Part shown: one piece after another, positions 1 through 64,000 of the stretch
Layout: every line of letters starts with the position of its first letter
Position numbering within the stretch: the stretch's first letter is position 1
DNA from: an uncultured Actinomycetota bacterium
GTDB taxonomy: Bacteria > Actinomycetota > UBA4738 > HRBIN12
Length of the DNA: 64,000 nt
Reading direction: 5' to 3'
Assembly (NCBI GenBank): GCA_963724415.1
Contig: CAVRUS010000011.1
Location: 256,561-320,560, forward strand
Translations under genes and position numbers: made by a program
The notes under the pieces: generated by a model
What the model was told of the DNA's origin: nothing
The model's database searches: none
What the model saw: only the letters and a program-made list of their open reading frames with translations

Positions 1-674
1 TGGCCGCCACGCTCGACAACGCCGAGGCGTGCCGCTTCGCGAAGGTGCTCGTGCTGATGGCGAAACCGCAGGACTTCGAGGTGCTCCTCCAGCAGATCAC
101 CGACCACGTCACGACCGAGCACCTCGTGGTGTCGTTCGCGGCAGGGATCCGGACCTCCTTCGTGGAACAGCACCTCGCGCCCGACGTGCCGGTCGTGCGC
201 GTGATGTCGAACGTCCCGGTCATGGTGGACGAGGCGATGTCGGTGATCGCGCCGGGTCGCGTCGCCGGGGACGAACATCTCGCGGTGGCGGAGGAGCTCC
301 TCAGTTCCGTCGGGAAGGTGCTCCGCCTGCAGGAGCGCTACCTGGACGCGGTGACCGCGACCAGCGGCTCGGGACCGGCGTACTTCTTCCTGCTGGCCGA
401 GGCGATGATCGAGGCGTGCATCCTGCTGGGCCTGTCGCGCGACGTCGCGAGCCAGCTCATCATCCAGACGATGCTCGGCTCGGCCAAGATGCTCCGCGAT
501 ACCGGCACGCACCCGGTGGAGCTGCGTGAGATGGTGACGTCACCGGGCGGAACGACGATCGAGGCGATCCGCCATCTGGAGGAGGCCGGCGTGCGCGCCG
601 CCTTCCTGAACGCGATCGATGCCGCCCGCAAGCGGAGCGAAGAGCTCGCGCGCGGCGGCGACGAGGATCACTGA
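1..674 (+). CDS. proC: Pyrroline-5-carboxylate reductase ProC, 5'-truncated by the window edge
   Basis: The ORF 45..674 frame continues to the window start. Protein has the ProC C-terminal signature (SGSGPAYFFLLAEAMIEA..., TSPGGTTIEA...). Confidence 0.85.
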   Translation, partial: AATLDNAEACRFAKVLVLMAKPQDFEVLLQQITDHVTTEHLVVSFAAGIRTSFVEQHLAPDVPVVRVMSNVPVMVDEAMSVIAPGRVAGDEHLAVAEELLSSVGKVLRLQERYLDAVTATSGSGPAYFFLLAEAMIEACILLGLSRDVASQLIIQTMLGSAKMLRDTGTHPVELREMVTSPGGTTIEAIRHLEEAGVRAAFLNAIDAARKRSEELARGGDEDH

Positions 675-691
675 GGACGAGGAGCGAGCAC

Positions 692-817
692 ATGGGACGA
701 GGAGATCTGGCCAAGGTGCGCGACGCGCGCGATCGCGGCCGCAAGAAGAAGGAGCGCGAGAAGCGGCAGGCCGCCGAGCGAGCCGCCGCGCGCAAGGCCG
801 CGAAGCGCAAGAAGTAG
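692..817 (+). CDS. Hypothetical 41-aa lysine/arginine-rich micro-ORF downstream of proC
   Basis: ATG 692 to TAG 817, read directly from the sequence; not in the ORF track (under 60 aa). Highly basic (KKKEREKRQAAERAAARKAAKRKK); no recognisable family. Confidence 0.2.
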   Translation: MGRGDLAKVRDARDRGRKKKEREKRQAAERAAARKAAKRKK

Positions 818-832
818 ATCGCTCTGCCTCGG

Positions 833-1642
833 CTACTGCCGTGCGCCGAGCCGGTTCCGGAGCGTCCCGATCCCCTCGGCGGCGAGCTCCACGAGCGCGC
901 CCGGCCACAGCCGACGGTTCGGGTCGTCGTCGCGCGCCGGGAACGGGCCGAGCGCGAATGCGTCCCCTCGCTCGAGCGCCGTCCCTCGGGAGGCGGCCGC
1001 GATCAGACCGAAGAGGCTCCGCGCCGAGCCGTTCAGGTTCCCCTTCGCGAGCTCGTCGCCGTCGACCTTGGCCTGCAGGAACATCGCCTGCGGATCGAGC
1101 TCGTCGACCGTGACCACGCAGGGACCGATCGCGATCGGCACGCCCTCGGACGTGCCGACGGGATCGCCGGAGGCGTCCTTGGCCACCCAGTCGCTCACGA
1201 GCGTGTAGCCGAAGATGCGCTCCGCCACCGCGTCCGTCTCGACGTCCTTCGTCTCGAGCGCGAGCACCGCGGCGACCTTCGGTTCGTAGTCGAGCCAGGC
1301 CGCGCCGGCGGGCCACGCGATGTCCTGCTCCGGGCCGGCGATCAGGCGCTCGAGACCGACGCCGTCGACCTCATGGCTCTCCGGGCCGCCAGGCAGGAGC
1401 AGGGAGCGGGGGAACAGCGGCGGCAGGACGCGGGCCTGCTTCACGACGTGGTCCTTCACGTCGTCGCGGGCGAGGGCGGCGCGGGCGGCATCGAGCACCG
1501 TCCCCCGGCTGCTCTGAACGAACGCCTCGAGGGTGGCGGGGAAGGCCGGGTGCCCGACGGCGTCGGGCAGATCGACCACGCTCCCATCGAGGATCGCCCC
1601 CAGACGCCGGTGCCCCCTCCGGTCGTAGGTCACGAGCCTCAT
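833..1642 (-). CDS. Fumarylacetoacetate hydrolase (FAH) family protein
   Basis: Track ORF 833..1738; start taken at the internal Met (MRLVTYDRRG...). FAH-fold motifs present. Divergent from rocA. Confidence 0.75.
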   Translation of the reverse strand: MRLVTYDRRGHRRLGAILDGSVVDLPDAVGHPAFPATLEAFVQSSRGTVLDAARAALARDDVKDHVVKQARVLPPLFPRSLLLPGGPESHEVDGVGLERLIAGPEQDIAWPAGAAWLDYEPKVAAVLALETKDVETDAVAERIFGYTLVSDWVAKDASGDPVGTSEGVPIAIGPCVVTVDELDPQAMFLQAKVDGDELAKGNLNGSARSLFGLIAAASRGTALERGDAFALGPFPARDDDPNRRLWPGALVELAAEGIGTLRNRLGARQ

Positions 1643-1792
1643 CTCAGGGAGACCGAGCATACGCCCGCCCTCCGACGGAATCTCCGGTTCCACCGTGGAA
1701 ATCGCCCGCGTGAGGGAACACCCTCGCTCCGTGCTCACGGCGGGCGCGCGGCGATACCATCCATGACGCCGCGCCCGAGTTCAGCGTCCACA

Positions 1793-1826
1793 CCAGGCGC
1801 TGAAACCAGGCGCCAACGCAGGCGCC
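1793..1826. promoter_or_regulatory. Three direct repeats of CAGGCGC(C) at 13-bp spacing in the FAH/rocA divergent promoter region
   Basis: Read directly: ccaggcgc (1793), ccaggcgcc (1806), caggcgcc (1819), ending 23 nt before the rocA ATG. Confidence 0.25.
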
Positions 1827-1848
1827 GAGACCACGAAGGAGTCGTCCG

Positions 1849-3414
1849 ATGGCTGAGAAGTTCCGGATCACGTACGCCACCCTGTCCGCCGACAACGAAG
1901 ACCTGCAGCGCAACTACGACGAGGCCGTCGAGCGCGCCCGCGCCGAGCTCGGCAAGGAGTGGCCCTTCGTGGTGAACGGCGAGGAGCGCTGGTCGGACGA
2001 GAAGTACGAGGAGCCCTCGCCGATCGACAAGGATCTGATCATCGGCCGGTTCTCCCAGGCGTCGGCGAAGGACGCGGACGACGCGGTGAAGGCGGCCAAG
2101 GCGTTCGCGCTCGAATGGGAGCGGATGGGGTGGAAGGAGCGCGTGCGGATCCTCCGCAACGTGGCCGACGTGATGGAGGACCGGCTGTTCGATCTCGCCG
2201 CGCTGATGGGGTTCGAGGTGGGCAAGAGCCGGCTCGAGGCCCTCGGCGACGTCCAGGAGACCGCGGAGCTGATCCGTTGGAACTGCGACGAGGTGGAGAA
2301 GCACGACGGGTTCCGGACGCCGATGTCGGGCCTCGGCTCGCCGGGTGACTTCTACGACGTGATGCGCCCGTACGGCGTGTGGGCGGTGATCAGCCCCTTC
2401 AACTTCCCCTTCGCGCTGGCAGGCGGTCCGTCATCCGGCGCACTGGTGGCCGGGAACGCGGTCGTCCTCAAGCCCTCGAACCAGGGCGCGCTGATGGGCT
2501 ACAAGCTCTACGAGTGCTATCGGGACGGCGGTGTGCCGCCCGGCGCGTTCCACCTGATGCTGGGACGCGGCGTGGAGGTCGGCGAGGCGATCTGGCGCCA
2601 CGCCGACGTCAACGGGATCACGTTCACGGGCTCGTACGCGGTGGGGATGGACATCTACAAGAACTTCGTGCAGGACGTCCCCAAGCCGGTGATCGCCGAG
2701 ATGGGCGGGAAGAACCCGGCGATCGTGGCGAAGAGCGCCGACCTCGACATCGCGACGGACGGCGTGCTGCGCTCCGCGTTCGGCTTCGGTGGGCAGAAGT
2801 GCTCGGCGAACTCGCGCGTCTACGTCGAGCGCGAGATCTACGACGGCTTCGTCCAGCTGCTGAAGGAGAAGACGGAGAAGCTGAAGGTCGGCAACCCGAT
2901 CGAGCGCGACGTGTTCATGGGTCCGGTCGTCAATGAGGAGGCCCTCGCCACGTTCGAGCAGGCGGCCGGTGAGGCCAAGAAGAACGGCACCGTGATCACC
3001 GGCGGCGATCGCCTGACCGACGGGGACCTCGAGCGAGGGCTCTTCGTGCAACCCACGATCGTGGAGGCCCCGGAGGACAGCTGGCTCTGGAAGAAGGAGC
3101 TCTTCGTGCCGTTCGTGACGGTGGCCCCGTACGACGAGCTGGACGACGCGATCGAGAAGGCCAACGACACCGAGTACGGCCTCACGGCCGGGTTCTTCAG
3201 CACGGACCGCACGGAGATCGAGGACTGGCTCGACAAGATCCAGGCCGGCGTCGTGTACGTGAACCGGCGGGCGGGGGCCACGACCGGGGCCTGGCCGGGC
3301 GTCCAGCCGTTCGGCGGCTGGAAGGGCTCGGGCACGACGGGCAAGGCCGGTGGCGGCCCTTACTACGTGATGCAGTACCTGCGGGAGCAGTCCCGGACGG
3401 TGATCGAGGAGTGA
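1849..3414 (+). CDS. rocA: L-glutamate gamma-semialdehyde (1-pyrroline-5-carboxylate) dehydrogenase, RocA/PruA type
   Basis: 521-aa aldehyde dehydrogenase superfamily protein with the RocA-like N-terminus (FRITYATLSADNEDL...). First gene of a coupled operon. Confidence 0.85.
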   Translation: MAEKFRITYATLSADNEDLQRNYDEAVERARAELGKEWPFVVNGEERWSDEKYEEPSPIDKDLIIGRFSQASAKDADDAVKAAKAFALEWERMGWKERVRILRNVADVMEDRLFDLAALMGFEVGKSRLEALGDVQETAELIRWNCDEVEKHDGFRTPMSGLGSPGDFYDVMRPYGVWAVISPFNFPFALAGGPSSGALVAGNAVVLKPSNQGALMGYKLYECYRDGGVPPGAFHLMLGRGVEVGEAIWRHADVNGITFTGSYAVGMDIYKNFVQDVPKPVIAEMGGKNPAIVAKSADLDIATDGVLRSAFGFGGQKCSANSRVYVEREIYDGFVQLLKEKTEKLKVGNPIERDVFMGPVVNEEALATFEQAAGEAKKNGTVITGGDRLTDGDLERGLFVQPTIVEAPEDSWLWKKELFVPFVTVAPYDELDDAIEKANDTEYGLTAGFFSTDRTEIEDWLDKIQAGVVYVNRRAGATTGAWPGVQPFGGWKGSGTTGKAGGGPYYVMQYLREQSRTVIEE

Positions 3415-4742
3415 GCCCAGAGGACCTCGCTGGGGCCGAGGCCCCCAAGCTGGTCACGGAGCTGCCGGGGCCGAAGGCCCGGGAGGTGCTCGAACGGGAC
3501 GGGCGGACGACGTCGCCCTCGCTTCCCCGGGCCTATGAGTTCGTCCCGGCGCGTGGGGCGGGATCGGTGATCGAGGACGTGGACGGCAACGTCTTCCTCG
3601 ACGTGAACGCGGGCATCGCGGTCACCTCGACGGGGCACTGCCACCCCACGGTGGTGGAGGCGATCCAGCGACAGGCGGCGGAGCTGATCCACTACTCCGC
3701 CTCCGACTTCTACCTGCCGATCTACTCCGAGGTCGCGGAGCGCCTCGCGGAGGTGGCCCCGATGGCCGGCGGCGTCCGGTCCTTCCTCACGAACTCGGGA
3801 ACCGAGGCGGTGGAGGCGGGGATCAAGCTGGCGCGGTGGTCCACGGGCCGCCAGTACGTGATCGCGTTCTACGGCTCGTTCCACGGACGCTCCTACGGCA
3901 GCGTGTCGCTCACGGCCTCGAAAGCGAAGTACCGCGCCGGATTCGGTCCGCTCCTGCCCGGCGTGCTGCACGCCTACTACGGCGACGGCCGCGACATGGA
4001 GGTGCCGCCGCGGGGCGACGAGGAGGGGTTCCCGACGATCGACCACATCGAGGGCTTCCTGATGCAGAGGATCGTCGCGCCCGAGGAGGTGGCGGCGATC
4101 ATCGTCGAGCCGGTCCTCGGGGAGGGTGGCTACATCGTGCCGCCGGACGGCTGGCTCGCCGCCCTGCGCGACCTGTGCGACCGCCACGGGATCCTGCTGA
4201 TCGCCGACGAGGTGCAGTCGGGGATGGGACGCACCGGCAAGATGTGGGCGATCGAGCATGCCGCAGTGGAGCCCGACATCCTGCTCTCCGGGAAGGGGAT
4301 CGCCAGCGGGATGCCCCTGGGGGCGATGATCGCGAAGGACTCCGTGATGACGTGGACGGCCGGCACCCACGGATCCACCTACGGGGGGAACCCGCTCGCC
4401 TGCGCCGCGGCGATCGCCACGCTCGACGTGATCCGGGACGAGGAGCTGCTCGAGAACGCGGCCAAGGTCGGCGATCTGTTGCGGAACGGCCTGCGCGACA
4501 TCCAGAGCCGACACGACGCGATCCGGGAGGTCCGAGGGCTCGGCCTGATGATCGGGATCGAGCTGCCGGACCACGAGACGGCGGCGGCGGTCGAGCGCGC
4601 CGCGTTCGAGCGGGGCCTGCTGATGCTCGGATGCGGCGAGTCGGCGATCCGGATGTCGCCTGCCCTCACGTTCCGCGAGGACCAGGCGCGCGTCGCCCTC
4701 GAGCACTTCGAAGAGGTCGTCGCCGAGACCGTCGCGCGATGA
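3411..4742 (+). CDS. Class-III PLP aminotransferase (4-aminobutyrate / ornithine aminotransferase-like)
   Basis: 443 aa. ATGA overlap with rocA stop. Class-III fold-type I motifs (GHCHP..., ADEVQSGMGRTGKMWA). Confidence 0.85.
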   Translation: MSPEDLAGAEAPKLVTELPGPKAREVLERDGRTTSPSLPRAYEFVPARGAGSVIEDVDGNVFLDVNAGIAVTSTGHCHPTVVEAIQRQAAELIHYSASDFYLPIYSEVAERLAEVAPMAGGVRSFLTNSGTEAVEAGIKLARWSTGRQYVIAFYGSFHGRSYGSVSLTASKAKYRAGFGPLLPGVLHAYYGDGRDMEVPPRGDEEGFPTIDHIEGFLMQRIVAPEEVAAIIVEPVLGEGGYIVPPDGWLAALRDLCDRHGILLIADEVQSGMGRTGKMWAIEHAAVEPDILLSGKGIASGMPLGAMIAKDSVMTWTAGTHGSTYGGNPLACAAAIATLDVIRDEELLENAAKVGDLLRNGLRDIQSRHDAIREVRGLGLMIGIELPDHETAAAVERAAFERGLLMLGCGESAIRMSPALTFREDQARVALEHFEEVVAETVAR

Positions 4743-5128
4743 CCGTCCGCCTCGAATCGATCACGTTCGACTGTGCAGATGTGATGCGCGTCGCGAGATT
4801 CTGGGCCGATGCGCTCGGATGGCAGCTCCACCCGGAGTCCGAGCCCGATGGCGCGCGTGTCGTCCGCGATCCGTCCGGGCCTTCCGACAGCCTCTACTTC
4901 CAACCCGTGCCCGAATCGAAGGTCGTGAAGAACCGAGTGCATCTCGACCTACGCGCCACCGGGTCGATGGCGGCCGAGGTCGAACGCCTGGAAGGCATCG
5001 GCGCCACGGTCGTCAGGCGGGTCGACGAGGAGGGCAGCTTCTGGACCGTGATGCAGGACCCCGAAGGCAACGAGCTGTGCGTTCTCCGCGGGCCCGAGGA
5101 CGGATGGCCCGGCTACGCGGAAGCGTGA
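4739..5128 (+). CDS. VOC / glyoxalase-like domain protein
   Basis: 129-aa in-frame ATG (by index arithmetic on track ORF 3836..5128) overlapping the upstream stop (ATGA). Small VOC-like sequence. Confidence 0.65.
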   Translation: MTVRLESITFDCADVMRVARFWADALGWQLHPESEPDGARVVRDPSGPSDSLYFQPVPESKVVKNRVHLDLRATGSMAAEVERLEGIGATVVRRVDEEGSFWTVMQDPEGNELCVLRGPEDGWPGYAEA

Positions 5129-5135
5129 GCGCGGG

Positions 5136-6056
5136 ATGACCGAGAAGGTCGCCACGATGCAGGAGGCCGTCGCGGACCTCGTCCACGACGGCGACACGGT
5201 CGCGATCGAGGGGTTCACGCACCTGATCTGCTTCGCGGCGGGCCACGAGATCATCCGCCAGCGCAAGCGCGACCTCACCCTCGCCCGGATGACGCCGGAT
5301 GTCGTCTACGACCAGATGATCGGCGCCGGCGTCGCGAAGAAGCTGATCTTCTCCTGGCTCGGGAACCCGGGCGTCGGCTCGCTCCACGCCGTGCGGCGCC
5401 GGATCGAGGATGGCGACCCCGCGCCCCTCGAGATCGAGGAGTACTCGCACTTCGGCATGGTGTGCCGGTACGTAGCGGGGGCCTCGAACCTCCCGTTCTT
5501 CCCGATCCGCAGCTACTACGAGTCCGACATCCCGGAGGTGAACCCCAAGATCGTCCCGATGACCTCGCCGTACGAGGACGGCTCGGAGGTCTACGTCGTG
5601 CCTCCGCTCAGGCCCGACGTCACGATCGTGCACGCGCAGCGCGCCGACCGGGACGGCAACGCCCAGATCTGGGGGCTGCTCGGGTGCCAGAAGGAGGCGG
5701 CGTTCGCAGCGGATCGGGTGATCGTGGTCGTCGAGGAGCTCGTGGACGGCGACACGATCCGCCGCGACCCCAACCGGACCGTGATCCCGGGGATCATCGT
5801 GGACGCCGTGGTGGAGGAGCCATTCGCCTGTCACCCGTCCTTCGCGCAGGGCTACTACGACCGCGACAACGCGTTCTACCTCGCGTGGGATGCGATCGCC
5901 CGCGACCCCGCGACGCTGGAGGCGTGGCTGGAGGAGTGGGTGTACGGGCTCGAGACCCACGCGGACTACGTCGAGAAGTGGGGCGCGGCGCACTGGGCGT
6001 CGCTGAAGCCCGGCCCCGCGCTGTCCGGCGAGGTCGACTACGGGAGCTACGCGTGA
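5136..6056 (+). CDS. CoA-transferase subunit A (glutaconate / 3-oxoacid CoA-transferase family)
   Basis: 306 aa with the CoA-transferase family I alpha-subunit pattern. Confidence 0.8.
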   Translation: MTEKVATMQEAVADLVHDGDTVAIEGFTHLICFAAGHEIIRQRKRDLTLARMTPDVVYDQMIGAGVAKKLIFSWLGNPGVGSLHAVRRRIEDGDPAPLEIEEYSHFGMVCRYVAGASNLPFFPIRSYYESDIPEVNPKIVPMTSPYEDGSEVYVVPPLRPDVTIVHAQRADRDGNAQIWGLLGCQKEAAFAADRVIVVVEELVDGDTIRRDPNRTVIPGIIVDAVVEEPFACHPSFAQGYYDRDNAFYLAWDAIARDPATLEAWLEEWVYGLETHADYVEKWGAAHWASLKPGPALSGEVDYGSYA

Positions 6057-6826
6057 GCGACTCTCCTGCGTACAGCAAGAACGAGCTGATGATCGCCGCG
6101 AGCGCTCGGCTGCTCGCCGGCGTCGAGAACTGCTTCGTCGGCGTGGGACTGCCGAACATCGTGTGCAACCTCGCGCAGCGCACGGTCGCTCCGGAGCTCC
6201 AGCTCGTCTACGAGTCCGGCGTGTTCGGCGCCCGCCCGCGCCGCCTGCCGCTGTCGATCGGCGACCCGACCCTCGCCACGGGATCCACGGCGGTGACGTC
6301 GATGTTCGAGCTCTTCGCGTTCTACCTCCAGGCCGGTCTGATCGACGTCGCGTTCCTCGGCGGCGCGCAGATCGACCGGTTCGGCAACCTCAACACGACG
6401 GTGATCGGCGACTACGACCAGCCGAAGGTGCGCCTGCCCGGGTCCGGCGGCGCCTGCGAGATCGCGATCCACGCCCGGAAGATCCTCGTGATCATGCGCC
6501 AAGCGGAGCGGTCGTTCGTGGAGAAGCTCCACTTCAGGACGTCACCGGGTCACAGCGGCGATCCGGCGCACGACCGCGCGCGCGGGTGGTCGGGGAGCGG
6601 TCCCACGAACGTCGTGACCGACCTCGCGACGTACGCATTCGACGAGGAGACGGGCGAGATGACCCTGCGCACGATGCACCCGGGCGTGCGTCTCGAGGAC
6701 GTCCGCGCGAACATGGCGTGGGAGCCTCGCGTGGCGCCGGATCTCGCCGAGACGCCGCTGCCCAGCCCCGAAGAGCTCCGGCTCCTTCGGGAGGAGCTCG
6801 ATCCCGGCCGCATCTACACGAAGTAG
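6053..6826 (+). CDS. CoA-transferase subunit B
   Basis: GTG 6053 overlaps the subunit A stop. Beta-subunit pattern with GSGGACEIA. Confidence 0.8.
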   Translation: MSDSPAYSKNELMIAASARLLAGVENCFVGVGLPNIVCNLAQRTVAPELQLVYESGVFGARPRRLPLSIGDPTLATGSTAVTSMFELFAFYLQAGLIDVAFLGGAQIDRFGNLNTTVIGDYDQPKVRLPGSGGACEIAIHARKILVIMRQAERSFVEKLHFRTSPGHSGDPAHDRARGWSGSGPTNVVTDLATYAFDEETGEMTLRTMHPGVRLEDVRANMAWEPRVAPDLAETPLPSPEELRLLREELDPGRIYTK

Positions 6827-6835
6827 CCTGAGCTC

Positions 6836-8143
6836 GTGAGCCACGTGTTCTCGCGGGCGACCCGGGACCTGCCCACGGCCGTGTCCGCGGAGGGCGCCTG
6901 GATCACCGACGCCGATGGCACGCGCTACCTGGACGGTTCCGGCGGCGCGATCGTGGTCAACGTGGGCCACGGCGTGGCCTCGGTGATCGCGGCGATCGGC
7001 GAGCAGCTCGAGCGCACGCAGTACGTGCATCCGACGGCATTCACCACGCGAGCGGTCGAGGCGTACGCGGAGGAGGTCGCGGCGATCCTGCCGATGGACG
7101 ACGCCCGGATCTTCCCCGTTTCAGGAGGATCCGAGGCCGTGGAGACCGCGCTCAAGATGGCGCGCGCCTATCACCTCGCCAAAGGGCAGGCCGGGCGATC
7201 GATCGTGATCGCGCGACGGAGCTCCTACCACGGGAACACGATCGGCGCGCTCGACGCCTCCGGCAAGGCGCCGCTCCGCAAGCCGTACACGCCCTGGCTC
7301 GGCCGTTGCCTGCACGTCTCGGCCGCCTACGAGTTCCGATGCGAGAACCCGCAGCATCCCCACGGCTGCGGCGCCTGGCAGGCGGCCGAGCTCGAGAAGA
7401 TGATCACCTCGTACGGCGAGGACACGATCGCGGCGTTCATCGCCGAGCCGATCGCGGGCGCCACGCTCGGCGCGGCGGTGCCCGCCGACGACTACTGGCC
7501 GGCGATCGCCGAGGTGTGTGAACGCCACGACGTCGTGCTGATCGCCGACGAGGTGATGACCGGGTTCGGCCGCACGGGCAGATGGTTCGGCATGGACCAC
7601 TGGGACATCCGCCCGGACATCCTCACGGCCGGGAAGGGGACCACCGGTGGGTACGTGCCGTTCGGGTTCGCCGCGGCCTCGGGGCGCGTCCACGAGACGA
7701 TCGCGGCGGGTCCGGGCTTCGTCCACGGCTTCACCTGGTCCCACAACGCGCTCGGCGCCGCCGCCGGTCTCGCCGTCCTCGGCGAGCTGAAAGCGGGGCT
7801 GGTGGACCGGAGCCGGGAGCTCGGCGCGCGCCTCCTCGACGGCCTGCGGGACGCGCTCTCGGACGCGCCGACGGTGGGCGACGTGCGCGGCCTCGGGCTG
7901 ATGATCGGGATCGAGCTCGTGCGGGACCGCGAGACGAACGAGCCGTTCGCGCGCTCCGCGACCGTCGCCGAACGCATCCTGCAGGCCGCCCGTGAGTCCG
8001 GCGTCCTCCTCTATTCCTCGACCGGGCACGTCGACGGGACGAGCGGGGACCTCGTGATGCTCGGGCCGCCGTTCTCGATCTCGGACGACGACGCGACCCT
8101 GCTCCTCGAACGGACGACCGCCGCGGTCCGAAGCGTCTCGTGA
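6836..8143 (+). CDS. Class-III PLP aminotransferase (omega-transaminase-like)
   Basis: 435 aa; GTG start; ADEVMTGFGRTGRWFG and a PLP-lysine context. Confidence 0.85.
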   Translation: MSHVFSRATRDLPTAVSAEGAWITDADGTRYLDGSGGAIVVNVGHGVASVIAAIGEQLERTQYVHPTAFTTRAVEAYAEEVAAILPMDDARIFPVSGGSEAVETALKMARAYHLAKGQAGRSIVIARRSSYHGNTIGALDASGKAPLRKPYTPWLGRCLHVSAAYEFRCENPQHPHGCGAWQAAELEKMITSYGEDTIAAFIAEPIAGATLGAAVPADDYWPAIAEVCERHDVVLIADEVMTGFGRTGRWFGMDHWDIRPDILTAGKGTTGGYVPFGFAAASGRVHETIAAGPGFVHGFTWSHNALGAAAGLAVLGELKAGLVDRSRELGARLLDGLRDALSDAPTVGDVRGLGLMIGIELVRDRETNEPFARSATVAERILQAARESGVLLYSSTGHVDGTSGDLVMLGPPFSISDDDATLLLERTTAAVRSVS

Positions 8144-9282
8144 GCGGAGACGTCGCGCTGATCCGCTGTCCCGAGGTGCAGATCTACGACCACGGCCCCG
8201 GTCACCCGCTCCGGCCGGACCGGGTGCTCCTGGCCTGGGACCTGATCGGCGCGACCGGTCTGGACCGGCGGGACGGCGTCGAGGTACGCGGGTGTGCACC
8301 GGCCTCCGAAGAGGACCTCCGGCTCGTCCACACCCAGGACTTCCTCGATGCCACGAAGGCCGCCGGGAGCGGCGTGGAGGGCAACTGGTCCCGGTTCGGG
8401 TACGGCCCCGGCGACAACCCGATCTTCGACCGGATGCACGAGGCCGGCGCGTTCATCGCGGGCGCCTCCGTGGAGGCCGCCCGCGCCGTCTGGAGCGGCG
8501 AGCGGATCCACGCGTTCAACGCCGCAGGTGGCCTCCACCACGCGATGCCCGCCCGGGCCAGCGGCTTCTGCGTCTACGACGACCCGGCGGTCGCGATCGC
8601 CTGGCTGCTCCGGGAAGGCGCCGAGCGGATCGCCTACGTCGACGTCGACGTCCACCACGGCGACGGCGTCCAGGCGATCTTCTGGGACGACCCACGGGTG
8701 CTCACGATCTCGATCCACGAGTACCTCCCCGGGCTGTTCTTCCCCGGCACCGGCGCGGCGTCCGAGCGAGGCGGTCCCGGCGCCGAGGGGTCAGCGATCA
8801 ACGTGCCGCTTCCGCCGGAGACGGGGGACGAGGCATGGCTCGAGGCCTTCCGCGCGGTCGTGCCGGACGCCGTGGAGCGGTTCGAACCGGACGTCCTCGT
8901 GACCCAGCTCGGATGCGACACGCACGCGACCGATCCGCTCGCGCAGCTCCGGCTCACCACCCGCTCCTACCGCGAGTGCGCGCAGGAGCTGCACGCCCTC
9001 GCGCACCGAGCCGCCGGCGGTCGCTGGGTCGCGACCGGCGGCGGCGGCTATCAATGGGCGCGCGTCGTGCCCCGCGCGTGGACCCTCGCGTTCGCGGAGA
9101 TGTCCGGCGGGCTCGCGGACCTCCCCGATCAGCTCCCCGAGGCGTTCATCGAGGAGGCGGAGCGGCGCGCGGGCGGCGAGGTCCCCACCACGTTCTCCGA
9201 GCCCGAGCTCGGCCCGGGGAGCGGTGACGACGAAGCCCGTGCGGTCGTCGACGAGGTCCGGCGACTGATGATCCAGCCATGA
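8140..9282 (+). CDS. Histone deacetylase-family protein (AcuC / acetylpolyamine amidohydrolase-like)
   Basis: 380 aa; HDAC catalytic motifs ([19 protein letters not shown]). 4-nt overlap with the upstream gene. Confidence 0.8.
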
Positions 9283-10694
9283 ACGCTCGCACGAAGGTCG
9301 TCTGCACGCTCGGCCCCGCGAGCGCCACCCCGAAGATGGTGCGCGGACTCGTGGAGGCCGGCGCCTCGGTCTTCCGGATCAACTGCTCGCACGGCACGGT
9401 GGACGAGCACGCCCGCGCCGTCGGGATCGTGCGCGAGGTGGAGGGGGTGACGGGGCGCTCGCTCGCCGTCCTCGCCGATCTCCCCGGGCCGAAAGTGCGA
9501 CTGGCCGACGTGCACCCCGATCCGTTCCCGTTCCGGCCGGGTCAGCGGTTCGAGATCCGGCCCGGCGGGCCGGGCGATGCGTCCGGCGCGGCCACCACCT
9601 ACGCGGGGCTCGCGAACGACCTCCGGGTCGGGGACCGGGTGCTCCTCGCCGACGGCGCCGTGGAGCTCACGGTCGTGGGGATCGAGGGCGATCGCGTGCA
9701 GACCGAATGCGCCCGGGCGGGTTCGGTCGGCAGTCGCCAGGGGGTGAACGTGCCGGCGGATCGGCTCAGCCTGCCGCCCGTGACGGACCGCGATCGGGAG
9801 ATGCTCCGGCACGTCCTCGACCTCGGCGTCGACCTCGTGGCCCAGTCCTTCGTCCGGGATCCCTCCGACATCGAGGAGCTGCGCGCGGCGATGGAAGGCC
9901 GGCCCGTGCCGATCGTGGCGAAGATCGAGACGCGTCCGGCGGTGGAGAACTTCGAGCGGATCCTCGACGTCGCCGACGCCGCGATGGTGGCCCGTGGCGA
10001 CCTCGGCGTGGAGCTGCCGATGGAGGAGATCCCGCTCGTGCAGAAGCGGCTGCTCCGGGCGGCGAGGGTGGCCGGACGTCCGGTGATCGTGGCCACCCAG
10101 ATGCTCGAGTCGATGATCCGGTCGCCCCGCCCGACCCGGGCGGAAGCCAACGACGTGGCCATCGCGGTCCTCGACGGCGCCGACGCCATCATGCTCTCGG
10201 GAGAGACCGCGATCGGTGAGTTCCCGTTCGAGGCGGTCTCGGTCGCCACGCGGATCGCCCGCGCCGTCGAGTCCCAGGGCGCCGAGTACCGGGCCGCGCA
10301 GCCGCCGTGCCTGCACACCGGCGAGGCGGCGGCGGTGGCTCACGCGGCCGCGTCGATCGTGGAGGGCGACTCGGACGCCGTGGCGATCACGTGCTTCACG
10401 ACGACCGGCCGGACCGCGGCGCTCCTGTCGGCGGAGCGCCCGCGGGTGCCGATCCACGCGTTCATCCCGGACGCGGGCGTCCGCCGGGCCAACGGGTTGC
10501 TCTGGGGTGTCGAGACGCACGGTGCCGATCGACCGCAGGACACCGATCAGATGATCTCGATGATGGACGAGGGGCTCCGCGCGGACGGACTGGCCTCTGC
10601 GGGAGACACCGTGGTGATGGCGGCCTCGATGCCCGCCGGCCGCACCACGACGAACATGCTCAAGATCCATCAGGTCGGTTCGATCGAGGCCTAG
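9279..10694 (+). CDS. pyk: Pyruvate kinase
   Basis: 471 aa; canonical pyruvate kinase N-terminus ([10 protein letters not shown]...FRINCSHG). ATGA overlap with the deacetylase gene. Confidence 0.9.
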
Positions 10695-10917
10695 AGCAGG
10701 AAACGGCAACACGGCCGTTGTGCCACGCTCTCCCCGAGCGTAGCGTGAGGCGATGGCGCTGCGCTCCCCGAACGAGATCCCCGGCCGCCCCACGAGCGTG
10801 CTCGTGCCCACCTACAGCGACAACGAGAATCCTGGGACCAAAGCCGATCACCGGCGCCTCGCGGTCGAGTGGCGGCGCCGGCATCCCCGGTGGTGGAGGC
10901 GGCTGCTCCGCCTGCGG

Positions 10918-11439
10918 TCAGTCCCTCCCGCCGACTGAGTCTCCGGACCCCTCCGGGGGCCGATCCACTTCGGGTGCGCCCATCGCTTCCAGCATCTCCT
11001 GCAGCAGGTAGCCGAGGAACTGGTAGACGCGGAACGTCTCGTGGCGGGGATCGTCCGAGGGGAAGTCCTCCTCCGTCGCCTCTTCCGTGATGTCGATCCG
11101 CGTGCCGAGCACGAGCCGCAGGTCGTTCACCACACCGACCCACGCGAGGAACTCGTCCTCGGTGAGCGCCTTGGCGTGGGCCGTGCGCTCCACCGTGTCG
11201 ATCGCCTCGAGCTTCCCCGTCCGAGGCGTGCCGCCGAGGTTGGTCTCGAACTCGAGGTTCCGCAGCGGGTCGTCTTCGTAGGCGGGAGGGAAGAGCCGGG
11301 CCACGGCCGGGTCGCTCGAGGGATCCTCCGCCGCGAGCAGGGCGCGCGACTGCTGACAGAGCTCCACGAGGAGGCCGCGCACTCCCTTGCTGAGGTGCAC
11401 GGCGTAGCCGCCGCCGTCCTGACGGAACATGGGCTCCAT
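10918..11439 (-). CDS. DUF2017 domain protein (actinobacterial ClpS-associated)
   Basis: Start moved to internal ATG 11439, which overlaps the clpS stop (ATGA). DUF2017 is the typical clpS neighbour in Actinobacteria. Confidence 0.65.
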   Translation of the reverse strand: MEPMFRQDGGGYAVHLSKGVRGLLVELCQQSRALLAAEDPSSDPAVARLFPPAYEDDPLRNLEFETNLGGTPRTGKLEAIDTVERTAHAKALTEDEFLAWVGVVNDLRLVLGTRIDITEEATEEDFPSDDPRHETFRVYQFLGYLLQEMLEAMGAPEVDRPPEGSGDSVGGRD

Positions 11440-11744
11440 CAGGTGTCCCGCTGCAGCGTCGCCCACAGGCCGTGGGCGTGGAGCCGCGCGACGTCGGATT
11501 CCGCCTTCTCACGGGGACCGGAGGAGACGACCGCGCGCCCCTTCGTATGGACGTCCCACATCAGCCGTTCGGCCTTCTCCCGCGGGTAGCCGAACAACCG
11601 CATGAACACCCAGGTCACGTAGCTCATCAGGTTGATCGGGTCGTTCCACACGATCACGATCCACGGCAGGTCGGGCTCGTTGACCTCATCCTCGCGGGGC
11701 CGCTCGACCCGCGCAGGTCTCGTCGTGGTCGTGCCGGTGCTCAC
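11439..11744 (-). CDS. clpS: ATP-dependent Clp protease adaptor ClpS
   Basis: 101 aa with the conserved ClpS core ([17 protein letters not shown]...[13 protein letters not shown]). Confidence 0.85.
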
Positions 11745-12022
11745 CGATCCCGCTCCCGCGGCTCGTCGTCGATCGACATCGTGATCGCGACCGTATCGCC
11801 GGTCTTGCGTCCGGCCGCCGCGAGCGTGGCCTTGTGGACGCCGAGGACCAAGCGTCCGCCCATCGATGCGAGGTTGCTCCGGTACTCGGTCCCGTCGAGC
11901 GTCCCGCGCACCCGGGTCATGTGCTTCGCCCCGATGCCGTCGACGAGGGAGCGGTCGACTTCCACGAAGTGCCCACCTCCACGGGCGGACTCCACCACGG
12001 CCTCGAAGCTGACACCACTCAT
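11741..12022 (-). CDS. DUF1905 domain protein
   Basis: Internal start by index arithmetic ([23 protein letters not shown]...). 4-nt overlap with the clpS start; directly follows the SDR stop. Confidence 0.55.
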
Positions 12023-12786
12023 GGCGGTGGAGCGGCGCGTCGCGTCCGACGGACGCGCCGAACCCCCCATCGATACAACGGCGGCGTCACCACACGGAAC
12101 ACCTGCAGCGGACTCAGCCATCGGGGGATCGAGTACTCGGGCGCGATGTCGTCCTGGACGACCTTCACGATCGCGTCGATCACGGTGCGCATCTTGAGGA
12201 CGGCCCAGTCCGGCAGGTCCCCCTGCGGGAAGCCCTCGGTGTCGACGTAACCGGGGTTCACGGACGTGACGCGCACGTTGCGACCCTCGGTCTCGTAGTT
12301 CATCGCCTCGGAGAACGCCACAACGGCGTGCTTCGTGGCGCCGTAGATCGCGTTGCCCGGCGTCGCGAAGCGCCCCGCGAGCGATGCGATGTTCACGACG
12401 TGCCCGATGCCACGGGCGAGCATCCCCGGGAGGAACGCCCGGGTGGCGAACATCACGCCGAGGACGTTCAGCTGGACGTGCTCCTCGATCTGCTCGTAGT
12501 CGAGCTTCGCGAACTCCCCGCCGCCCCGCATCCCGGCGCTGTTCACGAGCACGTCGGTGGGACCGAACGCCTCCTCGGTCACGGCGCGGAGCGTGCGGAG
12601 CTGGTCCGGATGCGTGACGTCGCAGGTGGCGGCGAGAGCTCGCCCGCCCGCCTTCTCGATCCGTTCGACGACGGCGTCGAGCCGGTCGCTGCGGCGCGCC
12701 GCGAGGACGACACGCGCACCCCGTTTCGCGAACGCGACCGCCGCCGCCTCCCCGATGCCGGACGACGCGCCCGTGACGACGACCAC
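12019..12786 (-). CDS. Short-chain dehydrogenase/reductase (SDR)
   Basis: TGASSGIG Rossmann motif and a YGATK catalytic motif. Confidence 0.85.
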
Positions 12787-12833
12787 TGCTCCCTCGATGC
12801 GCAGGAAGGACCCCCTCGTACGATGGTGGTGCC

Positions 12834-13658
12834 TTGGACGTTATCGGAGCCCACGCGAGGCGTCTGCCCGCGCTCGACGAGCGCTGGGAGGCGCGTCCCT
12901 ACCCACGCGAGGAGCTGACGCGCGCACTGGCAGCCGGCGGGGTGGCCGGTCCCGCGGGTCACCCGCACGACAACGTGTTCGGGAACATCCGGATGCTCGT
13001 CGACCACGATCCCGACAAGCTGTTCGGGCTCTCGGACATGCCCGAGCCCTTCGGGTTCGAGGACATCGTCAGGATCGTCGGCGAGGCGGCCGGGGTGCCG
13101 ATCGACGCGCTCGCGACGGAGGGATCACCCGACATCGACGCGGGGGCCGTGCTGGATGCCTGTGAGCGGATGGGGGAGCGGTTGGCGGCCGCCGCACGCC
13201 GCGGCGAGCGGGTGCTCTTCGCCACCGGGCACCCGGGGGATCTCGACCCGCTCTACGGCGCGATCGCGGAGCTCGCCGCGGCGCGCGGAGCGCGGATCGC
13301 CCGGCCGGCCGACGGCATCTCCTGGAGCGACCCCGGCGTCGGTCGTCGGTGGACCGTCCTGTTCCACGGAGCGGTCGGGATGGTGGCCGACGAGGAGCGA
13401 CCCCGCCATTCGCACCGCCCGGACGCGATGGAGGTCATGCTCACCGCCGAGCGACCCGATCTCGTGGTCGCCGACCACGGGTTCGCGGGAGCGGCGATCG
13501 AAGCAGGCGTCGAGACGCTCTCGATCGCGGACGTGAACGACCCGGCGCTGATCGTGGCGAAAGCGCAAGGCCGAACGGACGTCGTCATCGTGCTCGACGA
13601 CCACGTCCCGCCCGAGAACTACTGGCCCTGCTTCCAAGCGGTCGCGGGCCGGTTCTGA
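12834..13658 (+). CDS. Conserved hypothetical protein (274 aa)
   Basis: Long ORF with protein-like composition; no confident family call from sequence alone. Confidence 0.45.
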   Translation: MDVIGAHARRLPALDERWEARPYPREELTRALAAGGVAGPAGHPHDNVFGNIRMLVDHDPDKLFGLSDMPEPFGFEDIVRIVGEAAGVPIDALATEGSPDIDAGAVLDACERMGERLAAAARRGERVLFATGHPGDLDPLYGAIAELAAARGARIARPADGISWSDPGVGRRWTVLFHGAVGMVADEERPRHSHRPDAMEVMLTAERPDLVVADHGFAGAAIEAGVETLSIADVNDPALIVAKAQGRTDVVIVLDDHVPPENYWPCFQAVAGRF

Positions 13659-13774
13659 ACGCTCGCCGACTCGCGGGTGCACCGAGAGAGATTGCGCGCC
13701 AAGGTATGACCGCTGTAGAGCGGCGACGGGGGCTATCCAGCGGTTGGGGGCCTGGAGTACCATCGATCGACCAC

Positions 13775-13975
13775 ATGGTGATGCCAGAACCCTTCACCGA
13801 GGCTCGGCTGCTGACCGCGAACGAGGTCGCGGATCTGATGCGCGTGTCCAGGATGACCGTCTACCGACTGATCAAGACCGGCGAGATGCCCTCGCTCCGT
13901 GTGGGCAGGGGCTATCGCTTCCGAGAGGAAGACGTCCACGACTACCTGAGGGGGCGCTACACCGAGGCCGGCTGA
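13775..13975 (+). CDS. Excisionase/MerR-family helix-turn-helix DNA-binding protein (66 aa)
   Basis: Start by index arithmetic on the track ORF. HTH_17-like motif (LLTANEVADLMRVSRMTVYRLIKTGEMPSLRVGRGYRF). Confidence 0.65.
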   Translation: MVMPEPFTEARLLTANEVADLMRVSRMTVYRLIKTGEMPSLRVGRGYRFREEDVHDYLRGRYTEAG

Positions 13976-14039
13976 GGCCGCACCCGAGGGCTCCCAGACA
14001 CGCTCGAAGCCGAACCTCCGCGAAGGGGCGGAGGGCGCG

Positions 14040-14930
14040 ATGAACGAGCACGACCGGCTCGTCGACCGGGCCGCGCGCGAGGCGCGGGCCGTCCTGTTCG
14101 TGGGCGGGCTCGACTCCGGGAAGAGCTCGATGGCACGCGCCACCGCGGCCTACGCGCTGCAGCTCGGTCGCTCCGTCGCCTACCTCGACGCCGACGTCTC
14201 CCAGAAGACGGTCGGACCGCCGGGCACCGTCGGGCTGAAGCACATCCGGGAGCCCGACGATCTCACCCACGACCGCATGGCCGAGGCCGACGCGATCGGG
14301 TTCGTGGGCTCGACCTCGCCCCAGGATCATCTGCTGCCGCTCGTGGGCGCGCTGGCGCGCCTGCGCGAGCGGGCCCACGACGAGGGCGCCGAGCTCGTCG
14401 TCGTGGACACCGGTGGCGAGGTCTCGGGGATCCGCGGCCAACTCGTGAAGTACTACAAGGTCGACACGCTTGAGCCCGACCTGGTGGTCGCGCTCCAGCG
14501 CGGCGAGGAGCTCGAGCCGATCGTCGGGGTCGTCGAGCGGTTCTTCGGCGTCGAGGTCGTCCGGCTCGGGATCCATCCCGCCGTGGTGCCCACCTCGGTC
14601 GACGAGCGGATGGCCCAGCGCGAGGAGTCGATGCGCCGGTACTTCACCCAGCCGCTCCAGCGGTTCCGGGTGCGGCCCACCGTGTTCATGCCGAGCCTGC
14701 CTCCGCTGTTCGATCTCTCCCAGCTCGACCGGCTCTTGGTGGGGCTTTCCGACGGCGAGGGCGGGTTCACTGGCGTCGGCTACCTCGAGCCGGTGTCGGG
14801 AAACGGGGGGCTCCGCCTGATCTCGCCGGTGGCAGAGGCGCCCAAAGCCCTTAGACTGGGTTCCGTTCGTCTGGAGGAGAGCTTCCGAGCGAAGCGGATC
14901 GACCTCCGGAACCTCTTCGGAACCGAATGA
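14040..14930 (+). CDS. P-loop NTPase, Clp1/Grc3-like polynucleotide-kinase-type protein
   Basis: Walker A (GGLDSGKSSMA) near the N-terminus with a downstream Walker B-like hhhhDTGGE; resembles Clp1_P-type P-loops. Family assignment is tentative. Confidence 0.5.
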   Translation: MNEHDRLVDRAAREARAVLFVGGLDSGKSSMARATAAYALQLGRSVAYLDADVSQKTVGPPGTVGLKHIREPDDLTHDRMAEADAIGFVGSTSPQDHLLPLVGALARLRERAHDEGAELVVVDTGGEVSGIRGQLVKYYKVDTLEPDLVVALQRGEELEPIVGVVERFFGVEVVRLGIHPAVVPTSVDERMAQREESMRRYFTQPLQRFRVRPTVFMPSLPPLFDLSQLDRLLVGLSDGEGGFTGVGYLEPVSGNGGLRLISPVAEAPKALRLGSVRLEESFRAKRIDLRNLFGTE

Positions 14931-14943
14931 AAGGCGTGGTTCG

Positions 14944-15045
14944 TTGCCGTCCCTCGTGAAGAAGCGCCGGAAGAAGATGCGCAAGAAGAAGCACAAGAAG
15001 CTCCTCAAGCGCACCCGGCACCAGCGCCTGAAGCTGGGTAAGTAG
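14944..15045 (+). CDS. 30S ribosomal protein bS22 (33-aa actinobacterial micro-protein)
   Basis: TTG-initiated ORF read directly from the sequence. LPSLVKKRRKKMRKKKHKKLLKRTRHQRLKLGK matches the mycobacterial bS22 pattern MGSVIKKRRKRM.KKKHRKLL..TR.QRRKLGK. Absent from the ORF track because under 60 aa. Confidence 0.75.
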   Translation: MPSLVKKRRKKMRKKKHKKLLKRTRHQRLKLGK

Positions 15046-15062
15046 CGGCGGGAGCCCCCGGC

Positions 15063-15815
15063 GTGGCCTCCCCGAACCGTCGGAGGGCCGTCGCCGTCCT
15101 CGCCGTCGCGCTCACGATCCTCGCCTCATGTGGCGAGGCCCCCGCGGGATCCACGGCGGGCTCGAGGGAGATCACGTTCACCTCGTCCGACGGGATCACG
15201 CTGTCGGGTCGACTCTTCGGTCCCGAGGACGCGACGGCGGGCGTCGTCCTGGCGCACATGTTCCCCTCGGACCAGAGCGCCTGGTTCGACTTCGCCACGA
15301 GGCTGGGAGAGCGCGGCTACCGCGTCGTGACCTTCAACTTCCGCGGCTACTGCCCCGGCGGCGAAGCCGGCTGCTCCCAGGGCGAGAAGACGATCTCCGC
15401 GATCTGGCAGGACGTCGAGGGCGCCGTCGCGGCGCTCCGGGACGAGGGGGCGGCCCGCGTCGGGCTCGTGGGCGCGAGCATGGGCGGGACGGCGTCCCTC
15501 GTGGCGGCCTCGCAGGAGGGGCAGGACATCGATGCCATCGTCACGTTGTCCGCTCCGACGAGCTTCGAGGGCTTGGCGGCGAGCCCCGACGTTCTCGCTC
15601 AGGTGACGGCGGCCAAGCTCTTCCTCGCGGGGCACGAAGACACCGCGGCCGCCGAGGCCGTGGACACGCTCTACGCGGAGACCCTGCAGCCGAAGCGTCC
15701 CGTCATCCTGACGACCGGCGATCACGGGACGGACATCCTCACGGGCAACCAGGCCGGGATCGCGAGCACGGAGATCATCCGATGGCTCGAGCGGTATCTG
15801 CCGGTGGACGGATGA
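15063..15815 (+). CDS. Alpha/beta-hydrolase lipoprotein (dienelactone-hydrolase-like)
   Basis: Lipobox (LTILASCGE) after a signal peptide; GASMGG nucleophile-elbow motif. Confidence 0.7.
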   Translation: MASPNRRRAVAVLAVALTILASCGEAPAGSTAGSREITFTSSDGITLSGRLFGPEDATAGVVLAHMFPSDQSAWFDFATRLGERGYRVVTFNFRGYCPGGEAGCSQGEKTISAIWQDVEGAVAALRDEGAARVGLVGASMGGTASLVAASQEGQDIDAIVTLSAPTSFEGLAASPDVLAQVTAAKLFLAGHEDTAAAEAVDTLYAETLQPKRPVILTTGDHGTDILTGNQAGIASTEIIRWLERYLPVDG

Positions 15816-16606
15816 GCCGGCCGATCGTCTTCCTGACCGACTACGGGCGGAGCGACGCGTTCGTCGGGATCTGTCACGGCGTGATGGCGCGGATCGCGCC
15901 GGATGCGCGCGTGATCGATCTCACGCACGCCGTCCCGCGGCAGGACGTCCTGCGAGGGGCCGTGGAGCTCGCTCGGGCCGTCCCGTACATGCCGACCGAC
16001 GCGGTGTACGTCGCGGTCGTCGATCCGGGTGTCGGATCCGACCGGCGTGCCGTCGCCGTGGCCGCGGGAGCGTCGGCCCTCGTCGGTCCCGACAACGGTG
16101 TGCTCTCGCTGGCGTGGGATGCGCTCGGCGGAGTCACGGAAGCCGTGGAGATCTCGAGCCCGGACGTGGTGCTCGCGCCGGTCTCGCGCACGTTCCACGG
16201 CAGGGATGTCTTCGCCCCCGCGGCCGCGCACCTCGCGGCCGGGAGGCAGCTCGGCGACCTCGGCACGGCGATGGATCCGGCGTCGCTCGAGCGGTTCGAT
16301 CTTCCCAGCCCGATGGTCGCTCCCGGGGCGGTCGGAGCCCGGGTGACCGCGACCGACGCGTTCGGGAACGTGCAGCTGAACGCCACGGAGCTCGATCTGG
16401 ACGCCGCCGGCGTCGCCGACGGACGGGTCCTCGTCGTGAACGGTCGGCGACTCCCGCGAGCCGGCACGTTCGCCGAACTCCCGGAACGCGAGCCGGGGCT
16501 GATCGTCGACTCCGACGGCCACCTCGCGATCGTGGTCAACCGCGGGAACGCGGCCGTGATGCTCGGCCTGGCCGCCGGCGACGCGGTCGTGGTGGAAGGG
16601 TCCTAG
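15812..16606 (+). CDS. SAM hydroxide adenosyltransferase family protein (DUF62, fluorinase/chlorinase-like fold)
   Basis: ATG 15812 by index arithmetic (ATGA overlap). DUF62 pattern (VFLTDYG..D.FVG.CHGV...VDPGVGS). Confidence 0.7.
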   Translation: MSRPIVFLTDYGRSDAFVGICHGVMARIAPDARVIDLTHAVPRQDVLRGAVELARAVPYMPTDAVYVAVVDPGVGSDRRAVAVAAGASALVGPDNGVLSLAWDALGGVTEAVEISSPDVVLAPVSRTFHGRDVFAPAAAHLAAGRQLGDLGTAMDPASLERFDLPSPMVAPGAVGARVTATDAFGNVQLNATELDLDAAGVADGRVLVVNGRRLPRAGTFAELPEREPGLIVDSDGHLAIVVNRGNAAVMLGLAAGDAVVVEGS

Positions 16607-16761
16607 GGACTCGGGAGCACGGCAGGGCTCGACGGGACCGGGAAGTCGCCGTGGTCCTGGCCCGCGAGCTGGAGCTGCCAGACGCCGGCGGCGACCAGGA
16701 GCGACAGCAGGACGATCAGGATGATCAGCGTCGGGCGTCGCACGGCGGCGAGGCTATCGGC

Positions 16762-17565
16762 TCAACGCGCGGCGCGGCCCGCAGACGCCAACGTCCGTTC
16801 CGTCCGCTCCCGCATCGCGACCATCACGTCGGCCAGCCGTTCCGTGTTCCCGAGCGCCGGCCGGAGATCGACCTCGAGCGAGACCGCGCCCTCGTACCTC
16901 GAGCGCGTCAGATCCTCCAGGAATCCGTCGATGTCGAGGACGCCGTCTCCGGGCGGGAGATGTGAGTCCCGTCCCTTCCCCGCGTTGTCGGACAGGTGCA
17001 CGTGCCGAAGGCGCGGGCCGAACAGGTGGCGGACGTCGATCGGATCGTGCCCCGACACCGCGGCGTGGGACGTGTCGAGCACCAGATGGGGCATCCCTTC
17101 GAGCGCCTCGAGGTCCTGGTTCGAGTGGAAGGTCACGGACCTGCCGCCGACGCGGACGGGGAACATGTTCTCCACGGCGACGGCGACCCCCGTGCGCTCC
17201 TCGACATCGGGCAGCTCGTCGACCAGCCAGCGGCGGAACGCGCTCTGCCATCGATACGGCGGGTGAACGACCACGACGGGGATGCCCGCGTCGGCCGCCG
17301 CCTCGACGGAGCGGTCGATCTTCCCGATCGGGTCGGTGCCCCAGACCTTCCTCGTCAGGAGCAGGCACGGCGCGTGGAGCGCGCCGACCTCGAGGCCGAA
17401 CTCGTCGGCCAGCGCCCGGATCCGGCTCGGGTCCTGGCTCTCCGGATCCTTCGTCACCATGACTTCCACACCGCCGTAGCCGCACTCGGCCACCAAGCGG
17501 AAGGTCCACGACAGCGGCCTCGCGAAGAAGGCGGCCGAGGAGAAGAGCACGGGCGGGGAAGCCAT
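16762..17565 (-). CDS. Sugar phosphate isomerase/epimerase (xylose-isomerase-like TIM barrel)
   Basis: 267 aa with the AP-endonuclease-2 / TIM-barrel pattern. Confidence 0.75.
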   Translation of the reverse strand: MASPPVLFSSAAFFARPLSWTFRLVAECGYGGVEVMVTKDPESQDPSRIRALADEFGLEVGALHAPCLLLTRKVWGTDPIGKIDRSVEAAADAGIPVVVVHPPYRWQSAFRRWLVDELPDVEERTGVAVAVENMFPVRVGGRSVTFHSNQDLEALEGMPHLVLDTSHAAVSGHDPIDVRHLFGPRLRHVHLSDNAGKGRDSHLPPGDGVLDIDGFLEDLTRSRYEGAVSLEVDLRPALGNTERLADVMVAMRERTERTLASAGRAAR

Positions 17566-17618
17566 CGCACCGATGCTACCGGCTGCCCGAGGACGGGCGG
17601 TGCGTATCCTGTCGGCTC

Positions 17619-18323
17619 ATGTGGGTGTTCCCGCTCGCCGCGGCGATCGTGGCGCTCGCCTTCGCAGCGTCGCTCGCCCGGCGGTTCGCCCGGAGCCGGC
17701 GGCTCCACCTGGCGATGTGGTCTGCCGCCCTCGTGATGTACGCGATCGCCTCCCTCGCGGTCGCGATCGGGGCACTCGCCGGTTGGAGCCGGAGTCTGTT
17801 CGAGATCTATTGGATCCTGGGGGCGGTGCTGAACGTGCCGCTGCTCGCCGCCGGCGAGGTCCACCTGCTCCGGCGCGGCCAGGTCCTCGACATCGCCGTC
17901 TGGGTCGTCCTCGCGTTCGTCTTCGCCTACACGGTGGCGGTGACGCGAGGAGCGGAGGTGAGCGCGGCCGCCCTCGCGGAGCAACTCCCCTCGGGCAAGG
18001 AGGTGTTCGGTGACGGGTCCGCCGCGTACCGGCTCCCGCAGCTGATCTCGATCCCGTCCTACGTGATCCTCGTCGTCGGCGCGGCGTGGTCGGCATGGCG
18101 GATGCGCGGCCGGCCGGAGCTCCGCGGCAGGTTCGTCGGGACGCTTCTCGTGGCAGCCGGCGCCACGATCACGGCCGCCGCAGGATCCGCGTTCGCCGCG
18201 GTGGGGAACCTCCCGGCGTTCTCGCTGTCGTTGCTCGCCGGGGTCGCCGTGATGTTCCGGGGATTCCTCCGCGCGAGCGAACCCCGTCCCGCTTCCGATC
18301 GGAGCGATCTCCCCGCGCACTGA
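17619..18323 (+). CDS. Integral membrane protein, function unknown
   Basis: 234 aa with about six hydrophobic helices. Confidence 0.55.
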   Translation: MWVFPLAAAIVALAFAASLARRFARSRRLHLAMWSAALVMYAIASLAVAIGALAGWSRSLFEIYWILGAVLNVPLLAAGEVHLLRRGQVLDIAVWVVLAFVFAYTVAVTRGAEVSAAALAEQLPSGKEVFGDGSAAYRLPQLISIPSYVILVVGAAWSAWRMRGRPELRGRFVGTLLVAAGATITAAAGSAFAAVGNLPAFSLSLLAGVAVMFRGFLRASEPRPASDRSDLPAH

Positions 18324-18503
18324 CGTGTCCGGTCTCCGGGCGGTGATCCGACCCGGCGCAGCGCGCGAACCAGGCCCTGACCGCGCCCGAGGGAAGGGGG
18401 ACGAGGCGCCCGACCGGGAGGTTCCCGGAGGACGGGCGGCGCGGATCGAGTCTTCGACTCGTTCGACCCGAAACGATCCCACGACCAGAGGAGGGGGATA
18501 CCC

Positions 18504-19922
18504 TTGTCTCCAGCAGAGACGTCTTCAGCACGCAAGCGCACATCACGCTTCAGGCGGGCCGCCGCGCTCGCGATCACCGGGGCGCTCGCCGTCGCGGCCT
18601 TCGCCGGGCTCGGCCCGGTGGCCTCGACCGCGTCCAGCCACCGCGAAGCGCCGTTGGTCTCCGGCGATCCGGCCATCGACGCGACCGATCTGTACGCGTT
18701 CGTCCCCGACAGCGCGCCCACGAAGGTGGCGCTCGTCGGCTCGTGGATCCCGTTCGAGGAGCCCGCGGGAGGACCGAACTTCTACCTCTGGGCCGAACGC
18801 ACGAACTACGACATCAACATCGACAACGACGGGGACGCGTTCGCGGACGTCGTCTACCGCTGGCGGTTCACGACGCACCGTCGCAACCCCGACTCGTTCA
18901 TCAACAACAACGGCCAGGTGACGTCGCTGGACGATGAGAACCTCCTCATCTACCAGACCTACGACCTCACCCGGATCAAGAACGGTCACACGACCACGCT
19001 GTTGAACGACGCCCCGGTGGTGCCGTCCCACGTGGGCGACGCCTCGATGCCCGACTACAACGGCGACCTGTTCGACGCGGGCACGCAGACGGTCGGCGGC
19101 ATCGACAGCTGGGTCGGGCAGTCCGACGACCCGTTCTTCCTCGACCTCCGCGTCTTCGACCTCCTCTATGGCGGCGACTTCAGCGAGGCCGGTGACGACA
19201 CGCTGGACGGTTTCAACGTCAACACGATGGTCCTGCAGGTGCCGAAGGCGCAGCTGCGCGGGCCGGACGACGGCGTGATCGGGATCTGGACGACGGCGTC
19301 GCGCCGTTCGATCCGCATCCAGGGCGCCGACGGCTCGCTCGAGTGGAGAGGCCCGTTCGTGCAGGTGTCGCGGCTCGGCATGCCGCTCGTGAACGAGGTC
19401 GTCGTGCCGATCGGGTTCAAGGACTACTTCAACGGGTCCAACCCGCGCGGTGACGGCGCGTATCTGCCGAAGGTCAACGACCCCGAGCTGCCGCGCCTGA
19501 TCAACGCGGTGTACGGCCTGGAGATCCCGGACACGAACCCCGGGATGGACGGCGTGCAGCGGTCCGACCTGGTGCAGGTCTTCCTCACCGGTCTCCCCGG
19601 GCTCAACAAGCCGACCCCGCACGTCCGGCGGTCGGAGATGCTCCGGCTGAACATGGACGTCGCTCCGTGCACGTCCGAATGCTCGACGCTCGGTGCGATC
19701 GACGGTGACGTCGCCGGGTTCCCGAACGGCCGTCGTCTGACCGACGACATCATCGACATCGCCCTCCGGGTCGTCGAGGGGTTCCTGATCCCCGGACACG
19801 ATCCGTTCGTCGACACCCTCGGCGATGGTGTCGGGGCGAACGACTCGGCGTTCCTGGGGACCTTCCCCTACGTCGCGTACCCGCACTCCGGGTCGGACGC
19901 CGACCCGCACGCGACTCCATAG
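18504..19922 (+). CDS. Secreted DUF4331-family protein
   Basis: TTG start after a strong SD. Signal peptide with an RR motif, then a mature N-terminus SSHREAPL typical of DUF4331. Confidence 0.6.
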   Translation: MSPAETSSARKRTSRFRRAAALAITGALAVAAFAGLGPVASTASSHREAPLVSGDPAIDATDLYAFVPDSAPTKVALVGSWIPFEEPAGGPNFYLWAERTNYDINIDNDGDAFADVVYRWRFTTHRRNPDSFINNNGQVTSLDDENLLIYQTYDLTRIKNGHTTTLLNDAPVVPSHVGDASMPDYNGDLFDAGTQTVGGIDSWVGQSDDPFFLDLRVFDLLYGGDFSEAGDDTLDGFNVNTMVLQVPKAQLRGPDDGVIGIWTTASRRSIRIQGADGSLEWRGPFVQVSRLGMPLVNEVVVPIGFKDYFNGSNPRGDGAYLPKVNDPELPRLINAVYGLEIPDTNPGMDGVQRSDLVQVFLTGLPGLNKPTPHVRRSEMLRLNMDVAPCTSECSTLGAIDGDVAGFPNGRRLTDDIIDIALRVVEGFLIPGHDPFVDTLGDGVGANDSAFLGTFPYVAYPHSGSDADPHATP

Positions 19923-19989
19923 GCAAGCACAGGAGGGGAGTGGCCGCCGCGAAGGGCGGCGGCCACTCCTCCTCCTCGGGAGGAGAGGC

Positions 19990-21333
19990 ATGAAGGCTCG
20001 AGCCGTCTCGATCGTGACCGCCGCGGGACTCGCGGTGGTCGTCTTCGTGATCGGGGCTCTGGGTCCCGGATCGGCGGGATCTCCGGGGCCGGGTGCGACA
20101 TCGCTCGCGGCGCGGGCTTCGGGGGACGCGTTCCTGGTTCCCACCTCCGCCGCCGGGTCGATCGACGGGGCGATCGCGTCGCTCGAGTCTCGCCTCGACG
20201 CGGCCCCGGACGATTGGCAGGCATCGGCGGCGCTGGGGATCGCGTACGTGCAGCAGGCACGGGTCACTGCGGACCCGTCGGCCTATCCGGTCGCGGAGAC
20301 CGCCCTCCGCCGCTCCCTCGCGCTCCAGCCCACCGGCAACGCCGACGCACTCGTGGGACTCGGGACGCTGGCGGCCGCGCGCCACGACTTCGCCGCCGCC
20401 CTCCGATGGGGACGCCGGGCCGTCCGGACGGCTCCCTTCGATGCCGACGCCTACGGGCTCCTCGGCGATGCGCAGGTCGAGCTGGGGCGCTACGGAGCCG
20501 CGTTCGCCTCGTTCCAGCGGATGGTCGACACGCGACCCGATCTCGCGTCCTACGCCAGGGTGAGCTACGCCCTGGAGCTCCGGGGGAACGTGGCCGGCGC
20601 GATCGACGCGATGCGGGCAGCAGCCGACGTCGCCGCGGGCCCGGCCGACACCGCCTGGGCGGCGGCGCAGGTCGGCAAGCTCCACCTGGGGGCGGGACGG
20701 ATCGACCGGGCCGCGGAGTGGTTCCGTCGCGCGCGGGCGGCGGACCCCGGCTCGATGGAGGCGGAGGCCGGCCTCGCGATCGTGGCCTGGGCGTCCGGAG
20801 ACGTGCGGACGGCGATCGCGGGCTACGAGCGACTCACCACGCGGTTCCCCTCGCCGGAGCACGTCGCCACCCTCGGGGACCTCTACGAAGCCGCCGGGGA
20901 GACCGAGGCGGCGTCGGCTCAGTTCGAGCTCGTCCTGGCCGAGGCGCGGCTCTTCCGCGCGAACGGCGTGAACACCGACCTCGAGATCGCCCTGTTCCAC
21001 GCCGATCACCCCGGCACCGGCTCGGCGCGGGCCGCGCTCCGCGCGGCCCGCGCCGAGTGGGACCGCCGGAAGAGCGTCCACGTGGCGGACGCCCTGGCCT
21101 GGGCGCTCTACGCGAACGGCCGCTACCGGGAGGCCGCGGCCGCCTCGGAGCAGGCCCTCCGTCTCGGCACGCGGAACGCGTTGTTCCTGTTCCACGCGGG
21201 GATGATCAGGCTCCGGCTCGGCGACCGGAACGCCGCGCGCGCGCTCCTTCGCGACGCGTTCGAGGTGAACCCGTTCTTCTCGGTCCGCTTGTCGCCCGTG
21301 CTTCGGGCGACGCTGTCGCGGCTCGACGCTTGA
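19990..21333 (+). CDS. Tetratricopeptide-repeat protein with N-terminal signal/anchor
   Basis: Start by index arithmetic; Ala/Leu-rich TPR-like repeats; follows DUF4331. Confidence 0.65.
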   Translation: MKARAVSIVTAAGLAVVVFVIGALGPGSAGSPGPGATSLAARASGDAFLVPTSAAGSIDGAIASLESRLDAAPDDWQASAALGIAYVQQARVTADPSAYPVAETALRRSLALQPTGNADALVGLGTLAAARHDFAAALRWGRRAVRTAPFDADAYGLLGDAQVELGRYGAAFASFQRMVDTRPDLASYARVSYALELRGNVAGAIDAMRAAADVAAGPADTAWAAAQVGKLHLGAGRIDRAAEWFRRARAADPGSMEAEAGLAIVAWASGDVRTAIAGYERLTTRFPSPEHVATLGDLYEAAGETEAASAQFELVLAEARLFRANGVNTDLEIALFHADHPGTGSARAALRAARAEWDRRKSVHVADALAWALYANGRYREAAAASEQALRLGTRNALFLFHAGMIRLRLGDRNAARALLRDAFEVNPFFSVRLSPVLRATLSRLDA

Positions 21334-21336
21334 GGT

Positions 21337-22080
21337 CTACGCGGCCGCTTCCCAGATCGCGTTCCCCGGCGTGGCCGGCTGGGCGCCTTCGACCTCGAGC
21401 GTGATGAAGATGCGGTCGTACCGCGATCGGTCGAACGGCACCTCGACGACCGTCATCTCCGGGCGAGGGAGGAACGTCCCGGCGAAGACGAGGTCGGTGC
21501 CGTCGGAGAGCCAGATCCCGTAGACCAAGCCCGCCGGCGGCGCCGGGACGTCCTCGCCGATCAGATAGAAGCGGTCCTCGTCGGGTGCGGTGATCTCGGA
21601 GACGGGGGCCGGGCTCTCGGCCGCATCGGCACCTCCGAGCGGCGCGGTGTCGGCGCCCGGGCGCTGCGAGAACGCCAGGGCCTCGCGCAGCAGGTCGTTG
21701 CTGTCCTGCAGGTTGCCGGCCCGGAAGCCCATCGACACGGCCACGCCTCCCATCACGAGGATCGCGGCGACGCCGGATGCCACCACCGCCCACCGTCCGG
21801 GGGACTGGCGGGGGCTCGCCGGCTCGAGCTCGCGATGCAGGCGGGGCAGGAGGGTGTCCGGCGGCGGCATCGGGTCGGCGCCGAGCGCCAGGTCCGCCAC
21901 GGTCTCGCTGAACGCCGCGAGCGTCTCGCGGCATCGGTCGCAGCCGGGCACGTGCTGGGAGAGGAGACGGTCGGCTTCCGCGGCGTCGTCCCCGCTCAGG
22001 CTCCGGAGCACGTAGCCGGCGAGGAGCTCGTCGATCCGCTCGTCCTGGTGCGGGTCCGGCGGTGTTCCCGTGGTCGTCAC
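21337..22080 (-). CDS. Anti-sigma factor (RskA-like, zinc-finger type)
   Basis: N-terminal H-x3-C-x2-C anti-sigma zinc motif (HVPGCDRCRE), a single TM helix, and 4-nt overlap with the ECF sigma gene. Confidence 0.7.
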   Translation of the reverse strand: MTTTGTPPDPHQDERIDELLAGYVLRSLSGDDAAEADRLLSQHVPGCDRCRETLAAFSETVADLALGADPMPPPDTLLPRLHRELEPASPRQSPGRWAVVASGVAAILVMGGVAVSMGFRAGNLQDSNDLLREALAFSQRPGADTAPLGGADAAESPAPVSEITAPDEDRFYLIGEDVPAPPAGLVYGIWLSDGTDLVFAGTFLPRPEMTVVEVPFDRSRYDRIFITLEVEGAQPATPGNAIWEAAA

Positions 22081-22667
22081 GCGTCTCCTCGATCGTCTTC
22101 CGGATCGTTTGGGCCGAGGATGCCGCGGAGCCTGCGGAGCGCCGCGAACGTCCTCGTCTTCACCGTGCCGAGCGGGATCCCGAGATCCTCGGCGATCCGG
22201 ACCTGCGTCATGCCTCGGAAGTAAGCCATCTCGAGCACCTGGCGTTGCTCTGCGGAAATGTCCTGGAGCGCGTCCCGGACCTCGCGTCGGCGTCCGGCGA
22301 CGAAGTCCTCGTCGACGATGCGCTCCGAGTGGTCTTCGTCCTCGACCGGCTGGAGGTTCGCCGCCCGGTCGTGGCGCGCCCGGAGCCGCTCCTCGCGCCG
22401 GATCGTGTCGACCGCTCGATGGTGCACGAGCGCGAGGAAGAAGGTGCGGAACGCCCCTCGAGTGGCGTCGAACGCCTCCGGGGCGCGCCAGAGCGCCAGG
22501 AACGCGTCGTGGACCACGTCCTGGGCCAACAGCTGTTGCCCCGTGAGCCGATACGCGATCCCGTAGGCGGTCGGGGAGTAGCGGCGGTAGAGCTCGTCGA
22601 ACGCGCCGCGATCGCCCGCGGAGAGGCGCCGATGCAGCTCCAGGTCCTCAGGGTCGCCCTCTCTCAT
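22077..22667 (-). CDS. RNA polymerase ECF sigma-70 factor
   Basis: Sigma-70 regions 2 and 4 are recognisable; co-transcribed with the anti-sigma gene. Confidence 0.85.
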   Translation of the reverse strand: MREGDPEDLELHRRLSAGDRGAFDELYRRYSPTAYGIAYRLTGQQLLAQDVVHDAFLALWRAPEAFDATRGAFRTFFLALVHHRAVDTIRREERLRARHDRAANLQPVEDEDHSERIVDEDFVAGRRREVRDALQDISAEQRQVLEMAYFRGMTQVRIAEDLGIPLGTVKTRTFAALRRLRGILGPNDPEDDRGDA

Positions 22668-22698
22668 CGGCCTCGGCGCGGCACGCTACCATCGGCCG

Positions 22699-22998
22699 AT
22701 GCCGAGCCCGCAGGGACCGGACCGCGGCTCGACCCCGGGCGAGGCGCATCGAGTGGTCCTGTACACGCGGCCCGGGTGTCATCTCTGCGACGTCGCTCGT
22801 GAGGTGGTCCTGTCCCTCCGGCAGCGGTTGGGGTTCGCCTTCGACGAGATCGATATCGAGGGCGACGATGAGCTCGAGCTGGAGTACGGGATCCGGATCC
22901 CCGTGATCGAGGTCGATGGCGAGGAGGAGTTCGAGGTCACCGTGGATCCGGGGCAGCTCGCCGCATTGCTTGCCGGCCCGGAGCCACGGCGCTCGTGA
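22699..22998 (+). CDS. Glutaredoxin-like thioredoxin-fold protein (DUF836-type, CxxC)
   Basis: YTRPGCHLCD CxxC motif within a small thioredoxin fold. Confidence 0.55.
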   Translation: MPSPQGPDRGSTPGEAHRVVLYTRPGCHLCDVAREVVLSLRQRLGFAFDEIDIEGDDELELEYGIRIPVIEVDGEEEFEVTVDPGQLAALLAGPEPRRS

Positions 22999-23061
22999 AC
23001 TCGTGAAACGGCCGGAGCATTTCGGCTAGGCTCCCTCCATGAGCCACTGTCCGGGCCGCTC

Positions 23062-23745
23062 GTGAGGGATCGGTCGATCCCCGAAGCCACGGTCGGGCGG
23101 CTGCCGCGCTACCTCCAGGCACTCGCGGGGATGGCTGCGGACGGGACCACGGTGGCGTCCTCGGAGGAGCTGGCCCTGGCCGCCGGGGTCACCTCGGCCA
23201 AGGTCCGGAAGGACCTCTCGCACCTCGGCTCCTACGGCACGCGCGGGGTCGGCTACGACATCGCGTACCTGATCCATCAGATCCGCCGGGAGCTCGGCCT
23301 CACGCAGGACTGGGGCATCGCGATCGCCGGGATCGGGAACCTCGGCCACGCCCTCGCGAACTACAAGGGGTTCGCCGACCGGGGCTTCCGCGTCTCCGCG
23401 CTGGTGGACGTCGACCCGGCCAAGGTCGGCGAGCGGGTCGGGGAGCTCGAGGTGGTGCACATCGACGACCTCCCCGCGCTCGTGGAGGACCGCGCGATCG
23501 CGATCGGCGTGATCGCGACACCGGCGACCGCCGTGCAGGACGTGGGCGATCGGATGGTCGCCGCAGGGATCCGCTCGATCCTCAACTTCGCGCCCGCTCC
23601 GCTCGTCGCCCCGCCCGGCGTCTCCGTCCGGTCGGTGGACCTGGCGGTCGAGCTCCAGATCCTGGCCTACTACGAGCAGCGGAAGGCGGCGCTCGCCGAC
23701 GTCCGGCGTCGAGGCGGGGCGGTGGCGCTCGCCCCGACGAGCTGA
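23062..23745 (+). CDS. rex: Redox-sensing transcriptional repressor Rex
   Basis: N-terminal winged helix (RLPRYLQAL) and a Rossmann GIGNLG NADH-binding motif. Confidence 0.85.
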   Translation: MRDRSIPEATVGRLPRYLQALAGMAADGTTVASSEELALAAGVTSAKVRKDLSHLGSYGTRGVGYDIAYLIHQIRRELGLTQDWGIAIAGIGNLGHALANYKGFADRGFRVSALVDVDPAKVGERVGELEVVHIDDLPALVEDRAIAIGVIATPATAVQDVGDRMVAAGIRSILNFAPAPLVAPPGVSVRSVDLAVELQILAYYEQRKAALADVRRRGGAVALAPTS

Positions 23746-23767
23746 TCGACGGGAGCCCGGGACCGGG

Positions 23768-23875
23768 CTACTTCGCGATCGTGATCCAGAGGACGACGAA
23801 GACGACCAGGATCATCACGCCGAGCAGGATGAATTGGATGCTCCCCTGATCCAGGAGCGGTACCTGACCGATCAC
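23768..23875 (-). CDS. 35-aa hydrophobic micro-protein (single TM), last gene of the b6f-like operon
   Basis: GTG start preceded by a strong SD (AGGGGAGGTGGGAGC); translation VIGQVPLLDQGSIQFILLGVMILVVFVVLWITIAK. Position at the operon end resembles small cytochrome bc/b6f subunits. Confidence 0.35.
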   Translation of the reverse strand: MIGQVPLLDQGSIQFILLGVMILVVFVVLWITIAK

Positions 23876-23909
23876 GCTCCCACCTCCCCTCGTCCTCCGT
23901 GGAGCCCCG

Positions 23910-24644
23910 TCATGCCGGTCCGTACCACGGCGGCGCCGCGCCGCCCGTGAGGAACTCTTTCCGCTTCTTCTCGGCCCTGTCCAGCAAGGGCAGATGGATC
24001 GCGAACAGGATCACCGATCCGACGAGGAACATGTAGGAGTACTTGGGGACGCTCCCTTCGTCGTGGTACAGCGACACGGTCCACAGCGGTCCTCCCTCGA
24101 GGAAGTGCGCGCGCGCGACCGCGAGCTGTGTGCCATCGGCATCCGCGAAGGAGATCGAGTCGACCGCGAAGTCGACGCCACTCACGGCCGTCGGGTCGGA
24201 CTCGGGGATCTCGAGCTCCACGTTGGCCTCTTCCGCGAGGAAGTCGCTCACGATCCCGGTCACGGATTGCACCTCGGCGGCATCCTCGCCGGGTGCGGGC
24301 TGCTCCCACGGCGCATCCGGGTAGGCCGCGAACTCCTCGTACCGGTCGCTGGTGGAATCGATCGATGCCAGGAGCGGGACCCAGGCGGGTTCCGCGCCGC
24401 GGGGGCCGAGGTTGACGGGCGTATCCGGACCCTGCGAGTAGAAACCGAACGCCCAGAGCGCCGAGAGCATGATCATCCAGCCCGAGAGCGAGACCATCAG
24501 GACCAGGTACCCCATCCATCGACCCAGGACCGCGGTCAGGAGCAGGTAGACGCTGCCCACGAACAGGGTGAGGCTCATCAGAACCACGCCGATGCCCTTG
24601 GCGAGGATGCCGCAATCGATGTTGAAGCCGAGACAGGTCTCCAT
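23910..24644 (-). CDS. Integral membrane protein (3 N-terminal TM helices plus one C-terminal), unknown function; in the cytochrome complex operon
   Basis: Internal ATG by index arithmetic, 1-nt overlap with the cyt c stop (METCLGFNIDCGILAKG...). Confidence 0.5.
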   Translation of the reverse strand: METCLGFNIDCGILAKGIGVVLMSLTLFVGSVYLLLTAVLGRWMGYLVLMVSLSGWMIMLSALWAFGFYSQGPDTPVNLGPRGAEPAWVPLLASIDSTSDRYEEFAAYPDAPWEQPAPGEDAAEVQSVTGIVSDFLAEEANVELEIPESDPTAVSGVDFAVDSISFADADGTQLAVARAHFLEGGPLWTVSLYHDEGSVPKYSYMFLVGSVILFAIHLPLLDRAEKKRKEFLTGGAAPPWYGPA

Positions 24645-25354
24645 CACGGATCCCTCGGGTTCGGGCCGCTCGGGTTCTCGAGCGCCGCCGCGGATGCTTC
24701 CTCGTTCAAGCAGACGTTCTGCTCGAAGGGCACGTTCTCGGACGAGAGCTCGACGAGATAGACGACGATGTCGTTGATCTGTTGGTCGTCGAGCGCGCCC
24801 TCGTACCGGATGCTCCAGGACGGCATGCCGTTCTCGATCCTGCCCTCCCGGATCACCTGGTAGATGTCCTCCGTCGAGTAGATCGCGGCGTGCCCGGTGT
24901 TCGGGCCCCCGCAGATGGTGGAGAGGTTCGGCGGGAACGCGAACCCGTCCCGCAGCGGGATGATGCCCCCGGTCAGCTCCGGCCCGTGGCACCGGACGCA
25001 CCCGACGCCGAGCTGGTTCTCCTCCGAGAACGGCAGGACGGCGCGCGCCCCGCGGTCGAGGGCGAGCTCCTTCAGCTCTTGCTCCTGGTTCAGGTTCGTC
25101 GACGGCTCGAAGATCCACGTGGCCGGGATCCAGATCACGAAGAACGCCAGCATCACGACGCTCCACCCCTGGAGCTTCTGGAGCAGCGGCGTCTCGAGCG
25201 CGGCATCCGAGGGACCCGGCCGGAGGGCCTCGGGGATGTCGGGCCCCGTCTCACGGGTCCGCTGCCGGAGCGCGAGGCCCGCGACCGCGGCGACGGCGAT
25301 CAGCCCGCCGACGATCAGGAGAACGACCCCTGCGGTGGTCGAGAGTGCGAGCAT
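24644..25354 (-). CDS. Membrane-anchored monoheme cytochrome c
   Basis: Internal ATG by index arithmetic; N-terminal TM helix; single CxxCH (GCVRCHG). Confidence 0.75.
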   Translation of the reverse strand: MLALSTTAGVVLLIVGGLIAVAAVAGLALRQRTRETGPDIPEALRPGPSDAALETPLLQKLQGWSVVMLAFFVIWIPATWIFEPSTNLNQEQELKELALDRGARAVLPFSEENQLGVGCVRCHGPELTGGIIPLRDGFAFPPNLSTICGGPNTGHAAIYSTEDIYQVIREGRIENGMPSWSIRYEGALDDQQINDIVVYLVELSSENVPFEQNVCLNEEASAAALENPSGPNPRDP

Positions 25355-25379
25355 CGTTCCCGTCGCCCCTATGCCTTCC

Positions 25380-26111
25380 TCATCCTGGCGCCACGCAGAA
25401 GGCGCCTTGCGGCGGCTGGTCGATCGTGTCGGTCCCTCGCGCGGGGCCGAGGACCACCTCGGACGTGTCGACCAGCACGCGCCCGCCGACGATCTCCATG
25501 TGGAACCGGTCCATGCCGCGAGGCGCCGGCCCGAGCTGGTACTCGCCCGCCGAGTTGTACTTCGAGCCGTGGCACGGGCACTCGAACCACTTCGACTGGC
25601 CGCAGAACGGGACGCGGCACCCCAGGTGCACGCACCGCTGGTAGAGCGGCATGATGCCATCACTCGTCACGCCCTCGGCCGCGTAGTCGGCGCCCCCATT
25701 CGGTGTGCCGTTGTACGGCACCACGTAGAAGCGGCCGGTCCCCACGTAGAACGGCTCGCCGGAGCTGACGGCGGCTTTGATCTCCGCGAGGTCGCCGGCA
25801 TCGATCAGGGCTCCGAACCCGCCCTTCAGGCTGGGCCACAGGAACGCGACCGAAGCGCCTCCGAACTGCGCGCCGAACACGAGGAGCGACGCGATCAGGG
25901 ACTTGCGGAAGAAGTCGCGGCGCGAGACCGCGGGGGGGCGGCTCGTGGGCGGAGGCAGCCCCGCGGCTTTCGCCTGCGACGCGGCGACGGCCTCCTGCTG
26001 CCGATTGTACGAACGGAGCGAGACGACGAAGAACGAGATCGCGAAGATCAAGACCGCGACCAGGGCCGCGATCGCGGCCACGAGCCCGGCGGATGCGGCG
26101 AGGGTGCTCAC
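25380..26111 (-). CDS. Rieske [2Fe-2S] iron-sulfur protein
   Basis: Rieske boxes CVHLGC and CPCHGS; internal Tat-like SRRDFF after an N-terminal TM helix; GTG 26111 forms a GTGA overlap with the upstream gene. Confidence 0.8.
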   Translation of the reverse strand: MSTLAASAGLVAAIAALVAVLIFAISFFVVSLRSYNRQQEAVAASQAKAAGLPPPTSRPPAVSRRDFFRKSLIASLLVFGAQFGGASVAFLWPSLKGGFGALIDAGDLAEIKAAVSSGEPFYVGTGRFYVVPYNGTPNGGADYAAEGVTSDGIMPLYQRCVHLGCRVPFCGQSKWFECPCHGSKYNSAGEYQLGPAPRGMDRFHMEIVGGRVLVDTSEVVLGPARGTDTIDQPPQGAFCVAPG

Positions 26112-26686
26112 AGGTCGAAGAACACCCCTTGCGCCCACGGCCAGACCCAGTTGTAGCCGGGGCCGCGGAAGAAGGAGCCGATGATCGTCAGCACGGCGCC
26201 GAACATGAACAGCACCGTGAACATCGTGAGCGCGATCTTCCGGTCACCGGGACGCGTGCTCGGGTTCCGATCGACGAAGGGGACGGCCGCCAGGCCGATC
26301 AAGATGAACGTCGGGATCGAGATCCCGGCCACCATCGGATGGAAGTAGCGGAGCAGCTCCTGGAGTCCGAGGAAGTACCAGGGAGCCTTCGAGGGGTTCG
26401 GCGTGAGGTTCGCGTTCGCCAGCTCGCGGAGCGGCGCGTTCAGGAACGTCGAGAACACCACGAGGCCGACGGAGAGCACGAACATCGCGACGAACTCTTC
26501 GAGCAGCAGGTGGGGCCACACGTTGACGCGGTCACCCTGCTCGCGCTCGACCCGCTGGATCCCCTCCGGCGGCACGAGCGCGAGGAGCCGGTGCTTCTCC
26601 GGCGCGCCCTTCTTGGGGGTCGGGATGTTCCCCGTCGGCAGCGGGGCCGTGCGCGTCGGAGCGCTCACGGGCGCCGCCGCGACCAT
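26108..26686 (-). CDS. Cytochrome b6-f subunit IV-like protein (C-terminal half of a split cytochrome b)
   Basis: PetD/QcrC-type motifs (NVWPHLLLEEF, PWYFLGLQELLRYF); start at internal ATG 26686 by index arithmetic. Confidence 0.75.
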   Translation of the reverse strand: MVAAAPVSAPTRTAPLPTGNIPTPKKGAPEKHRLLALVPPEGIQRVEREQGDRVNVWPHLLLEEFVAMFVLSVGLVVFSTFLNAPLRELANANLTPNPSKAPWYFLGLQELLRYFHPMVAGISIPTFILIGLAAVPFVDRNPSTRPGDRKIALTMFTVLFMFGAVLTIIGSFFRGPGYNWVWPWAQGVFFDL

Positions 26687-26952
26687 CGCGGCCTGAGCGG
26701 TGCTGCCGCCGGTGCTGCTCCCACAGCCGCGGGCGTCTGTGCCGGGGCACCGCCGTTGCCGTCTGTGGCAGCCGCGGCCGGAGCGGGTGCGGCAGCTGCT
26801 GCCTCCTCCTCGGGATGCGCGGCCTTGTAGGCGCGGACCGCCGCCGACCGGGCACGCCCCTCGGCGACGCGCTTGTCGGTGCCGGCGTCCAGCTGCTCCT
26901 TCAGGACGCGGTCGAAGACCTCCTGGTCGAGCGGGGTGTCCTCTCTCGCCAT
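26665..26952 (-). CDS. Hypothetical 95-aa ORF between the cytochrome b6 and subunit IV genes (Ala/Pro-rich tail); possibly a frameshifted N-terminal extension of subunit IV
   Basis: In a different frame from subunit IV and overlapping its start by 22 nt; the N-terminal 50 aa look protein-like, the rest is low-complexity. Confidence 0.2.
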   Translation of the reverse strand: MAREDTPLDQEVFDRVLKEQLDAGTDKRVAEGRARSAAVRAYKAAHPEEEAAAAAPAPAAAATDGNGGAPAQTPAAVGAAPAAAPLRPRWSRRRP

Positions 26953-26961
26953 CGCCGTCTC

Positions 26962-27732
26962 CTAGAGGGGTCCCGAGATCCCGCCGTCCTTGCGGATCCG
27001 CCAGAAGTGGACCGCCAGGAACAGCACCAATACGAACGGCAGCGCCAGCACGTGGAGGACGTACCAGCGGAGCAGCGTCTCCGGTCCGACGACGACGCCG
27101 CCGAGCAGCACGATGTTGAACTGCTTCGCGATGAACGGTGAGTACCCGGCGAGCGAGGTCCCGACGGTGACCGCCCAGATCGCGAGCTGGTCCCACGGCA
27201 GCAGGTACCCGGTGAACGACAGGCCGAGCGTGAGGAACAGCAGGACCACGCCGACGACCCAGTTGAACTCCCGCGGGGGCTTGTACGCGCCGGTGTAGAA
27301 GACCCGCGCCATGTGCAGCGTCACGCTGAAGACCATCAGGTGCGCACCCCAGCGATGGAGGTTGCGCACGAAGTCCCCGAGGAACACCGTCGTGCGGATC
27401 CCCTGCATGTCCGTGTACGCCTGCGCGCCGCCGATGTCGGCCATCGGCCGGTAGAAGAACATCAGGAAGATGCCGGTGATCGTGAGGAGGATGAACAGGA
27501 AGAAGGAGAGGCCCCCGAGGCAGAACGTGTAGGTCAGTTTCAGCCCGTGCCGTTTCACCTTCACCGGGTGGAGGTGGTACAGGACGTTGTTCATCGTCGC
27601 GAGGGCGCGATCGCGCGACGTGTCCTTGTAGCCCTTCCGGAAGATCGAGCCCGGCCGGAAGATCGACTTCCAGACCTCTGTCTCCCGGAGACGGTCGCCG
27701 AGCTCGCTCGGCGACGGGGGCTTCAACTTCAA
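26962..27732 (-). CDS. Cytochrome b6-like protein (N-terminal half of a split cytochrome b)
   Basis: TTG start after GAGAGGGGGAA; heme-ligand helices ([10 protein letters not shown]...FFYRP...HRWGAHLMV...). Confidence 0.8.
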
Positions 27733-27760
27733 CGCGTTCCCCCTCTCGCAGCCGGCGCGA

Positions 27761-28156
27761 TCATTCCTCCGCCGCCTGGGACGTCGGGACCTCGGCCATC
27801 GTGCGCCTGCCGCCGGAACCCTCCGGCAGCCGCGCATAGTACAGGGTGTCCGTCGGGCACCGGTCCACGCACACGGAGCACCGCGTGCAGGCGTTGTCGT
27901 CGACCACGAAGATCGCCGTCGAGTTGTGCACCTCGGCCCCCGACGCCGGTGTCTCGGCGCCCTCGACGATGTCCGGAGCCAGCATGTAGATGCAGTTCCA
28001 CGGGCAGACGTCCTCGCAGGCGCGGCACAGGATGCAGTTGTCGGGGTCCAGCATCAGGTGCTTCGGGGACTTCACGCCCTCCGCGAGCCACGCGGGGTCG
28101 ACGGCCTCCAGCGTGTAGTCCTCGTGGATGTCGACCTCGGTCTTGGTGAACGGCAT
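27761..28156 (-). CDS. 2[4Fe-4S] ferredoxin-domain protein
   Basis: Two CxxCxxCxxxCP clusters ([12 protein letters not shown] and [12 protein letters not shown]). Confidence 0.75.
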
Positions 28157-28168
28157 CTTCCCGGCCTC

Positions 28169-28609
28169 CTACCGGTACCCACCGGTGGGGCGAACGTCTC
28201 CGGACTGTCCGCGGAGCCTGCGGCGCCAGTTCTGCAGGACACCCGCGACGACGAGCACGATGACGACCGGCATGGTCGTGAGGCCCATCGCGATCGCGTC
28301 ACGCAGCATCAGGAGTCCCTCCTGGGAGAGCCACAGGAACGAGCCCTTCGAGAAGAAGGCGCCGCTCGTGTTGAACGGGTCACGCAGGAACGCCTCGAGG
28401 TCGGTCGGTCCCTGCCACCCGAGGATCTGCTCGGCGTAGTACATCCACCACGACGCGACCACCGCGCTCATGATCAGCAGGAAGAACAGGAGCGCCAGCG
28501 AGAACAGGACCGCGCTCGTCCACGACCACTCGAAGTCCCGCAGGAACGACTCCACATGGCGCTTGACGGTTCGGATCGGCGATCTGGTTGCGGTGTCGAC
28601 CTGGCTCAT
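28169..28609 (-). CDS. Small membrane protein (2 TM), first gene of the cytochrome complex operon
   Basis: Internal ATG 28609 by index arithmetic (MSQVDTATRS...); hydrophobic helices. Confidence 0.45.
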   Translation of the reverse strand: MSQVDTATRSPIRTVKRHVESFLRDFEWSWTSAVLFSLALLFFLLIMSAVVASWWMYYAEQILGWQGPTDLEAFLRDPFNTSGAFFSKGSFLWLSQEGLLMLRDAIAMGLTTMPVVIVLVVAGVLQNWRRRLRGQSGDVRPTGGYR

Positions 28610-28692
28610 GCGCTCGCTTGCTCCATGGGCGGGCGAATCATACAACCGGGCCTCGGAGGGCCTCGCGTCCCGGCTCGGCCCCCGCCTCCCAC

Positions 28693-28710
28693 TCGTGAAG
28701 GTTTTCACGA
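28693..28710. promoter_or_regulatory. Rex-type operator palindrome TCGTGAA-GGTT-TTCACGA in the divergent intergenic region between the b6f-like operon and ccdA
   Basis: Perfect inverted repeat matching the Rex operator consensus TTGTGAAnnnnTTCACAA; rex is encoded in this window. Confidence 0.6.
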
Positions 28711-28784
28711 GCAGGTCCACACTATGTCGCGCCCGGGGCTCAGACAACCCGGTGCGCGAGCACGGCGATGGGAAACTGAGCACG

Positions 28785-29567
28785 ATGCTCGGGGCACTGG
28801 TAGAGACGGGACTCTCGTCGTGGTGGGCGCCGGCCCTCGCGTTCGCGGCCGGTGTCGTGTCCTTCGCGAGCCCTTGCGTCTGGCCCCTGGTCCCGGGCTA
28901 CGTCTCGTTCGTGACCGGGAGCCGGGCGGCCGAAGGAGAGGGGCGGCGCCCACTCGTGCCGATCCTGCTGTTCATCCTCGGGTTCACGATCGTCTTCACC
29001 CTGCTGGGGGCGTTCGCCGGCACGTTCGTCCCGCTGTTCCGGGGTCCCTGGTTCCAGCGGGTGGCCGGGCTCTTCGTGCTCCTGCTCGGCCTCTTGATGA
29101 TCGGCTACGCGTTCCGGATGGGGTCGCCCGGCCTGTACGCGGAGCGGCGGCCGCTGCTCGAGCGTGTGCGCATCGGCGGGGCCGGCGCGCTCCCGCTCGG
29201 GGTCGCGTTCGCCGCCGGCTGGACCCCCTGCATCGGGCCGGTGCTCGCGGGGATCCTCGCGATCGCCGCGACCGGAGGTTCGATCAAGGGTGCCGCCCTC
29301 CTCGCCGTGTACTCGCTGGGCCTCGGCGTCCCGTTCCTCCTCGTGGGCCTGGGCGCCGACCGGCTCGTGGCGAGCCTCGGATGGATCCGGCGACACTACC
29401 GGGGGATCGCCGCTGTCTCGGGGGCGTTCCTGGTCGCGGTCGGCGTCCTGCTGATGACGGGACTGTTCACGGCAGTTCTTCGGCCCGCTCGCGCGGTTCG
29501 CGCCCGGGTTGTAGCGCGGGTGCCATGGACGGGTGCGGAGGGGCTCCCTAGCATCGGGGCGCGATGA
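28785..29567 (+). CDS. ccdA: Cytochrome c-type biogenesis protein CcdA (DsbD-like thiol-disulfide transporter)
   Basis: SPCVWPLVPGY motif and multi-TM profile; ATG 28785 by index arithmetic (alternative GTG 28752). Confidence 0.8.
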   Translation: MLGALVETGLSSWWAPALAFAAGVVSFASPCVWPLVPGYVSFVTGSRAAEGEGRRPLVPILLFILGFTIVFTLLGAFAGTFVPLFRGPWFQRVAGLFVLLLGLLMIGYAFRMGSPGLYAERRPLLERVRIGGAGALPLGVAFAAGWTPCIGPVLAGILAIAATGGSIKGAALLAVYSLGLGVPFLLVGLGADRLVASLGWIRRHYRGIAAVSGAFLVAVGVLLMTGLFTAVLRPARAVRARVVARVPWTGAEGLPSIGAR

Positions 29568-31108
29568 CGACCCCGTCCGGCCCCACGGTTCGCCAGTCGG
29601 TCGCCCTCGTCTGGCGCAACCTGCGCTCGATGCGCACGGCGTTGATCCTCCTCCTGATCCTCGCCGCGGCCTCGGTGATCGGGTCGCTCCTTCCCCAGAT
29701 CCCGAACTCGCCCGAGCGGGTGGGACGGTATCTCGACGACCACGGCGCGTGGGGGACCTTCCTCTTCCGAGCCGGCTTCCTCGACGTGTACGGGTCCTGG
29801 TGGTTCGTCTTGATCACGACCCTGCTGTTCGTCTCGCTCGCCGCGTGTCTGTTCCCGAGGACGCGCGCCCTCCTCCGCGCCCTGCGGCAGCGGCCGATCC
29901 ATGCGCGCGAGCTGGATGGGTTCCTCCACCACGCGGAGCTCCGGGTGGGAGCCACCCCCGACGAGGCCGCCGCAGGCGCCGCCCGCTACCTACGGCGGAA
30001 GCGGTTCCGTGTCTCCCGGCAGGGCGGCGCGGTGGCCGCGGAGAAGGGTGTGCTCCGTGAGGTCGGGAGTCTCCTGTTCCACGGCGCGTTCTTCCTCCTG
30101 CTCGTCGGCGTGATCGTGGGGAAGGGGACCGGGTTCACCGGTCGTGCCGTCGTCACGGAGGGCGAGACGTGGGTCGACGCGCGGGTCAACTATGCCGGCG
30201 AGATCCGCACCGGCCGCTACTTCGGGGGCGCGCACACCGGGATGGGGATCGAGCTCCTCGACTTCGACGACAGCTACCGCCGCAACGGGCTGCCGATCGA
30301 CTTCGTCTCCCGCGTCCGCTTCCTCGACCGAGACGGTCGGACAGCGGATCTCGAGGAGATCAGGGTGAACCACCCCGCGAGCCGGGACGGCCTCCGCATC
30401 TTCCAGGAGGGATTCGGCTGGGCGCCGGTGGTCACCGCCTCGCTCGACGGCACGCCGATGTGGTCCACACCGATCGACATGACGCGGGACCAGGCGCCGG
30501 AGGGCGTCCCGGGGACCGCGATGCCATGGCGAGGAGCGATCAAGCTGACCGCCCCCGATCCTGACGTGATGATCACGCTCGAGCTCTGGTCGGACTACCG
30601 GGCGTTCGTCAACCTCCAGCTCACCGGCGAACCCACGCCGATGCTGGTGCAGTTCGACCCGTTCATCCGCTACTCCGTCTACGTGGGCCGGATCCTCGAC
30701 CCGGCGCGGTCCTCGGTCGACCCGACCGGGATGCGGCGTGTGGCGCGCGGAGACCTCCACGCGGCCGGCACCGCGCACGCCGACGTGGCGGGCGTGGGGG
30801 ACCTCACGCTGTCCTTCCCGGAGCTCCGGCAGTACTCGGTCCTGTTGATCAGCCGCGACGTCGGCATCCCGGCGGTGCTCGCCGCCGCTATCCTCGTTCT
30901 CGTGGGACTCATCCCCGCGCTGTACGTCTCCCGGCGGAAGGTCTGGGTCCGAGCGGAGGCCGCCCCCGGCGGCACGCTCGTGAAGATCGGCGGCTTCGCC
31001 CTGCAGCGGAAGGAGTCCTTCGACGAGGAGTTCGATCGGATCGTGCGAGCCGTCGGCGGGCTCGAAGGAGCCGCGCCGCACACGGAGGAACGGGTGGGGA
31101 CGTCGTGA
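29564..31108 (+). CDS. resB: Cytochrome c biogenesis protein ResB (Ccs1)
   Basis: 514 aa with ResB architecture; ATGA overlap with ccdA. Confidence 0.85.
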   Translation: MTTPSGPTVRQSVALVWRNLRSMRTALILLLILAAASVIGSLLPQIPNSPERVGRYLDDHGAWGTFLFRAGFLDVYGSWWFVLITTLLFVSLAACLFPRTRALLRALRQRPIHARELDGFLHHAELRVGATPDEAAAGAARYLRRKRFRVSRQGGAVAAEKGVLREVGSLLFHGAFFLLLVGVIVGKGTGFTGRAVVTEGETWVDARVNYAGEIRTGRYFGGAHTGMGIELLDFDDSYRRNGLPIDFVSRVRFLDRDGRTADLEEIRVNHPASRDGLRIFQEGFGWAPVVTASLDGTPMWSTPIDMTRDQAPEGVPGTAMPWRGAIKLTAPDPDVMITLELWSDYRAFVNLQLTGEPTPMLVQFDPFIRYSVYVGRILDPARSSVDPTGMRRVARGDLHAAGTAHADVAGVGDLTLSFPELRQYSVLLISRDVGIPAVLAAAILVLVGLIPALYVSRRKVWVRAEAAPGGTLVKIGGFALQRKESFDEEFDRIVRAVGGLEGAAPHTEERVGTS

Positions 31109-32055
31109 GCGCTGAGCAGATCTCGAACACCGCGTTCGACGTCACCCTGTGGCTCTACCTGGGGGCGATGGTCCTGTCCTTCGCCTACCTCGCGGCCCGG
31201 CGCGAGGTGCTCTGGCGGCTCGCCAGGGTGGTCGCGATCGCCGGCGTGACGGCGAACCTCGTGTCGATCGTCGCGCGGGGCGTGGCGGCGCAGCGCGTGC
31301 CGTGGGGCAACATGTTCGAGTACTCGACGGTGCTCGCGTTCCTCGTGGTCCTCGGGACCCTCGTGTTCGTCGAGGGCATCGCGAAGATCAAGACCCTCAC
31401 CGGTTTCTCGCTGATGTTCGCGGTCTTCACCCTCGCGATCGCGGCGATCTTCTTCCCGGTGGAGCCGAGCCCGCTGCAGCCGGCGCTGAACTCGTACTGG
31501 ATCAAGATCCACGTCGTGGCCGCGATCACCGGGTCGTCGCTCTTCGCGATCGGCGGGATCGCGACGATCCTGTTCCTGATCAAGGACCGGTCGGAGCGGC
31601 GGGCGCTCGCGGGTCTCCGCGAGCGCCAGCCGGCGCCGATCATGGGCGGCGCGATCGAGGTCGATGCCCCCCACGACCTCCTCCCGGATCCCGAGGGATC
31701 CGGGAGTGCGACCCCCGAGGCCGGGCGCGGCGGCGTCCTGCCGTCCGCCGCCGCCCTGGACCGCGTGGCCTACCGGGTGATCGCGTTCGCGTTCCCGATC
31801 TGGACGTTCGCCGTGATCGCCGGCGCGATCTGGGCGCAGGACGCGTGGGGCCGCTACTGGGGATGGGACCCGAAGGAGACCTGGTCGTTCGTCACGTGGA
31901 CGATCTTCGCCGGCTATCTCCACGCTCGATCGACGGCGGGGTGGAAGGGTCGTCGCGCGGCGGTGATCGCCGTCGTGGGGTTCGTCTCGCTGCTGATCAC
32001 GTACTACGCGGTGAACCTATGGATCGTCGGACTGCATTCCTACAAGCTCGGATGA
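31105..32055 (+). CDS. resC: Cytochrome c biogenesis protein ResC/CcsA
   Basis: Tryptophan-rich WGRYWGWDPKETW motif; GTG start overlapping the resB stop. Confidence 0.85.
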   Translation: MSAEQISNTAFDVTLWLYLGAMVLSFAYLAARREVLWRLARVVAIAGVTANLVSIVARGVAAQRVPWGNMFEYSTVLAFLVVLGTLVFVEGIAKIKTLTGFSLMFAVFTLAIAAIFFPVEPSPLQPALNSYWIKIHVVAAITGSSLFAIGGIATILFLIKDRSERRALAGLRERQPAPIMGGAIEVDAPHDLLPDPEGSGSATPEAGRGGVLPSAAALDRVAYRVIAFAFPIWTFAVIAGAIWAQDAWGRYWGWDPKETWSFVTWTIFAGYLHARSTAGWKGRRAAVIAVVGFVSLLITYYAVNLWIVGLHSYKLG

Positions 32056-32144
32056 GACGTTCGGTCGCGCCGAACCCCGGTGATACAGTGCGCGCGGGCT
32101 CGCTGAGCCCGTCCTCAGGAGAGCTCCGGGAGACCGAAGGAACC

Positions 32145-33249
32145 GTGCGGAAGAGGGTGCTCTGGGCGACGGCCGCGATCGGCCTCCTCCTCCTGTTGAG
32201 CGCCTGCGCCCCCGACGCGACGCAGGACACGCTCCAGCCCAAGGGTCCCTATGCGCAGCTGCTGAAGGATCTGTTCGTCCCCGTCTTCTGGGTCGCCGTG
32301 GTCGTCTTCATCGTGGTCGAGGGCGGCATCGTGTGGATCACGATCCGCTTCCGCCATCGCAAGGGTCGCGAGCGCATGCCGGCGCAGATCCACGGGAACA
32401 CGCGCCTCGAGATCGCGTGGACGATCGCGCCCGCGCTGATCCTGGCCGTCGTGATGGTGCCGACGGTCGCGGTGATCTGGGATCTCGCGCGCAAGCCGCC
32501 CGAGGATGCCCTGAACGTCACCGTCGAAGGCTTCCAGTGGTGGTGGGGCTTCAAGTACACCGACGAGGACATGCGGACGGGCTACGGCGAGGGCGCGCCG
32601 ATCCGCACGGCCGACGTCCTGGTGATCCCCGAGGACCGTGTCGTCTACCTCTCGCTCGAAGCCGCGCGGGGGAGAGATCCAGGGGGACGATCCCGCCGCC
32701 TCGGACTACATGGTGATCCACTCCTTCTGGATCCCGGAGCTGGCGGGCAAGCAGGACGTGGTGCCCGGCAGGACGAACCACATCCTGATGCAAGCGGACG
32801 ACCCCGGCGTGTACACGGGCCAGTGCGCCGAGTTCTGCGGTCTCCAGCACGGTCGGATGCTCGTGCGGGTGGTCGCGCTCTCGGCCGAGGACTGGGACGC
32901 ATGGGTCGAGAACCAGAAGCGCACCGCGGTCATCCCGACCGATCCGCTCGCCCGGCAGGGGATGGACCTGTTCCTCGGACCGCTCTCGGGTGGTCGTGGG
33001 TCCTGCATCAACTGCCACGCCGTGGGCGGAACGGATGCCGTGAGCCAGGCCGGGCCCGAGCTGACCCACTTCGCCGACCCGACCCACGAGTGCTTCGCGG
33101 GGTGCAACTGGGAGGTGACGGATCGCGAGGCGCTGGAGGCCTGGCTCCGCGATCCGAACGCGGTGAAGCTGGGCGCGAAGATGCCGGACTACGACCTGAC
33201 CGAGCGGGAGATCGACGCCCTCGTGGCGTACCTCGAGAGCCTGACGTGA
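32145..33249 (+). CDS. ctaC: caa3-type cytochrome c oxidase subunit II with a C-terminal cytochrome c domain; +1 frameshift in a G5 run near 32668-32672
   Basis: GTG start gives a lipoprotein signal (MRKRVLWATAAIGLLLLLSAC). CuA site (HSFWIPEL, CAEFCGLQHGRM) and CINCH heme motif lie in the second frame (track ORF 32638..33249). Alternative ATG 32052 overlaps the resC stop. Confidence 0.75.
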
Positions 33250-33281
33250 GACGGACCATGCGACGACGGAGCGGATGACCG

Positions 33282-35177
33282 ATGGCGAGCGTGACCATGA
33301 CCCGGAGGCGCGAAGGGATCCTCCGTCGCCCGACGGCGATGACCGGCTTCTCGAGCTGGTTCACGACGATCGATCACAAGAAGATCGGGATCCTCTACGG
33401 GGCGACGGCGTTCGTGTTCTTCATCGTCGGAGGCGTCGAGGCGCTGCTGATCCGCGCCCAGCTCGCGCAGCCCGACAGCACGCTGCTGAACGCCGAGCAG
33501 TACAACCAGATCTTCACGATGCACGGGATCACGATGATCTTCCTCTTCGTGATGCCGATGGCGGCGGCGTTCTTCAACTACTTCATCCCGCTGATGATCG
33601 GTGCGAGGGACGTCGCGTTCCCGCGGTTGAACGCGTACAGCTACTGGGTGTTCCTGCTCGGCGGACTCTTCCTCTATTCGAGCTTCTTCCTCGGAGGGGC
33701 GCCGAACGGCGGATGGTTCGGCTACGCGCCGAACTCGACCACCGATCCGTCGATCGGGATGAGCTTCTATGCCATCGGGCTGATCATCACCGGGATCGCC
33801 TCGACGGCGGGAGCCGTGAACCTCGCCGTCACGGTCATCAATCTGCGGGCGCCGGGGATGTCCCTGTTCCGCGTGCCCGTGTTCGTCTGGATGGGGCTCG
33901 TGGTGCAGCTGCTGCTCGCCTTCTCCCTGCCGATCATCACGGTCGCGCTGTTCCAGCTGCTGTTCGACCGCGAGTTCCTGACGCACTTCTTCGATCCGAC
34001 GGCCGGGGGGGATCCGATCCTGTGGCAGCACCTCTTCTGGCTCTTCGGACATCCCGAGGTCTACGTGCTGATCCTCCCCGCCTTCGGCATCTTCTCTGAG
34101 GTCCTGCCGGTCTTCTCGCGGAAGCCCCTGTTCGGGTACCAGTTCGTCGTGTTCTCCGGGATCGCGATCGGATTCATCGGGTTCGGCGTGTGGGCCCACC
34201 ACATGTTCGCGGCCGGACTGGGGCCGGTGGCCAACACCGCCTTCGGCGTCACGACGGCGATCATCGCCGTTCCCACCGGCGTCAAGATCTTCAACTGGAT
34301 GGGCACCATCTACGGTGGCGACATCCGCTTCACGTCGGCGATGCTCTTCACGCTGGGCGGGATCATGATGTTCGTGATCGGCGGGCTCTCGGGCGTGATG
34401 CACTCGATCGTCCCGTCCGACTATCAGCAGACCGACACGTACTTCATCGTGGCCCACTTCCACTACGTGATCTTCGGAGGTGGCGTGTTCGCCTTCTTCA
34501 GCGCGATGTTCTACTGGTGGCCCAAGGTGTTCGGGCGCCTGCTGAACGAGCGGCTCGGGGTGATCGAGTTCGTCCTGATGACGATCGGGTTCAATCTGAC
34601 GTTCGGGCCCATGCACATCCTCGGCCTGCAGGGGATGATCCGGAGGACCTACACGTACCCGGAGTCGCTCGGTCTCACGTTCTGGAACGAAGCCGCCACG
34701 GTCGGTTCGTTCCTGATCGCCCTCTCGGTCCTGCTGTTCATCGTCAACGTCGTGATCAGCCACGCGAAGGCGAAGCCCGCCGACGTCGCCGACCCATGGG
34801 ACGCCCGCACCCTCGAATGGATGACGACCTCGCCGCCGCCCGTCCACAACTTCGACGAGGTGCCGACGGTCCACGCCCTGGATGAGTTCTGGCACCGCAA
34901 GTACGTGGAGGACGAGCGGACCGGCCGGCTCGTCCCGGCCCAGGCCGGAGCCGCGAACGGGGGCGCCGACGGGCGCGAGTCGGACGGATACGGCGCCACA
35001 CATGGCATCCACCTGCCCAGCCCGTCCTACTGGCCGCTCGTCGCCGCGCTCGGGATGCCGCTGATCGGCTTCGGGGTGCTCTTCTCCTCGTGGCTCGTCG
35101 GGGCCGGGGTCGTGATCGCGCTGACCGGCTTCTACGGATGGGCGATGGAGCCGTCCGTGTCGCCGGGGGAGGGGTAG
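33282..35177 (+). CDS. ctaD: Cytochrome c oxidase subunit I with a C-terminal two-helix extension
   Basis: 631 aa; canonical HCO subunit I motifs; likely true start near 33339 (MTGFSSWFTTIDHKKIG). Confidence 0.9.
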   Translation: MASVTMTRRREGILRRPTAMTGFSSWFTTIDHKKIGILYGATAFVFFIVGGVEALLIRAQLAQPDSTLLNAEQYNQIFTMHGITMIFLFVMPMAAAFFNYFIPLMIGARDVAFPRLNAYSYWVFLLGGLFLYSSFFLGGAPNGGWFGYAPNSTTDPSIGMSFYAIGLIITGIASTAGAVNLAVTVINLRAPGMSLFRVPVFVWMGLVVQLLLAFSLPIITVALFQLLFDREFLTHFFDPTAGGDPILWQHLFWLFGHPEVYVLILPAFGIFSEVLPVFSRKPLFGYQFVVFSGIAIGFIGFGVWAHHMFAAGLGPVANTAFGVTTAIIAVPTGVKIFNWMGTIYGGDIRFTSAMLFTLGGIMMFVIGGLSGVMHSIVPSDYQQTDTYFIVAHFHYVIFGGGVFAFFSAMFYWWPKVFGRLLNERLGVIEFVLMTIGFNLTFGPMHILGLQGMIRRTYTYPESLGLTFWNEAATVGSFLIALSVLLFIVNVVISHAKAKPADVADPWDARTLEWMTTSPPPVHNFDEVPTVHALDEFWHRKYVEDERTGRLVPAQAGAANGGADGRESDGYGATHGIHLPSPSYWPLVAALGMPLIGFGVLFSSWLVGAGVVIALTGFYGWAMEPSVSPGEG

Positions 35178-35179
35178 GG

Positions 35180-35825
35180 ATGGCCGACGTCGCGATCACG
35201 CACGGCGAGCCCCACGGCGCCGATCACCCGGAGACCACCACCGGGCTGCCCCACACCAAGCTCGCGATGTGGATCTTCCTGGCCTCCGAGTGCATGTTGT
35301 TCGGCGCGCTGATCACCACGTACGTGCTGTACCGGGGAGCGGAGCAACGGCGCCTCCCCTTCCCGCCGAGATCTTCGACATCCCGTACACGTCGGTGTCC
35401 TCGTTCGTGCTGCTCACGAGCTCGCTCACGATGGTGCTGGCGCTGTCCGCCGCGCAGGACCGCGACACCGGCAGGATGCGTCTGTGGCTGCTCACCACGG
35501 CGTTGCTCGGTCTGACGTTCGTCGGAGGCCAGGTCTACGAGTTCACCGCCTTCTACGAAGAGGGACTCAAGCTCTCGACACGAACCTCTTCGGGACGACC
35601 TTCTACGTCCTGACCGGGTTCCACGGCGTCCACGTCACGGTCGGCATCCTGATGCTGCTCTCGCTCGTCGGCCTGTCCTCCGCGGAGCGCCTCCCGGAGG
35701 ACCCGTCCTTCCCGGTCGAGATGGTGGGGCTCTACTGGCACTTCGTCGACATCGTGTGGATCGTGATCTTCACCGTCGTGTACCTGATCCCGACGCCCAG
35801 CCCGGGAGGTCCCGGTGGCCCTTGA
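35180..35825 (+). CDS. ctaE: Cytochrome c oxidase subunit III (short form); two -1 frameshifts near 35355-35365 and 35565-35575
   Basis: Subunit III segments lie in three successive frames (track ORFs 35090.., 35269.., 35484..): WIFLASECMLFGALITTY / EIFDIPYTSVSSFVLLTSSLTM / NLFGTTFYVLTGFHGVHV. Confidence 0.7.
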
Positions 35826-36144
35826 GCAGCACGAGGTCGAGCTGCCGGCCGAGCACGCCGGGTCGCACGCCGGCCACCCGGGCGCGAAGGAGTACGTGCG
35901 GATCGCGGTGATCCTGTTCGTCCTCACGGGACTCGAGATCGGCGCGTCGTACGCGGGCGTGAGCATCGGCATCCTGATCCCGACCCTGTGGGTCCTCGCG
36001 ATCGTGAAGTTCGCGCTCGTCGTGTTGTGGTTCATGCACCTGAGGTTCGACGACCGCCGCTACGCGCGCTTCTTCGTGATGGGCCTGTCCGGAGCGTCGG
36101 TGCTCTATCTCATCGTGCTGATCTCGTTGCGGGCCTGGGCCTGA
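35815..36144 (+). CDS. ctaF: Cytochrome c oxidase subunit IV (CtaF-like small subunit)
   Basis: 109 aa with 2-3 TM helices, directly after ctaE with 4-nt overlap. Confidence 0.55.
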   Translation: MALEQHEVELPAEHAGSHAGHPGAKEYVRIAVILFVLTGLEIGASYAGVSIGILIPTLWVLAIVKFALVVLWFMHLRFDDRRYARFFVMGLSGASVLYLIVLISLRAWA

Positions 36145-36974
36145 TGGCTCTGCCCCCGTTCCACGTGCACCTGGACGTGCTCGCGACGCTCGGCGGGCTG
36201 GCCGTCGCGTACCTGCTCGCCGCGGGGAGGCACGAGCAGACGACGGGGGAGCGGCTCCCGCGTGGTCGCCGGTACCGTTTCCTCGGCGGCGTCGCCGCGC
36301 TGCTCCTGGGCGCGACGTGGCCGATCCACGACCTCGCCGAGGGCTACCTCTACAGCATGCACATGGTGCAGCACATGCTGTTCACGTTCGTCGCGGCACC
36401 GCTGCTGCTCACGGGGACGCCGGCGTGGATGTGGCGCGCGCTGCTCCGGCCGGCGGCCGTGCGAGCGGTCTGGGGGCTGCTCACCCGTCCGCTCGTGGCA
36501 CTGATCGTCGCCAACGGCGTCCTGTTCTTCATCCACTGGCCCGCCGTCGTGTCGCTGTCGGTCCGGTCCGAGCTCGCGCACTTCTCGCTCCACACGTTGC
36601 TGCTGGGGTCCGCGATCGTGATGTGGTGGCCGGTGCTGTCGCCGCTGCCGGAGCTGCCCGCCCTGTCGCGGCCGGGTCAGCTCCTGTACCTCTTCTTCCA
36701 GTCGCTCGCACCGACGATCCCGGCCTCGTTCCTGACGTTCGGGACGGAGCCGCTCTACCCGATCTACGCCACGTTCCCCCGGATCTGGGGCATGGACGCG
36801 CTCACCGATCAGCTCATCGCCGGCCTCGTGATGAAGATCGTCGGCGGCGCGATCCTCTGGGTCGTGATCGCCGCGATCTTCTTCCGATGGGGCCACGAGG
36901 AGACGACCGAGGGCTGGGACGCCCTGAAGTTCCGCAACGTCGAACGGGAGATCCGCGCAGGGATGGGCCGATGA
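36144..36974 (+). CDS. ctaG: caa3-type cytochrome oxidase assembly factor CtaG (COG3336)
   Basis: Start by index arithmetic; multi-TM with conserved His/Met residues (MHMVQHMLF). Confidence 0.6.
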   Translation: MALPPFHVHLDVLATLGGLAVAYLLAAGRHEQTTGERLPRGRRYRFLGGVAALLLGATWPIHDLAEGYLYSMHMVQHMLFTFVAAPLLLTGTPAWMWRALLRPAAVRAVWGLLTRPLVALIVANGVLFFIHWPAVVSLSVRSELAHFSLHTLLLGSAIVMWWPVLSPLPELPALSRPGQLLYLFFQSLAPTIPASFLTFGTEPLYPIYATFPRIWGMDALTDQLIAGLVMKIVGGAILWVVIAAIFFRWGHEETTEGWDALKFRNVEREIRAGMGR

Positions 36975-37939
36975 GCGATCGCGGCGAGCGACAGAGCCTG
37001 CTGCTGCCGATCCTGATCCCCGTCGGCGGGCTCGCGGTGATCGTCCTCGTCCTCTTCCTGTTCTCGCGCGTGCTGCTGTCCGTGAAGCCGAACGCCGCGA
37101 CGGCCGTCGCGCTCGTCGTGGCCGCCGGGATCATGACGGTCGCGGCGTTCGTCGCGTCGCGCCGCAGCGTGACCGGGGCGACGCTCGGGTCCTTCGTCGG
37201 GGCGGCCGCCGGGATCGCGATGGCGGCCGGCGGGATCGCGATCGTGGTGATCGGGCCGCCGGAGGAGGAGATCCCGCCGATCCACGCCGTGCTCGCAGCG
37301 CCCGAAGGGGCGATCACCGAGGGCTTCTCGACGGACGCGCTGGCGTTCCTGCCCGATCGGCCCGTCGAGCTCGAGTTCACGAACGAGGACGCGACCGGAC
37401 ACAACATCTGGATCCTCGACGGACCCGACGACACCGCCCCGCCCTTGTTCCAGGGCGACGACGTCCCCGGGCCGGGGGAGACCATCTACCGGATACCCCC
37501 GCTCGAACCCGGCGAATACTTCTTCTTCTGCGAGCTGCACCCCGGCACGGCGATGGAGGGGACGGTGACGGTGTCCGAGGGCGCGGGAGCAGTCGAGGTC
37601 GTGGCGCAGAACACCGCGTTCGACACCGACGAGATCCACCTGCCGGCGGACACGCCGTCGAAGCTCACCCTCGATAACGAGGACGCCTTCGCCCACAACC
37701 TGTCGATCTACGAGGACGACACGGCCTCCGGCGTGCCCTTGTTCACGCTCGAGCCGTTCTCCGGGCCGGCGACGGAGACGAGGGACGTGCGGGCCCTCGC
37801 GGAGGGGGAGTACTACTTCCGCTGCGACATCCATCCGACGATGGAGGGCACGGTCGTGGTGGCGCCGGCACCGCCTCCCGGCGAGGGCGGGCCCGGGAAC
37901 GAGCCGGGGGAGCCGAGCGGGGACGACGAGGGCGGCTAG
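36971..37939 (+). CDS. Membrane-anchored protein with two cupredoxin (blue-copper) domains
   Basis: Two type-1 copper C-x2-H-x2-4-M sites (FFCELHPGTAMEG; YFRCDIHPTMEG) with upstream His (GHNIW; AHNLSIY); two N-terminal TM helices; ATGA overlap with ctaG. Confidence 0.65.
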   Translation: MSDRGERQSLLLPILIPVGGLAVIVLVLFLFSRVLLSVKPNAATAVALVVAAGIMTVAAFVASRRSVTGATLGSFVGAAAGIAMAAGGIAIVVIGPPEEEIPPIHAVLAAPEGAITEGFSTDALAFLPDRPVELEFTNEDATGHNIWILDGPDDTAPPLFQGDDVPGPGETIYRIPPLEPGEYFFFCELHPGTAMEGTVTVSEGAGAVEVVAQNTAFDTDEIHLPADTPSKLTLDNEDAFAHNLSIYEDDTASGVPLFTLEPFSGPATETRDVRALAEGEYYFRCDIHPTMEGTVVVAPAPPPGEGGPGNEPGEPSGDDEGG

Positions 37940-37952
37940 ACCCGCTGGTAGC

Positions 37953-38483
37953 GTGGTCCGCGTGCCCCTTCCCGCTCGTCGGCTCTCTTTCGTCGCGTCG
38001 CTCCTGTTGATCGTCACCGCGATCGCGTGCGCGTCGGGCGAGGACTCGATCTTCGGCGTCGCCGAGATGGATCGGCCGCTGCCTCGGCTCGTCGGCGAGA
38101 CGCTCGACGGCAGCCAGCTCGACGCCGCGGCGCATGCGGAGGGCGGCGTCCTGGTCATCAACGTCTGGGCGTCGGACTGCGCGCCGTGCCGTACCGAGCA
38201 GCCCGAGCTGGTGGATCTCGCGAACCGGTACGCGGCCGACGGCGTGCGCTTCCTCGGGATCAACTACGACGACGACCTGGATGCTGCGAACGCCTGGGTC
38301 GGGGAGTTCGACGTGCCGTACCCGAGCCTGTTCGACCCCTCCGGCCGGACCGCGGCCCAGCTCGGGTACCCGGCCCTCCCCGACACCTACGTCGTGGACG
38401 AGGGGGGAACGATCCGGTGGGTCGTGTTCGGCGCGACCGACGGACCGCAGCTCGCCGGCCTCATCGACGACGTGCTCGCCTGA
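37953..38483 (+). CDS. Thiol-disulfide oxidoreductase ResA/TlpA family lipoprotein
   Basis: WASDCAPC thioredoxin motif; lipobox IACASG. Confidence 0.8.
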   Translation: MVRVPLPARRLSFVASLLLIVTAIACASGEDSIFGVAEMDRPLPRLVGETLDGSQLDAAAHAEGGVLVINVWASDCAPCRTEQPELVDLANRYAADGVRFLGINYDDDLDAANAWVGEFDVPYPSLFDPSGRTAAQLGYPALPDTYVVDEGGTIRWVVFGATDGPQLAGLIDDVLA

Positions 38484-38489
38484 CGCCCC

Positions 38490-39908
38490 TCAGGCGTGGA
38501 GCAGCGCGTCCGCGCCGACCGCTCCGAAGAGCCCCGCGAGGTAGAGGATCGAGAACGAGAAGAGGCGCCTCGTCCGTGCGTCGTCCGCGGTCCGCCACAC
38601 CTGCAGCGAGCGGTACACGAACGAGCCGCCGAGCAGCACCGCAGCGCCCGTGTACACGGGGCCCATGTGTCCGATCGGCACGAGCAGCAGCGTCGTCGCG
38701 AACAACACGAGCGAATAGAGGAGGATCTGCCGCCGTGTCTCGGCTTCGCCGCGGACCACGGGGAGCATCGGGACACCCGCCGCCGCGTAGTCGCCGGAGA
38801 AGCGCATCGCAAGGGCCCAGAAGTGCGGCGGCGTCCAGACGAACACGATCGCGAACAGCACGACGGCGGGCCACGCGAGCGTGCCGGTGACGGCGGCCCA
38901 TCCGACGAGTGCCGGCACCGCGCCGGCCGCGCCGCCGATCACGATGTTCTGCGAGGTCGTGCGCTTGAGCCACATCGTGTAGACGAAGACGTAGAACGCG
39001 ATCGCGGACAGGGCCAGCACGGCGGCCAGGACGTTGACGGTCACCGCGAGGAAGTAGAAGGCGATCGCGCCCAGAACGAAGCCGAACCGGAGGGCGTGTT
39101 CCGGCGCGATCGCGTGCGACGGCAGCGGCCGCTGGCGTGTCCGACGCATGATCGCGTCGATGTCCCGGTCGAGGTACATGTTGATCGAGTTGGCGGATCC
39201 GGCGGCGATCGCACCGCCCGTCAAGGTCGCGAGGATCAGCCACGGGGAGGGCAGCCCTCGCTCGGCGAGCAGCATCGCCGGGACGGTGGTGATCAGCAGC
39301 AGCAGGACGATCCGCGGCTTCGTGAGGCGGTAGTAGGCCGTGACGGTGTCGCGGAGCGACGGGCGGTCCTGGGCGATCTCGTCGACCTCTGCATCGGGGT
39401 CGGCACCTCCCTCTGTGCCGGGTGCCGTCCTCCCGAGCCTCGCCATCGTGGCGAGCGCGACCACCGTGGCCCAGATCAACACGGACAGCGCCACGTGTGC
39501 CACGACGGCCCAGGGCTGGAGCCGGGTCCACACGTTGGCCGCGCCCACGAGCACCTGCGCGACGAACAGGGCGAGGGCGGTCGTCGAGAGTCGCACCAGG
39601 ACCTCGCGCCGGCCGTCGCCGGTCCGGGCGCGGATCGCCGTCCAGAGGACGAGGAGCATCGCGGCGGCGGCGAGCGCGCGGTGCAGGAACATCGCCGTCG
39701 CGGCGCCGCCGAGCGTCGGCACGAGCCGCCCGTCCATCAACGGCCAGTCCGTGAACACCAGCTGGGCGTCGCTCGCGCGGACGTAGGTGCCGACGAGGAG
39801 CAGGGCTCCCACGACGGCCGCCACCAGGAGGGTGAGCCGCGCGAACGGGTCGCGGGCACCGCGGGGTTCATCCATGGCGCCCGCTTCCATGGCGCCCGCT
39901 TCGCGCAC
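38490..39908 (-). CDS. ctaB: Heme A synthase C-terminal half fused in frame to protoheme IX farnesyltransferase (CtaA-CtaB fusion, downstream part)
   Basis: N-terminal about 160 aa are CtaA helices 5-8 (FLHRALAAAAMLL...), then a UbiA-family CtaB (YYRLTKPRIV...NMYLDRDIDAIM). Confidence 0.75.
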   Translation of the reverse strand: MREAGAMEAGAMDEPRGARDPFARLTLLVAAVVGALLLVGTYVRASDAQLVFTDWPLMDGRLVPTLGGAATAMFLHRALAAAAMLLVLWTAIRARTGDGRREVLVRLSTTALALFVAQVLVGAANVWTRLQPWAVVAHVALSVLIWATVVALATMARLGRTAPGTEGGADPDAEVDEIAQDRPSLRDTVTAYYRLTKPRIVLLLLITTVPAMLLAERGLPSPWLILATLTGGAIAAGSANSINMYLDRDIDAIMRRTRQRPLPSHAIAPEHALRFGFVLGAIAFYFLAVTVNVLAAVLALSAIAFYVFVYTMWLKRTTSQNIVIGGAAGAVPALVGWAAVTGTLAWPAVVLFAIVFVWTPPHFWALAMRFSGDYAAAGVPMLPVVRGEAETRRQILLYSLVLFATTLLLVPIGHMGPVYTGAAVLLGGSFVYRSLQVWRTADDARTRRLFSFSILYLAGLFGAVGADALLHA

Positions 39909-40350
39909 CTGCGCCGGGTCTGACGGCGCTCGCCACGTAGGTCACGTCGGCGATCAGCAGGAGAGCCGTGACGAAGTGCGCCGTGACCCACCAGGGATCC
40001 AGCTCGGTGGCCACCACCACGGCCCCGATCCCCGCCTGGGCCATCACGAGCGGGAACGCCAGGACCGCCGGCCACCGGAGTCGTGGTTCCCCGGACGCCA
40101 CCCGGTACGCGACGACGCCGGTGAGCGCCGCCAGCACGGCGACCAGGAACGCCATCGTGCGGTGCGAGAACTCGATCAGGGAATGGATCGTCCCCGACGG
40201 GAACAGGTGCCCTGGCTCACAGGCCGGCCACGTCGAGCATCCGAGTCCGGACCCCGTCCCGCGGACGAGCCCGCCGATCGCGAACAGCACGATCGTGGCG
40301 ATCGCCGTGACGAGCGCCAGGGACCGGAATCGGGAGCGGGTGAAGAGCAT
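39868..40350 (-). CDS. ctaA: Heme A synthase N-terminal half (CtaA helices 1-4 with a Cys-pair loop), separated from the rest by a frameshift
   Basis: Start by index arithmetic (MLFTRSRFRSL...); GCSTWPAC loop cysteines and HSLIEFSHR; ends in a stop inside a 15-bp tandem duplication, while the continuation is in another frame. Confidence 0.65.
   Translation of the reverse strand: MLFTRSRFRSLALVTAIATIVLFAIGGLVRGTGSGLGCSTWPACEPGHLFPSGTIHSLIEFSHRTMAFLVAVLAALTGVVAYRVASGEPRLRWPAVLAFPLVMAQAGIGAVVVATELDPWWVTAHFVTALLLIADVTYVASAVRPGAGARSGRHGSGRHG
39872..39901. repeat. Perfect 15-bp tandem duplication (CCATGGCGCCCGCTT x2) at the ctaA frameshift junction
   Basis: Read directly from the sequence; encodes EAGAM-EAGAM in one frame and SGRHG-SGRHG in the other. 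Confidence 0.6.
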
Positions 40351-40409
40351 CGCGACGACGGCATGATAGCCCCGCCTCGTGAGGCGCCCGGCCTTGCGAT
40401 ACTTCGGCG

Positions 40410-41279
40410 GTGTCCGGGGATCTCCGCGAGCGGGTCGATGCCGTCCTGACGGCGTTCCTCGACGAGCGGGTCCGCGACGCCGAGCGACTCGACGCGGCGG
40501 CCCGGCCTCCGGTGGAGGAGATCGCTCGGCTCGTCGCCGCGGGCGGGAAGCGGGTCCGACCCGCGTTCTGCTACTGGGGCTTCCGCGCGGCAGGCGGCGC
40601 GGACCCGGGCGGTCGCGACGAGCCGATCGTGCGCGCCGCCACCGCGCTCGAGTTCCTCCACACGATGGCGCTCGTCCACGACGACCTGATCGACGGAGCG
40701 AAGGAGCGGCGCGATGTTCCTTCCACCGTCGCATGGTTCGAGGGGCGGGCGGAGGAGCTCGGGGCGAGAGGGGAGCCGGGCGCGTTCGGCGAGGCGATGG
40801 CGGTGCTCGTCGGCGATCTCGCCGCCGTCCTCGCGGACCGCCTGTTCCTCGAGTCGGGGTTCCCGCCGGACACGTTGGCCGGCGCCCTCGCCGTGTACCA
40901 CCCGATGCGCGAGGCGATGGCGATCGGGCAGTACCTCGGGCTCTCTCGGCAGTACGCGGATCGAGCGGACGTCGAGGCCGTCGGGCGCACCGCCTCCCTC
41001 AAGGGTGGCGGGTACTCCGTGGAGGGGCCGCTCCGGATCGGCGCCGCGCTCGCCGGTGGGTCCGGCGCGGTGGAGGAGTGCCTGTCCCGGTACGGCCGGC
41101 CGCTCGGCGAGGCGTTCCAGCTCCGCGACGACCTGGAGGACGGCGACGCGGCCCCGGGTGTCACCGCCGAGACGGTCAACGGCCGCGTCGCTCTCGCGAC
41201 GGCGGCGCTCGATCCGGGCCTGCTGTCGCCCGAGGCGCTCCCCGCACTCCGCCGGCTCGCCGAGGAGGTGGCGATGTGA
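40410..41279 (+). CDS. Polyprenyl diphosphate synthase (trans-isoprenyl diphosphate synthase family)
   Basis: GTG start; first aspartate-rich motif VHDDLID and a second QLRDDLED; divergent from ctaAB. Confidence 0.8.
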   Translation: MSGDLRERVDAVLTAFLDERVRDAERLDAAARPPVEEIARLVAAGGKRVRPAFCYWGFRAAGGADPGGRDEPIVRAATALEFLHTMALVHDDLIDGAKERRDVPSTVAWFEGRAEELGARGEPGAFGEAMAVLVGDLAAVLADRLFLESGFPPDTLAGALAVYHPMREAMAIGQYLGLSRQYADRADVEAVGRTASLKGGGYSVEGPLRIGAALAGGSGAVEECLSRYGRPLGEAFQLRDDLEDGDAAPGVTAETVNGRVALATAALDPGLLSPEALPALRRLAEEVAM

Positions 41280-41701
41280 CCGAGGACCTCGAGATGATGC
41301 GGCGCCTGTTCCGCGACCACCCGACCTGCCGGGTGGCGACGGTGCGACCGCACGGGGGACCGCACATCGCCTCCCGTTGGTTCGTGTGGATGCCGGACGC
41401 CCTCTACGTCACGACCCGCGTCGGCGACACGACCTGGGAAGCCCTCGAGCACGACGGCCGCATCTCCCTGCTGATCGACCGCGGCCGCGGATGGAACGAC
41501 CTGTCGGGGGTGCGGATCGAAGGCGTGGCCGAGCTCCTTCCCGCCGAGCACCCCGATCTGCGTCAGCCCATGTCCGCCTGGCACGAGAAGTACCGGACCT
41601 TGTTCGCCGGGGACGGCTTCGAGCGGTTCACGGCGGCGATCCCGAAGCTGGGCTTCCTCCGCGTGGTCCCGGCCGTGGTGGATGCCTGGGATCACGGCTG
41701 A
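41276..41701 (+). CDS. Pyridoxamine 5'-phosphate oxidase-family (F420/FMN-binding split-barrel) protein
   Basis: About 140 aa with a PPOX-like pattern; GTGA overlap with the synthase. Confidence 0.55.
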   Translation: MTEDLEMMRRLFRDHPTCRVATVRPHGGPHIASRWFVWMPDALYVTTRVGDTTWEALEHDGRISLLIDRGRGWNDLSGVRIEGVAELLPAEHPDLRQPMSAWHEKYRTLFAGDGFERFTAAIPKLGFLRVVPAVVDAWDHG

Positions 41702-41730
41702 GCGTGTCATGACCCCGTGCGATAGGCTGC

Positions 41731-41748
41731 TTGTGAAAGGTTTCACGA
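41731..41748. promoter_or_regulatory. Rex-type operator TTGTGAA-AGGT-TTCACGA upstream of the geranylgeranyl reductase-nuo operon
   Basis: Near-perfect match to the Rex consensus TTGTGAAnnnnTTCACAA; shares a 16-mer with the site at 28693. Confidence 0.6.
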
Positions 41749-41780
41749 GCGCCCGACGGGGCTCCTGAGGGGAGGCGCGC

Positions 41781-43028
41781 GTGCCCGAGCGGATCGAGAC
41801 CGACGTGTTGATCGTCGGCGCCGGCCCAGCTGGATCGGCGGCGGCATACCACCTCGCCCGTCACGGCATCGACGTCCTCGCCGTCGACAAAGCGACGTTC
41901 CCGAGGGAGAAGGTCTGCGGCGACGGCCTGACGCCCCGGAGCGTCGGCGCCGTCGAGCGGATGGGCATCGACACCTCGGATCCGGGCTTCGAACGCGTGA
42001 TCGGGCTCCGCGTCTATTCGAAGGACGTCACGATGGACCTGCCGTGGCCGGAGCTCCAGTCCTGGCCGAACTACGGCCTCGTGATGCCACGCCTCGGGTT
42101 CGACCATCTCCTGCTCGAGCGCGCGAAGAAGGCGGGTGCCCGCGTGCTCGAGGCGACCGATGCCCGCGGGCCGATGATCCGTGACGGCTGGGTCGTGGGG
42201 GCCGAGACCGTGCCCGCCGGTGAAGGGGACCGCGAGCCGACCGAGATCCACGCTCGGTTCACGATCGCCGCCGACGGGGCCGCGAGCCGCTTCGGTGCTC
42301 CCGCCGGCGTCCGCCGCGACGACACCCGACCGCTCGGGATCGCGGCCCGCCGGTACTACCGCGCGCCGAACCTCGGCGGGCCCTGGTTCGAGTCGTGGCT
42401 CGACCTGTGGGAAGGCGACATGCTCCTGCCCGGCTACGGGTGGCTCTTCCCGATGGCCGACGGCCGCGTCAACCTCGGCGCCGGCCTCCTCAGCACGTTC
42501 CGGAACTTCAAGGACATCTCGGCTGCGCGCCTCTTCGCGGCCTTCGCCACGATGCTCCCCGAGGACCGCGGGATCTCCGAGGAGACCGCCGACGGCCGCA
42601 TGCTGTCCGGGCCGCTCCCGATGAGCATGAACCGCGCCCCGCAGGCCGTCCCCGGGATGCTCGTCGTGGGCGACGCCGCCGGCGCGGTGAATCCGATGAA
42701 CGGCGAGGGGATCGCGTACGCGATCGAGACGGGGGAGATGGCCGCAGAGCTCCTGCACGAAGCGCTCGTCAAGGACCGACCCGGCCTCGCGATGGTCTAT
42801 CCGCAAGCTCTGCGCGAGCGGTACGGACGCTATTTCCACCTCGGCCGTGGCTTCGCCAAGCTCGTCGGCAAGCCCGAGATCATGGGGCCGGCCACGAAGT
42901 ACCTCCTGCCCAACCCGAAGGTCATGGGGTTCGCGATGCGGATGATGGCGAACCTGACCGACGGCAGGGACGGCGACGCGCAGGACAAGCTCTTCTACAT
43001 CCTCGAGAGGTTGGCGCGCGCGTCGTGA
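41781..43028 (+). CDS. Geranylgeranyl reductase-family FAD-dependent oxidoreductase (MenJ-like menaquinone/polyprenyl reductase candidate)
   Basis: GxGxxG FAD motif (VGAGPAGSAAAY) and GDAAG; translationally coupled (GTGA) to nuoA. Confidence 0.75.
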   Translation: MPERIETDVLIVGAGPAGSAAAYHLARHGIDVLAVDKATFPREKVCGDGLTPRSVGAVERMGIDTSDPGFERVIGLRVYSKDVTMDLPWPELQSWPNYGLVMPRLGFDHLLLERAKKAGARVLEATDARGPMIRDGWVVGAETVPAGEGDREPTEIHARFTIAADGAASRFGAPAGVRRDDTRPLGIAARRYYRAPNLGGPWFESWLDLWEGDMLLPGYGWLFPMADGRVNLGAGLLSTFRNFKDISAARLFAAFATMLPEDRGISEETADGRMLSGPLPMSMNRAPQAVPGMLVVGDAAGAVNPMNGEGIAYAIETGEMAAELLHEALVKDRPGLAMVYPQALRERYGRYFHLGRGFAKLVGKPEIMGPATKYLLPNPKVMGFAMRMMANLTDGRDGDAQDKLFYILERLARAS

Positions 43029-43531
43029 CCGTAGGATTGCCGTCCGTGGGTGAGAGCGGCTCCCTCGCCTCGCTGGTCGCGGCCGGACTGAGCGACTACC
43101 TCCCCATCCTCCTGATGGCCGTGCTGGCCGTGGTCTTCGCGGTGGCCTCGCTGGGGGTCTCGGCGCTGCTGCGGCCGCATCGCCCGAACCGGCCGAAGCT
43201 GTCCGCGTACGAGAGCGGCAACGATCCGGTCCGGCTGCCCGGCGGCGAGCGGTTCAGCGTGAAGTTCTACGTCGTCGCGATGCTGTTCATCATCTTCGAC
43301 ATCGAAACGATCTTCCTGTTCCCGTGGGCCGTGTCCTTCCGGCAGCTCGGGCTGTTCGGGTTGATCGAGATGGCGGTCTTCATCGCGCTCGTGTTCGTGG
43401 CCTACGTCTACATCTGGAAGAAGGGCGGCTTCGACTGGTCCGCCGAGCCTCCCGACCTCCGGGACGAGGAGGATCCGCGGCAGGTCGCCGCCGCGGAACT
43501 GCAGGAAGAGGGTGCCGTCGGTGCCCGTTGA
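43025..43531 (+). CDS. nuoA: NADH-quinone oxidoreductase subunit A
   Basis: In-frame GTG overlapping the upstream stop; NuoA core (YESGNDP...[15 protein letters not shown]); start could be slightly downstream. Confidence 0.8.
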
Positions 43532-44039
43532 GCGCGTCGAAGGACACGTCACCGGGCGGGGTCCCGAGGAGGTCGAGGAGGAGGTCCGCAAGGGCGTACT
43601 GCTGACCTCGCTCGACCGGGCGGTGAGCTGGGCGCGGAAGCAATCGATGTGGCCGGCGACGTTCGGGCTCGCCTGCTGCGCGATCGAGATGATGTCCGCG
43701 GGCGCCGGGCGGTACGACCTCTCCCGATGGGGGATGGAGCTGTTCCGGGCCTCGCCGCGCCAGGCGGATCTGATGATCGTGGCCGGGCGCGTCTCCCAGA
43801 AGATGGCGCCGGTCCTGCGCCGGGTCTACGACCAGATGCCCGAGCCCAAGTGGGTGATCTCGATGGGCGTGTGCGCATCCGCCGGCGGGATGTTCACGAA
43901 CTACGCGATCGTCCAAGGCGTGGACACGATCGTGCCGGTCGACATCTACGTGCCGGGCTGTCCGCCGAAGCCGGAGATGCTGATGTTCGGCATCCTGAAG
44001 CTCCAGGAGAAGGTGCGGACGACGGGGACGATCCGGTGA
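43512..44039 (+). CDS. nuoB: NADH-quinone oxidoreductase subunit B
   Basis: [10 protein letters not shown] and the CPPKPE N2-cluster cysteines. Confidence 0.9.
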
Positions 44040-44048
44040 AGGCGCCAG

Positions 44049-44549
44049 ATGCGGGCTGATGAGCTCGCGGCGCGCGTCGGCGAGCGATTCACCGACGTCC
44101 TGCTCGCACGTGACGAGGTCACCGTCGTCGTCGACCGAGACGACCTCGTCGATGCGCTCGTGCGACTCCGGGACCAACCCGACCTGTCGTTCGGGTTCCT
44201 CTCGAGCCTGACCGCGACCGATCACCTCGACCGGGAGCCCCGCTTCTGGGTGGTCTACGAGCTCCGGTCGGTGGAGCATGCTCACCGGATCCGCCTGAAG
44301 GTGGGGCTGCCCGCGGAGGATCCGCACATCCCCTCGGTCACGGCGCTCTTCCCGACGGCCGACTGGCACGAACGTGAGGCGTGGGACCTGTTCGGTGTCG
44401 TCTTCGACGGCCATCCCGACCTCGTTCGGATCCTGCTCCCCGACGATTGGGAGGGACATCCGCTCCGCAAGGACGAGGAGCTCGGGGGTGTCGAGACCCG
44501 GTACCACGGCGCGTTCATCCCACCCGTCGACGAACGGACGATGCCGTGA
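44049..44549 (+). CDS. nuoC: NADH-quinone oxidoreductase subunit C
   Basis: [19 protein letters not shown]...GHPLRKD motif. Confidence 0.9.
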
Positions 44550-45850
44550 TGGCGAGTGGGCACGAGATGTCGCATGCGCGCGACGGGCTCTCGCGCACGC
44601 CGGAGATCCGCGACGACGTCACCGGCGAGGTCCGCCAGGAGACGATGATCATCAACATGGGGCCGCAGCACCCCTCCACCCACGGGGTGCTCCGGTTGCT
44701 CCTCGAGCTCGACGGAGAGACGGTGATCCGGTGCCGGCCGATCGTCGGCTACCTCCACACCGGCATCGAGAAGAACACCGAGTACCGCACCTGGGTCCAG
44801 GGCGTGGCGTACGTGACCCGCGCCGACTATCTCTCCCCGTTCTTCAACGAGCTCGCGTACTGCCTGTCCGTCGAGCGCCTGCTCGGGATCGAGGCGCCGC
44901 CGCGGGCGCAGATCCTCCGGGTGCTCCTCTGCGAGCTGAATCGCATCGCCTCGCACCTCGTCTGGGTGGCCACCGGCGGGATGGAGCTGGGCGCCGTCTC
45001 CGTGATGCTCTATGGGTTCCGTGAGCGGGAGCTGATCCTCGACATCTTCGAGGCCGTCACCGGCCTTCGGATGAACCACGCCTACATCCGGCCCGGCGGC
45101 GTGATCATGGATCTGCCCGAGGACGGACCCCGCCGGATCGCGCGGTTCCTCGACGCGATGCCGGCGAGGATCGACGACTACGAACGGCTCCTGAACGACA
45201 ACCCGATCTGGCTCGAGCGGAACGTCGGCGTGGGCGTCCTGCAGGCGGACGAGGCGCTCGCGTGGGGCGTGACCGGGCCCCTCCTCCGGGCGGCCGGCGT
45301 CGCCGTCGACCTCCGCAAGGACGAGCCGTACAGCGGCTACGAGACCTACGACTTCGAGGTTCCGGTACGGACCGAGGCCGACTCCTACGCTCGGTACCTG
45401 GTCCGCATCGCGGAGATGCGGGAATCGCTCCGGATCGCCGAGCAGGCCCTCGCTCGCCTGGAGGAGCCGGGCCCGGTGATGGTCGAGGACCCGAAGGTGG
45501 GCTGGCCGGTGAAGCTCTCGGTCGGGCCCGACGGCATCGGCAACGACGAGGCGTATCTCCACCACATCATGGAGGAGTCGATGGAGGCACTGATCCATCA
45601 CTTCAAGATGGTGACCCAAGGGGTGCGTGTGCCCGCGGGGGAGGTCTACACGGCGGTCGAGTCGCCGCGGGGTGAGCTCGGCTTCTACGTCGTCTCCGCG
45701 GACGAGCACCGCCCGTACCGCGTCAAGATCCGCGACCCCTCGTTCGTGAACCTCCAGGCGGTCCCGACGATGGTGGAGGGTGGTCTGATCGCGGACGCGA
45801 TCGCGGTGATCGCCTCGCTCGACCCGGTGATGGGGGGCGTCGATCGCTGA
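44549..45850 (+). CDS. nuoD: NADH-quinone oxidoreductase subunit D
   Basis: Internal ATG by index arithmetic overlapping the nuoC stop; NuoD (49 kDa) motifs [13 protein letters not shown] and VESPRGELG. Confidence 0.9.
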
Positions 45851-46421
45851 TGACGGTCTTCGAGGGCACGCGGCTGGACGAGGCGAAGGAGATCATCGGC
45901 CGGTACCCGGAGGGACGCGAGCGCTCCGCGATCATGCCCCTGCTCTACCTCGCGCAGTCGATCGAGGGTCATGTCACGCGCGAGGGTCTGCGGGAGATCG
46001 CGGTGCTCCTCGGCCGGACGACGGCCGAGGTGGAGGCCGTCGCGACGTTCTACACGATGTTCCGACTCCGCCCGACCGGCACCCACGTGGTGAGCGTGTG
46101 CACGAACCTCGCCTGCATGCTCCGGGGCGGGCGCGAGGTGTACGAGGCGGCGCACGAGGCAGCCGGGATGCGCCACGGCCAGGAGCTGTCGGAGGACGGG
46201 CTGTTCACCCTGCACGAGGAGGAGTGCCTGGGCGTGTGCGACTTCGCGCCCGTCGCGCAGGTGAACTTCGCGAACCACGATCAGGTGACGCCCGAGCGGA
46301 TGGCGGAGCTGATCGCGGGGCTGCGCGACGGCTCCGTCCCGGAGCCGTCGCGCGGCCCCGCGATGGAGAGCTTCAAGGCCGCGTCGCGCGTGCTCGCCGG
46401 GTTGGAGGAGGTGCCGGCGTC

Positions 46422-46425
<4 letters not shown>
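45850..46425 (+). CDS. nuoE: NADH-quinone oxidoreductase subunit E
   Basis: [2Fe-2S] cysteines (VCTNLACM...CLGVCDFAP). Confidence 0.9.
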
Positions 46426-47717
<1,292 letters not shown>

Positions 47718-47781
47718 GCTGGCATCTCCGGGGGGCCGGGGGGGCCTACAAGCGAGGCCCCGAGCGCGTGGCGAGGCGGAC

Positions 47782-50226
47782 GTGATGCCGAGCGGCGGCC
47801 CCCCGAAGGAAGACGTGACGTTGTCGATCGACGGCAAAGAGGTCACGGTCCCGACGGGCACACTGATCATCCGCGCCGCGGAGCAGCTCGGCATCGAGAT
47901 CCCGCGCTTCTGCGACCATCCGTTCCTCGAGCCCGCCGGGGCGTGCCGCCAGTGCTACGTCCGGATCGAGGGCCAGCCGAAGCTCGCCACCTCGTGCACC
48001 GTGCCGGTCGCCGCGGGCATGTCGGTGATGACGCAGGCGAGCGACGAGGAGGTCGCCGACGCCCAGCGCGCGAACCTCGAGTTCCTCTTGCTGAACCATC
48101 CTCTCGACTGCCCGATCTGCGATCGCGGCGGCGAGTGCCCGCTGCAGGACCAGGCCCTCGCGTACGGGCCGGGGGACAGCCGGTTCCGGGAGGCGAAGCG
48201 CGTCTTCAAGAAGCCGATCCCGCTGTCACCGCTCGTGGCGCTCGACCGGGAGCGTTGCATCCTCTGCGCGCGCTGCACGCGGTTCTGCGACCAGATCTCG
48301 GGCGACCGCTTCCTGGAGCTCTACGCGCGGGGAGCGGGGGAGCGGGTCTCGATCGCGGCCGGGGAAGACTTCCGGTCGCCGTTCAGCGGCAACACCGTGC
48401 AGATCTGCCCGGTCGGGGCGCTGACCTCTGCGCCGTACCGGTTCGCCGCCCGGCCGTTCGATCTGACGTACGGCGACTCGGTCTGCCCGCACTGCTCGGC
48501 CGGCTGCAACATCCGGGTCGACCTCCGGCGCGGCGAGGTCGTCCGCCACCTCGCGCGCGATGAGTACGAGGTGAACGACGCGTGGGTCTGCGACAAGGGC
48601 CGCTACGCGTTCCGGTTCCCCGACTCGCCCGAGCGGGTCACGACGCCGCTGATCAGGGACCACGGCCTCGAGCCGGCCTCGTTCGGCGAGGTGCTCACGA
48701 CCATCGCGAGCTGGGTGGACGGCGCGCGCGTCGGCGTGCTGACCGGCGGCCGGCTGATGGACGAGGACTACTACGCGCTGTCGAAGCTCGCTCGAACGGT
48801 CTTCAAGACGAACGACCTCGACCATCGGCGGGACCACGGAGCCGGCCTCCTCGAGGGTGAGGTCGCTGCCGGCGGGATGGGCGTGACGTATCGCGACGTG
48901 GAACGAGCGAAGGTGATCCTCGTCGCGGGCCTGGACGCCGAGCAAGAGGTTCCCATCCTGCACCTCCGACTCCGGAAGGCGGCGGCCGCCGGCGCGCGGA
49001 TCGTGGTGCTGCACCCCCGCCGGACCCGCCTCTGGGACGTCGCCGAGCACATCGTGTGCCGTCCCGGCGACGAGACATTGCTCCTGATGAAAGAGGAGGG
49101 CCGTCCCCGGCCGGAGATCGCCGAGGTCGCGAGCGCGCTCCGCGAGGCGGGTGACGCGGGGCTCGTGATCGCGGGACCGCGGCTCGCCGATCAGCCCCAA
49201 GGGGTCGAGGTGGCGGCCTCGCTGGCGGCGGACACCGGGGCGCGATTCGCCTACGTCACCCGTCGCGCGAACGATCGCGGCGCGCTCGTGGCCGGGATCC
49301 ACCCGTCGCTCCTGCCGGGCGGACGTTGGGTCGGGAGCGCGGAGGATCGAACGGAAGTGGAGGACGTCTGGGGGTCGCTCGAGTCGTCCGAGGGCAGGGC
49401 CTGGCGAGGGATCCTCGAGGCCTGTGCCGACCGAGAGATCGACGTGCTGTTCCTGATCGGCGTCGACCCCCTCCGGGACTACCCGGATGCGGCGCTCGCG
49501 CGGCGTGCCCTGCAGAACGTGCCCCGGAAGGTGGTGCAATCGCTCGAGCTCGGCTCGCTCGAGTCGTTCGCGGATGTGTTCCTGCCCGCAGCGGCCTTCC
49601 TGGAGAAGGACGGGCACATCACCACCTGGGAAGGCCGCGGCCAGCGTCTCCACGCGGTTCGAGATCCGCTCGGGATGTCCCGTCCCGACTGGGAGATCTT
49701 CGCCAGTCTGGCGCTCGCCTGCGGAGGAGACCTCGGGTTCGAGACCGTGGACGAGCTCCACGAGGAGATGGGCAGACTCCTGGCGCCGCGGGAGTCGCGG
49801 TCGCCGTTGAGGGCACAACCCCTCACGATGCCCGCCCGCGTCGGTGACGGCGAGCTCCTCCTGTTCACCTACCCCCTGCTCGTCGATGAGGGCCGCCTCT
49901 CCGAGCGCGCCGACGAGCTGAAGGCGGCGCTCGCCGATCCGCCGTTCGCGGAGATCCATCCCGCCGACGCGGGGCGAGCGAACGTCGCCGACGGGGCCGA
50001 CGTGCGGCTCGCCACGGCCGCCGGCGAAGTCACGCTGCCGGTTCGCGTCACCGAGCACGTCGCGGAGGGCGCGGTCTTCGTCCCCTTCAACCAGGCAGGC
50101 TTCGCGGCCAACACGCTCCTCCAGGGCCACTTCTCGATCGCCGCGACGATCCAGCCGGTGGACGCGCCGACCGACACGGACGCGGTCGCCGAGGTGGCCG
50201 AGGCCGCCGCGGGAGGTACCGGGTAG
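47782..50226 (+). CDS. nuoG: NADH-quinone oxidoreductase subunit G
   Basis: 814 aa; N-terminal [2Fe-2S]/[4Fe-4S] cysteine motifs (CRQCYV; [13 protein letters not shown]; [11 protein letters not shown]). Confidence 0.9.
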
Positions 50227-51348
50227 ATGGACTGGCTCGACTGGCTGCTGCTCGCACTCCGTGTCGTGATCGTGTTCTTCGGGCTCCTGATCTCGGTGCT
50301 GCTCTACATCTGGTTCGAGCGCAAGGTGATCGCCGACTTCCAGACCCGCAAGGGGCCGATGCGCGCCGGGCCGCGCGGCATCCTCGTCACCCTCGCCGAC
50401 GGGATCAAGCTCTTCTTCAAGGAAGGCATCCTCCCGACGAACGCGGACAAGCCGATCTACCTGCTCGCCCCGGTCCTCGCGATGTTCCCGGCATTCCTCG
50501 CGTTCAGCACGATCCCGTTCGGCGACGACATCACGCTGTTCGGCCGGGAGGTCCCGCTGCAACTGGTCGACCTCGACATCGGCATCCTCTGGATCCTCGC
50601 GATGACCTCGATCGCCGTCTACGGCGTGGTCCTGGCGGGTTGGGCGAGCGGTTCGAACTACCCGCTCCTCGGCGCGGTCCGCTCCACCGCCCAGATGATC
50701 TCCTACGAGGTCGCGATGGGCCTGGCGCTCGTGGCCGTGCTGATGTACAGCGGCCACCTGTCGCTCTCCGAGATCGTCGACGCGCAGGATCGCGTGTGGA
50801 ACGTGGTCCCGATGTTCCCCGCGTTCGTGGTCTATCTGATCTGCGCGATCGCGGAGACCAACCGCCCGCCGTTCGATCTCGCCGAGGCCGAGACGGAGCT
50901 CGTGGCAGGGTTCCATACCGAGTACTCGGGGATCACGTTCGCGATGTTCTTCCTGGGCGAGTACGTCGCGACCGTGACGGTCGCCGCGATCGGCGTGACT
51001 CTGTTCCTCGGCGGGTGGCGAGGACCCGCGCCGGACTTCCTTCCCGGTCTGTGGCCGTTCCTCTGGTTCCTCCTCAAGGTCACCCTCGTGATCTACGTCT
51101 TCGTCCTCGTCCGGGGCACGCTCCCGCGCGTCCGCTACGACCGGCTGATGGCGTTCGGCTGGAAGCTGCTGATCCCGTTCGGGCTCGTCTGGGTCCTGAT
51201 CACCGGGGTGATCGTCGTGCTCCCCTCCGAGCTCGACCTCGACCGGGCGAGCGTGTTGACGTGGTCGGCCGTCGCGTTCGGAGTGGCGGTGCTCCTCTCG
51301 TTCATCCCGATCGGTCGGAAACCCACGAAGGAGGAGGTGGCCTCGTGA
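50227..51348 (+). CDS. nuoH: NADH-quinone oxidoreductase subunit H
   Basis: NuoH/ND1 motifs ([27 protein letters not shown]). Confidence 0.9.
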
Positions 51349-51845
51349 CGGACGAACCGCGGAAAGAGCGGACCTTCCTCGGCGATACGGGCGCGATCCT
51401 GAAGGGCATGGCGACGGTGTTCAAGCAGACGTTCCGCCACGACGACACCGAGGAGTACCCGAAGGTGATCGCCGAGATCCCCGAGCGCGCGCACACCGGC
51501 AGGCACCGGCTCAACCGTCACGAGAACGGCCTCGAGAAGTGCATCGGGTGCGAGCTCTGTGCGTTCGCGTGTCCGGCCGACGCGATCTGGGTCGAGGGGG
51601 AGGACAACGACCCCGAGCACCCCACCTCGCCGGGGGAGCGCTACGCGAAGGACTACCAGATCAACTACCTGCGCTGCATCATGTGTGGCCTCTGTGTGGA
51701 GGCGTGCCCGACGCGTGCGCTGACCCTCACCAACTACTTCGAGATGGCCTACACGTCCCGGGAGGACGCGATCCTCACGAAGGAGCAGCTCCTGGAGCCG
51801 CCGCCGGAGCTCGGGACCACGCCGGGGGCGAAGGAGGGCCTGTAG
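51345..51845 (+). CDS. nuoI: NADH-quinone oxidoreductase subunit I
   Basis: GTG by index arithmetic; two CxxCxxCxxxCP ferredoxin motifs. Confidence 0.9.
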
Positions 51846-51847
51846 GG

Positions 51848-52404
<557 letters not shown>

Positions 52405-52408
<4 letters not shown>

Positions 52409-52710
52409 GGACGCCGATCGCGTATTTCATCGTCCTGTCGGGGATCCTCTTCGCGCTCGGGACGCTCGGCGTGCTGCTCCGCAAGAACGCGCTGCTGATC
52501 TTCATGTCCATCGAGCTCCAGCTGAACGCGGTGAACCTGGCGCTGGTTGCGTTCTCGCGGATGCACCTCGCGCTCGACGGCCAGGTGCTGGCGTTCTTCT
52601 CGATGGTGGTGGCGGCCGCCGAGGTCGTGGTCGGTCTCGCGATCATCGTGGCGGTGTACCGGCGCCGGGGGACCGTCGACGTCGACGACGCGAGAGGGCT
52701 CGCAGGATGA
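52405..52710 (+). CDS. nuoK: NADH-quinone oxidoreductase subunit K
   Basis: 101 aa NuoK/ND4L ([17 protein letters not shown]...). Confidence 0.9.
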
Positions 52711-54639
52711 TCGCGCTGTCGCTCCTGCGGGCTCGCTCGATCGAGCTGGATCATCTGGCTGATCCCCGCGCTCCCGCTCGTCGCGGCAGCGGTCAACCTC
52801 TTCCTCGGGCGACGCCTCGGGCGATGGCGCCGGCTGGCTGGCGGCTTCGGCCGCGGTCGGCCTCTCGTTCCTTCGCCGTGTCGGCGCTGATCGTCGTCCG
52901 TTGCTCCTAGCGGAGCGCGGAGGACTCGCGCTCGTGCATCCAGCACCTGTTCGACTGGATCTCGGTCGGGAGCTTCAACGTCGGCGTCGATCTCCGGCTC
53001 GACGTGCTCTCCGCGACGATGATCCTCGTCGTCACCGGCATCGGTTTCCTGATCCACGTGTACGCGATCGGCTACATGGAGGGCGACCCGCGGTACGGGC
53101 GGTTCTTCGCGTACCTCAACCTGTTCGTGTTCTTCATGCTCCTGCTGGTCCTGGCGGACAACTACCTCCTCCTGTACGTGGGGTGGGAGGGCGTCGGCCT
53201 CTGCTCGTACCTCCTGATCGGCTTCTGGTTCGAGAAGACCGAGAACGCGATCGCGGCGAAGAAGGCGTTCGTCACGACCCGGATCGGCGACACGATGATG
53301 CTGGTCGGGCTCGCGCTGATCGTGAAGGAGTTCGGCTCGCTCGACTTCGGCGCCGTCCTCGGCGCGCCCGGGGAGACGATCGGCGAGGGGACGGCGACCG
53401 CGATCTCGTTGCTCCTGTTCGCCGGCGCGATCGGGAAGTCCGCGCAGGTCCCTCTGCACGTCTGGCTGCCGGACGCGATGGCCGGCCCCACGCCCGTCTC
53501 GGCGCTGATCCACGCCGCCACGATGGTGACCGCCGGCGTCTACCTCGTCGTGCAGGAGCGCGCCGCTCTTCGAGCTCTCAGGCATCGCCCTCACCGTCGT
53601 ACTCGATCGTGGGGCTCCTCACGATGCTCTTCGCCGCGCACCTGCGCGCTGGCGCAGGACGACATCAAGCGGGTCCTCGCGTACTCCACCATCAGCCAGC
53701 TCGGTTTCATGTTCATGGCCGCGGGCATGCGCTTCTACACCGGCGCGATCTTCATGCTCGTCGCCCACGCGTTCTACAAGGCGCTGATGTTCCTGGGCGC
53801 GGGCTCCGTGATGCACGGGACGCACGAGGAGACGGACCTCCAACGGATGGGCGGGCTGATCCGCAGGATGCCGGTCACGGGCTGGACGTTCCTCCTGGGG
53901 GCGTTCGCGCTGGCCGGGGTCTGGCCGCTCGCCGGGTTCTTCGCGAAGGATCAGATCCTCGAGGTCGCGAACCGCACCGGCCGGACGTGGGTCTACCTGC
54001 TGGGGACGCTGGGCGCACTCCTGTCCGCCCTGTACATCGGGCGTCTCTTGTTCCTGGCGTTCTTCGGACGGCCGAGGAGCGAGCAGGCCGAACATGCGCA
54101 CGAGTCGCCCGTCGTGATGACCGATCCCGCTCGTGGTCCTCGCCGCGGGCGACGATCATCGCCGGGCTCCTGCTGTCGACGAACGCCGAGGGGAGGCTCG
54201 CGACGTCGCTCGAGCCGGTGGTCGGGCCGCTGCCGGCGCACGAAGGCGGGCTTGTCGACGGCCGCCCTCCTGGTGATCGCGACCGCGATCGCGCTCGGCG
54301 CGCTCGCGGTCGCGTGGTGGGTGTACGCGTCCGGTCGGGTCGACTGGCTCGCGCTCCGGGAGCGGCTCCAGCCGCTGCCGCGCGCCGCGCGCAACGGCTG
54401 GTACGTCGATCAGCGCGTACTCCACGCTGTTCGTACAGCCCGGGCTCGCCGCGGCCCGGTTCTCGGCGAACGTCTTCGACACGAAGGTCGTCGACGGGCT
54501 CGTGAACGGGGTCGGCGCCGGGACGCGGCGGTTCGCCGCCGTTGCCCGCCGCATCCAGACAGGGTTCGTGCGCTCCTACGCGCTCGCGTTCCTCCTCGGC
54601 GCCGTCGGCGTCCTCGTCTGGCTGGGGACGCGGCTGTGA
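52707..54639 (+). pseudogene. nuoL: NADH-quinone oxidoreductase subunit L, disrupted by at least 10 frameshifts (pseudogene or assembly-error hotspot)
   Basis: NuoL-homologous peptide segments jump among all three frames: N-terminus 52707-53000 with about 5 shifts; 53555-53650 with 3 (APLFELSGIALTVVL / IVGLLTMLFAAHL / ALAQDDIKRVLAYS); 54130-54420 with 3 ending in the true C-terminus ...GAVGVLVWLGTRL* at 54639. Flanking nuoK and nuoM are intact. Confidence 0.7.
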
Positions 54640-56183
54640 ACAAGCTGCTCACCCTCACGACGTTCCTCCCGTTGCTCGGCGCCCTGATGGTGCTGGGCGG
54701 CGGCCGTGGGCTGAAGGACGGCGCCGCCCGCTGGGTCGCCCTCGGGGTGTCCGTGGCGACGTTCATCGTTTCGCTCGTCGTGCTCGGGCGCTTCGACCCG
54801 AGCTCCTCGGAGACGTTCCAGATGGTCGAGATCGCGCGGTGGGTCCCGTCGATCGGCCTGTCCTACGCCGTCGGCATCGACGGCCTCAGCATCTGGATGC
54901 TCCTGCTCACGACGTTCCTGTTCCCCGTCTCGATCCTGGCGTCCTGGACGATCACGAAGGACGTCCGGCGGTACCTCGCGGCGATCCTCGTGCTCGAGAC
55001 GGCGGTGATCGGCACGTTCGTCGCCCTCGACCTCCTGCTCTTCTTCCTGTTCTTCGAGGCCCTCCTCGTGCCGATGTACCTGTTGATCGGCGGGTGGGGC
55101 GGACAGCGGCGCATCTACGCCGCGATCAAGTTCTTCCTCTTCACGATGGCGGGCTCGGCGTTCCTGCTCGTCGCGATCCTGTTCCTCTACGTGCAGCAGG
55201 ACGGCCCCCGCCTGTTCGGCTACGGGGCGATGATGGACGCGGCCGCAGGCGTCCCGGTCACCACGGCCCGGTGGCTGTTCCTCGCGTTCTTCGTCGCGTT
55301 CGCGGTGAAGGTCCCGCTCGTGCCGCTGCACACGTGGCTGCCGGACGCGCACACGGAGGCGCCCACGGCGGGCTCGGTGCTGCTGGCGGCGCTCCTGTTG
55401 AAGGTGGGGACGTACGGGCTGATCCGGTTCAACCTGATGCTCTTCCCGGAGGCGTCGAAGTACTTCGCCACGTTCGTCGGCGTGATCGCCGTGATCGGCA
55501 TCGTCTACGGCGCCGTCAACGCCTTGATCCAGACCGACATCAAACGGTTGGTGGCGTATTCCTCCGTCTCGCACCTCGGCTTCGTGGTGCTGGGCGTGTT
55601 CGCGTTCACGCAGCAAGGGGTCACCGGCGGAGTGCTCCAGATGGTGAACCACGGCCTCGCGACGGGTGCGCTGTTCCTGCTGGTCGGGATGGTCTACGAG
55701 CGGACGCACACCCGGGACCTGGGGAGCATGGGCGGGCTCGCCTCGGTGATGCCGTGGCTGATGGGCGCGTTCCTGTTCACCGTGTTCGCCTCGGCCGGCC
55801 TCCCGGGGCTGAACGGCTTCGTCGGGGAGTTCCTCGTGATCGTCGGAACGTTCGCCGTGCACTCATGGTTCGGCGCGCTGGCCGCGACCGCGGTCGTCCT
55901 CGCCGCGATCTACCTCTTGTGGTCGTACCAGCGGATGGCGTTCGGCCCGGTCCGTGAGGAGCACCGCTCGCTGCCGGACGTGAGCCTTCGTGAGGTCGTG
56001 GTGCTGGCGCCGGTGCTGGCGCTCCTCCTCGTGTTCGGCGTGGCGCCGAAGCTGCTCACGGACCGGATCGATCCGGCCACCGAGGCCGTGATCGCCCGCG
56101 TCGCGCCGAACCATCAAACCGATGTCGGAGTGGCCGACCGGGCGATCGTGAACCCCTCGGCCGACGAGGAGGCCGCGCCGTGA
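54636..56183 (+). CDS. nuoM: NADH-quinone oxidoreductase subunit M
   Basis: In-frame GTG overlapping the nuoL stop (VNKLLTLTTFLPLLGA...); NuoM/ND4 motifs. Confidence 0.9.
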   Translation: MNKLLTLTTFLPLLGALMVLGGGRGLKDGAARWVALGVSVATFIVSLVVLGRFDPSSSETFQMVEIARWVPSIGLSYAVGIDGLSIWMLLLTTFLFPVSILASWTITKDVRRYLAAILVLETAVIGTFVALDLLLFFLFFEALLVPMYLLIGGWGGQRRIYAAIKFFLFTMAGSAFLLVAILFLYVQQDGPRLFGYGAMMDAAAGVPVTTARWLFLAFFVAFAVKVPLVPLHTWLPDAHTEAPTAGSVLLAALLLKVGTYGLIRFNLMLFPEASKYFATFVGVIAVIGIVYGAVNALIQTDIKRLVAYSSVSHLGFVVLGVFAFTQQGVTGGVLQMVNHGLATGALFLLVGMVYERTHTRDLGSMGGLASVMPWLMGAFLFTVFASAGLPGLNGFVGEFLVIVGTFAVHSWFGALAATAVVLAAIYLLWSYQRMAFGPVREEHRSLPDVSLREVVVLAPVLALLLVFGVAPKLLTDRIDPATEAVIARVAPNHQTDVGVADRAIVNPSADEEAAP

Positions 56184-57692
56184 TCGGACAGCAGGTGCTC
56201 CCGACCCCCGAGCTCGTCTTCGAGCCACTCCTGCCCGAGCTGGCTCTGGTGGTGTTCGCGATCCTCGGCCTCCTCTACGAGGCGTTCGCGAAGCGGTCCG
56301 AGCCCCTCGTCCACCTGTCGATCGGGCTCGTCGGGATCGCGCTCGCGGCGGCCACCAGCCTGTGGCTGTGGAGCTGGGAAGGGCCGGCCGGCGCGGTTCC
56401 GAACCAGCCCGTCACCGTGCTGGGCGGCGCGATCGTGTTCGACCGCTTCGCGGTCCTGTCCCGGCTCCTCCTGCTCGTCGTCGCCGCGCTCGGGCTGCTT
56501 CTGGGCCACCAGTACTTCGCGCGCTCCGAAGACGAGCAGCGCGGCGAGTTCGTCCCGCTGGTCCTGTTCGCGACGTCGGGGATGACGTTGATCGTGGCCT
56601 CCGCGGACCTGATCGTGATGTTCCTGGCGCTCGAGATCCTCTCCCTCGCCCTCTATGTCCTCACCGGGCTCACGGGCCGCCGGGCCGCGAACGAGGCATC
56701 GATGAAGTACTTCCTCCTCGGTGCGTTCAGCTCGGCGTTCTTCCTCTACGGCGTGGCCATGGCCTACGGGGCGACGGGCACGACGAAGATCGATGCGATG
56801 GCGATCGCCCTGACCGGCCGTGGCGGCACACAGGCGCTCGCGGTGCTCGGTCTCGCGCTCCTGGCGGTGGGCTTCGCCTTCAAGATCTCGGCGGCGCCGT
56901 TCCACATGTGGACGCCCGACGTCTACCAGGGCGCCCCGAGTCCGGTGACCGCCTTCATGTCGGCCGCGACGAAGATCGCCGCGTTCGCCGCGCTGATCCG
57001 GGTCCTCAACGTCGCGTTCCAAGCGCTCGCGTGGGACTGGGCACCGGTGGTGTGGGGGTTGGCGGCGGCTTCGGTGGTGGTCGGCAGCATCCTGGCGATC
57101 GCGCAGACGAACGTGAAACGGATGCTCGCGTACTCGAGCATCGCGCACGCCGGATTCATCCTGACCGGGCTGACGGCTCCAGGGTCCGAGGGCATCCGGG
57201 CCGCGATGTTCTACCTGGTGGCGTACGCCGCGATGACGATCGGGGCGTTCGGCACCGTGATGATCGTGTCGGGCCGGGGGGAGGAGCGGACCCGTATCTC
57301 TGACTACACCGGCTTGGCGAGGACGAACCCGATCGCGGCGGCGCTGATGACGCTCTTCCTGCTCTCGCTGGCCGGGATCCCGCCGACCGCGGGCTTCATC
57401 GCGAAGGTGACCGTGTTCACGGCGGCGATCGACGCCGGCTACTGGATCCTCGCCCTCGTGGGGGTGCTCGCCAGCGTCGCGGCCGCCTTCTTCTATCTTC
57501 GGGTGATCGTGCTGATGTACATGCAGGAGCCCGAGGTGGCGCCGGCGCCCGGAATCGCGGTCGCGCCTGGACCCGACGAGCGCCTCGATCGGCGCCATCC
57601 TGGCGATCCCTGCCGCCGCGACCCTGCTCCTCGGTGTGTTCCCCGGCTTGATCGTGGGCATCATCCAGGACGCCTCGGTGCTGCGATGGTGA
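56180..57692 (+). CDS. nuoN: NADH-quinone oxidoreductase subunit N with a C-terminal frameshift near 57560-57575
   Basis: Main frame runs to 57703 with a non-homologous tail; the conserved C-terminus (...SIGAILAIPAAATLLLGVFPGLIVGIIQDASVLRW*) is in another frame ending at 57692. Confidence 0.8.
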
Positions 57693-57699
57693 GGGCGCG

Positions 57700-58707
57700 A
57701 TGAGTCGCCGAGTGATCCCCGGTCTGGAATCGCCCGATCCCGTCTTGGAGTCGGAGATCCGGGCGCGCCTGGACCGCGTGGAAGAGGCGCTCCACAAGGC
57801 GCTGGAGGAGGCGGACTCCCAGCTGCTGTCCGCCACGGCGAACTACCTCCTGACCGCCGGCGGCAAGCGCTTCCGCCCGATGCTCGCCCTCCTCTCCGGG
57901 TACTTCGGCGACCCGTCGGACCCGCGCCTGATCCCCGCGTCGGTGTCCCTGGAGCTCGTCCACGTCGCCACGCTCTACCACGACGACGTGATCGACGAAG
58001 CGGAGTCGCGCCACGGGGTTCCTGCGGCCAACGTGCGGTGGGACAACACGGTCGCGATCCTCACGGGCGACTACCTGTTCGCCCGCGCGTCGGAGGTGGG
58101 CGCCGATCTCGGCCCCGAGGTCTGCCGCATCCTGGCGCAGACGATCGCGGTCCTCTGCGACGGGCAGATCCGCGAGGTCGATGCCTCTCGCCGTCTGGAC
58201 CAGACCGAGGCCAACTACCTCGAGGTGATCCGCCGGAAGACCGGGGCGCTGATCGCGACGTCCTGCCGGCTCGGCGCGATGATGTCGGACGCGCCGCCCG
58301 AGCACGTCGACATCCTGGGTGCCTTCGGCGAATCGCTCGGCCTGGCCTTCCAGCTCTCCGACGACATCATGGACATCACCTCCAGTCAGCTCGAGCTCGG
58401 GAAGGAGCCCGGGGTCGATATGAAGGAGGGGGTGTATACGCTCCCCGTGCTCCACGCCCTGGATACCTCCCCGCATCGCGAGGAGCTGGCGCGGATCCTG
58501 ACCACGGGCGTCGAGGGCGAGCTCCTCGACCGTGCGCTCGAGATCGTCGCGGACGCCGACTCGATCGAGCACGCTCGGACGGCGGTCCGCGACGAGGTCG
58601 CGCGCGCGGTCACGCTGGTCGAGCGGCTCCCGTCGGGGCCCGCCCAGCACGCGTTGGTGCAGCTCGCGCGCTTCCTTTCGGCACGGTGTGGGGCGGACGG
58701 AACATGA
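57700..58707 (+). CDS. Polyprenyl diphosphate synthase (long-chain, HepT/GrcC1-like)
   Basis: Aspartate-rich motifs (LYHDDVIDEAESRHG and FQLSDDIMD). Confidence 0.85.
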   Translation: MSRRVIPGLESPDPVLESEIRARLDRVEEALHKALEEADSQLLSATANYLLTAGGKRFRPMLALLSGYFGDPSDPRLIPASVSLELVHVATLYHDDVIDEAESRHGVPAANVRWDNTVAILTGDYLFARASEVGADLGPEVCRILAQTIAVLCDGQIREVDASRRLDQTEANYLEVIRRKTGALIATSCRLGAMMSDAPPEHVDILGAFGESLGLAFQLSDDIMDITSSQLELGKEPGVDMKEGVYTLPVLHALDTSPHREELARILTTGVEGELLDRALEIVADADSIEHARTAVRDEVARAVTLVERLPSGPAQHALVQLARFLSARCGADGT

Positions 58708-58746
58708 GGGAAGGTGCCCTGATGGATCCTGCTAGGATCCGCGCTC

Positions 58747-58764
58747 GGGAAGACTTTCACAAGC
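58747..58764. promoter_or_regulatory. Rex-like half-site (GGGAAGAC-TTTCACAAG) immediately upstream of nuoA2
   Basis: The right half matches the Rex consensus TTTCACAA; the left half is degenerate; abuts the predicted GTG start. Confidence 0.3.
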
Positions 58765-59130
58765 GTGCCTGACTACTACTCGTCCTACGGTGTCGTGCTG
58801 GCGGTCGTGGCCGCGGGAGCGATCCTCGTCGCGGTGGCGTTCACCGCCGCGCGTCTGATCGCCCCTCACCGACCGCTCCCCGCCAAGCTCACCACCTACG
58901 AGTGCGGGATCGACCCCGTCGGTGAGGGCTGGTCGCAGAGTCAGATCCGCTACTACGTCTTCGGGTTCCTGTTCGTGATCTTCGACGTCGAGGCCGTGTT
59001 CCTCTTCCCCTGGGCACGTGTCTTCGAGAGCCTCGGCTGGGCAGCGGTGGTCGAGATGGGCATCTTCATCGGGATCCTCGCGACCGGCCTCCTCTACGCG
59101 TGGCGCAAGGGGGTCGTGCGGTGGGCCTGA
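58765..59130 (+). CDS. nuoA: NADH-quinone oxidoreductase subunit A, second copy
   Basis: [40 protein letters not shown]. Confidence 0.85.
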
Positions 59131-59627
59131 TCACCGAGAAGACCCCGCTCCCGAAGATCCAGCCCGTGAAGTTCCTGCTGAACTGGGGCCGGCGGTACTC
59201 CTTGTGGGTGATGAACTTCGGCCTCGCGTGCTGCGCGATCGAGCTGATCGCCACCTCCACCTCCAAGCACGACTTCATCCGCCTCGGCGTGATCCCGTTC
59301 GCGCACGGCCCCCGCCAGGCGGACCTCCTCGTCGTGGCCGGGACCCTGACCGACAAGATGGCGCCGGCGCTCAAACGCGTCTACGACCAGATCCCGGACC
59401 CGAAGTACGTGATCTCGTTCGGCTCCTGCTCGAACTGCGGCGGTCCCTACTGGGACTCGTACTCGGTGACCAAGGGCGTCGACCAGATCGTGCCGGTCGA
59501 CGTCTACGTGCCCGGTTGCCCGCCGCGCCCCGAAGCTCTGCTGCACGGGATCGTGAAGCTGCAGGAGAAGATCAAGGACGAGGACATCCAGGAGAAGTGG
59601 GCGAGTGGCCACAGCGCTGTCTCCTGA
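59100..59627 (+). CDS. nuoB: NADH-quinone oxidoreductase subunit B, second copy
   Basis: GLACCAIEL...[10 protein letters not shown]...PGCPPRPE; the start may be GTG 59121 rather than 59100. Confidence 0.85.
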
Positions 59628-60126
59628 GGACGTGGAGTCGCGTCTGCGGGCGCGGTTCGGCCAGGACATCCTCGCGTTCGAGGTGCAGCACGGGCACGCC
59701 GTGGCGACCGTCGGTGCCGACCGGTACCGCGACGTCTGCCGGTTCCTCCGCGACGAGCCCGAGTTCGCCTGCGACTACTGCGACTTCACCGGCGGCGTCG
59801 ACTTCGGTCCGGAACGCGGCTTCGAGGTCGTCACCCACCTGTACTCGACCGCGCACCATCACAACGTCCGCATCAAGGTGCAGGTCCCGCACGACGACCC
59901 GGTCTGCCCGACGGTCTCCGACCTGTTCCCCACCTCGGACTGGCACGAGCGGGAGACGATGGAGATGTTCGGGATCCGCTTCGAGGGCCACCCGAAGCCC
60001 GTGAAGCTCCTGCTCTCCGAGCCGTTCGAGGGCCAGCCCCTGCGGAAGGACTTCCCGCTGATGACCCGCGAGGTCAAGCCCTGGCCCGGGCTCGTGGAGG
60101 GCGAAGACGTGGAGGACGACGAGTGA
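59605..60126 (+). CDS. nuoC: NADH-quinone oxidoreductase subunit C, second copy (no nuoD follows)
   Basis: [19 protein letters not shown]...GQPLRKD; the gene immediately downstream is nuoH. Confidence 0.85.
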
Positions 60127-61130
60127 TCCTGGCCGAGACCGGCGTCTCGGTCTTCTCCTCGCTCTTCGAGAACTTCTGGGTCGTCCTGTTGCTGAAGACG
60201 GTCGCCGTGATGGGGTTCTTCCTGGTCGTCCCGCTCGGCGTCGGCTACGTGGAGCACAAGGGCCTCGCCCACATGCAGGCGCGGCTCGGACCGATGGAGG
60301 CCGGGGCGTTCCACGGGTGGGCCCAGCTCGTCGCCGACGGCGTGAAGTTCATCCAGAAGGAAGACGTGATCCCCGCGGCCGCGGACCGCAACGTGTTCTC
60401 CCTCGCGCCGGCGGTGGCGATGATCCCGTACATCGCGATCCTCGTCGTGCTGCCGATCAGCGACTCGTGGTTCGCGGAGGACCTCGACGTGGGGATCTTC
60501 TTCGTGCTGGCGATGTCCAGCATCTCGGTGATCGGCATCATGATGGCCGGCTGGTCCTCCGCGAACAAGTTCTCCCTGATCGGTGCGCTCCGCGCGGCCG
60601 CGCAGCTGATCGCGTACGAGCTGCCGCTGGTGATCGCCGCGGCCGCCATCGTGATGCAGGCCGGCACACTGTCGATGATCGGGATCGTCGAGGCGCAGCA
60701 GGACCTCTGGTTCATCATCCCGCAGTTCCCGGGCTTCCTGATCTTCATGATCGCCGCGTTCGCCGAGCTGCAGCGGCCGCCGTTCGACATGCCGATCGCC
60801 GACTCCGAGATCATCTTCGGCGCCTACACCGAGTACACGGGCCTGAAGTTCGCGTTCTTCCTGCTCGCCGAGTACGGCGGGATCGTGGCGTTCTCCGGGA
60901 TCGCAGCGGTCCTGTACCTCGGCGGCTACCAACCGCTCCCCGGCATCCCGATCCCCGGGCCGCTGATGATGATGGGCAAGATCGGGGCGCTCGCCTTCTT
61001 CTTCATCTGGCTGCGGGCGACGTATCCGCGGCTCCGCGAGGACCAGCTCCAGCGCTTCTCGTGGCTCGCGTTGATCCCCCTGTCCCTGGCGCTGATCATG
61101 GGCGTGGCGGTGGCGAAGGTGGCGTTCTAG
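60123..61130 (+). CDS. nuoH: NADH-quinone oxidoreductase subunit H, second copy
   Basis: AELQRPPFDMPIADSEIIFGAYTEYTG. Confidence 0.9.
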   Translation: MILAETGVSVFSSLFENFWVVLLLKTVAVMGFFLVVPLGVGYVEHKGLAHMQARLGPMEAGAFHGWAQLVADGVKFIQKEDVIPAAADRNVFSLAPAVAMIPYIAILVVLPISDSWFAEDLDVGIFFVLAMSSISVIGIMMAGWSSANKFSLIGALRAAAQLIAYELPLVIAAAAIVMQAGTLSMIGIVEAQQDLWFIIPQFPGFLIFMIAAFAELQRPPFDMPIADSEIIFGAYTEYTGLKFAFFLLAEYGGIVAFSGIAAVLYLGGYQPLPGIPIPGPLMMMGKIGALAFFFIWLRATYPRLREDQLQRFSWLALIPLSLALIMGVAVAKVAF

Positions 61131-61634
61131 ATGCCGGAGCAGACGCGCAAGCGCGGGACCGGGCTCGGGCTCGCCAAGGGCCTGTCGGTCACACTCAAGA
61201 CGATGCTGCAGCCGGCGGTCACGCAGCAGTACCCGCGCGTGAAGCCGGATCTCCCACCCCGGACCCGGGGTGTGATCGCGCTGAAGGAGGCCAACTGCAC
61301 CGTCTGCTACAAGTGCTCCCGCGAGTGCCCCGATTGGTGCATCTACATCGACGCGCACAAGGAGACGCACGATCCTGCGGGCGGCGGTCGCGCGCGGTCC
61401 GCCAAGGTGCTCGATCGCTTCGCGATCGACTACGCCCTGTGCATGTACTGCGGGATCTGCGTCGAGGTGTGTCCGTTCGACGCCCTGTTCTGGAGTCCGG
61501 AGTTCGAGTACGGCGAGTACGACCTCGACCTGATGACCCATGAGAAGGAGCGCCTCGAGGACTGGACGTACACCGTCCTGCCCCCGCCGGCCCTGGAAGA
61601 AGGCGCCGAGCCCACGGAGGAACAGGCGTCGTGA
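61131..61634 (+). CDS. nuoI: NADH-quinone oxidoreductase subunit I, second copy
   Basis: [12 protein letters not shown] and [12 protein letters not shown]. Confidence 0.9.
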
Positions 61635-62131
61635 CGGCGCAGGAGTACGCGTTCGCGGTGATCGCGGCGGTGGGATCGATCAGCGCGATCGCGGTCGTGA
61701 CCGCCCGCAACGTCGTGCACGCCGCCCTCTACCTCGTCGTCGCGCTCCTCTCGGTCGGCGCGACGTTCCTCCTCCTCGGCGCGGAGTTCGCCGGCTGGGT
61801 CCAGATCCTGATCTACGTCGGCGCGATCGTGATCCTGTTCCTCTTCGGCCTGATGCTCACGAAGGCGCCGATCGGCCGCGACACGCTCGACAACGCACAT
61901 CGGTGGGTCGGGCTGCTGGTGGCCGCCGGCATCTTCGCCGGGTTGGTGTTCCTGATCCAGGAGGCCTTCCCGCTCGACGAGGAGCCGTTCGAGGTCTTCC
62001 GCTCCACGACAGACGCGGTGGGGCAGTCGATGTTCCGCGACTTCATCCTGCCGTTCGAGGCGATCTCGTTCCTGCTGCTCGCGGCGCTGATCGGGGCGAT
62101 CGTGCTCGCGCGCAAGGACGAGGGGAACTGA
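61631..62131 (+). CDS. nuoJ: NADH-quinone oxidoreductase subunit J, second copy
   Basis: NuoJ TM pattern; 4-nt overlap with nuoI2. Confidence 0.85.
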
Positions 62132-62132
62132 C

Positions 62133-62435
62133 GTGATCCGTCTGCCCTTCGTCCTGCTGTTCGCGGCCCTGCTCTTCTCGGCAGGCGTGTACGGAGTGCT
62201 CGCTCGCCGGAACGCGGTGATGGTCCTGATGGCGATCGAGCTGATGCTGAACGCCGTGAACGTGAACCTGGTGGCGTTCTCGTCGTCGCTGCACGACGTG
62301 GGCGGGCAGATCTTCGCGCTCTTCGTGATCGCGGTCGCCGCGGCCGAGGTCGGGATCGGCCTCGCGATCGTGATCCTGCTGTTCCGGAACCGGGCCTCGA
62401 TCAACGTGGACGAGGTGAACCTCCTCAAGTGGTAG
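62133..62435 (+). CDS. nuoK: NADH-quinone oxidoreductase subunit K, second copy
   Basis: AIELMLNAVNVNLVAFS. Confidence 0.9.
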   Translation: MIRLPFVLLFAALLFSAGVYGVLARRNAVMVLMAIELMLNAVNVNLVAFSSSLHDVGGQIFALFVIAVAAAEVGIGLAIVILLFRNRASINVDEVNLLKW

Positions 62436-64000
62436 CAGCCGAGACGACCGCCGCCACCGGCGCGATCCAGTACGCGTGGGTGGTCGCCCTCCTCCCGGTC
62501 GTCGCGGCCGTCTTCACGCTCGTGTTCGGCAAGCGCATCCCGGGGAAGGGGGCCGCGTTCGGGATCCTCGCCCTCGCCGCTGCGCTCGCCCTCGCGCTCG
62601 CGGTCCTGTGGCACTTCGTGACCGGCGGAGGCCCGTACGAGTCCTCGATCGATTGGTTCCAGATCGGGCCGCTGCACGTCGAGGTGGGCCAGTACGTCGA
62701 CGGCCTCACCGCCGCGATGCTGATCGTCGTGACCTCGGTGTCGCTCGCGGTCCATGTCTACTCCCTCGGCTACATGCACGGCGATGTGCGGTTCACGTGG
62801 TTCTACGTCGTCCTGTCCCTGTTCACCTCCGCGATGCTCGTCGTCGTGATCGCCAACAACCTGGTCATGCTGCTGGTGGGCTGGGAGGTGATGGGCGTCT
62901 GCTCCTACCTCCTGATCGGTCACTGGTTCGAAGAGCACGAGAACTCGAGCGCCGCGATCAAGGCGTTCATCACGACGCGGATCGGCGACGTCCCGTTCAT
63001 GTTCGGGATCTTCGCGTTGATCTTCGCCACGGGGTTCACGACGGCGAACATCCAGGAGATCGGCGAGGTGATCGGCGGACCCGAGGTCTCTGCCGCGTTC
63101 GTGACCGTGGCGGCGCTGCTCTTGTTCGGCGGGGCGATCGGGAAGTCGGCGCAGTTCCCGCTGCACGTCTGGTTGCCGGACGCCATGGCCGGTCCAACCC
63201 CCGTCTCGGCGTTGATCCACGCCGCGACGATGGTCGCGGCCGGCGTCTACCTGGTGGGTCGGATGTTCGAGGTGTTCGTCCACGCGGATCCGTGGGTCCT
63301 GACGTTCGTGGCCACGATCGCGGCGATCACCACTTTGGGGGCGGCGTTCCTCGCGTTCGTGCAGGACGACATCAAACGCGTGCTCGCCTACTCCACCCTG
63401 TCCCAGCTCGCCTACATGGTGGCCGGGCTCTCGATGGGGCCCGAAGGGGTGACCGCCGGCTTCTTCCACCTGTTCACCCACGCTTTCTTCAAGGCACTGT
63501 TGTTCTTGGGTGCAGGCTCGGTGATCCACGCCGTGCACTCGAACAACATGAGCGAGATGGGCGGGCTGCGGAAACAGATGCCCGTCACGTTCTGGACGTT
63601 CCTGATCGGCTCCCTCGCGCTGGCAGGCTTCTTCCCCCTCGCGGGATTCTGGTCCAAGGATGAGTTGCTCGCAGGCGCGTGGGCGAACAGTCAGGGCTTG
63701 TTCTGGATCCTGCTGCTGACCGCCGTGCTGACGGCGTTCTATATGACCCGATGCGTGCTTCTGACGTTCTTCGGCAGCTACCGCGGCGCTCAGCATCCGC
63801 ACGAGTCGCCGCCCGTGATGACCGGGCCGCTCGTCGCCCTCGCCGGAGCCACGATCGTCGTGGGCTTCTTGGGGGCGCCCCAGCTGGGCGGCGTGTTCGG
63901 CGACTGGGTGTACTTCGAGCATCCGCACGAAGCCGAGTTCCTCTATTGGGTCGCGATCGTGGGGACGATCGCCGCGCTGATCGGTTTCGGGATCGGTTAC
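62429..64000 (+). CDS. nuoL: NADH-quinone oxidoreductase subunit L, second copy, intact, 3'-truncated by the window edge
   Basis: GTG overlapping the nuoK2 stop; read continuously in one frame to the window end (WLPDAMAGPTPVSALIHAATMVAAGVYLV...). Confidence 0.8.
   Translation, partial: MVAAETTAATGAIQYAWVVALLPVVAAVFTLVFGKRIPGKGAAFGILALAAALALALAVLWHFVTGGGPYESSIDWFQIGPLHVEVGQYVDGLTAAMLIVVTSVSLAVHVYSLGYMHGDVRFTWFYVVLSLFTSAMLVVVIANNLVMLLVGWEVMGVCSYLLIGHWFEEHENSSAAIKAFITTRIGDVPFMFGIFALIFATGFTTANIQEIGEVIGGPEVSAAFVTVAALLLFGGAIGKSAQFPLHVWLPDAMAGPTPVSALIHAATMVAAGVYLVGRMFEVFVHADPWVLTFVATIAAITTLGAAFLAFVQDDIKRVLAYSTLSQLAYMVAGLSMGPEGVTAGFFHLFTHAFFKALLFLGAGSVIHAVHSNNMSEMGGLRKQMPVTFWTFLIGSLALAGFFPLAGFWSKDELLAGAWANSQGLFWILLLTAVLTAFYMTRCVLLTFFGSYRGAQHPHESPPVMTGPLVALAGATIVVGFLGAPQLGGVFGDWVYFEHPHEAEFLYWVAIVGTIAALIGFGIGY

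Follow-up and report, generated by a model that had tools for sequence, protein, structure and literature searches.

What kind of Rieske/cytochrome b complex does this actinobacterial locus encode, and what might a ferredoxin gene be doing within it? The window analysed here is a stretch of 64,000 nucleotides from an uncultured Actinomycetota bacterium, and the operon under study occupies positions 23768-28609 of its minus strand. Reference loci were taken from a scan of GTDB species-representative genomes, as the best 80, all from Actinomycetota, of at least 589 confirmed matches. The operon belongs to a widespread, uncultured group of soil Actinomycetota. The new element of the complex is the ferredoxin, which as a proposed subunit on the cytoplasmic side suggests a third route for electrons.

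An operon of eight genes

A sequence-only reading of the window had described nine linked genes. All of the coding regions were recovered at the same positions on the minus strand, but the gene count is eight: tmA, ferredoxin, cytochrome b6, subunit IV, Rieske protein, cytochrome c, tmB and a 35-aa peptide. The supposed ninth, a 95-aa 'odd linker ORF' (26665-26952), is rejected as a gene and belongs to the 5' end of the subunit-IV gene. The linker and subunit IV form one ORF of 275-305 aa in 53 of 63 related loci. Compared with the intact subunit-IV genes of two relatives (L004 and L046), the window has a 1-nt deletion at about 26698 that interrupts the gene and thus gives rise to the spurious ORF. 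Since the CoxII gene of the window is also frameshifted, both indels are likely to be assembly errors.

The gene order is kept in every sufficiently long locus among the best 80 of at least 589 matches. Because all of these loci are collinear and the cofactor motifs are invariant, the arrangement is far beyond chance. The junctions between the genes overlap or abut (GTGA, ATGA), consistent with a single operon.

A split cytochrome b complex of the APWY clade

The third gene (26962-27732) encodes a cytochrome b6-like protein of 256 aa (Pfam Cytochrome_B, E 1.9e-40), the closest solved relatives of which are chloroplast and cyanobacterial b6 (E 1e-42). It has an N-terminal extension of about 35 aa with a conserved His53, and ends in b6-type sequence. 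The haem ligands, His126/His140 and His227/His242, are invariant. A haem-ci motif, FCLGG, lies at Cys71 (TFCLGG in 80 of the best 80 loci), where haem ci would be attached. Subunit IV (26108-26952; Pfam Cytochrom_B_C), about 280 aa long once corrected, consists of a conserved 48-aa N-terminal domain with no relative in Pfam or PDB, an Ala/Pro-rich tether of 45-75 aa, and three transmembrane (TM) helices. It carries the Qo motif APWY, which is found as SKAPWY in all 68 of 68 loci.

The Rieske [2Fe-2S] protein (243 aa; 25380-26111; Pfam Rieske) starts at a GTG that overlaps the stop codon of subunit IV. By hydropathy, TM1 is followed by the Tat motif SRRDFFR, TM2, and a Rieske domain with CVHLGC and CPCHGSKY. 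The internal Tat motif, already noticed in the sequence-only reading, recurs in 58 of 66 loci, and CPCHGSKY in 63 of 66. Under the S-Y signature rule for a high Rieske midpoint potential (PMC4122944), the S and Y of CPCHGSKY predict a high-potential cluster. The next gene (24644-25354) encodes a membrane-anchored, monohaem class-I cytochrome c of 236 aa (Pfam Cytochrom_C and Cytochrome_CBB3), with two N-terminal TM helices by hydropathy and a single CVRCH; the CxxCH motif is present in 63 of 65 loci.

Family matches, invariant motifs and synteny together identify a b6-type complex III. The core of the sequence-only reading, a Rieske/cytochrome c complex of b6 type with a split cytochrome b, accompanied in its operon by a ferredoxin and additional membrane proteins, is borne out by profile matches and synteny. 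By sequence, it falls into a clade of Rieske/cytochrome b complexes that is published as 'APWY' but uncharacterised. The description of the arrangement as atypical for the phylum was too strong, as deep-branching Actinobacteria had been reported to have a split cytochrome b with CxGG and the Qo motif APWY (Kao & Hunte 2014; PMC4122944). That the operon is common (at least 589 matches, the best 80 collinear wherever the contig is long enough) also speaks in part against that description. Its public annotation is generic or misleading, with names such as 'quinol-cytochrome oxidoreductase cytochrome b subunit', 'ExtP' and '4Fe-4S binding protein'.

The ferredoxin and its Chloroflexota counterpart

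Directly upstream of b6 in 80 of the best 80 loci lies the gene for a NuoI-like 2x[4Fe-4S] ferredoxin (131 aa; 27761-28156; Pfam Fer4, E 5e-13; best NCBIfam match NuoI). Its two CxxCxxCxxxCP motifs are separated by a 37-aa insert. Because the protein has neither a signal peptide nor a TM helix, it is taken to be cytoplasmic. It is 73-95% identical across the 80 species-level loci, and in 78 of them both motifs are intact, down to the eight cysteines that ligate the clusters. Apparent fusions of the ferredoxin with b6 in databases were rejected as frameshift artefacts.

The nearest outside relatives found are in Chloroflexota, where b6 is about 60% identical and the gene order is the same. There, the gene next upstream of b6 encodes a 614-aa GltD-like FeS flavoprotein (Fer4_20 and Pyr_redox_2; NCBIfam 'NAD(P)-binding protein', 419 bits), the C-terminal part of which is a dicluster module. 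All 68 Chloroflexota loci that retain matching DNA ahead of b6 have the flavoprotein, about 42 of them at nearly full length. The ferredoxin matches this module by BLASTP (E 1e-14) and hhalign (98.9% probability, E 2e-17), and is the module's best match within the window. The alignment covers the dicluster core only, leaving the N- and C-terminal extensions unaligned. Since the identity, 36-39% over 74-80 residues, is only moderately better than the ferredoxin's similarity to NuoI paralogues in the window, the case for homology leans on synteny. No GltD-like or other obvious partner gene was found within 7 kb of the operon in the 80 loci or in the 64-kb window. In a planctomycete relative, a ferredoxin-like domain is found at the cytoplasmic N-terminus of the Rieske protein. 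The earlier suggestion of a ferredoxin-linked complex thus gains real support from a homologous module at the same gene position, and the ferredoxin is probably a cytoplasmic-side electron port.

Three uncharacterised membrane proteins

The first gene, here named tmA (146 aa; 28169-28609), has a conserved ATG start at 28609 and two TM helices by hydropathy. It is kept in 78 of the best 80 loci and is called as a 143-aa gene in the relative L085. Alignment reveals the conserved motifs FEWTWT, PSFW and RDAIAMGL and an invariant C-terminal tail (QNWRRKLRG..RPTGGYR), and there is no relative in Pfam, NCBIfam or PDB. The seventh gene, here named tmB (245 aa; 23910-24647), is kept in 62 loci. It had been described as a 4-TM protein, but hydropathy predicts three TM helices. 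The protein also has an N-terminal Cys pair and a predicted extracellular, acidic loop of some 130 aa. Its C-terminal tail is invariant in the alignment (..LLDRAERKRKxFLTGGxAPxWYGPA). tmB has no relative in Pfam or PDB, and a single-sequence AF2 model was poor (pLDDT 51). The last gene (23768-23875) encodes a single-TM peptide of 35 aa (..PLLDQGSIQFILLGVM..WITIAK), which is kept in 60 loci at 48-97% identity. Its stop after ..TI[AS]K is shared by 59 of the 60, and L085 has a 39-aa gene call. Together with the ferredoxin, these proteins may be stoichiometric subunits, of which conservation within an operon is no proof.

Rex and the respiratory neighbourhood

The operon sits in a conserved respiratory island, between rex on one side and cytochrome c maturation and caa3 oxidase genes on the other (56-77 loci). 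The rex gene (23062-23745, plus strand; Pfam Put_DNA-bind_N and CoA_binding), encoding a transcriptional repressor that senses the NADH/NAD+ redox state, is convergent with the operon, with 22 nt between the ends, and has the same position in 59 loci. Divergent from the operon are the System II cytochrome c maturation genes (28785-32055, plus strand): ccdA (28785-29567; Pfam DsbD_TM), resB (29564-31108; ResB) and ccsA (31105-32055; Cytochrom_C_asm). The caa3 oxidase genes come next (COX2 with Cytochrom_C, COX1 and Caa3_CtaG in Pfam), and the maturation and oxidase neighbours are kept in 66-77 loci. Other genes of the window are nuoA-N and those for a polyprenyl synthase and a geranylgeranyl-reductase-like protein. 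Its 64 kb contain no further cytochrome b or Rieske gene.

A Rex-operator-like palindrome, TCGTGAA-AACC-TTCACGA (28693-28710, no strand), lies about 85-100 nt upstream of tmA in the intergenic region common to the operon and ccdA-resB-ccsA. It matches the Streptomyces ROP consensus TTGTGAANNNNTTCACAA (PMC5355995). With 0.01 occurrences expected, the window has two of the core GTGAA-N4-TTCAC; the second precedes the nuo operon, which in Streptomyces is a validated target of Rex. In 63 of the best 80 loci, the core is found exactly once and at the same place, with fixed half-sites and flanking T/A and a variable spacer, while the 80 Chloroflexota loci (617 kb in all) contain none. Rex may thus bind at 28693-28710.

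A proposed ferredoxin port and its alternatives

The reading that we consider probable is that the eight products form a b6-type complex III, a menaquinol:cytochrome c oxidoreductase that belongs to the APWY clade and has a ferredoxin port. Menaquinol would be oxidised at a Qo site formed by b6 and subunit IV (APWY). One electron would pass from the high-potential Rieske cluster to the membrane monohaem cytochrome c, and then enter the caa3 oxidase encoded nearby through that enzyme's cytochrome c domain. The other would reach haem ci on a path across the membrane via haems bp and bn. The ferredoxin, bound on the cytoplasmic (n) face, would wire the bn/ci end to a cytoplasmic redox partner, as a third electron port besides Qi. 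In this scheme we infer that the ferredoxin is physically bound, that haem ci is attached, that Rex binds its site and that the quinone is menaquinone, as well as the redox potentials and the way in which electrons run; the gene content, the synteny, the motifs, the conserved genes and operator, and the homology of the ferredoxin to the Chloroflexota module are observed. Given a port, outward flow is tentatively favoured, at somewhat less than even confidence: a quinol-driven bifurcation sending a low-potential electron to the cytoplasm, as proposed for anammox complexes (PMC12954380). Expression would probably be repressed by Rex and freed when NADH/NAD+ rises.

The same port could also work inwards. 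The ferredoxin would then take electrons from low-potential cytoplasmic donors (ferredoxin reduced by 2-oxoacid oxidoreductases, or NAD(P)H via a separate flavoprotein), feed haem ci and Qi, and reduce menaquinone, as the respiratory counterpart of a ferredoxin:plastoquinone reductase activity long postulated for b6f. We consider this less likely. The haem-ci motif is invariant, and haem ci of b6f has been proposed as an entry for ferredoxin electrons (PMC5600118); the NAD(P)(H)-binding flavoprotein fused to the Chloroflexota module could equally be a dehydrogenase, and Rex control would tie expression to NADH excess. Against it, NADH oxidation is already provided for in the window by a complete NDH-1 and a second nuo-like cluster, NAD(P)H entry at Qi would be energetically wasteful, as argued for anammox complexes (PMC12954380), and the pairing of menaquinol with a Rieske cluster of predicted high potential is in keeping with a requirement for more drive on the low-potential branch. 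Alternatively, the complex might run an ordinary Q-cycle, the ferredoxin being structural, a vestige of a lost GltD-like module or a redox sensor, without catalytic flux. The missing flavoprotein part, the lack of a nearby partner gene and the plain aerobic-chain context (cytochrome c maturation, caa3 oxidase, nuo) speak for this. We regard it as quite unlikely, given that retention of the eight cluster cysteines in 78 of 80 loci argues for a redox function, and that the Actinomycetota lineage also gained the conserved tethered domain of subunit IV, which the Chloroflexota complex lacks.

It is rather unlikely that some among tmA, tmB, the peptide and possibly the ferredoxin are assembly or maturation factors rather than subunits, for example for covalent haem-ci attachment on the cytoplasmic side. 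Such a role would suit an operon divergent from cytochrome c maturation genes, the Trp-rich conserved motifs and conserved cytoplasmic tails of tmA and tmB, and the absence of detectable homologues of these two proteins from FCLGG-bearing Chloroflexota relatives. Yet tmA and tmB resemble neither the CCB1-4/YGGT families nor any other, and translational coupling at the gene junctions suggests that the products are made in roughly equal amounts. Moreover, b6f and the actinobacterial III-IV supercomplexes typically have peripheral subunits of this kind, small single-TM peptides and additional TM proteins. An ExtP/ExtQ-type 'selenite/tellurite reduction' module is very improbable. ExtP is the best NCBIfam match of b6 (285 bits, cut-off 290) and relatives bear that name, but ExtQ scores 55.6 (cut-off 150), and the genomic setting is that of cytochrome c oxidase and NDH-1 genes. 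What defines the ext cluster of Geobacter is its multihaem cytochromes ExtKL/M/N/S, together with the porin ExtI and the rhodanese ExtH (PMC5877670), none of which is encoded here; the functional assignment is refuted by gene content, and the name reflects b6 similarity only. Also refuted, and with next to no probability left, is a misassembled or pseudogenised conventional qcrB. The frameshifts in subunit IV and CoxII might point that way, but in 68 loci from independent assemblies b6 likewise ends at a stop and subunit IV has its own start, b6 has a b6-type C-terminus, and QcrB_actin scores below its cut-off.

Comparison with known systems

The complex differs from conventional actinobacterial qcrCAB in its split cytochrome b and monohaem cytochrome c, as the sequence-only reading had maintained: in NCBIfam, QcrB_actin scores 111 bits (cut-off 500) and QcrA_actin 20.8 (cut-off 275), and there is a single CxxCH. 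A closer parallel is offered by anammox bacteria, whose members of the APWY clade carry n-side NAD(P) oxidoreductases with FeS chains and have measured Rieske potentials above +300 mV (PMC12954380). It is these NAD(P)-linked complexes that the GltD-like arrangement of the Chloroflexota resembles.

Composition and topology of the operon

The operon consists of abutting or overlapping coding regions that run from 28609 to 23768 on the minus strand of a window with about 70% G+C. It opens with tmA (28169-28609), a small membrane protein with two transmembrane (TM) helices by hydropathy, which is followed by a 131-aa 2x[4Fe-4S] ferredoxin (27761-28156). The ferredoxin has two CxxCxxCxxxCP motifs, NuoI as its best curated model, and neither a signal peptide nor a TM helix. 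Next come a cytochrome b6-like protein (26962-27732; Pfam Cytochrome_B, E 1.9e-40), a subunit-IV-like protein (Pfam Cytochrom_B_C) with three TM helices by hydropathy, and a Rieske protein (25380-26111) with two TM helices and the sequence SRRDFFR between them. The remaining genes encode a monohaem cytochrome c (24644-25354) with the motif CVRCH and two TM helices by hydropathy, the 245-aa membrane protein tmB (23910-24647), and a 35-aa hydrophobic peptide (23768-23875) with one TM helix by hydropathy. All are on the minus strand. The sequence-only reading of this DNA had given tmB four TM helices, while hydropathy gives three.

That reading described the coding regions essentially correctly, except for one artefactual gene. 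What it took for an odd linker ORF, of 95 aa, forms a single frame of 275-305 aa with the subunit-IV ORF in 53 of 63 related loci. Relative to the intact genes of L004 and L046, two related Actinomycetota loci, all indels in the window copy are multiples of three, except for one base missing at about 26698. Since the linker belongs to the subunit-IV frame and the window lacks one base, the operon has eight genes rather than nine. Loci with a broken subunit-IV frame are nearly all MFD-labelled MAGs.

In subunit IV, a conserved domain of 48 aa at the N-terminus is followed by an Ala/Pro-rich tether that varies in length (45-75 residues), a conserved APLPTGN..KHRLLALVPPEG segment and the three TM helices. 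The N-terminal domain (26803-26952, minus strand) comprises the first 48 residues, MAxEDTPLDQ..DRRVAEGRARSAAVRAY, and the corresponding stretch of 54 loci encodes it too. Neither Pfam nor the PDB contains a relative of it, and the subunit IV of the Chloroflexota operons described below lacks it. This domain might recruit a cytoplasmic partner.

The three small membrane proteins, tmA, tmB and the 35-aa peptide, gave no family match in Pfam and NCBIfam searches, and profile searches with tmA, tmB and the N-terminal domain of subunit IV against PDB sequences and Pfam returned nothing credible. AF2 models have a pLDDT of 51.5 for tmB (single sequence as input) and 39.8 for the ferredoxin (36 close homologues as input), and both are of too low a quality for fold searches. 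In tmB, an N-terminal Cys pair (C5, C12) is nearly invariant and the cytoplasmic tail ..TGGxAPxWYGPA is invariant; tmA has an invariant C-terminal ..QNWRRKLRG..RPTGGYR. The conserved cytoplasmic tails of both proteins might contact the ferredoxin. Instead of being subunits, the accessory membrane proteins could serve in assembly, for instance of haem ci.

Distribution and annotation

A scan of one genome per GTDB species with the b6 protein of the window as the query found at least 589 stretches that encode a close relative. The best 80 of these matches are 85-99% identical and all come from MAGs of uncultured Actinomycetota or 'Actinomycetes'. Within this set, every locus of sufficient length has all ORFs, in collinear order. 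The ferredoxin gene is found in 80 of the 80 loci, tmA in 78, subunit IV in 68, the Rieske gene in 66, the cytochrome c gene in 65, tmB in 62 and the 35-aa peptide in 60. Sequence motifs are similarly constant: SKAPWY in subunit IV (68/68 loci), CPCHGSKY in the Rieske protein (63/66) and both cluster motifs in the ferredoxin (78/80), while the stop codon of the 35-aa peptide follows ..WITIAK in 59 of 60 loci. The top 120 homologues of the window b6 and of the ferredoxin are close kin of the same lineage only; more diverse b6 relatives were reached via 50%-identity cluster representatives.

In public databases, the relatives bear names that are generic or misleading. The b6 protein is named 'quinol-cytochrome oxidoreductase complex cytochrome b subunit' by JGI, and the NCBI pipeline uses the names 'selenite/tellurite reduction operon b-type cytochrome ExtP' and '4Fe-4S binding protein'. 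Two database proteins of about 400 aa (P0002 and P0247), related to the products of 26962-28156, look like ferredoxin-b6 fusions and hence like a sign of physical association. They were rejected as products of frameshifted calls, with a garbled second cluster motif. False fusions of this type could mislead surveys of domain architecture.

Assignment to the APWY clade

The earlier reading of the operon as encoding a b6-type complex was right: four His ligands, a CxGG motif, a split cytochrome b and both Rieske boxes are all present. The ligands of haems bp and bn on helices B and D, His126/His140 and His227/His242 (spacing 14 and 15), are invariant in the b6 alignment (A1), and the same four residues are kept across 16 diverse representatives. 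The Cys of the CxGG motif, which would bind haem ci/cn, lies in the sequence TFCLGG in 80/80 loci, and attachment of the haem is a prediction. The b6 and subunit IV proteins are encoded by separate genes in the window and in 68 loci, the split is at the canonical position, and the b6 C-terminus is of the b6 type. The Rieske gene, which is encoded together with cytochrome b, has the cluster boxes CVHLGC and CPCHGSKY. The closest solved relatives of the b6 protein are chloroplast and cyanobacterial b6 (E 1e-42), with actinobacterial QcrB much further away.

A clade defined by the Qo motif APWY was described by Kao and Hunte in 2014 (PMC4122944). Its members are split and have CxGG, mostly as WCMGG, together with a Rieske protein of Mid+ to high potential (S-F/S-Y); none of them had been characterised in 2014 (PMC4122944). 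They occur in delta-Proteobacteria, Chloroflexi, Nitrospirales, Planctomycetes, some Firmicutes and a few deep-branching Actinobacteria (PMC4122944). The complex of the window has a split cytochrome b, FCLGG as a variant of WCMGG, the Qo motif APWY, and S-Y as the second and fourth residues after CxCH in the Rieske protein, whose potential is predicted to lie above +260 mV. Matched in this way by its motifs, it probably belongs with the APWY clade. Group A2 of Baymann, which holds complexes 1 and 2 of Kuenenia, appears to be the same clade, the two being equated here from their overlapping membership.

Because the clade published in 2014 includes some Actinobacteria, a split b6/subunit IV in this phylum is not new from a phylogenomic point of view. 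The sequence-only reading had called the arrangement atypical for the phylum, which was an overstatement given the published clade and the frequency of the operon in uncultured Actinomycetota.

The ferredoxin module and its relatives outside the lineage

Outside the lineage, the closest b6 proteins among the 50%-identity representatives show 55-64% identity, and two clades of these were followed. The first belongs to Planctomycetota (L081 and L083), with an operon that encodes a HEAT-repeat protein, Rieske, b6, a 361-388-aa subunit IV (APWY) and a 1361-1534-aa multihaem cytochrome c. One of the Planctomycetota Rieske proteins (L081; entry 5857-6918) has an N-terminal cytoplasmic single-cluster ferredoxin domain of the Fer4_13 type before the Tat motif. 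A GTGAA-N4-TTCAC sequence is found just 5' of the HEAT gene in the same locus (4665-4678).

The second clade carries FCLGG, has b6 proteins about 60% identical to that of the window, and belongs by NCBI names to Chloroflexota, Candidatus Limnocylindrales. In 80 loci from a metagenome scan (L086-L165), the gene order is iron-sulfur module, b6, subunit IV (APWY) and Rieske (CPCHGSRY), as in the window. Directly upstream of b6 is a 614-aa GltD-like iron-sulfur flavoprotein (Fer4_20 and Pyr_redox_2; NCBIfam 'NAD(P)-binding protein', 419 bits). All 68 loci whose DNA extends upstream of b6 match this protein, and about 42 of them have it nearly complete. The C-terminal part of this protein is a 2x[4Fe-4S] domain with an insert of 37-39 residues between the cluster motifs, unusually long as in the window ferredoxin. 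The module is the reciprocal best match of that ferredoxin (BLASTP E 1e-14; profile-profile comparison 98.9%, E 2e-17).

The Chloroflexota operon differs in that the module is fused to a flavoprotein and the acceptor is a cytochrome c-cupredoxin fusion. In L103, for example, the GltD-like fusion (5160-7004) lies upstream of b6, and the cytochrome c-cupredoxin fusion (9234-10298) and a membrane-anchored Kelch-repeat protein (10316-12001) lie downstream of the Rieske gene. Neither tmA, tmB, the 35-aa peptide, the tethered subunit-IV domain nor a Rex operator is detectable in L086-L165; relative to the Chloroflexota version, the first four are unique to the actinobacterial lineage. An orphan b6 of the FCLGG type, with no adjoining ferredoxin, subunit IV or Rieske gene, is found at 7001-7729 of L146 next to a PadR-like regulator and argininosuccinate synthase, and also in L111, L124 and L143.

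Given the Chloroflexota homology and an architecture like that of the anammox complexes, the window ferredoxin is best read as the stand-alone form of a module that would join cytoplasmic redox chemistry to the n-side of b6. Since a flavoprotein-dicluster fusion adjoins b6 in Chloroflexota, Rieske/cytochrome b complexes with an NAD(P) link may be common beyond the anammox bacteria. Literature searches, which did not reach most subscription-journal papers, turned up no actinobacterial Rieske/cytochrome b operon described as having a ferredoxin subunit. Relative to this searchable literature, the n-side ferredoxin, its kinship to the GltD fusion, the three membrane proteins and the tethered subunit-IV domain have not been described.

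Genomic context and probable regulation by Rex

The operon is part of a respiratory island. Divergent from it are ccdA-resB-ccsA, which encode System II cytochrome c maturation, and beyond ccsA are genes for a terminal oxidase (CoxII, CoxI, CtaG), haem A synthase and a polyprenyl synthase. The oxidase is caa3-type, since CoxII (32145-33249, plus strand) has COX2_TM and COX2 domains with a fused cytochrome c domain. The coxII gene is in two frames with a break near 32640-32690; the intact CoxII-cytochrome c gene of one relative encodes 398 aa, and the break is probably an assembly indel like that in subunit IV. Further along the window there are a geranylgeranyl-reductase-like gene, nuoA-N and a second, partial nuo cluster. 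The rex gene is convergent with the 3' end of the operon, and beyond rex lie genes for a glutaredoxin-like protein and an ECF sigma factor. This arrangement is kept in 56-77 of the 80 loci. No second cytochrome b or Rieske gene was found within the 64-kb window.

The second nuo-like cluster (58765-64000, plus strand) contains nuoA2, B2, C2, H2, I2, J2, K2, L2 and further genes, but no D/E/F/G genes in the interval from C to H. Within the window, the closest paralogue of the operon ferredoxin is NuoI2 (61131-61634) of this cluster.

About 90 nt upstream of the first operon gene, at 28693-28710, is the Rex-operator-like sequence TCGTGAAAACCTTCACGA. It agrees with the operator that experiments have defined for Rex in Streptomyces, TTGTGAANNNNTTCACAA (PMC5355995). 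The window contains two GTGAA-N4-TTCAC sequences, compared with 0.01 expected, and exactly one is present at the same position in 63 of the 80 loci, where the half-sites and the T/A on either side of them are constant and the spacers vary freely. This sequence does not occur in 617 kb of Chloroflexota loci. The second site of the window, TTGTGAAAGGTTTCACGA (41731-41748), is near-perfect. The gene 35 nt downstream of it is geranylgeranyl-reductase-like (MenJ-like; 41781-43028) and leads into nuoA and the nuo operon, a validated Rex target. An operator in the promoter region and an adjacent rex gene are thus both found by sequence. As the site is conserved at a fixed place, matches the Streptomyces operator and has a counterpart by nuo, the operon is probably controlled by Rex, a reading that is well supported.

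The region after rex (21337-22998) encodes the glutaredoxin-like (DUF836) protein, the ECF sigma factor and a putative anti-sigma factor, all in the same place in 56-57 loci. Given this conserved position, these genes may share a redox-responsive regulatory neighbourhood. An Rfam scan of the window gave zero matches, and a sigma-70 promoter scan, which is uninformative at 70% G+C, found none.

Proposed mechanism and direction of electron flow

The scheme proposed here starts from the observed subunit inventory, motifs, predicted topology, conservation, genomic context and homology of the ferredoxin module. By analogy with b6f and bc complexes, menaquinol would be oxidised at Qo. One electron would then pass through the Rieske protein to the membrane-anchored monohaem cytochrome c and on to the cytochrome c domain of the caa3 oxidase, and the other would cross the membrane from bp to bn and haem ci. 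Less certainly, the ferredoxin would be bound at the cytoplasmic face and exchange electrons with bn/ci. An extra inter-monomer haem, such as AlphaFold3 predicts in the anammox complexes, might take part in this exchange.

The direction of flow through such a port may be approached thermodynamically. Menaquinone has a potential of about -75 mV, and with a Rieske protein near +300 mV the second electron would be left at about -450 mV; clusters at about -300 mV could then still be within its reach after it has crossed the membrane potential. The same argument has been made for the anammox enzymes (PMC12954380). On this basis, and given a functional port, outward flow from the quinol to the ferredoxin is tentatively favoured, at somewhat less than even chances. 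Next in line is inward flow, in which ferredoxin or NAD(P)H would drive the reduction of menaquinone at Qi; a non-catalytic role of the ferredoxin ranks after this.

Outward flow may be extended to a full scheme, in which the complex would be a menaquinol-driven electron-bifurcating enzyme of abundant aerobic soil Actinomycetota that reduces its bound ferredoxin. The downhill electron would travel via the Rieske protein at about +300 mV and cytochrome c to caa3 and O2. This branch would pay for the second electron, which would pass via bp, bn and ci, and possibly the extra haem, to the 2x[4Fe-4S] ferredoxin. As a whole, this scheme is rather unlikely to be correct.

If it were true, respiration would directly yield a low-potential cytoplasmic reductant. 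Rieske/cytochrome b complexes are textbook two-port enzymes, with quinol in and cytochrome c or plastocyanin out. Two ideas that go beyond this, electron transfer from ferredoxin to haem ci in the cyclic flow of b6f and NAD(P)H formation by bifurcation in anammox, have lacked tractable examples. Bifurcation here, taken together with the Chloroflexota GltD fusion, would mean that 'three-port' Rieske/cytochrome b complexes are a widespread class and not an anammox peculiarity. In two lineages that are very abundant in soil and freshwater, the operons of b6-type complexes encode the n-side iron-sulfur module as a conserved component, which is a stand-alone ferredoxin in Actinomycetota and a GltD-like fusion in Chloroflexota. 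If redox-active, the actinobacterial complex would be a simpler natural system than anammox, with a monohaem cytochrome c and an aerobic context, in which to ask whether the low-potential chain is able to exchange electrons with the cytoplasm. The bioenergetic interest of the operon lies in its being a simple and widespread candidate for a three-port complex. In addition, the analysis corrects a spreading annotation ('ExtP, selenite/tellurite reduction') and adds four families or domains unrecognised by the libraries searched: tmA, tmB, the 35-aa peptide and the tethered subunit-IV domain.

Comparison with known systems

The Geobacter ExtOPQ proteins, which are a Rieske protein, a cytochrome b and a membrane protein, share a split b6-like cytochrome with the operon, belong to the same broad clade and provide the best-scoring curated model for its b6. 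The NCBIfam scores are below the cut-offs (ExtP 285.1 against 290; ExtQ 55.6 against 150). The Geobacter extHIJKLMNOPQS cluster encodes multihaem cytochromes (ExtKL/M/N/S), the porin ExtI and the rhodanese ExtH (PMC5877670), and has no ferredoxin. Multihaem cytochromes, porin and rhodanese are all absent from the operon and its flanks. An Ext function was therefore rejected, and the name ExtP reflects only the nearest available model.

The actinobacterial bcc complex QcrCAB (III2IV2) shares with the operon the phylum, a presumed role as the link between menaquinol and an aa3-type oxidase with no soluble cytochrome c in between, and a Rieske protein with an extra N-terminal TM helix before an internal Tat motif. 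However, QcrB is unsplit (more than 450 aa), lacks CxGG and has PDWY, and QcrC is dihaem. The operon proteins score 111 bits against 500 for QcrB_actin and 20.8 against 275 for QcrA_actin (NCBIfam), and the cytochrome c has a single CxxCH.

In Firmicutes, the b6c complexes (Bacillus/Geobacillus QcrABC and heliobacterial PetABCD) have in common with the operon menaquinol oxidation, a split b6/subunit IV, CxGG, a class-I cytochrome c acceptor and Gram-positive hosts (PMC4122944, PMC5600118). They differ in gene order (Rieske-b6-subunit IV), in the Qo motif (PDWY/PEWY), in their low-potential Rieske protein and in having no ferredoxin gene. Their cytochrome c is fused to subunit IV (Bacillus) or dihaem (heliobacteria), unlike that of the operon.

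Cyanobacterial and chloroplast b6f shares the four His residues, the CxGG Cys and a subunit IV with three TM helices. Cytochrome b6f also has the small single-TM subunits PetG/L/M/N, and an n-side interaction with ferredoxin/FNR has long been proposed for it. No homologue of cytochrome f or of PetG/L/M/N was detected in the operon with Pfam. In contrast to b6f, the operon encodes a monohaem class-I cytochrome c as the acceptor, has APWY and not PEWY as its Qo motif, and carries a gene for the ferredoxin, which in b6f is a transient partner; the quinone is presumably menaquinone instead of plastoquinone.

The anammox complexes of Kuenenia stuttgartiensis (Kuste4569-4574 and Kustd1480-1485) carry on their n-side an NAD(P) oxidoreductase that contains an iron-sulfur chain; their Rieske potentials were measured above +300 mV, and they have been proposed to form NAD(P)H by quinol-driven bifurcation (PMC12954380). 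They contain a full FAD/NAD(P) oxidoreductase subunit, hexa- or octahaem cytochromes c, an HAO-like protein and a subunit IV with five TM helices, whereas the operon has only the 131-aa dicluster ferredoxin, a monohaem cytochrome c, a subunit IV with three TM helices and a tethered N-terminal domain, three small membrane proteins of no known family, and an aerobic (caa3) context. A GltD-like flavoprotein was found neither in the window nor within 7 kb in the 80 actinobacterial loci. What is shared is a four-helix b6-like cytochrome b with a separate subunit IV, a high-potential Rieske protein working with menaquinone and an n-side iron-sulfur module, the last two being predicted from the genes in the case of the operon. 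AlphaFold3 predicts an extra inter-monomer haem b in the anammox complexes, with a His of the b6 N-terminal extension as a ligand (PMC12954380). In the window b6, His53 lies 18 residues upstream of Cys71 and is a His in 13 of the 16 representatives; by analogy, it may be a candidate ligand of such an extra haem.

What the first reader, a model, noticed from the sequence alone, without database searches (positions are those of the whole stretch)
28693..28710. Rex operator copies place the respiratory supercluster in a Rex regulon encoded in the same window
Two strong palindromes match the Rex consensus TTGTGAAnnnnTTCACAA: TCGTGAAGGTTTTCACGA at 28693 and TTGTGAAAGGTTTCACGA at 41731. They share a 16-mer GTGAA(A)GGTTTCACGAGC. 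The first lies in the divergent promoter region between the b6f-like operon and ccdA-resBC-caa3. The second is upstream of the geranylgeranyl-reductase-nuoA-N operon. A weaker half-site abuts nuoA2 (58747), and tandem GTGAA half-sites sit upstream of rex itself (22993-23009). rex is at 23062. This suggests NADH/NAD+-responsive co-regulation of cytochrome c maturation, the terminal oxidase, the b6f-like complex and both complex I clusters.
Basis: partly seen in the sequence, partly recalled or inferred. Interest (0 to 1): 0.6.

Follow-up and report, generated by a model that had tools for sequence, protein, structure and literature searches.

The report
Rex repressor sites at respiratory-gene promoters
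Three conserved 18-bp binding sites for the NADH-sensing repressor Rex, whose gene lies in the same window, sit on the promoters of two complex I gene clusters and a b6f-like cytochrome operon in an uncultured soil actinobacterium; this is a real but ordinary extension of a well-known regulatory system.

Summary
The window has exactly three matches (up to 3 mismatches) to TTGTGAA-N4-TTCACAA, at 28693, 41731 and 58745. All three are intergenic; 0.12 matches are expected by chance.

The gene at 23062-23745 is a bona fide Rex. It passes the NCBIfam equivalog cut-off and keeps the DNA-reading and NADH-binding residues.

All three sites recur at orthologous positions in syntenic genome and metagenome loci of the same uncultured Actinomycetota lineage. 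The half-sites are fixed and the 4-nt spacer is free.

Each site lies 2-9 nt downstream of a conserved TAnnnT -10 element, so each should cover a transcription start. This is classic repressor geometry.

- Sites 2 and 3 control ggr-nuoA-N and the second nuo cluster.
- Site 1 belongs to a leftward promoter reading into the b6f-like operon, not to ccdA.
- ccdA-resBC and ctaC (caa3) have their own conserved -10 elements and no operator.
- Upstream of rex only tandem left half-sites remain, with no right arm. More distant relatives carry a full operator there.

Verdict: a new member of the known Rex/ROP regulon (Streptomyces Rex already controls nuoA-N). Nothing here has been tested experimentally.

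The parts
23062..23745 (+). rex, the redox-sensing (NADH/NAD+) transcriptional repressor
   Evidence: Pfam PF06971 + PF02629. NCBIfam Rex equivalog NF003992 scores 331 bits against a cut-off of 226. Full-length match to Thermus and Thermotoga Rex structures, E=2e-46.
22992..23007 (+). They probably form the -35 region of the rex promoter and are a remnant of an autoregulatory operator.
   Evidence: Sequence. Conserved as CTCGTGnACTTGTGAA in the close clade. Full TTGTGCAC-N3-TTCACAA operators in relatives with 68-70% identical Rex. No PWM hit.
23027..23032 (+). Putative -10 (TAGGCT) of the rex promoter
   Evidence: Conserved TAGGCT/TAGAAT at this position in about 70 loci. Inferred; no transcription-start data.
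28693..28710 (-). Rex operator 1 (TCGTGAAGGTTTTCACGA), read as +3..+20 of a leftward promoter
   Evidence: Present at the orthologous position in 16 further loci (8 genome, 8 metagenome), with a half lost in an N gap in L005, and absent in L003, L004 and L114.
28719..28724 (-). Putative -10 TAGTGT of the distal leftward promoter P2, 8 nt upstream of operator 1
   Evidence: TAnnnT lies 7-9 nt upstream on the minus strand in 11 of 16 distinct site-1 contexts. Alignment.
28742..28747 (-). Putative -35 TTGTCT of P2, with a 17-nt spacer
   Evidence: Conserved CAAC block 19-22 nt to the right of the -10 block. Inferred.
28637..28642 (-). Putative -10 TATGAT of the proximal promoter P1 of the b6f-like operon, with no operator
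   Evidence: TATGAT/TATAAT is conserved in most of the related loci examined.
23910..28609 (-). b6f-like operon: unknown 146-aa protein, 2x[4Fe-4S] ferredoxin, cytochrome b6, subunit-IV-like protein, Rieske protein, cytochrome c, unknown 245-aa protein. Proposed target of operator 1.
   Evidence: Pfam and NCBIfam. Synteny is conserved.
41723..41728 (+). Putative -10 TAGGCT, 2 nt upstream of operator 2
   Evidence: TAGGCT/TAGCCT/TACAGT lies 0-6 nt upstream of the operator in 12 of the 13 operator-2 contexts in the window and nine related loci.
41731..41748 (+). Rex operator 2 (TTGTGAAAGGTTTCACGA), covering the predicted transcription start
   Evidence: Present in all 9 related loci that reach this position; doubled in L002, L008 and L012.
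41781..58707 (+). Proposed target of operator 2: MenJ-like geranylgeranyl reductase, nuoA-N (14 subunits) and a polyprenyl synthase
   Evidence: Pfam and NCBIfam.
58733..58738 (+). Putative -10 TAGGAT, 6 nt upstream of operator 3
   Evidence: TAGGAT/TAGAAT lies 6-9 nt upstream in all orthologs examined.
58745..58762 (+). Rex operator 3 (TCGGGAAGACTTTCACAA). It is asymmetric: the left half has GGG instead of GTG.
   Evidence: Orthologs read T[CT]G[GA]GAA-N4-TTCACAA with a free spacer in 7 of 9 loci.
58765..64000 (+). Proposed target of operator 3: second nuo cluster (A, B, C, H, I, J, K, L...; no D/E/F/G). It runs off the window.
   Evidence: Pfam and called genes of the orthologous loci.
28785..32055 (+). 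ccdA-resB-resC (system II cytochrome c maturation). Adjacent to operator 1, but probably not its direct target.
   Evidence: Pfam. Its own -10 (GAAACT at 28772-28777 here, TAGACT in relatives) lies 7-10 nt before the start codon.
32081..32089 (+). Conserved extended -10 (TGATACAGT) of ctaC. There is no Rex site, so caa3 has its own promoter.

Best explanation
The three 18-bp palindromes are operators (ROP sites) of the Rex repressor encoded at 23062-23745.

Proposed mechanism. When the NADH/NAD+ ratio is low, dimeric Rex binds each operator. Each operator begins 2-8 nt after a TAnnnT -10 element and therefore covers the transcription start, blocking initiation or promoter escape. When NADH rises (electron-acceptor limitation or excess reductant), NADH-bound Rex leaves the DNA.

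Three units would then be derepressed:
(i) a MenJ-like reductase-nuoA-N operon, from operator 2;
(ii) the second, D/E/F/G-less nuo cluster, from the weaker asymmetric operator 3;
(iii) a distal leftward promoter reading into the b6f-like Rieske/cytochrome b operon, from operator 1.

ccdA-resBC and the caa3 genes use their own operator-less promoters. rex itself has lost the canonical autoregulatory palindrome.

Shown here: the sites, their rarity, their conservation, their fixed position relative to conserved -10-like hexamers, and the integrity of Rex.

Inferred: Rex binding, the NADH response, the transcription starts, and the direction of the effect.
For: Rarity. There are 3 hits against 0.12 expected, all intergenic. 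In 767 kb of related loci there are 49 hits with up to 2 mismatches against about 0.2 in shuffles. Every one lies at one of four intergenic positions.

Footprinting. In loci with 67-92% identical COX1 and conserved synteny, sites 1 and 2 recur with invariant T[TC]GTGAA / TTCAC[AG]A arms and unconstrained spacers. Site 3 recurs in 7 of 9 NuoA2-anchored loci.

Unbiased core search. GTGA-N6-TCAC gives 34 distinct 18-mers. Twenty-one carry A7/T12 and T1/A18 (the Rex-specific extension). The three non-Rex-type hits in the window lie inside called genes.

Geometry. TAnnnT lies 0-9 nt upstream of 32 of 38 operators that are not upstream of rex, always on the strand of the proposed target. This compares with the footprint at -3..+25 at S. 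avermitilis cydA1 (PMC5355995).

Protein. Rex passes the NCBIfam equivalog cut-off. It keeps 10 of 12 DNA-contact residues of T. maritima Rex, including Arg49/Lys50 (base reading) and Arg61/Gly62. It also keeps the GIGNLG motif, Asp116, Lys121, Tyr101 and Asp193 (with PMC8836258).

The deviant position 4 of site 3 is not base-contacted. The crystallised T. maritima operator itself reads TTGAGAA.

Precedent. Streptomyces Rex binds TTGTGAA-N4-TTCACAA at nuoA1-N1, cydA1, atpI and rex.

Linkage. rex stays syntenic with the b6f-like operon. In L168 rex lies directly beside the operator-ggr-pps-nuoA2 cluster.
Against: - There is no binding, transcription-start or expression data. The organism is uncultured.
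- Only loci, not whole genomes, could be scanned, so genome-wide enrichment and the rest of the regulon are unknown.
- The core GTGA-N6-TCAC is shared with CRP/GlxR-type sites.
- Site 1 is absent in L003, L004 and L114 although the flanking promoter blocks remain. Its assignment to the leftward promoter rests on hexamer conservation: 11 of 16 contexts, with L007, L008, L010, L016 and L121 lacking a TAnnnT there.
- The generic sigma-70 scan found no promoter in the site-1 region.
- Site 3 has a non-consensus left half.
- Canonical autoregulation, typical of Streptomyces Rex, is missing in the window.
Confidence: 0.75

Rival explanations
1. The sites are Rex operators, but site 1 works. It would repress the rightward ccdA-resBC(-caa3) transcription unit, or both divergent units at once.
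For: The operator lies in a 175-bp divergent region. If CACTAT (28720-28725) is read as a plus-strand -10, the operator spans about -39..-22. That matches the footprints at S. avermitilis rex, nuoA1 and atpI. Building more c-type cytochromes would parallel Rex control of hemACD in Streptomyces.
Against: In the plus-strand reading the hexamer lacks the T1 seen in the other putative -10 hexamers of this lineage. No conserved TAnnnT lies downstream of the operator on the plus strand. The minus-strand reading gives TAGTGT, with a TTG 17 nt upstream, and the same -10/operator module as sites 2 and 3. ccdA has its own conserved TAGACT 7-10 nt before the start codon. ctaC has its own conserved extended -10.
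Confidence: 0.2
2. The palindromes are bound by a CRP/FNR-family regulator (GlxR-like, consensus TGTGA-N6-TCACA) rather than by Rex.
For: The core GTGA-N6-TCAC is common to both motifs. In Corynebacterium glutamicum GlxR binds the ctaCF, ctaE-qcrCAB and ctaD promoters (PMC7026483; motif in PMC7999487).
Against: In 21 of 21 conserved distinct sites the Rex-specific positions A7/T12 and T1/A18 are invariant. The first T of TGTGA is C in about 40% of half-sites. No CRP-family gene was detected among the window genes scanned, whereas rex is syntenic with the targets. The operator before rex in distant relatives is the same sequence type as the footprinted S. avermitilis rex ROP, TTGTGCACGCGTTCACAA.
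Confidence: 0.07
3. The palindromes are chance or non-regulatory sequence, for example remnants of duplication, with no role in transcription.
For: Sites 1 and 2 share TTTCACGAGC. Sites 2 and 3 sit before paralogous nuoA genes, so some similarity could be inherited by duplication. Site 1 is dispensable in three relatives.
Against: There are 0.12 hits expected against 3 observed. The arms are invariant while spacers and flanks diverge across loci with 60-90% protein identity. There are no hits with up to 2 mismatches outside four intergenic positions in 767 kb.
Confidence: 0.02

Closest known systems
Rex/ROP regulon of Streptomyces coelicolor and S. avermitilis (Brekasis & Paget 2003, cited from my own knowledge; Liu et al. 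2017, PMC5355995)
   Same: Orthologous Rex (NCBIfam equivalog). The same 18-bp operator, TTGTGAA-N4-TTCACAA. The nuoA-N operon is a direct target. Operators overlap core promoters. An accessory half-site next to a full ROP occurs in both (cydA1 there; rex promoters of distant relatives here).
   Different: Here rex is linked to a glutaredoxin-like gene and a b6f-like operon, not to hemACD. The window's rex promoter lacks a full ROP. The proposed targets include a Rieske/cytochrome b6-type operon and a second, NuoDEFG-less nuo cluster. The operators lie just downstream of the -10 rather than over the -35. No cyd, atp or hem genes are in the window, so they could not be compared.
Structurally characterised Rex-DNA complexes (Thermus Rex 3IKT; Thermotoga maritima Rex 7WB3, PMC8836258)
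   Same: Full-length homology, E=2e-46 and 6e-43. The base-reading Arg/Lys pair, the Gly-rich wing, GxGxxG and the Tyr/Asp NADH switch are conserved. The crystallised T. maritima operator has TTGAGAA in one half, like operator 3 and its orthologs.
   Different: Identity is visibly moderate in the alignments (no figure was computed). Two phosphate or water-mediated contact residues differ (Lys43 becomes Thr, Gln46 becomes Lys). No structure or binding data exist for this protein.
GlxR/CRP control of cytochrome bc1-aa3 genes in Corynebacterium glutamicum
   Same: A palindrome with the GTGA-N6-TCAC core at promoters of respiratory-chain genes in an actinobacterium.
   Different: A different protein family and signal (cAMP). 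It activates those genes (own knowledge). Its motif lacks the fixed A7/T12 and T1/A18 seen here.

Membership tests
Rex family repressor (protein at 23062-23745) | N-terminal winged-helix DNA-binding domain plus C-terminal Rossmann NAD(H)-binding domain | tested here: met
   PF06971 (res. 6-53) and PF02629 (res. 82-178). Full-length alignment to Rex structures.
Rex family repressor (protein at 23062-23745) | Scores above the curated equivalog cut-off for Rex | tested here: met
   NF003992 scores 331.4 bits against a cut-off of 226. NF003993 scores 241 against 217.
Rex family repressor (protein at 23062-23745) | Conserved DNA-reading residues (T. maritima Arg48, Lys49, Arg60, Gly61, Tyr64 and others) | tested here: met
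   10 of 12 contact residues are identical: Arg13, Ser34, Glu35, Arg49, Lys50, Ser53, Gly59, Arg61, Gly62, Tyr65. Lys43 becomes Thr and Gln46 becomes Lys. From the alignment and the residue list in PMC8836258.
Rex family repressor (protein at 23062-23745) | NAD(H) site and switch residues (GxGxxG, Asp115, Lys120, Tyr100', Asp191 of T. maritima Rex) | tested here: met
   GIGNLG, Asp116, Lys121, Tyr101 and Asp193 align.
Rex family repressor (protein at 23062-23745) | DNA binding is released by NADH | not testable with these tools
   Needs EMSA or SPR with purified protein, with and without NADH and NAD+.
Rex operator (ROP) sites | 18-bp inverted repeat matching TTGTGAA-N4-TTCACAA | tested here: met
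   Sites 1, 2 and 3 have 2, 1 and 2 mismatches. PWM scores are 29.4, 32.2 and 23.4 bits. The site-1 and site-2 mismatches are at the T/C-tolerant positions 2 and 17. Site 3 also deviates at position 4.
Rex operator (ROP) sites | Located in promoter regions, overlapping core promoter elements or the transcription start | tested here: inconclusive
   All three sites are intergenic and lie 2-8 nt after conserved TAnnnT hexamers. No transcription start has been mapped, and the generic sigma-70 scan found nothing.
Rex operator (ROP) sites | Conserved upstream of orthologous genes in related genomes that encode Rex | tested here: met
   Site 1 is present in 16 related loci, absent in 3, and half-lost in an N gap in 1. 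Site 2 is present in 9 of 9. Site 3 is present in 7 of 9.
Rex operator (ROP) sites | Autoregulatory ROP at the rex promoter (as in Streptomyces) | tested here: not met
   The window has only tandem left half-sites, with 6 mismatches to the 18-mer and no PWM hit. A full ROP lies 6 nt before TAGAAT in relatives with 68-70% identical Rex. This feature is typical of Rex but does not define it.
Rex operator (ROP) sites | Bound by Rex in vitro or in vivo | not testable with these tools
   Needs EMSA, footprinting or ChIP.
CRP/FNR (GlxR-type) binding site | TGTGA-N6-TCACA palindrome with variable inner flanks | tested here: inconclusive
   The core is present. But the inner A7/T12 and outer T1/A18 positions are invariant, and the first T is often C. 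That fits Rex better.
CRP/FNR (GlxR-type) binding site | A CRP/FNR-family regulator encoded in the genome | tested here: not met
   No cNMP-binding or Crp-type HTH domain was found in the window genes scanned. The rest of the genome is not available.

The most novel reading that the evidence does not exclude
In this uncultured soil Actinomycetota lineage the Rex regulon may have been rewired. The close clade would have lost canonical autoregulation. New targets would be a b6f-like Rieske/cytochrome b complex with a ferredoxin subunit and a NuoDEFG-less second complex I. The latter is controlled through a conserved asymmetric operator (T[CT]G[GA]GAA-N4-TTCACAA). Its presumably lower affinity would give a graded order of derepression as NADH rises: nuo2 first, then the b6f-like operon, then nuo1.
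Probability: 0.3. Interest if true: 0.45.

Novelty: new member of a known kind. Interest (0 to 1): 0.3.

Why it matters
The result gives a concrete, testable regulatory map for the respiratory chain of an uncultured soil actinobacterial lineage. It says which modules respond to the NADH/NAD+ ratio: both complex I clusters and the b6f-like complex. It also says which probably do not: cytochrome c maturation and the caa3 oxidase.

It extends the known Rex target range beyond nuo, cyd, atp and hem to a Rieske/cytochrome b6-type operon.

It shows a conserved, deliberately imperfect operator, which hints at tuned affinities.

Conceptually it is an expected use of a well-studied repressor, so the gain is incremental.

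Tried and rejected
1. Small upstream ORF. An ORF starting at the conserved ATG in 'cacactATG' (28724) was considered. It ends in frame at the TAG of TAGACT in L002/L003 and at TGA in L001. In the window it has no in-frame stop, and the ATG is missing in L004 and L016. The conservation is better explained by promoter hexamers.

2. Plus-strand reading of that block as a -10 for ccdA. Kept only as a rival.

3. Generic sigma-70/terminator scan of 28550-28850. It found nothing. Its E. coli-type criteria do not suit this 70% G+C lineage.

4. Rfam and tRNA scans of the window. No matches, so the leaders contain no known RNA element.

5. Lineages in which the b6f-like operon and ccdA are separated, which could show which gene the operator follows. 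None were found among the loci held.

6. Exact-sequence look-up of the window's Rex to find the source contig. Not on record.

7. The comparative-genomics paper on Rex regulons (Ravcheev et al. 2012) could not be read by the DOI or the PMC id tried. Full-text searches for Rex control of cytochrome c biogenesis or of cytochrome c oxidase returned nothing. 'Not previously reported' therefore applies only to the library searched.

8. Shine-Dalgarno or start-site purine preference as the reason for the GGG/GAG in operator 3. The spacing does not fit; left unexplained.

Full report
OBSERVATION. TCGTGAAGGTTTTCACGA is at 28693-28710, TTGTGAAAGGTTTCACGA at 41731-41748 and TCGGGAAGACTTTCACAA at 58745-58762. 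They are the only matches with up to three mismatches to TTGTGAANNNNTTCACAA in the 64-kb window. Dinucleotide-preserving shuffles give 0.12 on average, and none of 100 reach three. A symmetrised PWM built from orthologous sites scores them 29.4, 32.2 and 23.4 bits. The next best position scores 8.1 bits and lies inside a gene. The window is 70% G+C, so an A/T-rich 14-base specification is rare.

CONTEXT. I called genes by third-position G+C and named them with Pfam and NCBIfam. The map is as follows.
- A glutaredoxin-like gene (22753-22998), then rex (23062-23745).
- A leftward operon (28609 down to 23910). It encodes an unknown 146-aa protein, a 2x[4Fe-4S] ferredoxin, cytochrome b6, a subunit-IV-like protein, a Rieske protein, a cytochrome c and an unknown 245-aa protein.
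- Rightward: ccdA-resB-resC, the caa3 genes with ctaG, a cupredoxin and a redoxin.
- Leftward: ctaB/ctaA.
- Rightward: a polyprenyl synthase and a PPOX-class protein; operator 2; a MenJ-like geranylgeranyl reductase and a complete 14-subunit nuoA-N; a second polyprenyl synthase; operator 3; and a second nuo cluster containing A, B, C, H, I, J, K, L... but no D/E/F/G.

The closest genomes are uncultured Actinomycetota MAGs. COX1 identity is 92% for L001 and 67-76% for L002-L016. Acidimicrobiia follow at about 60%.

THE REGULATOR. The 227-aa protein has the Rex architecture, PF06971 plus PF02629. It exceeds the NCBIfam Rex equivalog cut-off, 331 bits against 226. It aligns end to end with the Thermus and Thermotoga Rex structures, E=2e-46 and 6e-43. 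I mapped the contact list of the T. maritima ternary complex (PMC8836258) onto that alignment. Ten of twelve DNA-contact residues are identical. These include the base-reading Arg49/Lys50 and the minor-groove Arg61/Gly62. The GxGxxG motif (GIGNLG), Asp116, Lys121, Tyr101 and Asp193 of the NAD(H) site and switch are all present. Nothing suggests a degenerate or re-purposed Rex.

PHYLOGENETIC FOOTPRINTING. Eighty COX1-anchored genome loci with 10-kb flanks and eighty Rex-anchored metagenome loci were annotated by tblastn with the window's proteins. In L001-L016 the whole gene order from rex to nuoD is conserved.

Every hit with up to 3 mismatches in L001-L016 falls in one of two intergenic regions.
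- Between the 146-aa gene and ccdA (site 1). It is present in L001, 2, 6, 7, 8, 10, 15 and 16, and again in the metagenome loci L083, 90, 92, 95, 103, 107, 113 and 121. Half is lost in an N gap in L005. It is absent in L003, L004 and L114.
- Upstream of the reductase-nuoA operon (site 2). It is present in all nine loci that reach it. In L002, L008 and L012 it is duplicated 33-35 bp apart, each copy with its own -10-like hexamer.

The arms T[TC]GTGAA / TTCAC[AG]A never vary, while the four spacer bases and the flanks do. In L015 the upstream genes differ but the site stays with the reductase gene.

Over 767 kb of clade loci there are 49 hits with up to 2 mismatches, against about 0.2 in shuffles. 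All are at site 1, site 2, site 3 or upstream of rex.

SITE 3. I searched for NuoA2 homologues and fetched nine encoding loci. Seven carry T[CT]G[GA]GAA-N4-TTCACAA. It lies 6-9 nt after TAGGAT/TAGAAT and, in all but one (L165), 2 nt before the annotated nuoA2 start codon; spacers differ (GACT, AACG, ACCA, TGCT, ACCT). Two loci (L164, L168) are degenerate.

So the element is a complete operator whose left arm consistently has G or A instead of T at position 4. In the T. maritima complex the base-specific contacts go to the G at position 3 and the G/A at positions 5/6. The minor-groove contacts go to pyrimidine O2 atoms at positions 1-2. The crystallised operator itself reads TTGAGAA. A purine at position 4 and T/C at position 2 are therefore compatible with Rex binding, probably at lower affinity. 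That last step is inference.

Similar T[TC]GGGAA-N4-TTCACA[AT] sites follow TAnnnT hexamers near cta genes in some Acidimicrobiia.

UPSTREAM OF REX. It ends 20 nt before a conserved TAGGCT (23027-23032). The close clade (Rex at least 81% identical) conserves CTCGTGnACTTGTGAA at the same place but has no right arm. Relatives with 68-70% identical Rex have CTTGTGCC followed by a full TTGTGCAC-N3-TTCACAA, exactly 6 nt before TAGAAT.

That is the geometry and nearly the sequence of the footprinted S. avermitilis rex operator: TTGTGCACGCGTTCACAA, at -39..-17 and encompassing the -35. I read the window's repeat as the -35 region of the rex promoter and a remnant of an ancestral autoregulatory operator. 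S. avermitilis Rex protects adjacent half-sites only weakly. Autoregulation here is therefore weak at best.

WHICH PROMOTERS. Putative -10 hexamers in this lineage are TAnnnT: TAGGCT, TAGGAT, TAGAAT, TAGACT, TACAGT, TATGAT.

A strand-aware count shows a TAnnnT 0-9 nt upstream of 32 of 38 operators that are not upstream of rex. Chance for one side is about 4%, which is my own estimate from base composition. For the sites before the reductase and nuoA2 genes it is on the plus strand. For site 1 it is on the minus strand (TAGTGT at 28724-28719, 8 nt before the operator) in 11 of 16 distinct contexts, and never on the plus side. A conserved TTG lies 17 nt further upstream on the same strand (TTGTCT, 28747-28742).

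No TAnnnT follows site 1 on either strand within 20 nt. The operator therefore does not sit over the -35 of a rightward promoter with a lineage-typical -10.

Site 1 thus has the same -10/operator module as sites 2 and 3, and it points leftward into the b6f-like operon. That operon also has a proximal, operator-less TATGAT/TATAAT (28642-28637).

ccdA has its own -10 7-10 nt before its start codon (TAGACT in most relatives, GAAACT here), suggesting a leaderless transcript. ctaC has a conserved extended -10, TGATACAGT at 32081-32089. Neither is accompanied by an operator. All transcription starts are inferred. The generic sigma-70 scan found nothing in the site-1 region.

RIVALS. CRP/GlxR-type regulators recognise TGTGA-N6-TCACA and bind cta/qcr promoters in Corynebacterium. 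The core is the same, so I repeated the search with only GTGA-N6-TCAC. Of 34 distinct 18-mers, 21 have A7/T12 and T1/A18 together. The three non-Rex-type hits in the window lie inside called genes. Position 2 is C in about 40% of half-sites. No CRP-family gene was found among the window genes scanned, while rex is syntenic with the targets. In L168 rex lies directly next to the operator-reductase-synthase-nuoA2 cluster. I give the CRP reading about 7%.

COMPARISON AND NOVELTY. Rex repression of nuoA-N through this 18-bp operator is established in Streptomyces, together with cydABCD, atp, rex-hemACD, ndh2 and others. The present case is a new member of that kind in an uncultured lineage.

Four things differ:
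- a Rieske/cytochrome b6-type operon as a likely target;
- a second, NuoDEFG-less nuo cluster under a conserved asymmetric operator;
- operators placed over the start site rather than the -35;
- loss of the canonical rex operator in the close clade.

I found no report of Rex control of cytochrome c maturation or of a bc/b6f complex in the searchable library. The key comparative paper could not be read by the identifiers tried.

LIMITS. Everything about binding, NADH response, transcription starts and direction of regulation is inference from sequence conservation and from homology to characterised Rex systems. Only loci, not genomes, could be scanned.

Noticed in passing
window 32058-33249: ctaC (COX2) is split by a frameshift near 32640. 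The N-terminal membrane part is in one frame and the cupredoxin plus cytochrome c part is in ORF 32638-33249. The gene is a single intact ORF in L001 and L002. This is either an indel error in the assembly or a pseudogene.
   Followed up: partly
window 35484-35825; 38490-40350; 53004-56183: Three further odd gene structures. cox3 matches only positions 188-255 of the COX3 profile. ctaA is split, and its C-terminal part is fused to ctaB. NuoL and NuoM lie in one 1059-aa ORF. These could be more indel errors or real fusions.
   Followed up: no
window 58765-64000 (and L161, L165-L169): The second nuo cluster has A, B, C, H, I, J, K, L... with no NuoD, E, F or G between C and H. Lacking NuoD is unusual, because NuoD forms the quinone site together with NuoB.
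   Followed up: partly
window 23910-28609 (- strand): The b6f-like operon includes a 2x[4Fe-4S] ferredoxin and two conserved proteins (146 aa and 245 aa) with no Pfam or NCBIfam match. Its cytochrome b scores 285 bits on the NCBIfam ExtP (selenite/tellurite reduction operon) equivalog, just under the 290 cut-off.
   Followed up: no
window 28772-28784; L002-L008, L015, L016: A conserved -10 (TAGACT in most relatives, GAAACT in the window) lies 7-10 nt before the ccdA start codon. This suggests a leaderless ccdA mRNA.
   Followed up: partly
L002 18468/18502; L008 18870/18905; L012 8605/8638: Upstream of the reductase-nuoA operon, some relatives carry two complete -10 plus operator modules in tandem, 33-35 bp apart.
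   Followed up: partly
L168 1-3400 (GCA_040754475.1): In this MAG the order is rex, PPOX-class gene, operator, reductase, polyprenyl synthase, nuoA2, with no nuo1 cluster in between. In the window's lineage the 14-gene nuo1 cluster therefore sits between genes that are contiguous elsewhere.
   Followed up: no
L032 8568; L033 8581; L046 8592; L047 5279: Some Acidimicrobiia carry T[TC]GGGAA-N4-TTCACA[AT] at or just after TAnnnT-like hexamers upstream of genes next to ctaC or a second cox1. This is the same GGG variant as operator 3.
   Followed up: partly
window 21337-22667 (- strand): An ECF sigma factor and an RskA-type anti-sigma factor are transcribed divergently from the glutaredoxin-like gene and rex.
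   Followed up: no
window 58724-58740: GGATCC-tgcta-GGATCC, a possible 6-bp-stem hairpin, overlaps the -10 TAGGAT before operator 3. The left arm is not conserved in L161-L163, so it is probably incidental.
   Followed up: partly

What the first reader, a model, noticed from the sequence alone, without database searches (positions are those of the whole stretch)
32145..37939. Thermus/Bacillus-style caa3 oxidase module with an embedded di-cupredoxin
CoxB carries a lipoprotein signal and a C-terminal CINCH cytochrome c domain. CoxA has a two-helix C-terminal extension resembling the first helices of long subunit III. A short subunit III, subunit IV and CtaG follow. Next comes a membrane-anchored protein with two type-1 copper sites (FFCELHPGTAMEG and YFRCDIHPTMEG). 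A blue-copper protein co-operonic with caa3 and the b6f-like complex is a plausible electron shuttle (auracyanin/halocyanin-like) or copper-delivery factor. It is not part of standard actinobacterial cta operons.
Basis: partly seen in the sequence, partly recalled or inferred. Interest (0 to 1): 0.55.

Follow-up and report, generated by a model that had tools for sequence, protein, structure and literature searches.

The report
Membrane-anchored double blue-copper oxidase partner
A cytochrome caa3 oxidase operon of an uncultured soil actinobacterium carries a conserved membrane-anchored protein with two blue-copper centres, most likely an electron-passing partner of the oxidase; this kind of partner is known elsewhere but, as far as I could find, not described in this phylum or in this form.

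Summary
A 93%-identical short-read contig has them intact, so long-read assembly error is likely.

The di-cupredoxin is real. It has three N-terminal transmembrane helices and two high-confidence beta-sandwich domains. Each domain has a full type-1 ligand set (His-Asn…Cys-x2-His-xn-Met), at least 95% conserved in 49 intact orthologues. In 79 species-level Actinomycetota loci the order ctaG-cup is kept in 74 of 75 testable cases, with coxA (62/62) and coxB (59/59) upstream. The cup ATG overlaps the ctaG stop codon.

The closest structures are auracyanin, amicyanin and AcoP. Related T1 domains are fused to the C-terminus of CoxB, where caa3 carries cytochrome c, in other actinobacterial oxidase operons; the one with two fused domains that I read also encodes its own copper chaperones.

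Most likely it is an outward-facing, oxidase-bound electron-transfer partner (confidence about 0.6). A copper-delivery role is less likely (about 0.12). This is a new variant of a known kind, of moderate interest.

The parts
32145..33249 (+). coxB: caa3-type subunit II with lipoprotein signal, two TM helices, CuA domain and C-terminal cytochrome c domain (CINCH). Interrupted by a +1 frameshift near 32666-32672.
   Evidence: Pfam PF02790, PF00116, PF00034. One search shows one extra nt compared with the intact L084 orthologue. One search shows the insertion is shared with L083.
33282..35177 (+). coxA: subunit I (631 aa) with a two-helix C-terminal extension (about residues 575-623, nt 35004-35150).
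   Evidence: PF00115 E 6e-155; PF12270 E 1.4e-6. (CtaF E 0.026; COX3 N-terminus E 1-6; the match to Bacillus QoxB runs to residue 602).
35180..35825 (+). coxC: short subunit III, split over three reading frames in this window.
   Evidence: One search shows the indels compared with L084 (COX3, 210 aa, intact). L083 has an intact COX3 of 214 aa.
35815..36144 (+). coxD: prokaryotic subunit IV (109 aa).
   Evidence: PF03626, E 9e-11.
36144..36974 (+). ctaG: Caa3_CtaG assembly factor (276 aa). Its ATG overlaps the coxD stop codon by 1 nt.
   Evidence: PF09678, E 4e-49. (L084 orthologue, 276 aa).
36971..37939 (+). cup: membrane-anchored tandem type-1 cupredoxin (322 aa). Its ATG overlaps the ctaG stop codon (ATGA).
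37001..37252 (+). Three transmembrane helices of Cup (residues 11-36, 40-62, 69-94), with conserved R7, P17, F31, R33, L35, L36, A43, T44 and R64.
   Evidence: AF2 helices. (conservation 0.64; TM1 0.75). (charge distribution fits N-terminus inside, C-terminus outside).
37280..37579 (+). Cupredoxin domain 1 (residues 104-203). T1 ligands: H144 (37400), C187 (37529), H190 (37538), M195 (37553).
   Evidence: plastocyanin E 6e-6; pLDDT about 90.
37589..37864 (+). Cupredoxin domain 2 (residues 207-298). T1 ligands: H242 (37694), C285 (37823), H288 (37832), M291 (37841).
   Evidence: amicyanin E 3e-4; pLDDT 95.8; auracyanin TM 0.83-0.86.
37865..37936 (+). Pro/Gly/acidic C-terminal tail of Cup. It is predicted disordered, poorly conserved, and not rich in His or Met.
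   Evidence: pLDDT below 50 for residues 302-322. (conservation 0.34).
37953..38483 (+). ResA/DsbE/TlpA-like thiol-disulfide oxidoreductase (CAPC motif).
   Evidence: PF00578, PF08534. (DsbE 3e-22, ResA 5e-15, TlpA 4e-10; all below the curated cut-offs).
38490..40350 (-). ctaA-ctaB fusion (haem A synthase plus haem O synthase), convergent with the cox operon. Frame broken near 39858-39906.
   Evidence: PF01040, PF02628. (L084, 608 aa, intact)..
28782..32055 (+). ccdA-resB-ccsA: cytochrome c maturation system II, directly upstream of coxB.
   Evidence: PF02683, PF05140, PF01578. Conserved in the related loci.
23910..28783 (-). Divergent Rieske/cytochrome b6 operon and candidate electron donor. 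Gene order: unknown membrane protein, 2x[4Fe-4S] ferredoxin, cytochrome b6, subunit IV, Rieske protein, membrane-anchored monohaem cytochrome c, unknown membrane protein.
   Evidence: The proximal genes (membrane protein, ferredoxin, cytochrome b6) recur wherever the contig reaches; Rieske and cytochrome c were seen in three loci whose 10-kb flanks reach them.

Best explanation
Cup is an electron-transfer partner of the caa3 oxidase.

Shown:
- It is an integral membrane protein with three helices and two canonical type-1 copper domains.
- It is translationally coupled to ctaG, within the gene run coxB-coxA-coxC-coxD-ctaG-cup-redoxin, which is read here as one operon.
- It is conserved across uncultured Actinomycetota.

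Inferred:
- The N-terminus faces the cytoplasm and both copper domains sit on the outer face of the membrane, the same side as CuA and the cytochrome c domain of CoxB.
- The conserved helices hold the protein against the oxidase, or against an oxidase/Rieske-b6 supercomplex.
- The T1 centres take single electrons, most plausibly from the membrane-anchored cytochrome c of the divergently encoded Rieske/b6 complex or from another outer-face donor.
- The electrons then pass to the cytochrome c/CuA entry of CoxB.
- The copper centres act either in series with the haem c or as a second, parallel entry, as proposed for AcoP.
For: 1. Both domains have a canonical T1 signature. H144-N145…C187-x2-H190-x4-M195 and H242-N243…C285-x2-H288-x2-M291 are each at least 95% conserved in 49 intact two-domain orthologues that go down to about 37% identity. 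The only two cysteines in the protein are these ligands.
2. The fold is confident. Both domains reach pLDDT about 90 in the full model, and domain 2 alone reaches 95.8. Domain 2 is closest to electron carriers: auracyanin B (1QHQ, TM 0.86, rmsd 1.9 Å), Roseiflexus auracyanin (0.83), amicyanin (0.71) and AcoP (0.76). By sequence the nearest solved proteins are plastocyanin and amicyanin.
3. The gene neighbourhood is conserved. ctaG lies directly upstream in 74 of 75 loci, coxA is upstream in 62 of 62, and coxB is upstream in 59 of 59. The ResA-like gene was scored as following within 900 nt in 68 of 76 loci; two more loci have it abutting or overlapping cup. The start and stop codons overlap as ATGA.
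4. There is a gene-fusion link. Homologous T1 domains (30-42% identity; E 1e-28 over the tandem pair) are fused to the C-terminus of CoxB proteins with intact CuA motifs, at the position where caa3 carries cytochrome c. These fusions sit in genuine coxB-coxA-coxC operons. One of them (L080) also encodes Sco, CopC/CopD, YcnI and CtaG, so there the T1 domains are not the copper chaperones.
5. The charge pattern fits outward-facing domains. Mean K+R is 2.5 at the N-terminus and 2.2 in loop 2, while the stretch after TM3 has 3.0 D+E.
6. The anchor is conserved as strongly as the catalytic domains (0.64 against 0.57 and 0.64; TM1 0.75), which suggests specific contacts within the membrane.
7. There are precedents. 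AcoP copurifies with its oxidase and is encoded in the same operon as that oxidase (PMC5982212). A halocyanin/CbaD fusion is known in haloarchaea (PMC8305020).
Against: - There are no biochemical data for any member of the family.
- A route made of haem proteins alone can already be drawn. The Rieske/b6 operon has its own cytochrome c, and CoxB keeps its cytochrome c domain in 60 of 63 loci; the three exceptions are one CoxB hit cut by a contig end and two long-read MFD contigs. Cup is therefore not obviously needed.
- The gene lies between assembly genes (ctaG and the ResA-like gene). The cluster gathers nearly all known caa3 biogenesis functions except a CuA chaperone. This is the context expected for an assembly factor.
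- The relative orientation of the domains and any docking to the oxidase are not predicted with confidence (pTM 0.43). No coordinates were available to measure distances.
- The anchor has no detectable relative among solved oxidase or supercomplex subunits.
Confidence: 0.6

Rival explanations
1. Copper-delivery or assembly factor. Cup binds copper on the outer face and hands it to the CuA site of CoxB (or to CuB through CtaG). In this lineage it would take the place of Sco, PCuAC or CtaK.
For: - The gene sits between ctaG and a ResA/TlpA-like reductase.
- The region clusters CcdA, ResB, CcsA, CtaG, CtaA and CtaB, but no Sco, PCuAC or CtaK was found in the cluster or in the other window ORFs I scanned.
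- The review PMC9145763 notes that unrelated proteins can fill the CuA-chaperone role.
- Two copper sites would match the two copper ions of CuA.
Against: - The ligand set is the buried Cys/His/His/Met set of electron carriers, with the hallmark His-Asn. It is not the H(M)x10Mx21HxM motif of PCuAC or the CxxxC+His motif of Sco.
- There is no His/Met-rich tail.
- 18 of 74 intact orthologues (the five long-read contigs with fewer than two motifs set aside) have three domains, so the count does not track the two CuA coppers.
- Related domains are permanently fused to CoxB in an operon that also carries Sco, CopCD and YcnI.
- Whether Sco or PCuAC lies elsewhere in the genome is unknown.
Confidence: 0.12
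2. Entry port for a different respiratory donor. Cup does not link the Rieske/b6 complex to the oxidase. Instead it collects electrons from an unidentified outer-face substrate oxidoreductase or an extracellular donor (a role like that of amicyanin, rusticyanin or sulfocyanin) and feeds them to caa3.
For: - The haem c route from the Rieske/b6 complex already looks complete.
- Two to three tandem domains plus a flexible tail could reach away from the membrane.
- Precedents are amicyanin, and sulfocyanin as the proposed first acceptor from Fe(II) (PMC10654088).
Against: - No candidate dehydrogenase or outer-surface cytochrome is conserved next to the cluster in the 79 loci.
- The tight coupling to the oxidase genes says nothing about the donor.
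- This differs from the best explanation only in the upstream partner.
Confidence: 0.15
3. Copper homeostasis or protective subunit. Cup buffers or sequesters copper at the outer face (as CopI does), or merely stabilises the oxidase, with no role in electron flow.
For: - AcoP was first noted for stabilising oxidase activity (PMC5982212).
- Cupredoxin-fold proteins with T1-like ligands are also reported in copper resistance (for example CopI); this point is from my own knowledge and was not checked here.
Against: - No copper efflux or resistance genes (CopA, CopZ, CsoR) are present in the conserved neighbourhood.
- Complete conservation of two full T1 sites is unnecessary for a purely structural role.
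Confidence: 0.06
4. A two-domain multicopper oxidase or copper nitrite reductase, as suggested by the top hits when the whole model was compared with solved structures.
For: Foldseek on the full model ranks NirK and two-domain laccases first (E about 1e-11).
Against: - Those matches have TM 0.23-0.27, rmsd about 12-20 Å and 10-13% identity. They only reflect two cupredoxin domains in tandem.
- The protein has six histidines in all. Four are T1 ligands and the other two (H105, H223) are not conserved.
- A trinuclear cluster needs eight histidines and a T2 nitrite site needs three. There is no HCH motif (the window has FFC and FRC).
Confidence: 0.02

Closest known systems
AcoP ('acidophile cytochrome c oxidase partner') of Acidithiobacillus ferrooxidans
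   Same: A membrane-anchored cupredoxin encoded in the same operon as an aa3-type oxidase. It copurifies with the oxidase and is proposed as a second electron entry that also stabilises the enzyme (PMC5982212). The fold is similar (7Z3F, TM 0.76 to domain 2).
   Different: AcoP has one TM segment and one domain with a green 'type 1.5' site. Its gene lies before coxB in an iron-oxidation operon of an acidophilic proteobacterium. Sequence similarity to Cup is below detection (it is not among the 33 PDB sequence hits). Cup has three conserved helices and two or three classical T1 domains, and follows ctaG.
Auracyanins A/B (Chloroflexus, Roseiflexus)
   Same: They are the best structural match to domain 2 (1QHQ TM 0.86, rmsd 1.9 Å; 6KOL 0.83; 2AAN 0.80). 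They are T1 electron carriers and are described as the periplasmic electron acceptor of alternative complex III (PMC10873879 abstract). Membrane tethering and menaquinone-based chains are points from my own knowledge.
   Different: Auracyanins have a single domain and only 19-24% identity to Cup. Their partner is alternative complex III, not a Rieske/b6 complex. As far as I know their genes do not lie in a cox operon.
Halocyanin (Natronomonas) and the halocyanin/CbaD fusion of Halobacterium
   Same: A blue-copper one-electron carrier to a terminal oxidase in an organism with a b6-like complex. A gene fusion to an oxidase subunit supports that link (PMC8305020). The CoxB-T1 fusions found here give the same kind of support.
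   Different: Halocyanin is archaeal, lipid-anchored and single-domain, and it replaces cytochrome c altogether. Here the oxidase keeps its cytochrome c domain. No sequence test against halocyanin was possible with these tools.
Amicyanin and plastocyanin
   Same: They are the nearest solved proteins by sequence: plastocyanin for domain 1 (E 6e-6) and amicyanin for domain 2 (E 3e-4). The ligand-loop lengths also match (C-x2-H-x4-M and C-x2-H-x2-M).
   Different: Cup scores far below the curated family cut-offs (TIGR02656: 33 against 88 bits; TIGR02657: 25 against 110 bits). Amicyanin and plastocyanin are soluble single-domain proteins with other partners.
Cytochrome c domain of caa3 CoxB, and dihaem QcrC of the actinobacterial bcc-aa3 supercomplex
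   Same: They are functional analogues: a tethered one-electron relay that removes the need for a soluble carrier between complex III and complex IV. [quoted passage not shown]
   Different: They use haem rather than copper and have an unrelated fold. In this lineage the haem relays are also present.
PCuAC, Sco and CtaK (CuA assembly factors)
   Same: They act on the outer face, bind copper, are often linked to cox genes, and PCuAC has a cupredoxin-like fold (PMC9145763).
   Different: Their defining motifs are absent from Cup. There were no Pfam hits to PCuAC or SCO1-SenC.

Membership tests
Type-1 (blue) copper cupredoxins (Pfam PF00127 Copper-bind / PF13473 Cupredoxin_1) | Greek-key beta-sandwich cupredoxin fold. 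| tested here: met
   PF13473 scores 76 bits (cut-off 27) and PF00127 scores 47 bits (cut-off 21), each with two stretches. In the AF2 models the domains are all-beta, with pLDDT about 90 in the full model and 95.8 for domain 2 alone. TM scores to auracyanin and amicyanin are 0.7-0.86.
Type-1 (blue) copper cupredoxins | Four ligands: an upstream His (followed by Asn), then Cys, His and Met in a C-terminal loop. | tested here: met
   H144/N145/C187/H190/M195 and H242/N243/C285/H288/M291 are all at least 95% conserved in 49 orthologues. The motif was counted in 79 loci: 56 have two copies and 18 have three. The five with fewer are all on long-read MFD contigs, four of them visibly frame-broken.
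Type-1 (blue) copper cupredoxins | Binds one copper per domain, with an intense band near 600 nm, a small A-parallel EPR signal, and reversible one-electron redox behaviour. | not testable with these tools
   Needs expressed protein.
Plastocyanin (TIGR02656) / amicyanin (TIGR02657) equivalogs | Score above the curated NCBIfam cut-off. | tested here: not met
   33.2 against 87.85 bits, and 24.6 against 110.2 bits. Cup is not a member of either family; they are only distant relatives.
Oxidase-associated membrane cupredoxins (the AcoP, sulfocyanin SoxE and halocyanin type; a functional class, not one sequence family) | Membrane anchor plus outward-facing T1 domain. | tested here: met
   Three predicted TM helices. 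The charge distribution fits N-terminus inside and C-terminus outside.
Oxidase-associated membrane cupredoxins | Gene linked to terminal oxidase genes. | tested here: met
   74 of 75 loci have ctaG-cup adjacent, with coxA in 62 of 62 and coxB in 59 of 59. The ATGA overlap links cup to ctaG.
Oxidase-associated membrane cupredoxins | Physical association with the oxidase and electron transfer to it. | not testable with these tools
   Support is indirect only: CoxB-T1 fusions and the conserved anchor.
Oxidase-associated membrane cupredoxins | Sequence homology to AcoP or SoxE. | tested here: not met
   AcoP is absent from the PDB sequence hits at E <= 0.01. SoxE (PF06525) scores 16.9 bits, below its cut-off of 21.
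caa3-type A-family haem-copper oxidase module (Bacillus/Thermus style) | Subunit II with a CuA site and a fused cytochrome c domain; subunit I; short subunit III; subunit IV; Caa3_CtaG. | tested here: met
   Caveat: coxB and coxC are frame-broken in this assembly, but intact in L084.
Two-domain multicopper oxidase / NirK | T2/T3 histidine ligands (HxH motifs, HCH) in addition to the T1 site. | tested here: not met
   There are only six His in the protein, four of them T1 ligands, and no HCH motif. The Foldseek matches have TM of only about 0.26.
PCuAC / Sco copper chaperones | H(M)x10Mx21HxM motif (PCuAC), or a thioredoxin fold with CxxxC plus His (Sco). | tested here: not met
   No Pfam match to either family. 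The motifs are absent on reading the sequence. The definitions are taken from PMC9145763.

The most novel reading that the evidence does not exclude
Cup is a fixed, stoichiometric subunit of a menaquinol-oxidising Rieske/b6-caa3 supercomplex. Its conserved three-helix anchor docks in the membrane, and its two (or three) blue-copper centres form a copper 'wire' between the complex III cytochrome c and CoxB. Together with the CoxB-T1 fusions, this would define an unrecognised class of cupredoxin-fed A-family oxidases in Actinomycetota, a phylum thought to rely on haem-only (QcrC) relays. A still more radical reading is not excluded but is less likely (under 0.1): the tandem T1-like sites load the two copper ions of CuA, replacing Sco and PCuAC.
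Probability: 0.2. Interest if true: 0.7.

Novelty: new variant of a known kind. Interest (0 to 1): 0.45.

Why it matters
Model actinobacteria pass electrons from complex III to complex IV through a dihaem cytochrome inside an obligate supercomplex. Blue-copper carriers are not part of that picture.

This work shows that a broad set of uncultured, mainly soil, Actinomycetota always encode a tandem blue-copper membrane protein inside the caa3 operon; the scan found relatives in 290 species-level genomes and the 79 loci read were checked for context. Other Actinomycetota fuse related copper domains directly onto subunit II.

If these proteins carry electrons, respiration in abundant soil bacteria depends on copper supply in a way current models do not include. 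There would also be a new, compact system for studying how tethered copper and haem relays are combined. The protein has no curated family and no characterised member, so one expressed domain would settle its basic chemistry.

Tried and rejected
- I looked up the window's own Cup protein (P0001) by exact sequence for its contig. Nothing was on record.
- I made a profile of the three-helix anchor alone and searched it against PDB sequences. The only hit was a chance-level one (E 0.49).
- I searched the same profile against the 5.8-billion-protein collection. It returned only 36 short or partial sequences (nearly all matching most of the anchor; three weak matches of unclear membership) and no alternative architecture such as anchor plus cytochrome c.
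- Foldseek on the whole model put two-domain laccases and NirK first. I rejected these as domain-count artefacts: TM about 0.26 and T2/T3 ligands absent.
- NCBIfam has no family that claims the protein.
- Promoter and terminator scans of 31.9-38.7 kb found nothing above the shuffled expectation.
- I looked for Sco, PCuAC or CtaK among other window ORFs and found none. This says nothing about the rest of the genome.
- Six full-text literature searches found no description of this family.
- I considered that the coxB frameshift could be programmed, because it is shared with L083. I judged systematic long-read error more likely, because both contigs carry other, unshared breaks in essential genes.
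- I could not name the class or order of the organism. All related records are titled only Actinomycetota or Actinomycetes bacterium.

Full report
**1. What is in the window**

The region has about 70% G+C, so the mechanical ORF list is full of spurious frames. Reading frames were chosen by third-position GC and by Pfam hits. The + strand then reads as follows.

- ccdA (28782-29567), resB (29564-31108) and ccsA (31105-32055).
- coxB (32145-33249), coxA (33282-35177), coxC (35180-35825) and coxD (35815-36144).
- ctaG (36144-36974), a 322-aa cupredoxin protein called Cup here (36971-37939), and a ResA/DsbE/TlpA-like redoxin (37953-38483).

A ctaA-ctaB fusion gene converges from the minus strand (38490-about 40350).

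A divergent operon lies upstream on the minus strand. In order it encodes:

- an unknown membrane protein
- a 2x[4Fe-4S] ferredoxin
- cytochrome b6
- subunit IV
- a Rieske protein
- a membrane-anchored monohaem cytochrome c
- a second unknown membrane protein

**2. Checking the observation**

- CoxB has the lipobox LLLLSAC, COX2_TM and COX2 domains, the CuA motif CAEFCGLQHGRM, and a cytochrome c domain with CINCH.
- CoxA is 631 aa.
- Subunit IV (PF03626) and Caa3_CtaG (PF09678) follow.
- Cup contains the two quoted motifs.

- A 93%-identical contig from a JGI metagenome (L084) has an intact CoxB (397 aa), COX3 (210 aa) and CtaA-CtaB (608 aa).
- Against it, the window has one extra base at about 32666 in coxB.
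- It has net +2 nt at 35339-35365 and +2 nt at 35571 in coxC.
- It has 37 extra nt at 39858-39906 in ctaA-ctaB.
- A second close relative (L083, from a Microflora Danica assembly) is broken in coxA, ctaG and the redoxin, but has coxC intact.
- L083 shares the coxB insertion.
- Microflora Danica genomes come from Nanopore sequencing (PMC12313526).

Assembly error, partly systematic, is the simplest reading. It is not proven. The cup gene itself is intact.

The C-terminal extension of CoxA is real.

- It passes the Pfam threshold for actinobacterial subunit IV/CtaF (28.8 against 26.9 bits) and weakly matches mycobacterial CtaF in the PDB (E 0.026).
- It matches the N-terminus of long subunit III even more weakly (E 1-6). 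Its HLPSPSYWPL resembles the COX3 motif NPSPWPL.
- The best full-length match, Bacillus QoxB, aligns out to residue 602.

**3. The cupredoxin protein**

AlphaFold2 was run with a 20-sequence alignment.

- It gives three helices (residues 11-36, 40-62, 69-94), two all-beta domains with pLDDT about 90, and a disordered Pro/Gly/acidic tail.
- Domain 2 modelled alone reaches pLDDT 95.8.
- Pfam finds two cupredoxin stretches.
- No NCBIfam model claims the protein. Plastocyanin and amicyanin score far below their cut-offs.

The protein has only two cysteines and six histidines.

- Both cysteines and four of the histidines form two complete type-1 sets: H144-N145…C187-x2-H190-x4-M195 and H242-N243…C285-x2-H288-x2-M291.
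- In 49 intact two-domain orthologues taken from species-level genomes, all eight ligands and both Asn residues are at least 95% conserved.
- Across 79 loci, 56 proteins have two such motifs and 18 have three.
- The five with fewer are all on long-read MFD contigs, four of them visibly frame-broken.

The nearest known proteins are electron carriers.

- By sequence the nearest solved proteins are plastocyanin (domain 1, E 6e-6) and amicyanin (domain 2, E 3e-4).
- By structure domain 2 is closest to auracyanin B (TM 0.86, rmsd 1.9 Å), Roseiflexus auracyanin (0.83), auracyanin A (0.80), AcoP (0.76) and amicyanin (about 0.71).
- The whole model matched two-domain laccases and NirK first, but with TM about 0.26. 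The histidines needed for T2/T3 copper are absent. An enzymatic multicopper role is rejected.

**4. Topology and the anchor**

Across the orthologues the N-terminus and the second loop are rich in K/R (means 2.5 and 2.2). The segment after helix 3 is acidic (3.0 D+E, 0.4 K+R). This fits an N-in, C-out topology, with both copper domains on the outer face alongside CuA and the CoxB cytochrome c domain.

The anchor is not a generic hydrophobic stretch.

- Its mean column conservation (0.64; helix 1 reaches 0.75) equals or exceeds that of the copper domains (0.57 and 0.64).
- R7, P17, F31, R33, L35, L36, A43, T44 and R64 are nearly invariant.
- This suggests specific contacts within the membrane.
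- The anchor has no detectable relative among solved structures.
- It was not found joined to any other kind of domain.

**5. Distribution and gene neighbourhood**

The family is common in metagenomes.

- There were 473 hits among the candidates scored in the 90%-clustered collection.
- There were 163 representatives at E <= 1e-30 in the 50%-clustered library.
- Relatives occur in 290 of the species-level genomes scanned.
- The 79 best loci are all metagenome-assembled genomes, almost all titled Actinomycetota or Actinomycetes bacterium. No cultured organism appears among them.

I compared the window's proteins with these loci by tblastn.

- ctaG lies immediately upstream of cup in 74 of 75 testable loci. 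The exception is a frame-broken contig.
- coxA is upstream in 62 of 62, and coxB in 59 of 59.
- The ResA-like gene was scored as downstream within 900 nt in 68 of 76 loci; two more have it abutting or overlapping cup.
- ctaB is downstream in 68 of 70.
- CoxB keeps its CXXCH motif in 60 of 63 loci. The three exceptions are a CoxB hit cut by a contig end and two long-read MFD contigs.
- The ccdA-resB-ccsA genes and the proximal genes of the divergent operon (membrane protein, ferredoxin, cytochrome b6) recur wherever the contig reaches that far; its Rieske and cytochrome c genes were seen in three loci whose flanks reach them.
- In the window the cup ATG overlaps the ctaG stop codon (ATGA).

**6. 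Fusion evidence**

The representative search turned up P0187, a subunit II with an intact CuA motif and two C-terminal T1 domains.

- The pair aligns collinearly with the two Cup domains (34% identity over 209 residues, E 1e-28).
- A follow-up search found several more two-domain fusions and many subunit II proteins of 320-390 aa. All six that I read carry a single fused T1 domain (motifs HNFSIY…YYFQCDVHGxAMSG).
- Both Cup domains are 30-42% identical to these fused domains. Domain 2 scores slightly higher.
- The fusions lie in genuine coxB-coxA-coxC operons.
- One of these operons (L080) also encodes CopC/CopD, YcnI, CtaG, a Sco-thioredoxin fusion and a further lipoprotein cupredoxin. The other (L081) encodes CtaG, CopC and a three-repeat cupredoxin-like protein.

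In these oxidases a T1 domain of this family sits where caa3 oxidases carry cytochrome c. In L080 it does so alongside a separate set of copper chaperones.

**7. Most likely mechanism**

Shown:

- Cup is an operon-coupled integral membrane protein with two canonical, conserved T1 sites.
- Its soluble domains belong structurally with electron-carrier cupredoxins.
- Related domains are fused to the electron-entry subunit of related oxidases.

Inferred:

- The copper domains face outward.
- The conserved helices bind the oxidase or an oxidase/Rieske-b6 assembly.
- The T1 centres relay single electrons to the cytochrome c/CuA entry of CoxB.
- The electrons most plausibly come from the membrane-anchored cytochrome c of the neighbouring Rieske/b6 complex.
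- The copper centres act either in series with the haem c or as a parallel second entry.

The second-entry role is the one proposed for AcoP, which copurifies with its oxidase and shares its operon (PMC5982212). A halocyanin/oxidase-subunit fusion has been used to make the same argument in haloarchaea (PMC8305020). I put this explanation at about 0.6.

**8. Rival explanations**

The main rival is a copper-delivery role (about 0.12).

- For it: cup lies between ctaG and a thiol reductase.
- For it: the cluster gathers almost the complete known Bacillus caa3 biogenesis set (CcdA, ResA-like, ResB, ResC, CtaG, CtaA, CtaB; list from PMC9145763), yet has no Sco, PCuAC or CtaK.
- Against it: the ligand chemistry is that of buried electron-transfer sites.
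- Against it: there is no His/Met-rich tail.
- Against it: the domain number varies between two and three.
- Against it: the fusions coexist with dedicated chaperones.

A variant of the main model has Cup collecting electrons from some other outer-face donor (about 0.15). This cannot be separated from the main model with the present data. Copper buffering or pure stabilisation (about 0.06) and an enzymatic multicopper role (about 0.02) are unlikely.

**9. Comparison with what is known, and novelty**

In function Cup resembles AcoP, auracyanin, halocyanin and sulfocyanin. All are membrane-tethered blue-copper proteins that serve terminal oxidases.

It is not a sequence member of any of those families.

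- AcoP is not detected by sequence.
- SoxE scores below its cut-off.
- Plastocyanin and amicyanin score far below their cut-offs.

It differs from them in four ways.

- It has a conserved three-helix anchor.
- It has two or three tandem T1 domains.
- It has a fixed position after ctaG.
- It occurs in Actinomycetota, next to an oxidase that still has its own cytochrome c.

In the library I could search, nothing describes it. Reviews of actinobacterial respiration describe haem-only CIII-CIV supercomplexes (abstract of PMC13456599).

I class it as a new variant of a known kind. Interest is moderate (0.45). The chemistry is expected. The breadth of the family in uncultured soil actinobacteria and the CoxB fusions would be new to specialists, and a single expression experiment could test the idea.

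Noticed in passing
window 32666; 35339-35365; 35571; 39858-39906: There are frame-breaking indels in coxB, coxC (two) and ctaA-ctaB relative to the intact orthologue L084. The coxB insertion is shared with a second MFD contig (L083), which carries other, unshared breaks. This is probably long-read assembly error, possibly systematic at the GCGCGG(G)GG context. A real or programmed +1 frameshift in coxB is not excluded.
   Followed up: partly
window 27761-28156 (-), with 26962-about 27750 (-): A 131-aa 2x[4Fe-4S] ferredoxin gene sits directly upstream of cytochrome b6 inside the Rieske/b6 operon. The pairing is conserved (74-95% identity) in the related loci wherever the contig reaches that far. 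An iron-sulfur ferredoxin is not a usual member of bc/b6f-type operons.
   Followed up: partly
window 28169-28783 (-) and 23910-about 24620 (-): Two membrane proteins with no Pfam match bracket the Rieske/b6 operon. The first is conserved in the related loci (36-86% identity).
   Followed up: no
window 28782-32055 and 37953-38483: The cytochrome c maturation genes ccdA-resB-ccsA lie immediately upstream of coxB, and the matching ResA/DsbE-like redoxin (CAPC motif) lies after cup. With ctaG and ctaA-ctaB, almost the whole known Bacillus caa3 biogenesis set is in one place, but no Sco, PCuAC or CtaK.
   Followed up: partly
L080 10001-11365; L081 10001-11074; proteins P0187, P0273, P0285, P0289, P0297, P0344, P0371, P0376: In other Actinomycetota MAGs (one labelled Mycobacterium sp.), cytochrome oxidase subunit II is fused at its C-terminus to one or two type-1 cupredoxin domains instead of a cytochrome c. 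The L080 operon also holds CopC/CopD, YcnI (DUF1775), a Sco-thioredoxin fusion and a further cupredoxin lipoprotein; L081 holds CtaG, CopC and a three-repeat cupredoxin-like protein.
   Followed up: partly
loci L016, L019, L020, L025, L027, L028, L036-L039, L041-L043, L049, L050, L054, L056, L060: Eighteen Cup orthologues have a third type-1 domain (about 420-450 aa), separated by Gly/Pro/Ser-rich linkers.
   Followed up: partly
window 38490-about 40350 (-); L084 6737-8563: Haem A synthase (CtaA) and haem O synthase (CtaB) are fused into one gene of 608 aa in the intact orthologue.
   Followed up: no
window 43365-about 58000 and 58723-64000: There appear to be two separate NADH dehydrogenase (nuo-like) gene sets in the same window. 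Several neighbouring ORFs overlap in different frames, which may again reflect indel errors.
   Followed up: no
window 40410-43028: A polyprenyl synthase gene, a short ORF at the position where the orthologous loci L083/L084 annotate a PNPOx-like gene (no Pfam hit for the frame I translated in the window), and an ORF at the position of their FAD-dependent (geranylgeranyl-reductase-like) gene (not scanned in the window) lie between the haem A genes and the nuo cluster. They may act in menaquinone side-chain synthesis.
   Followed up: no
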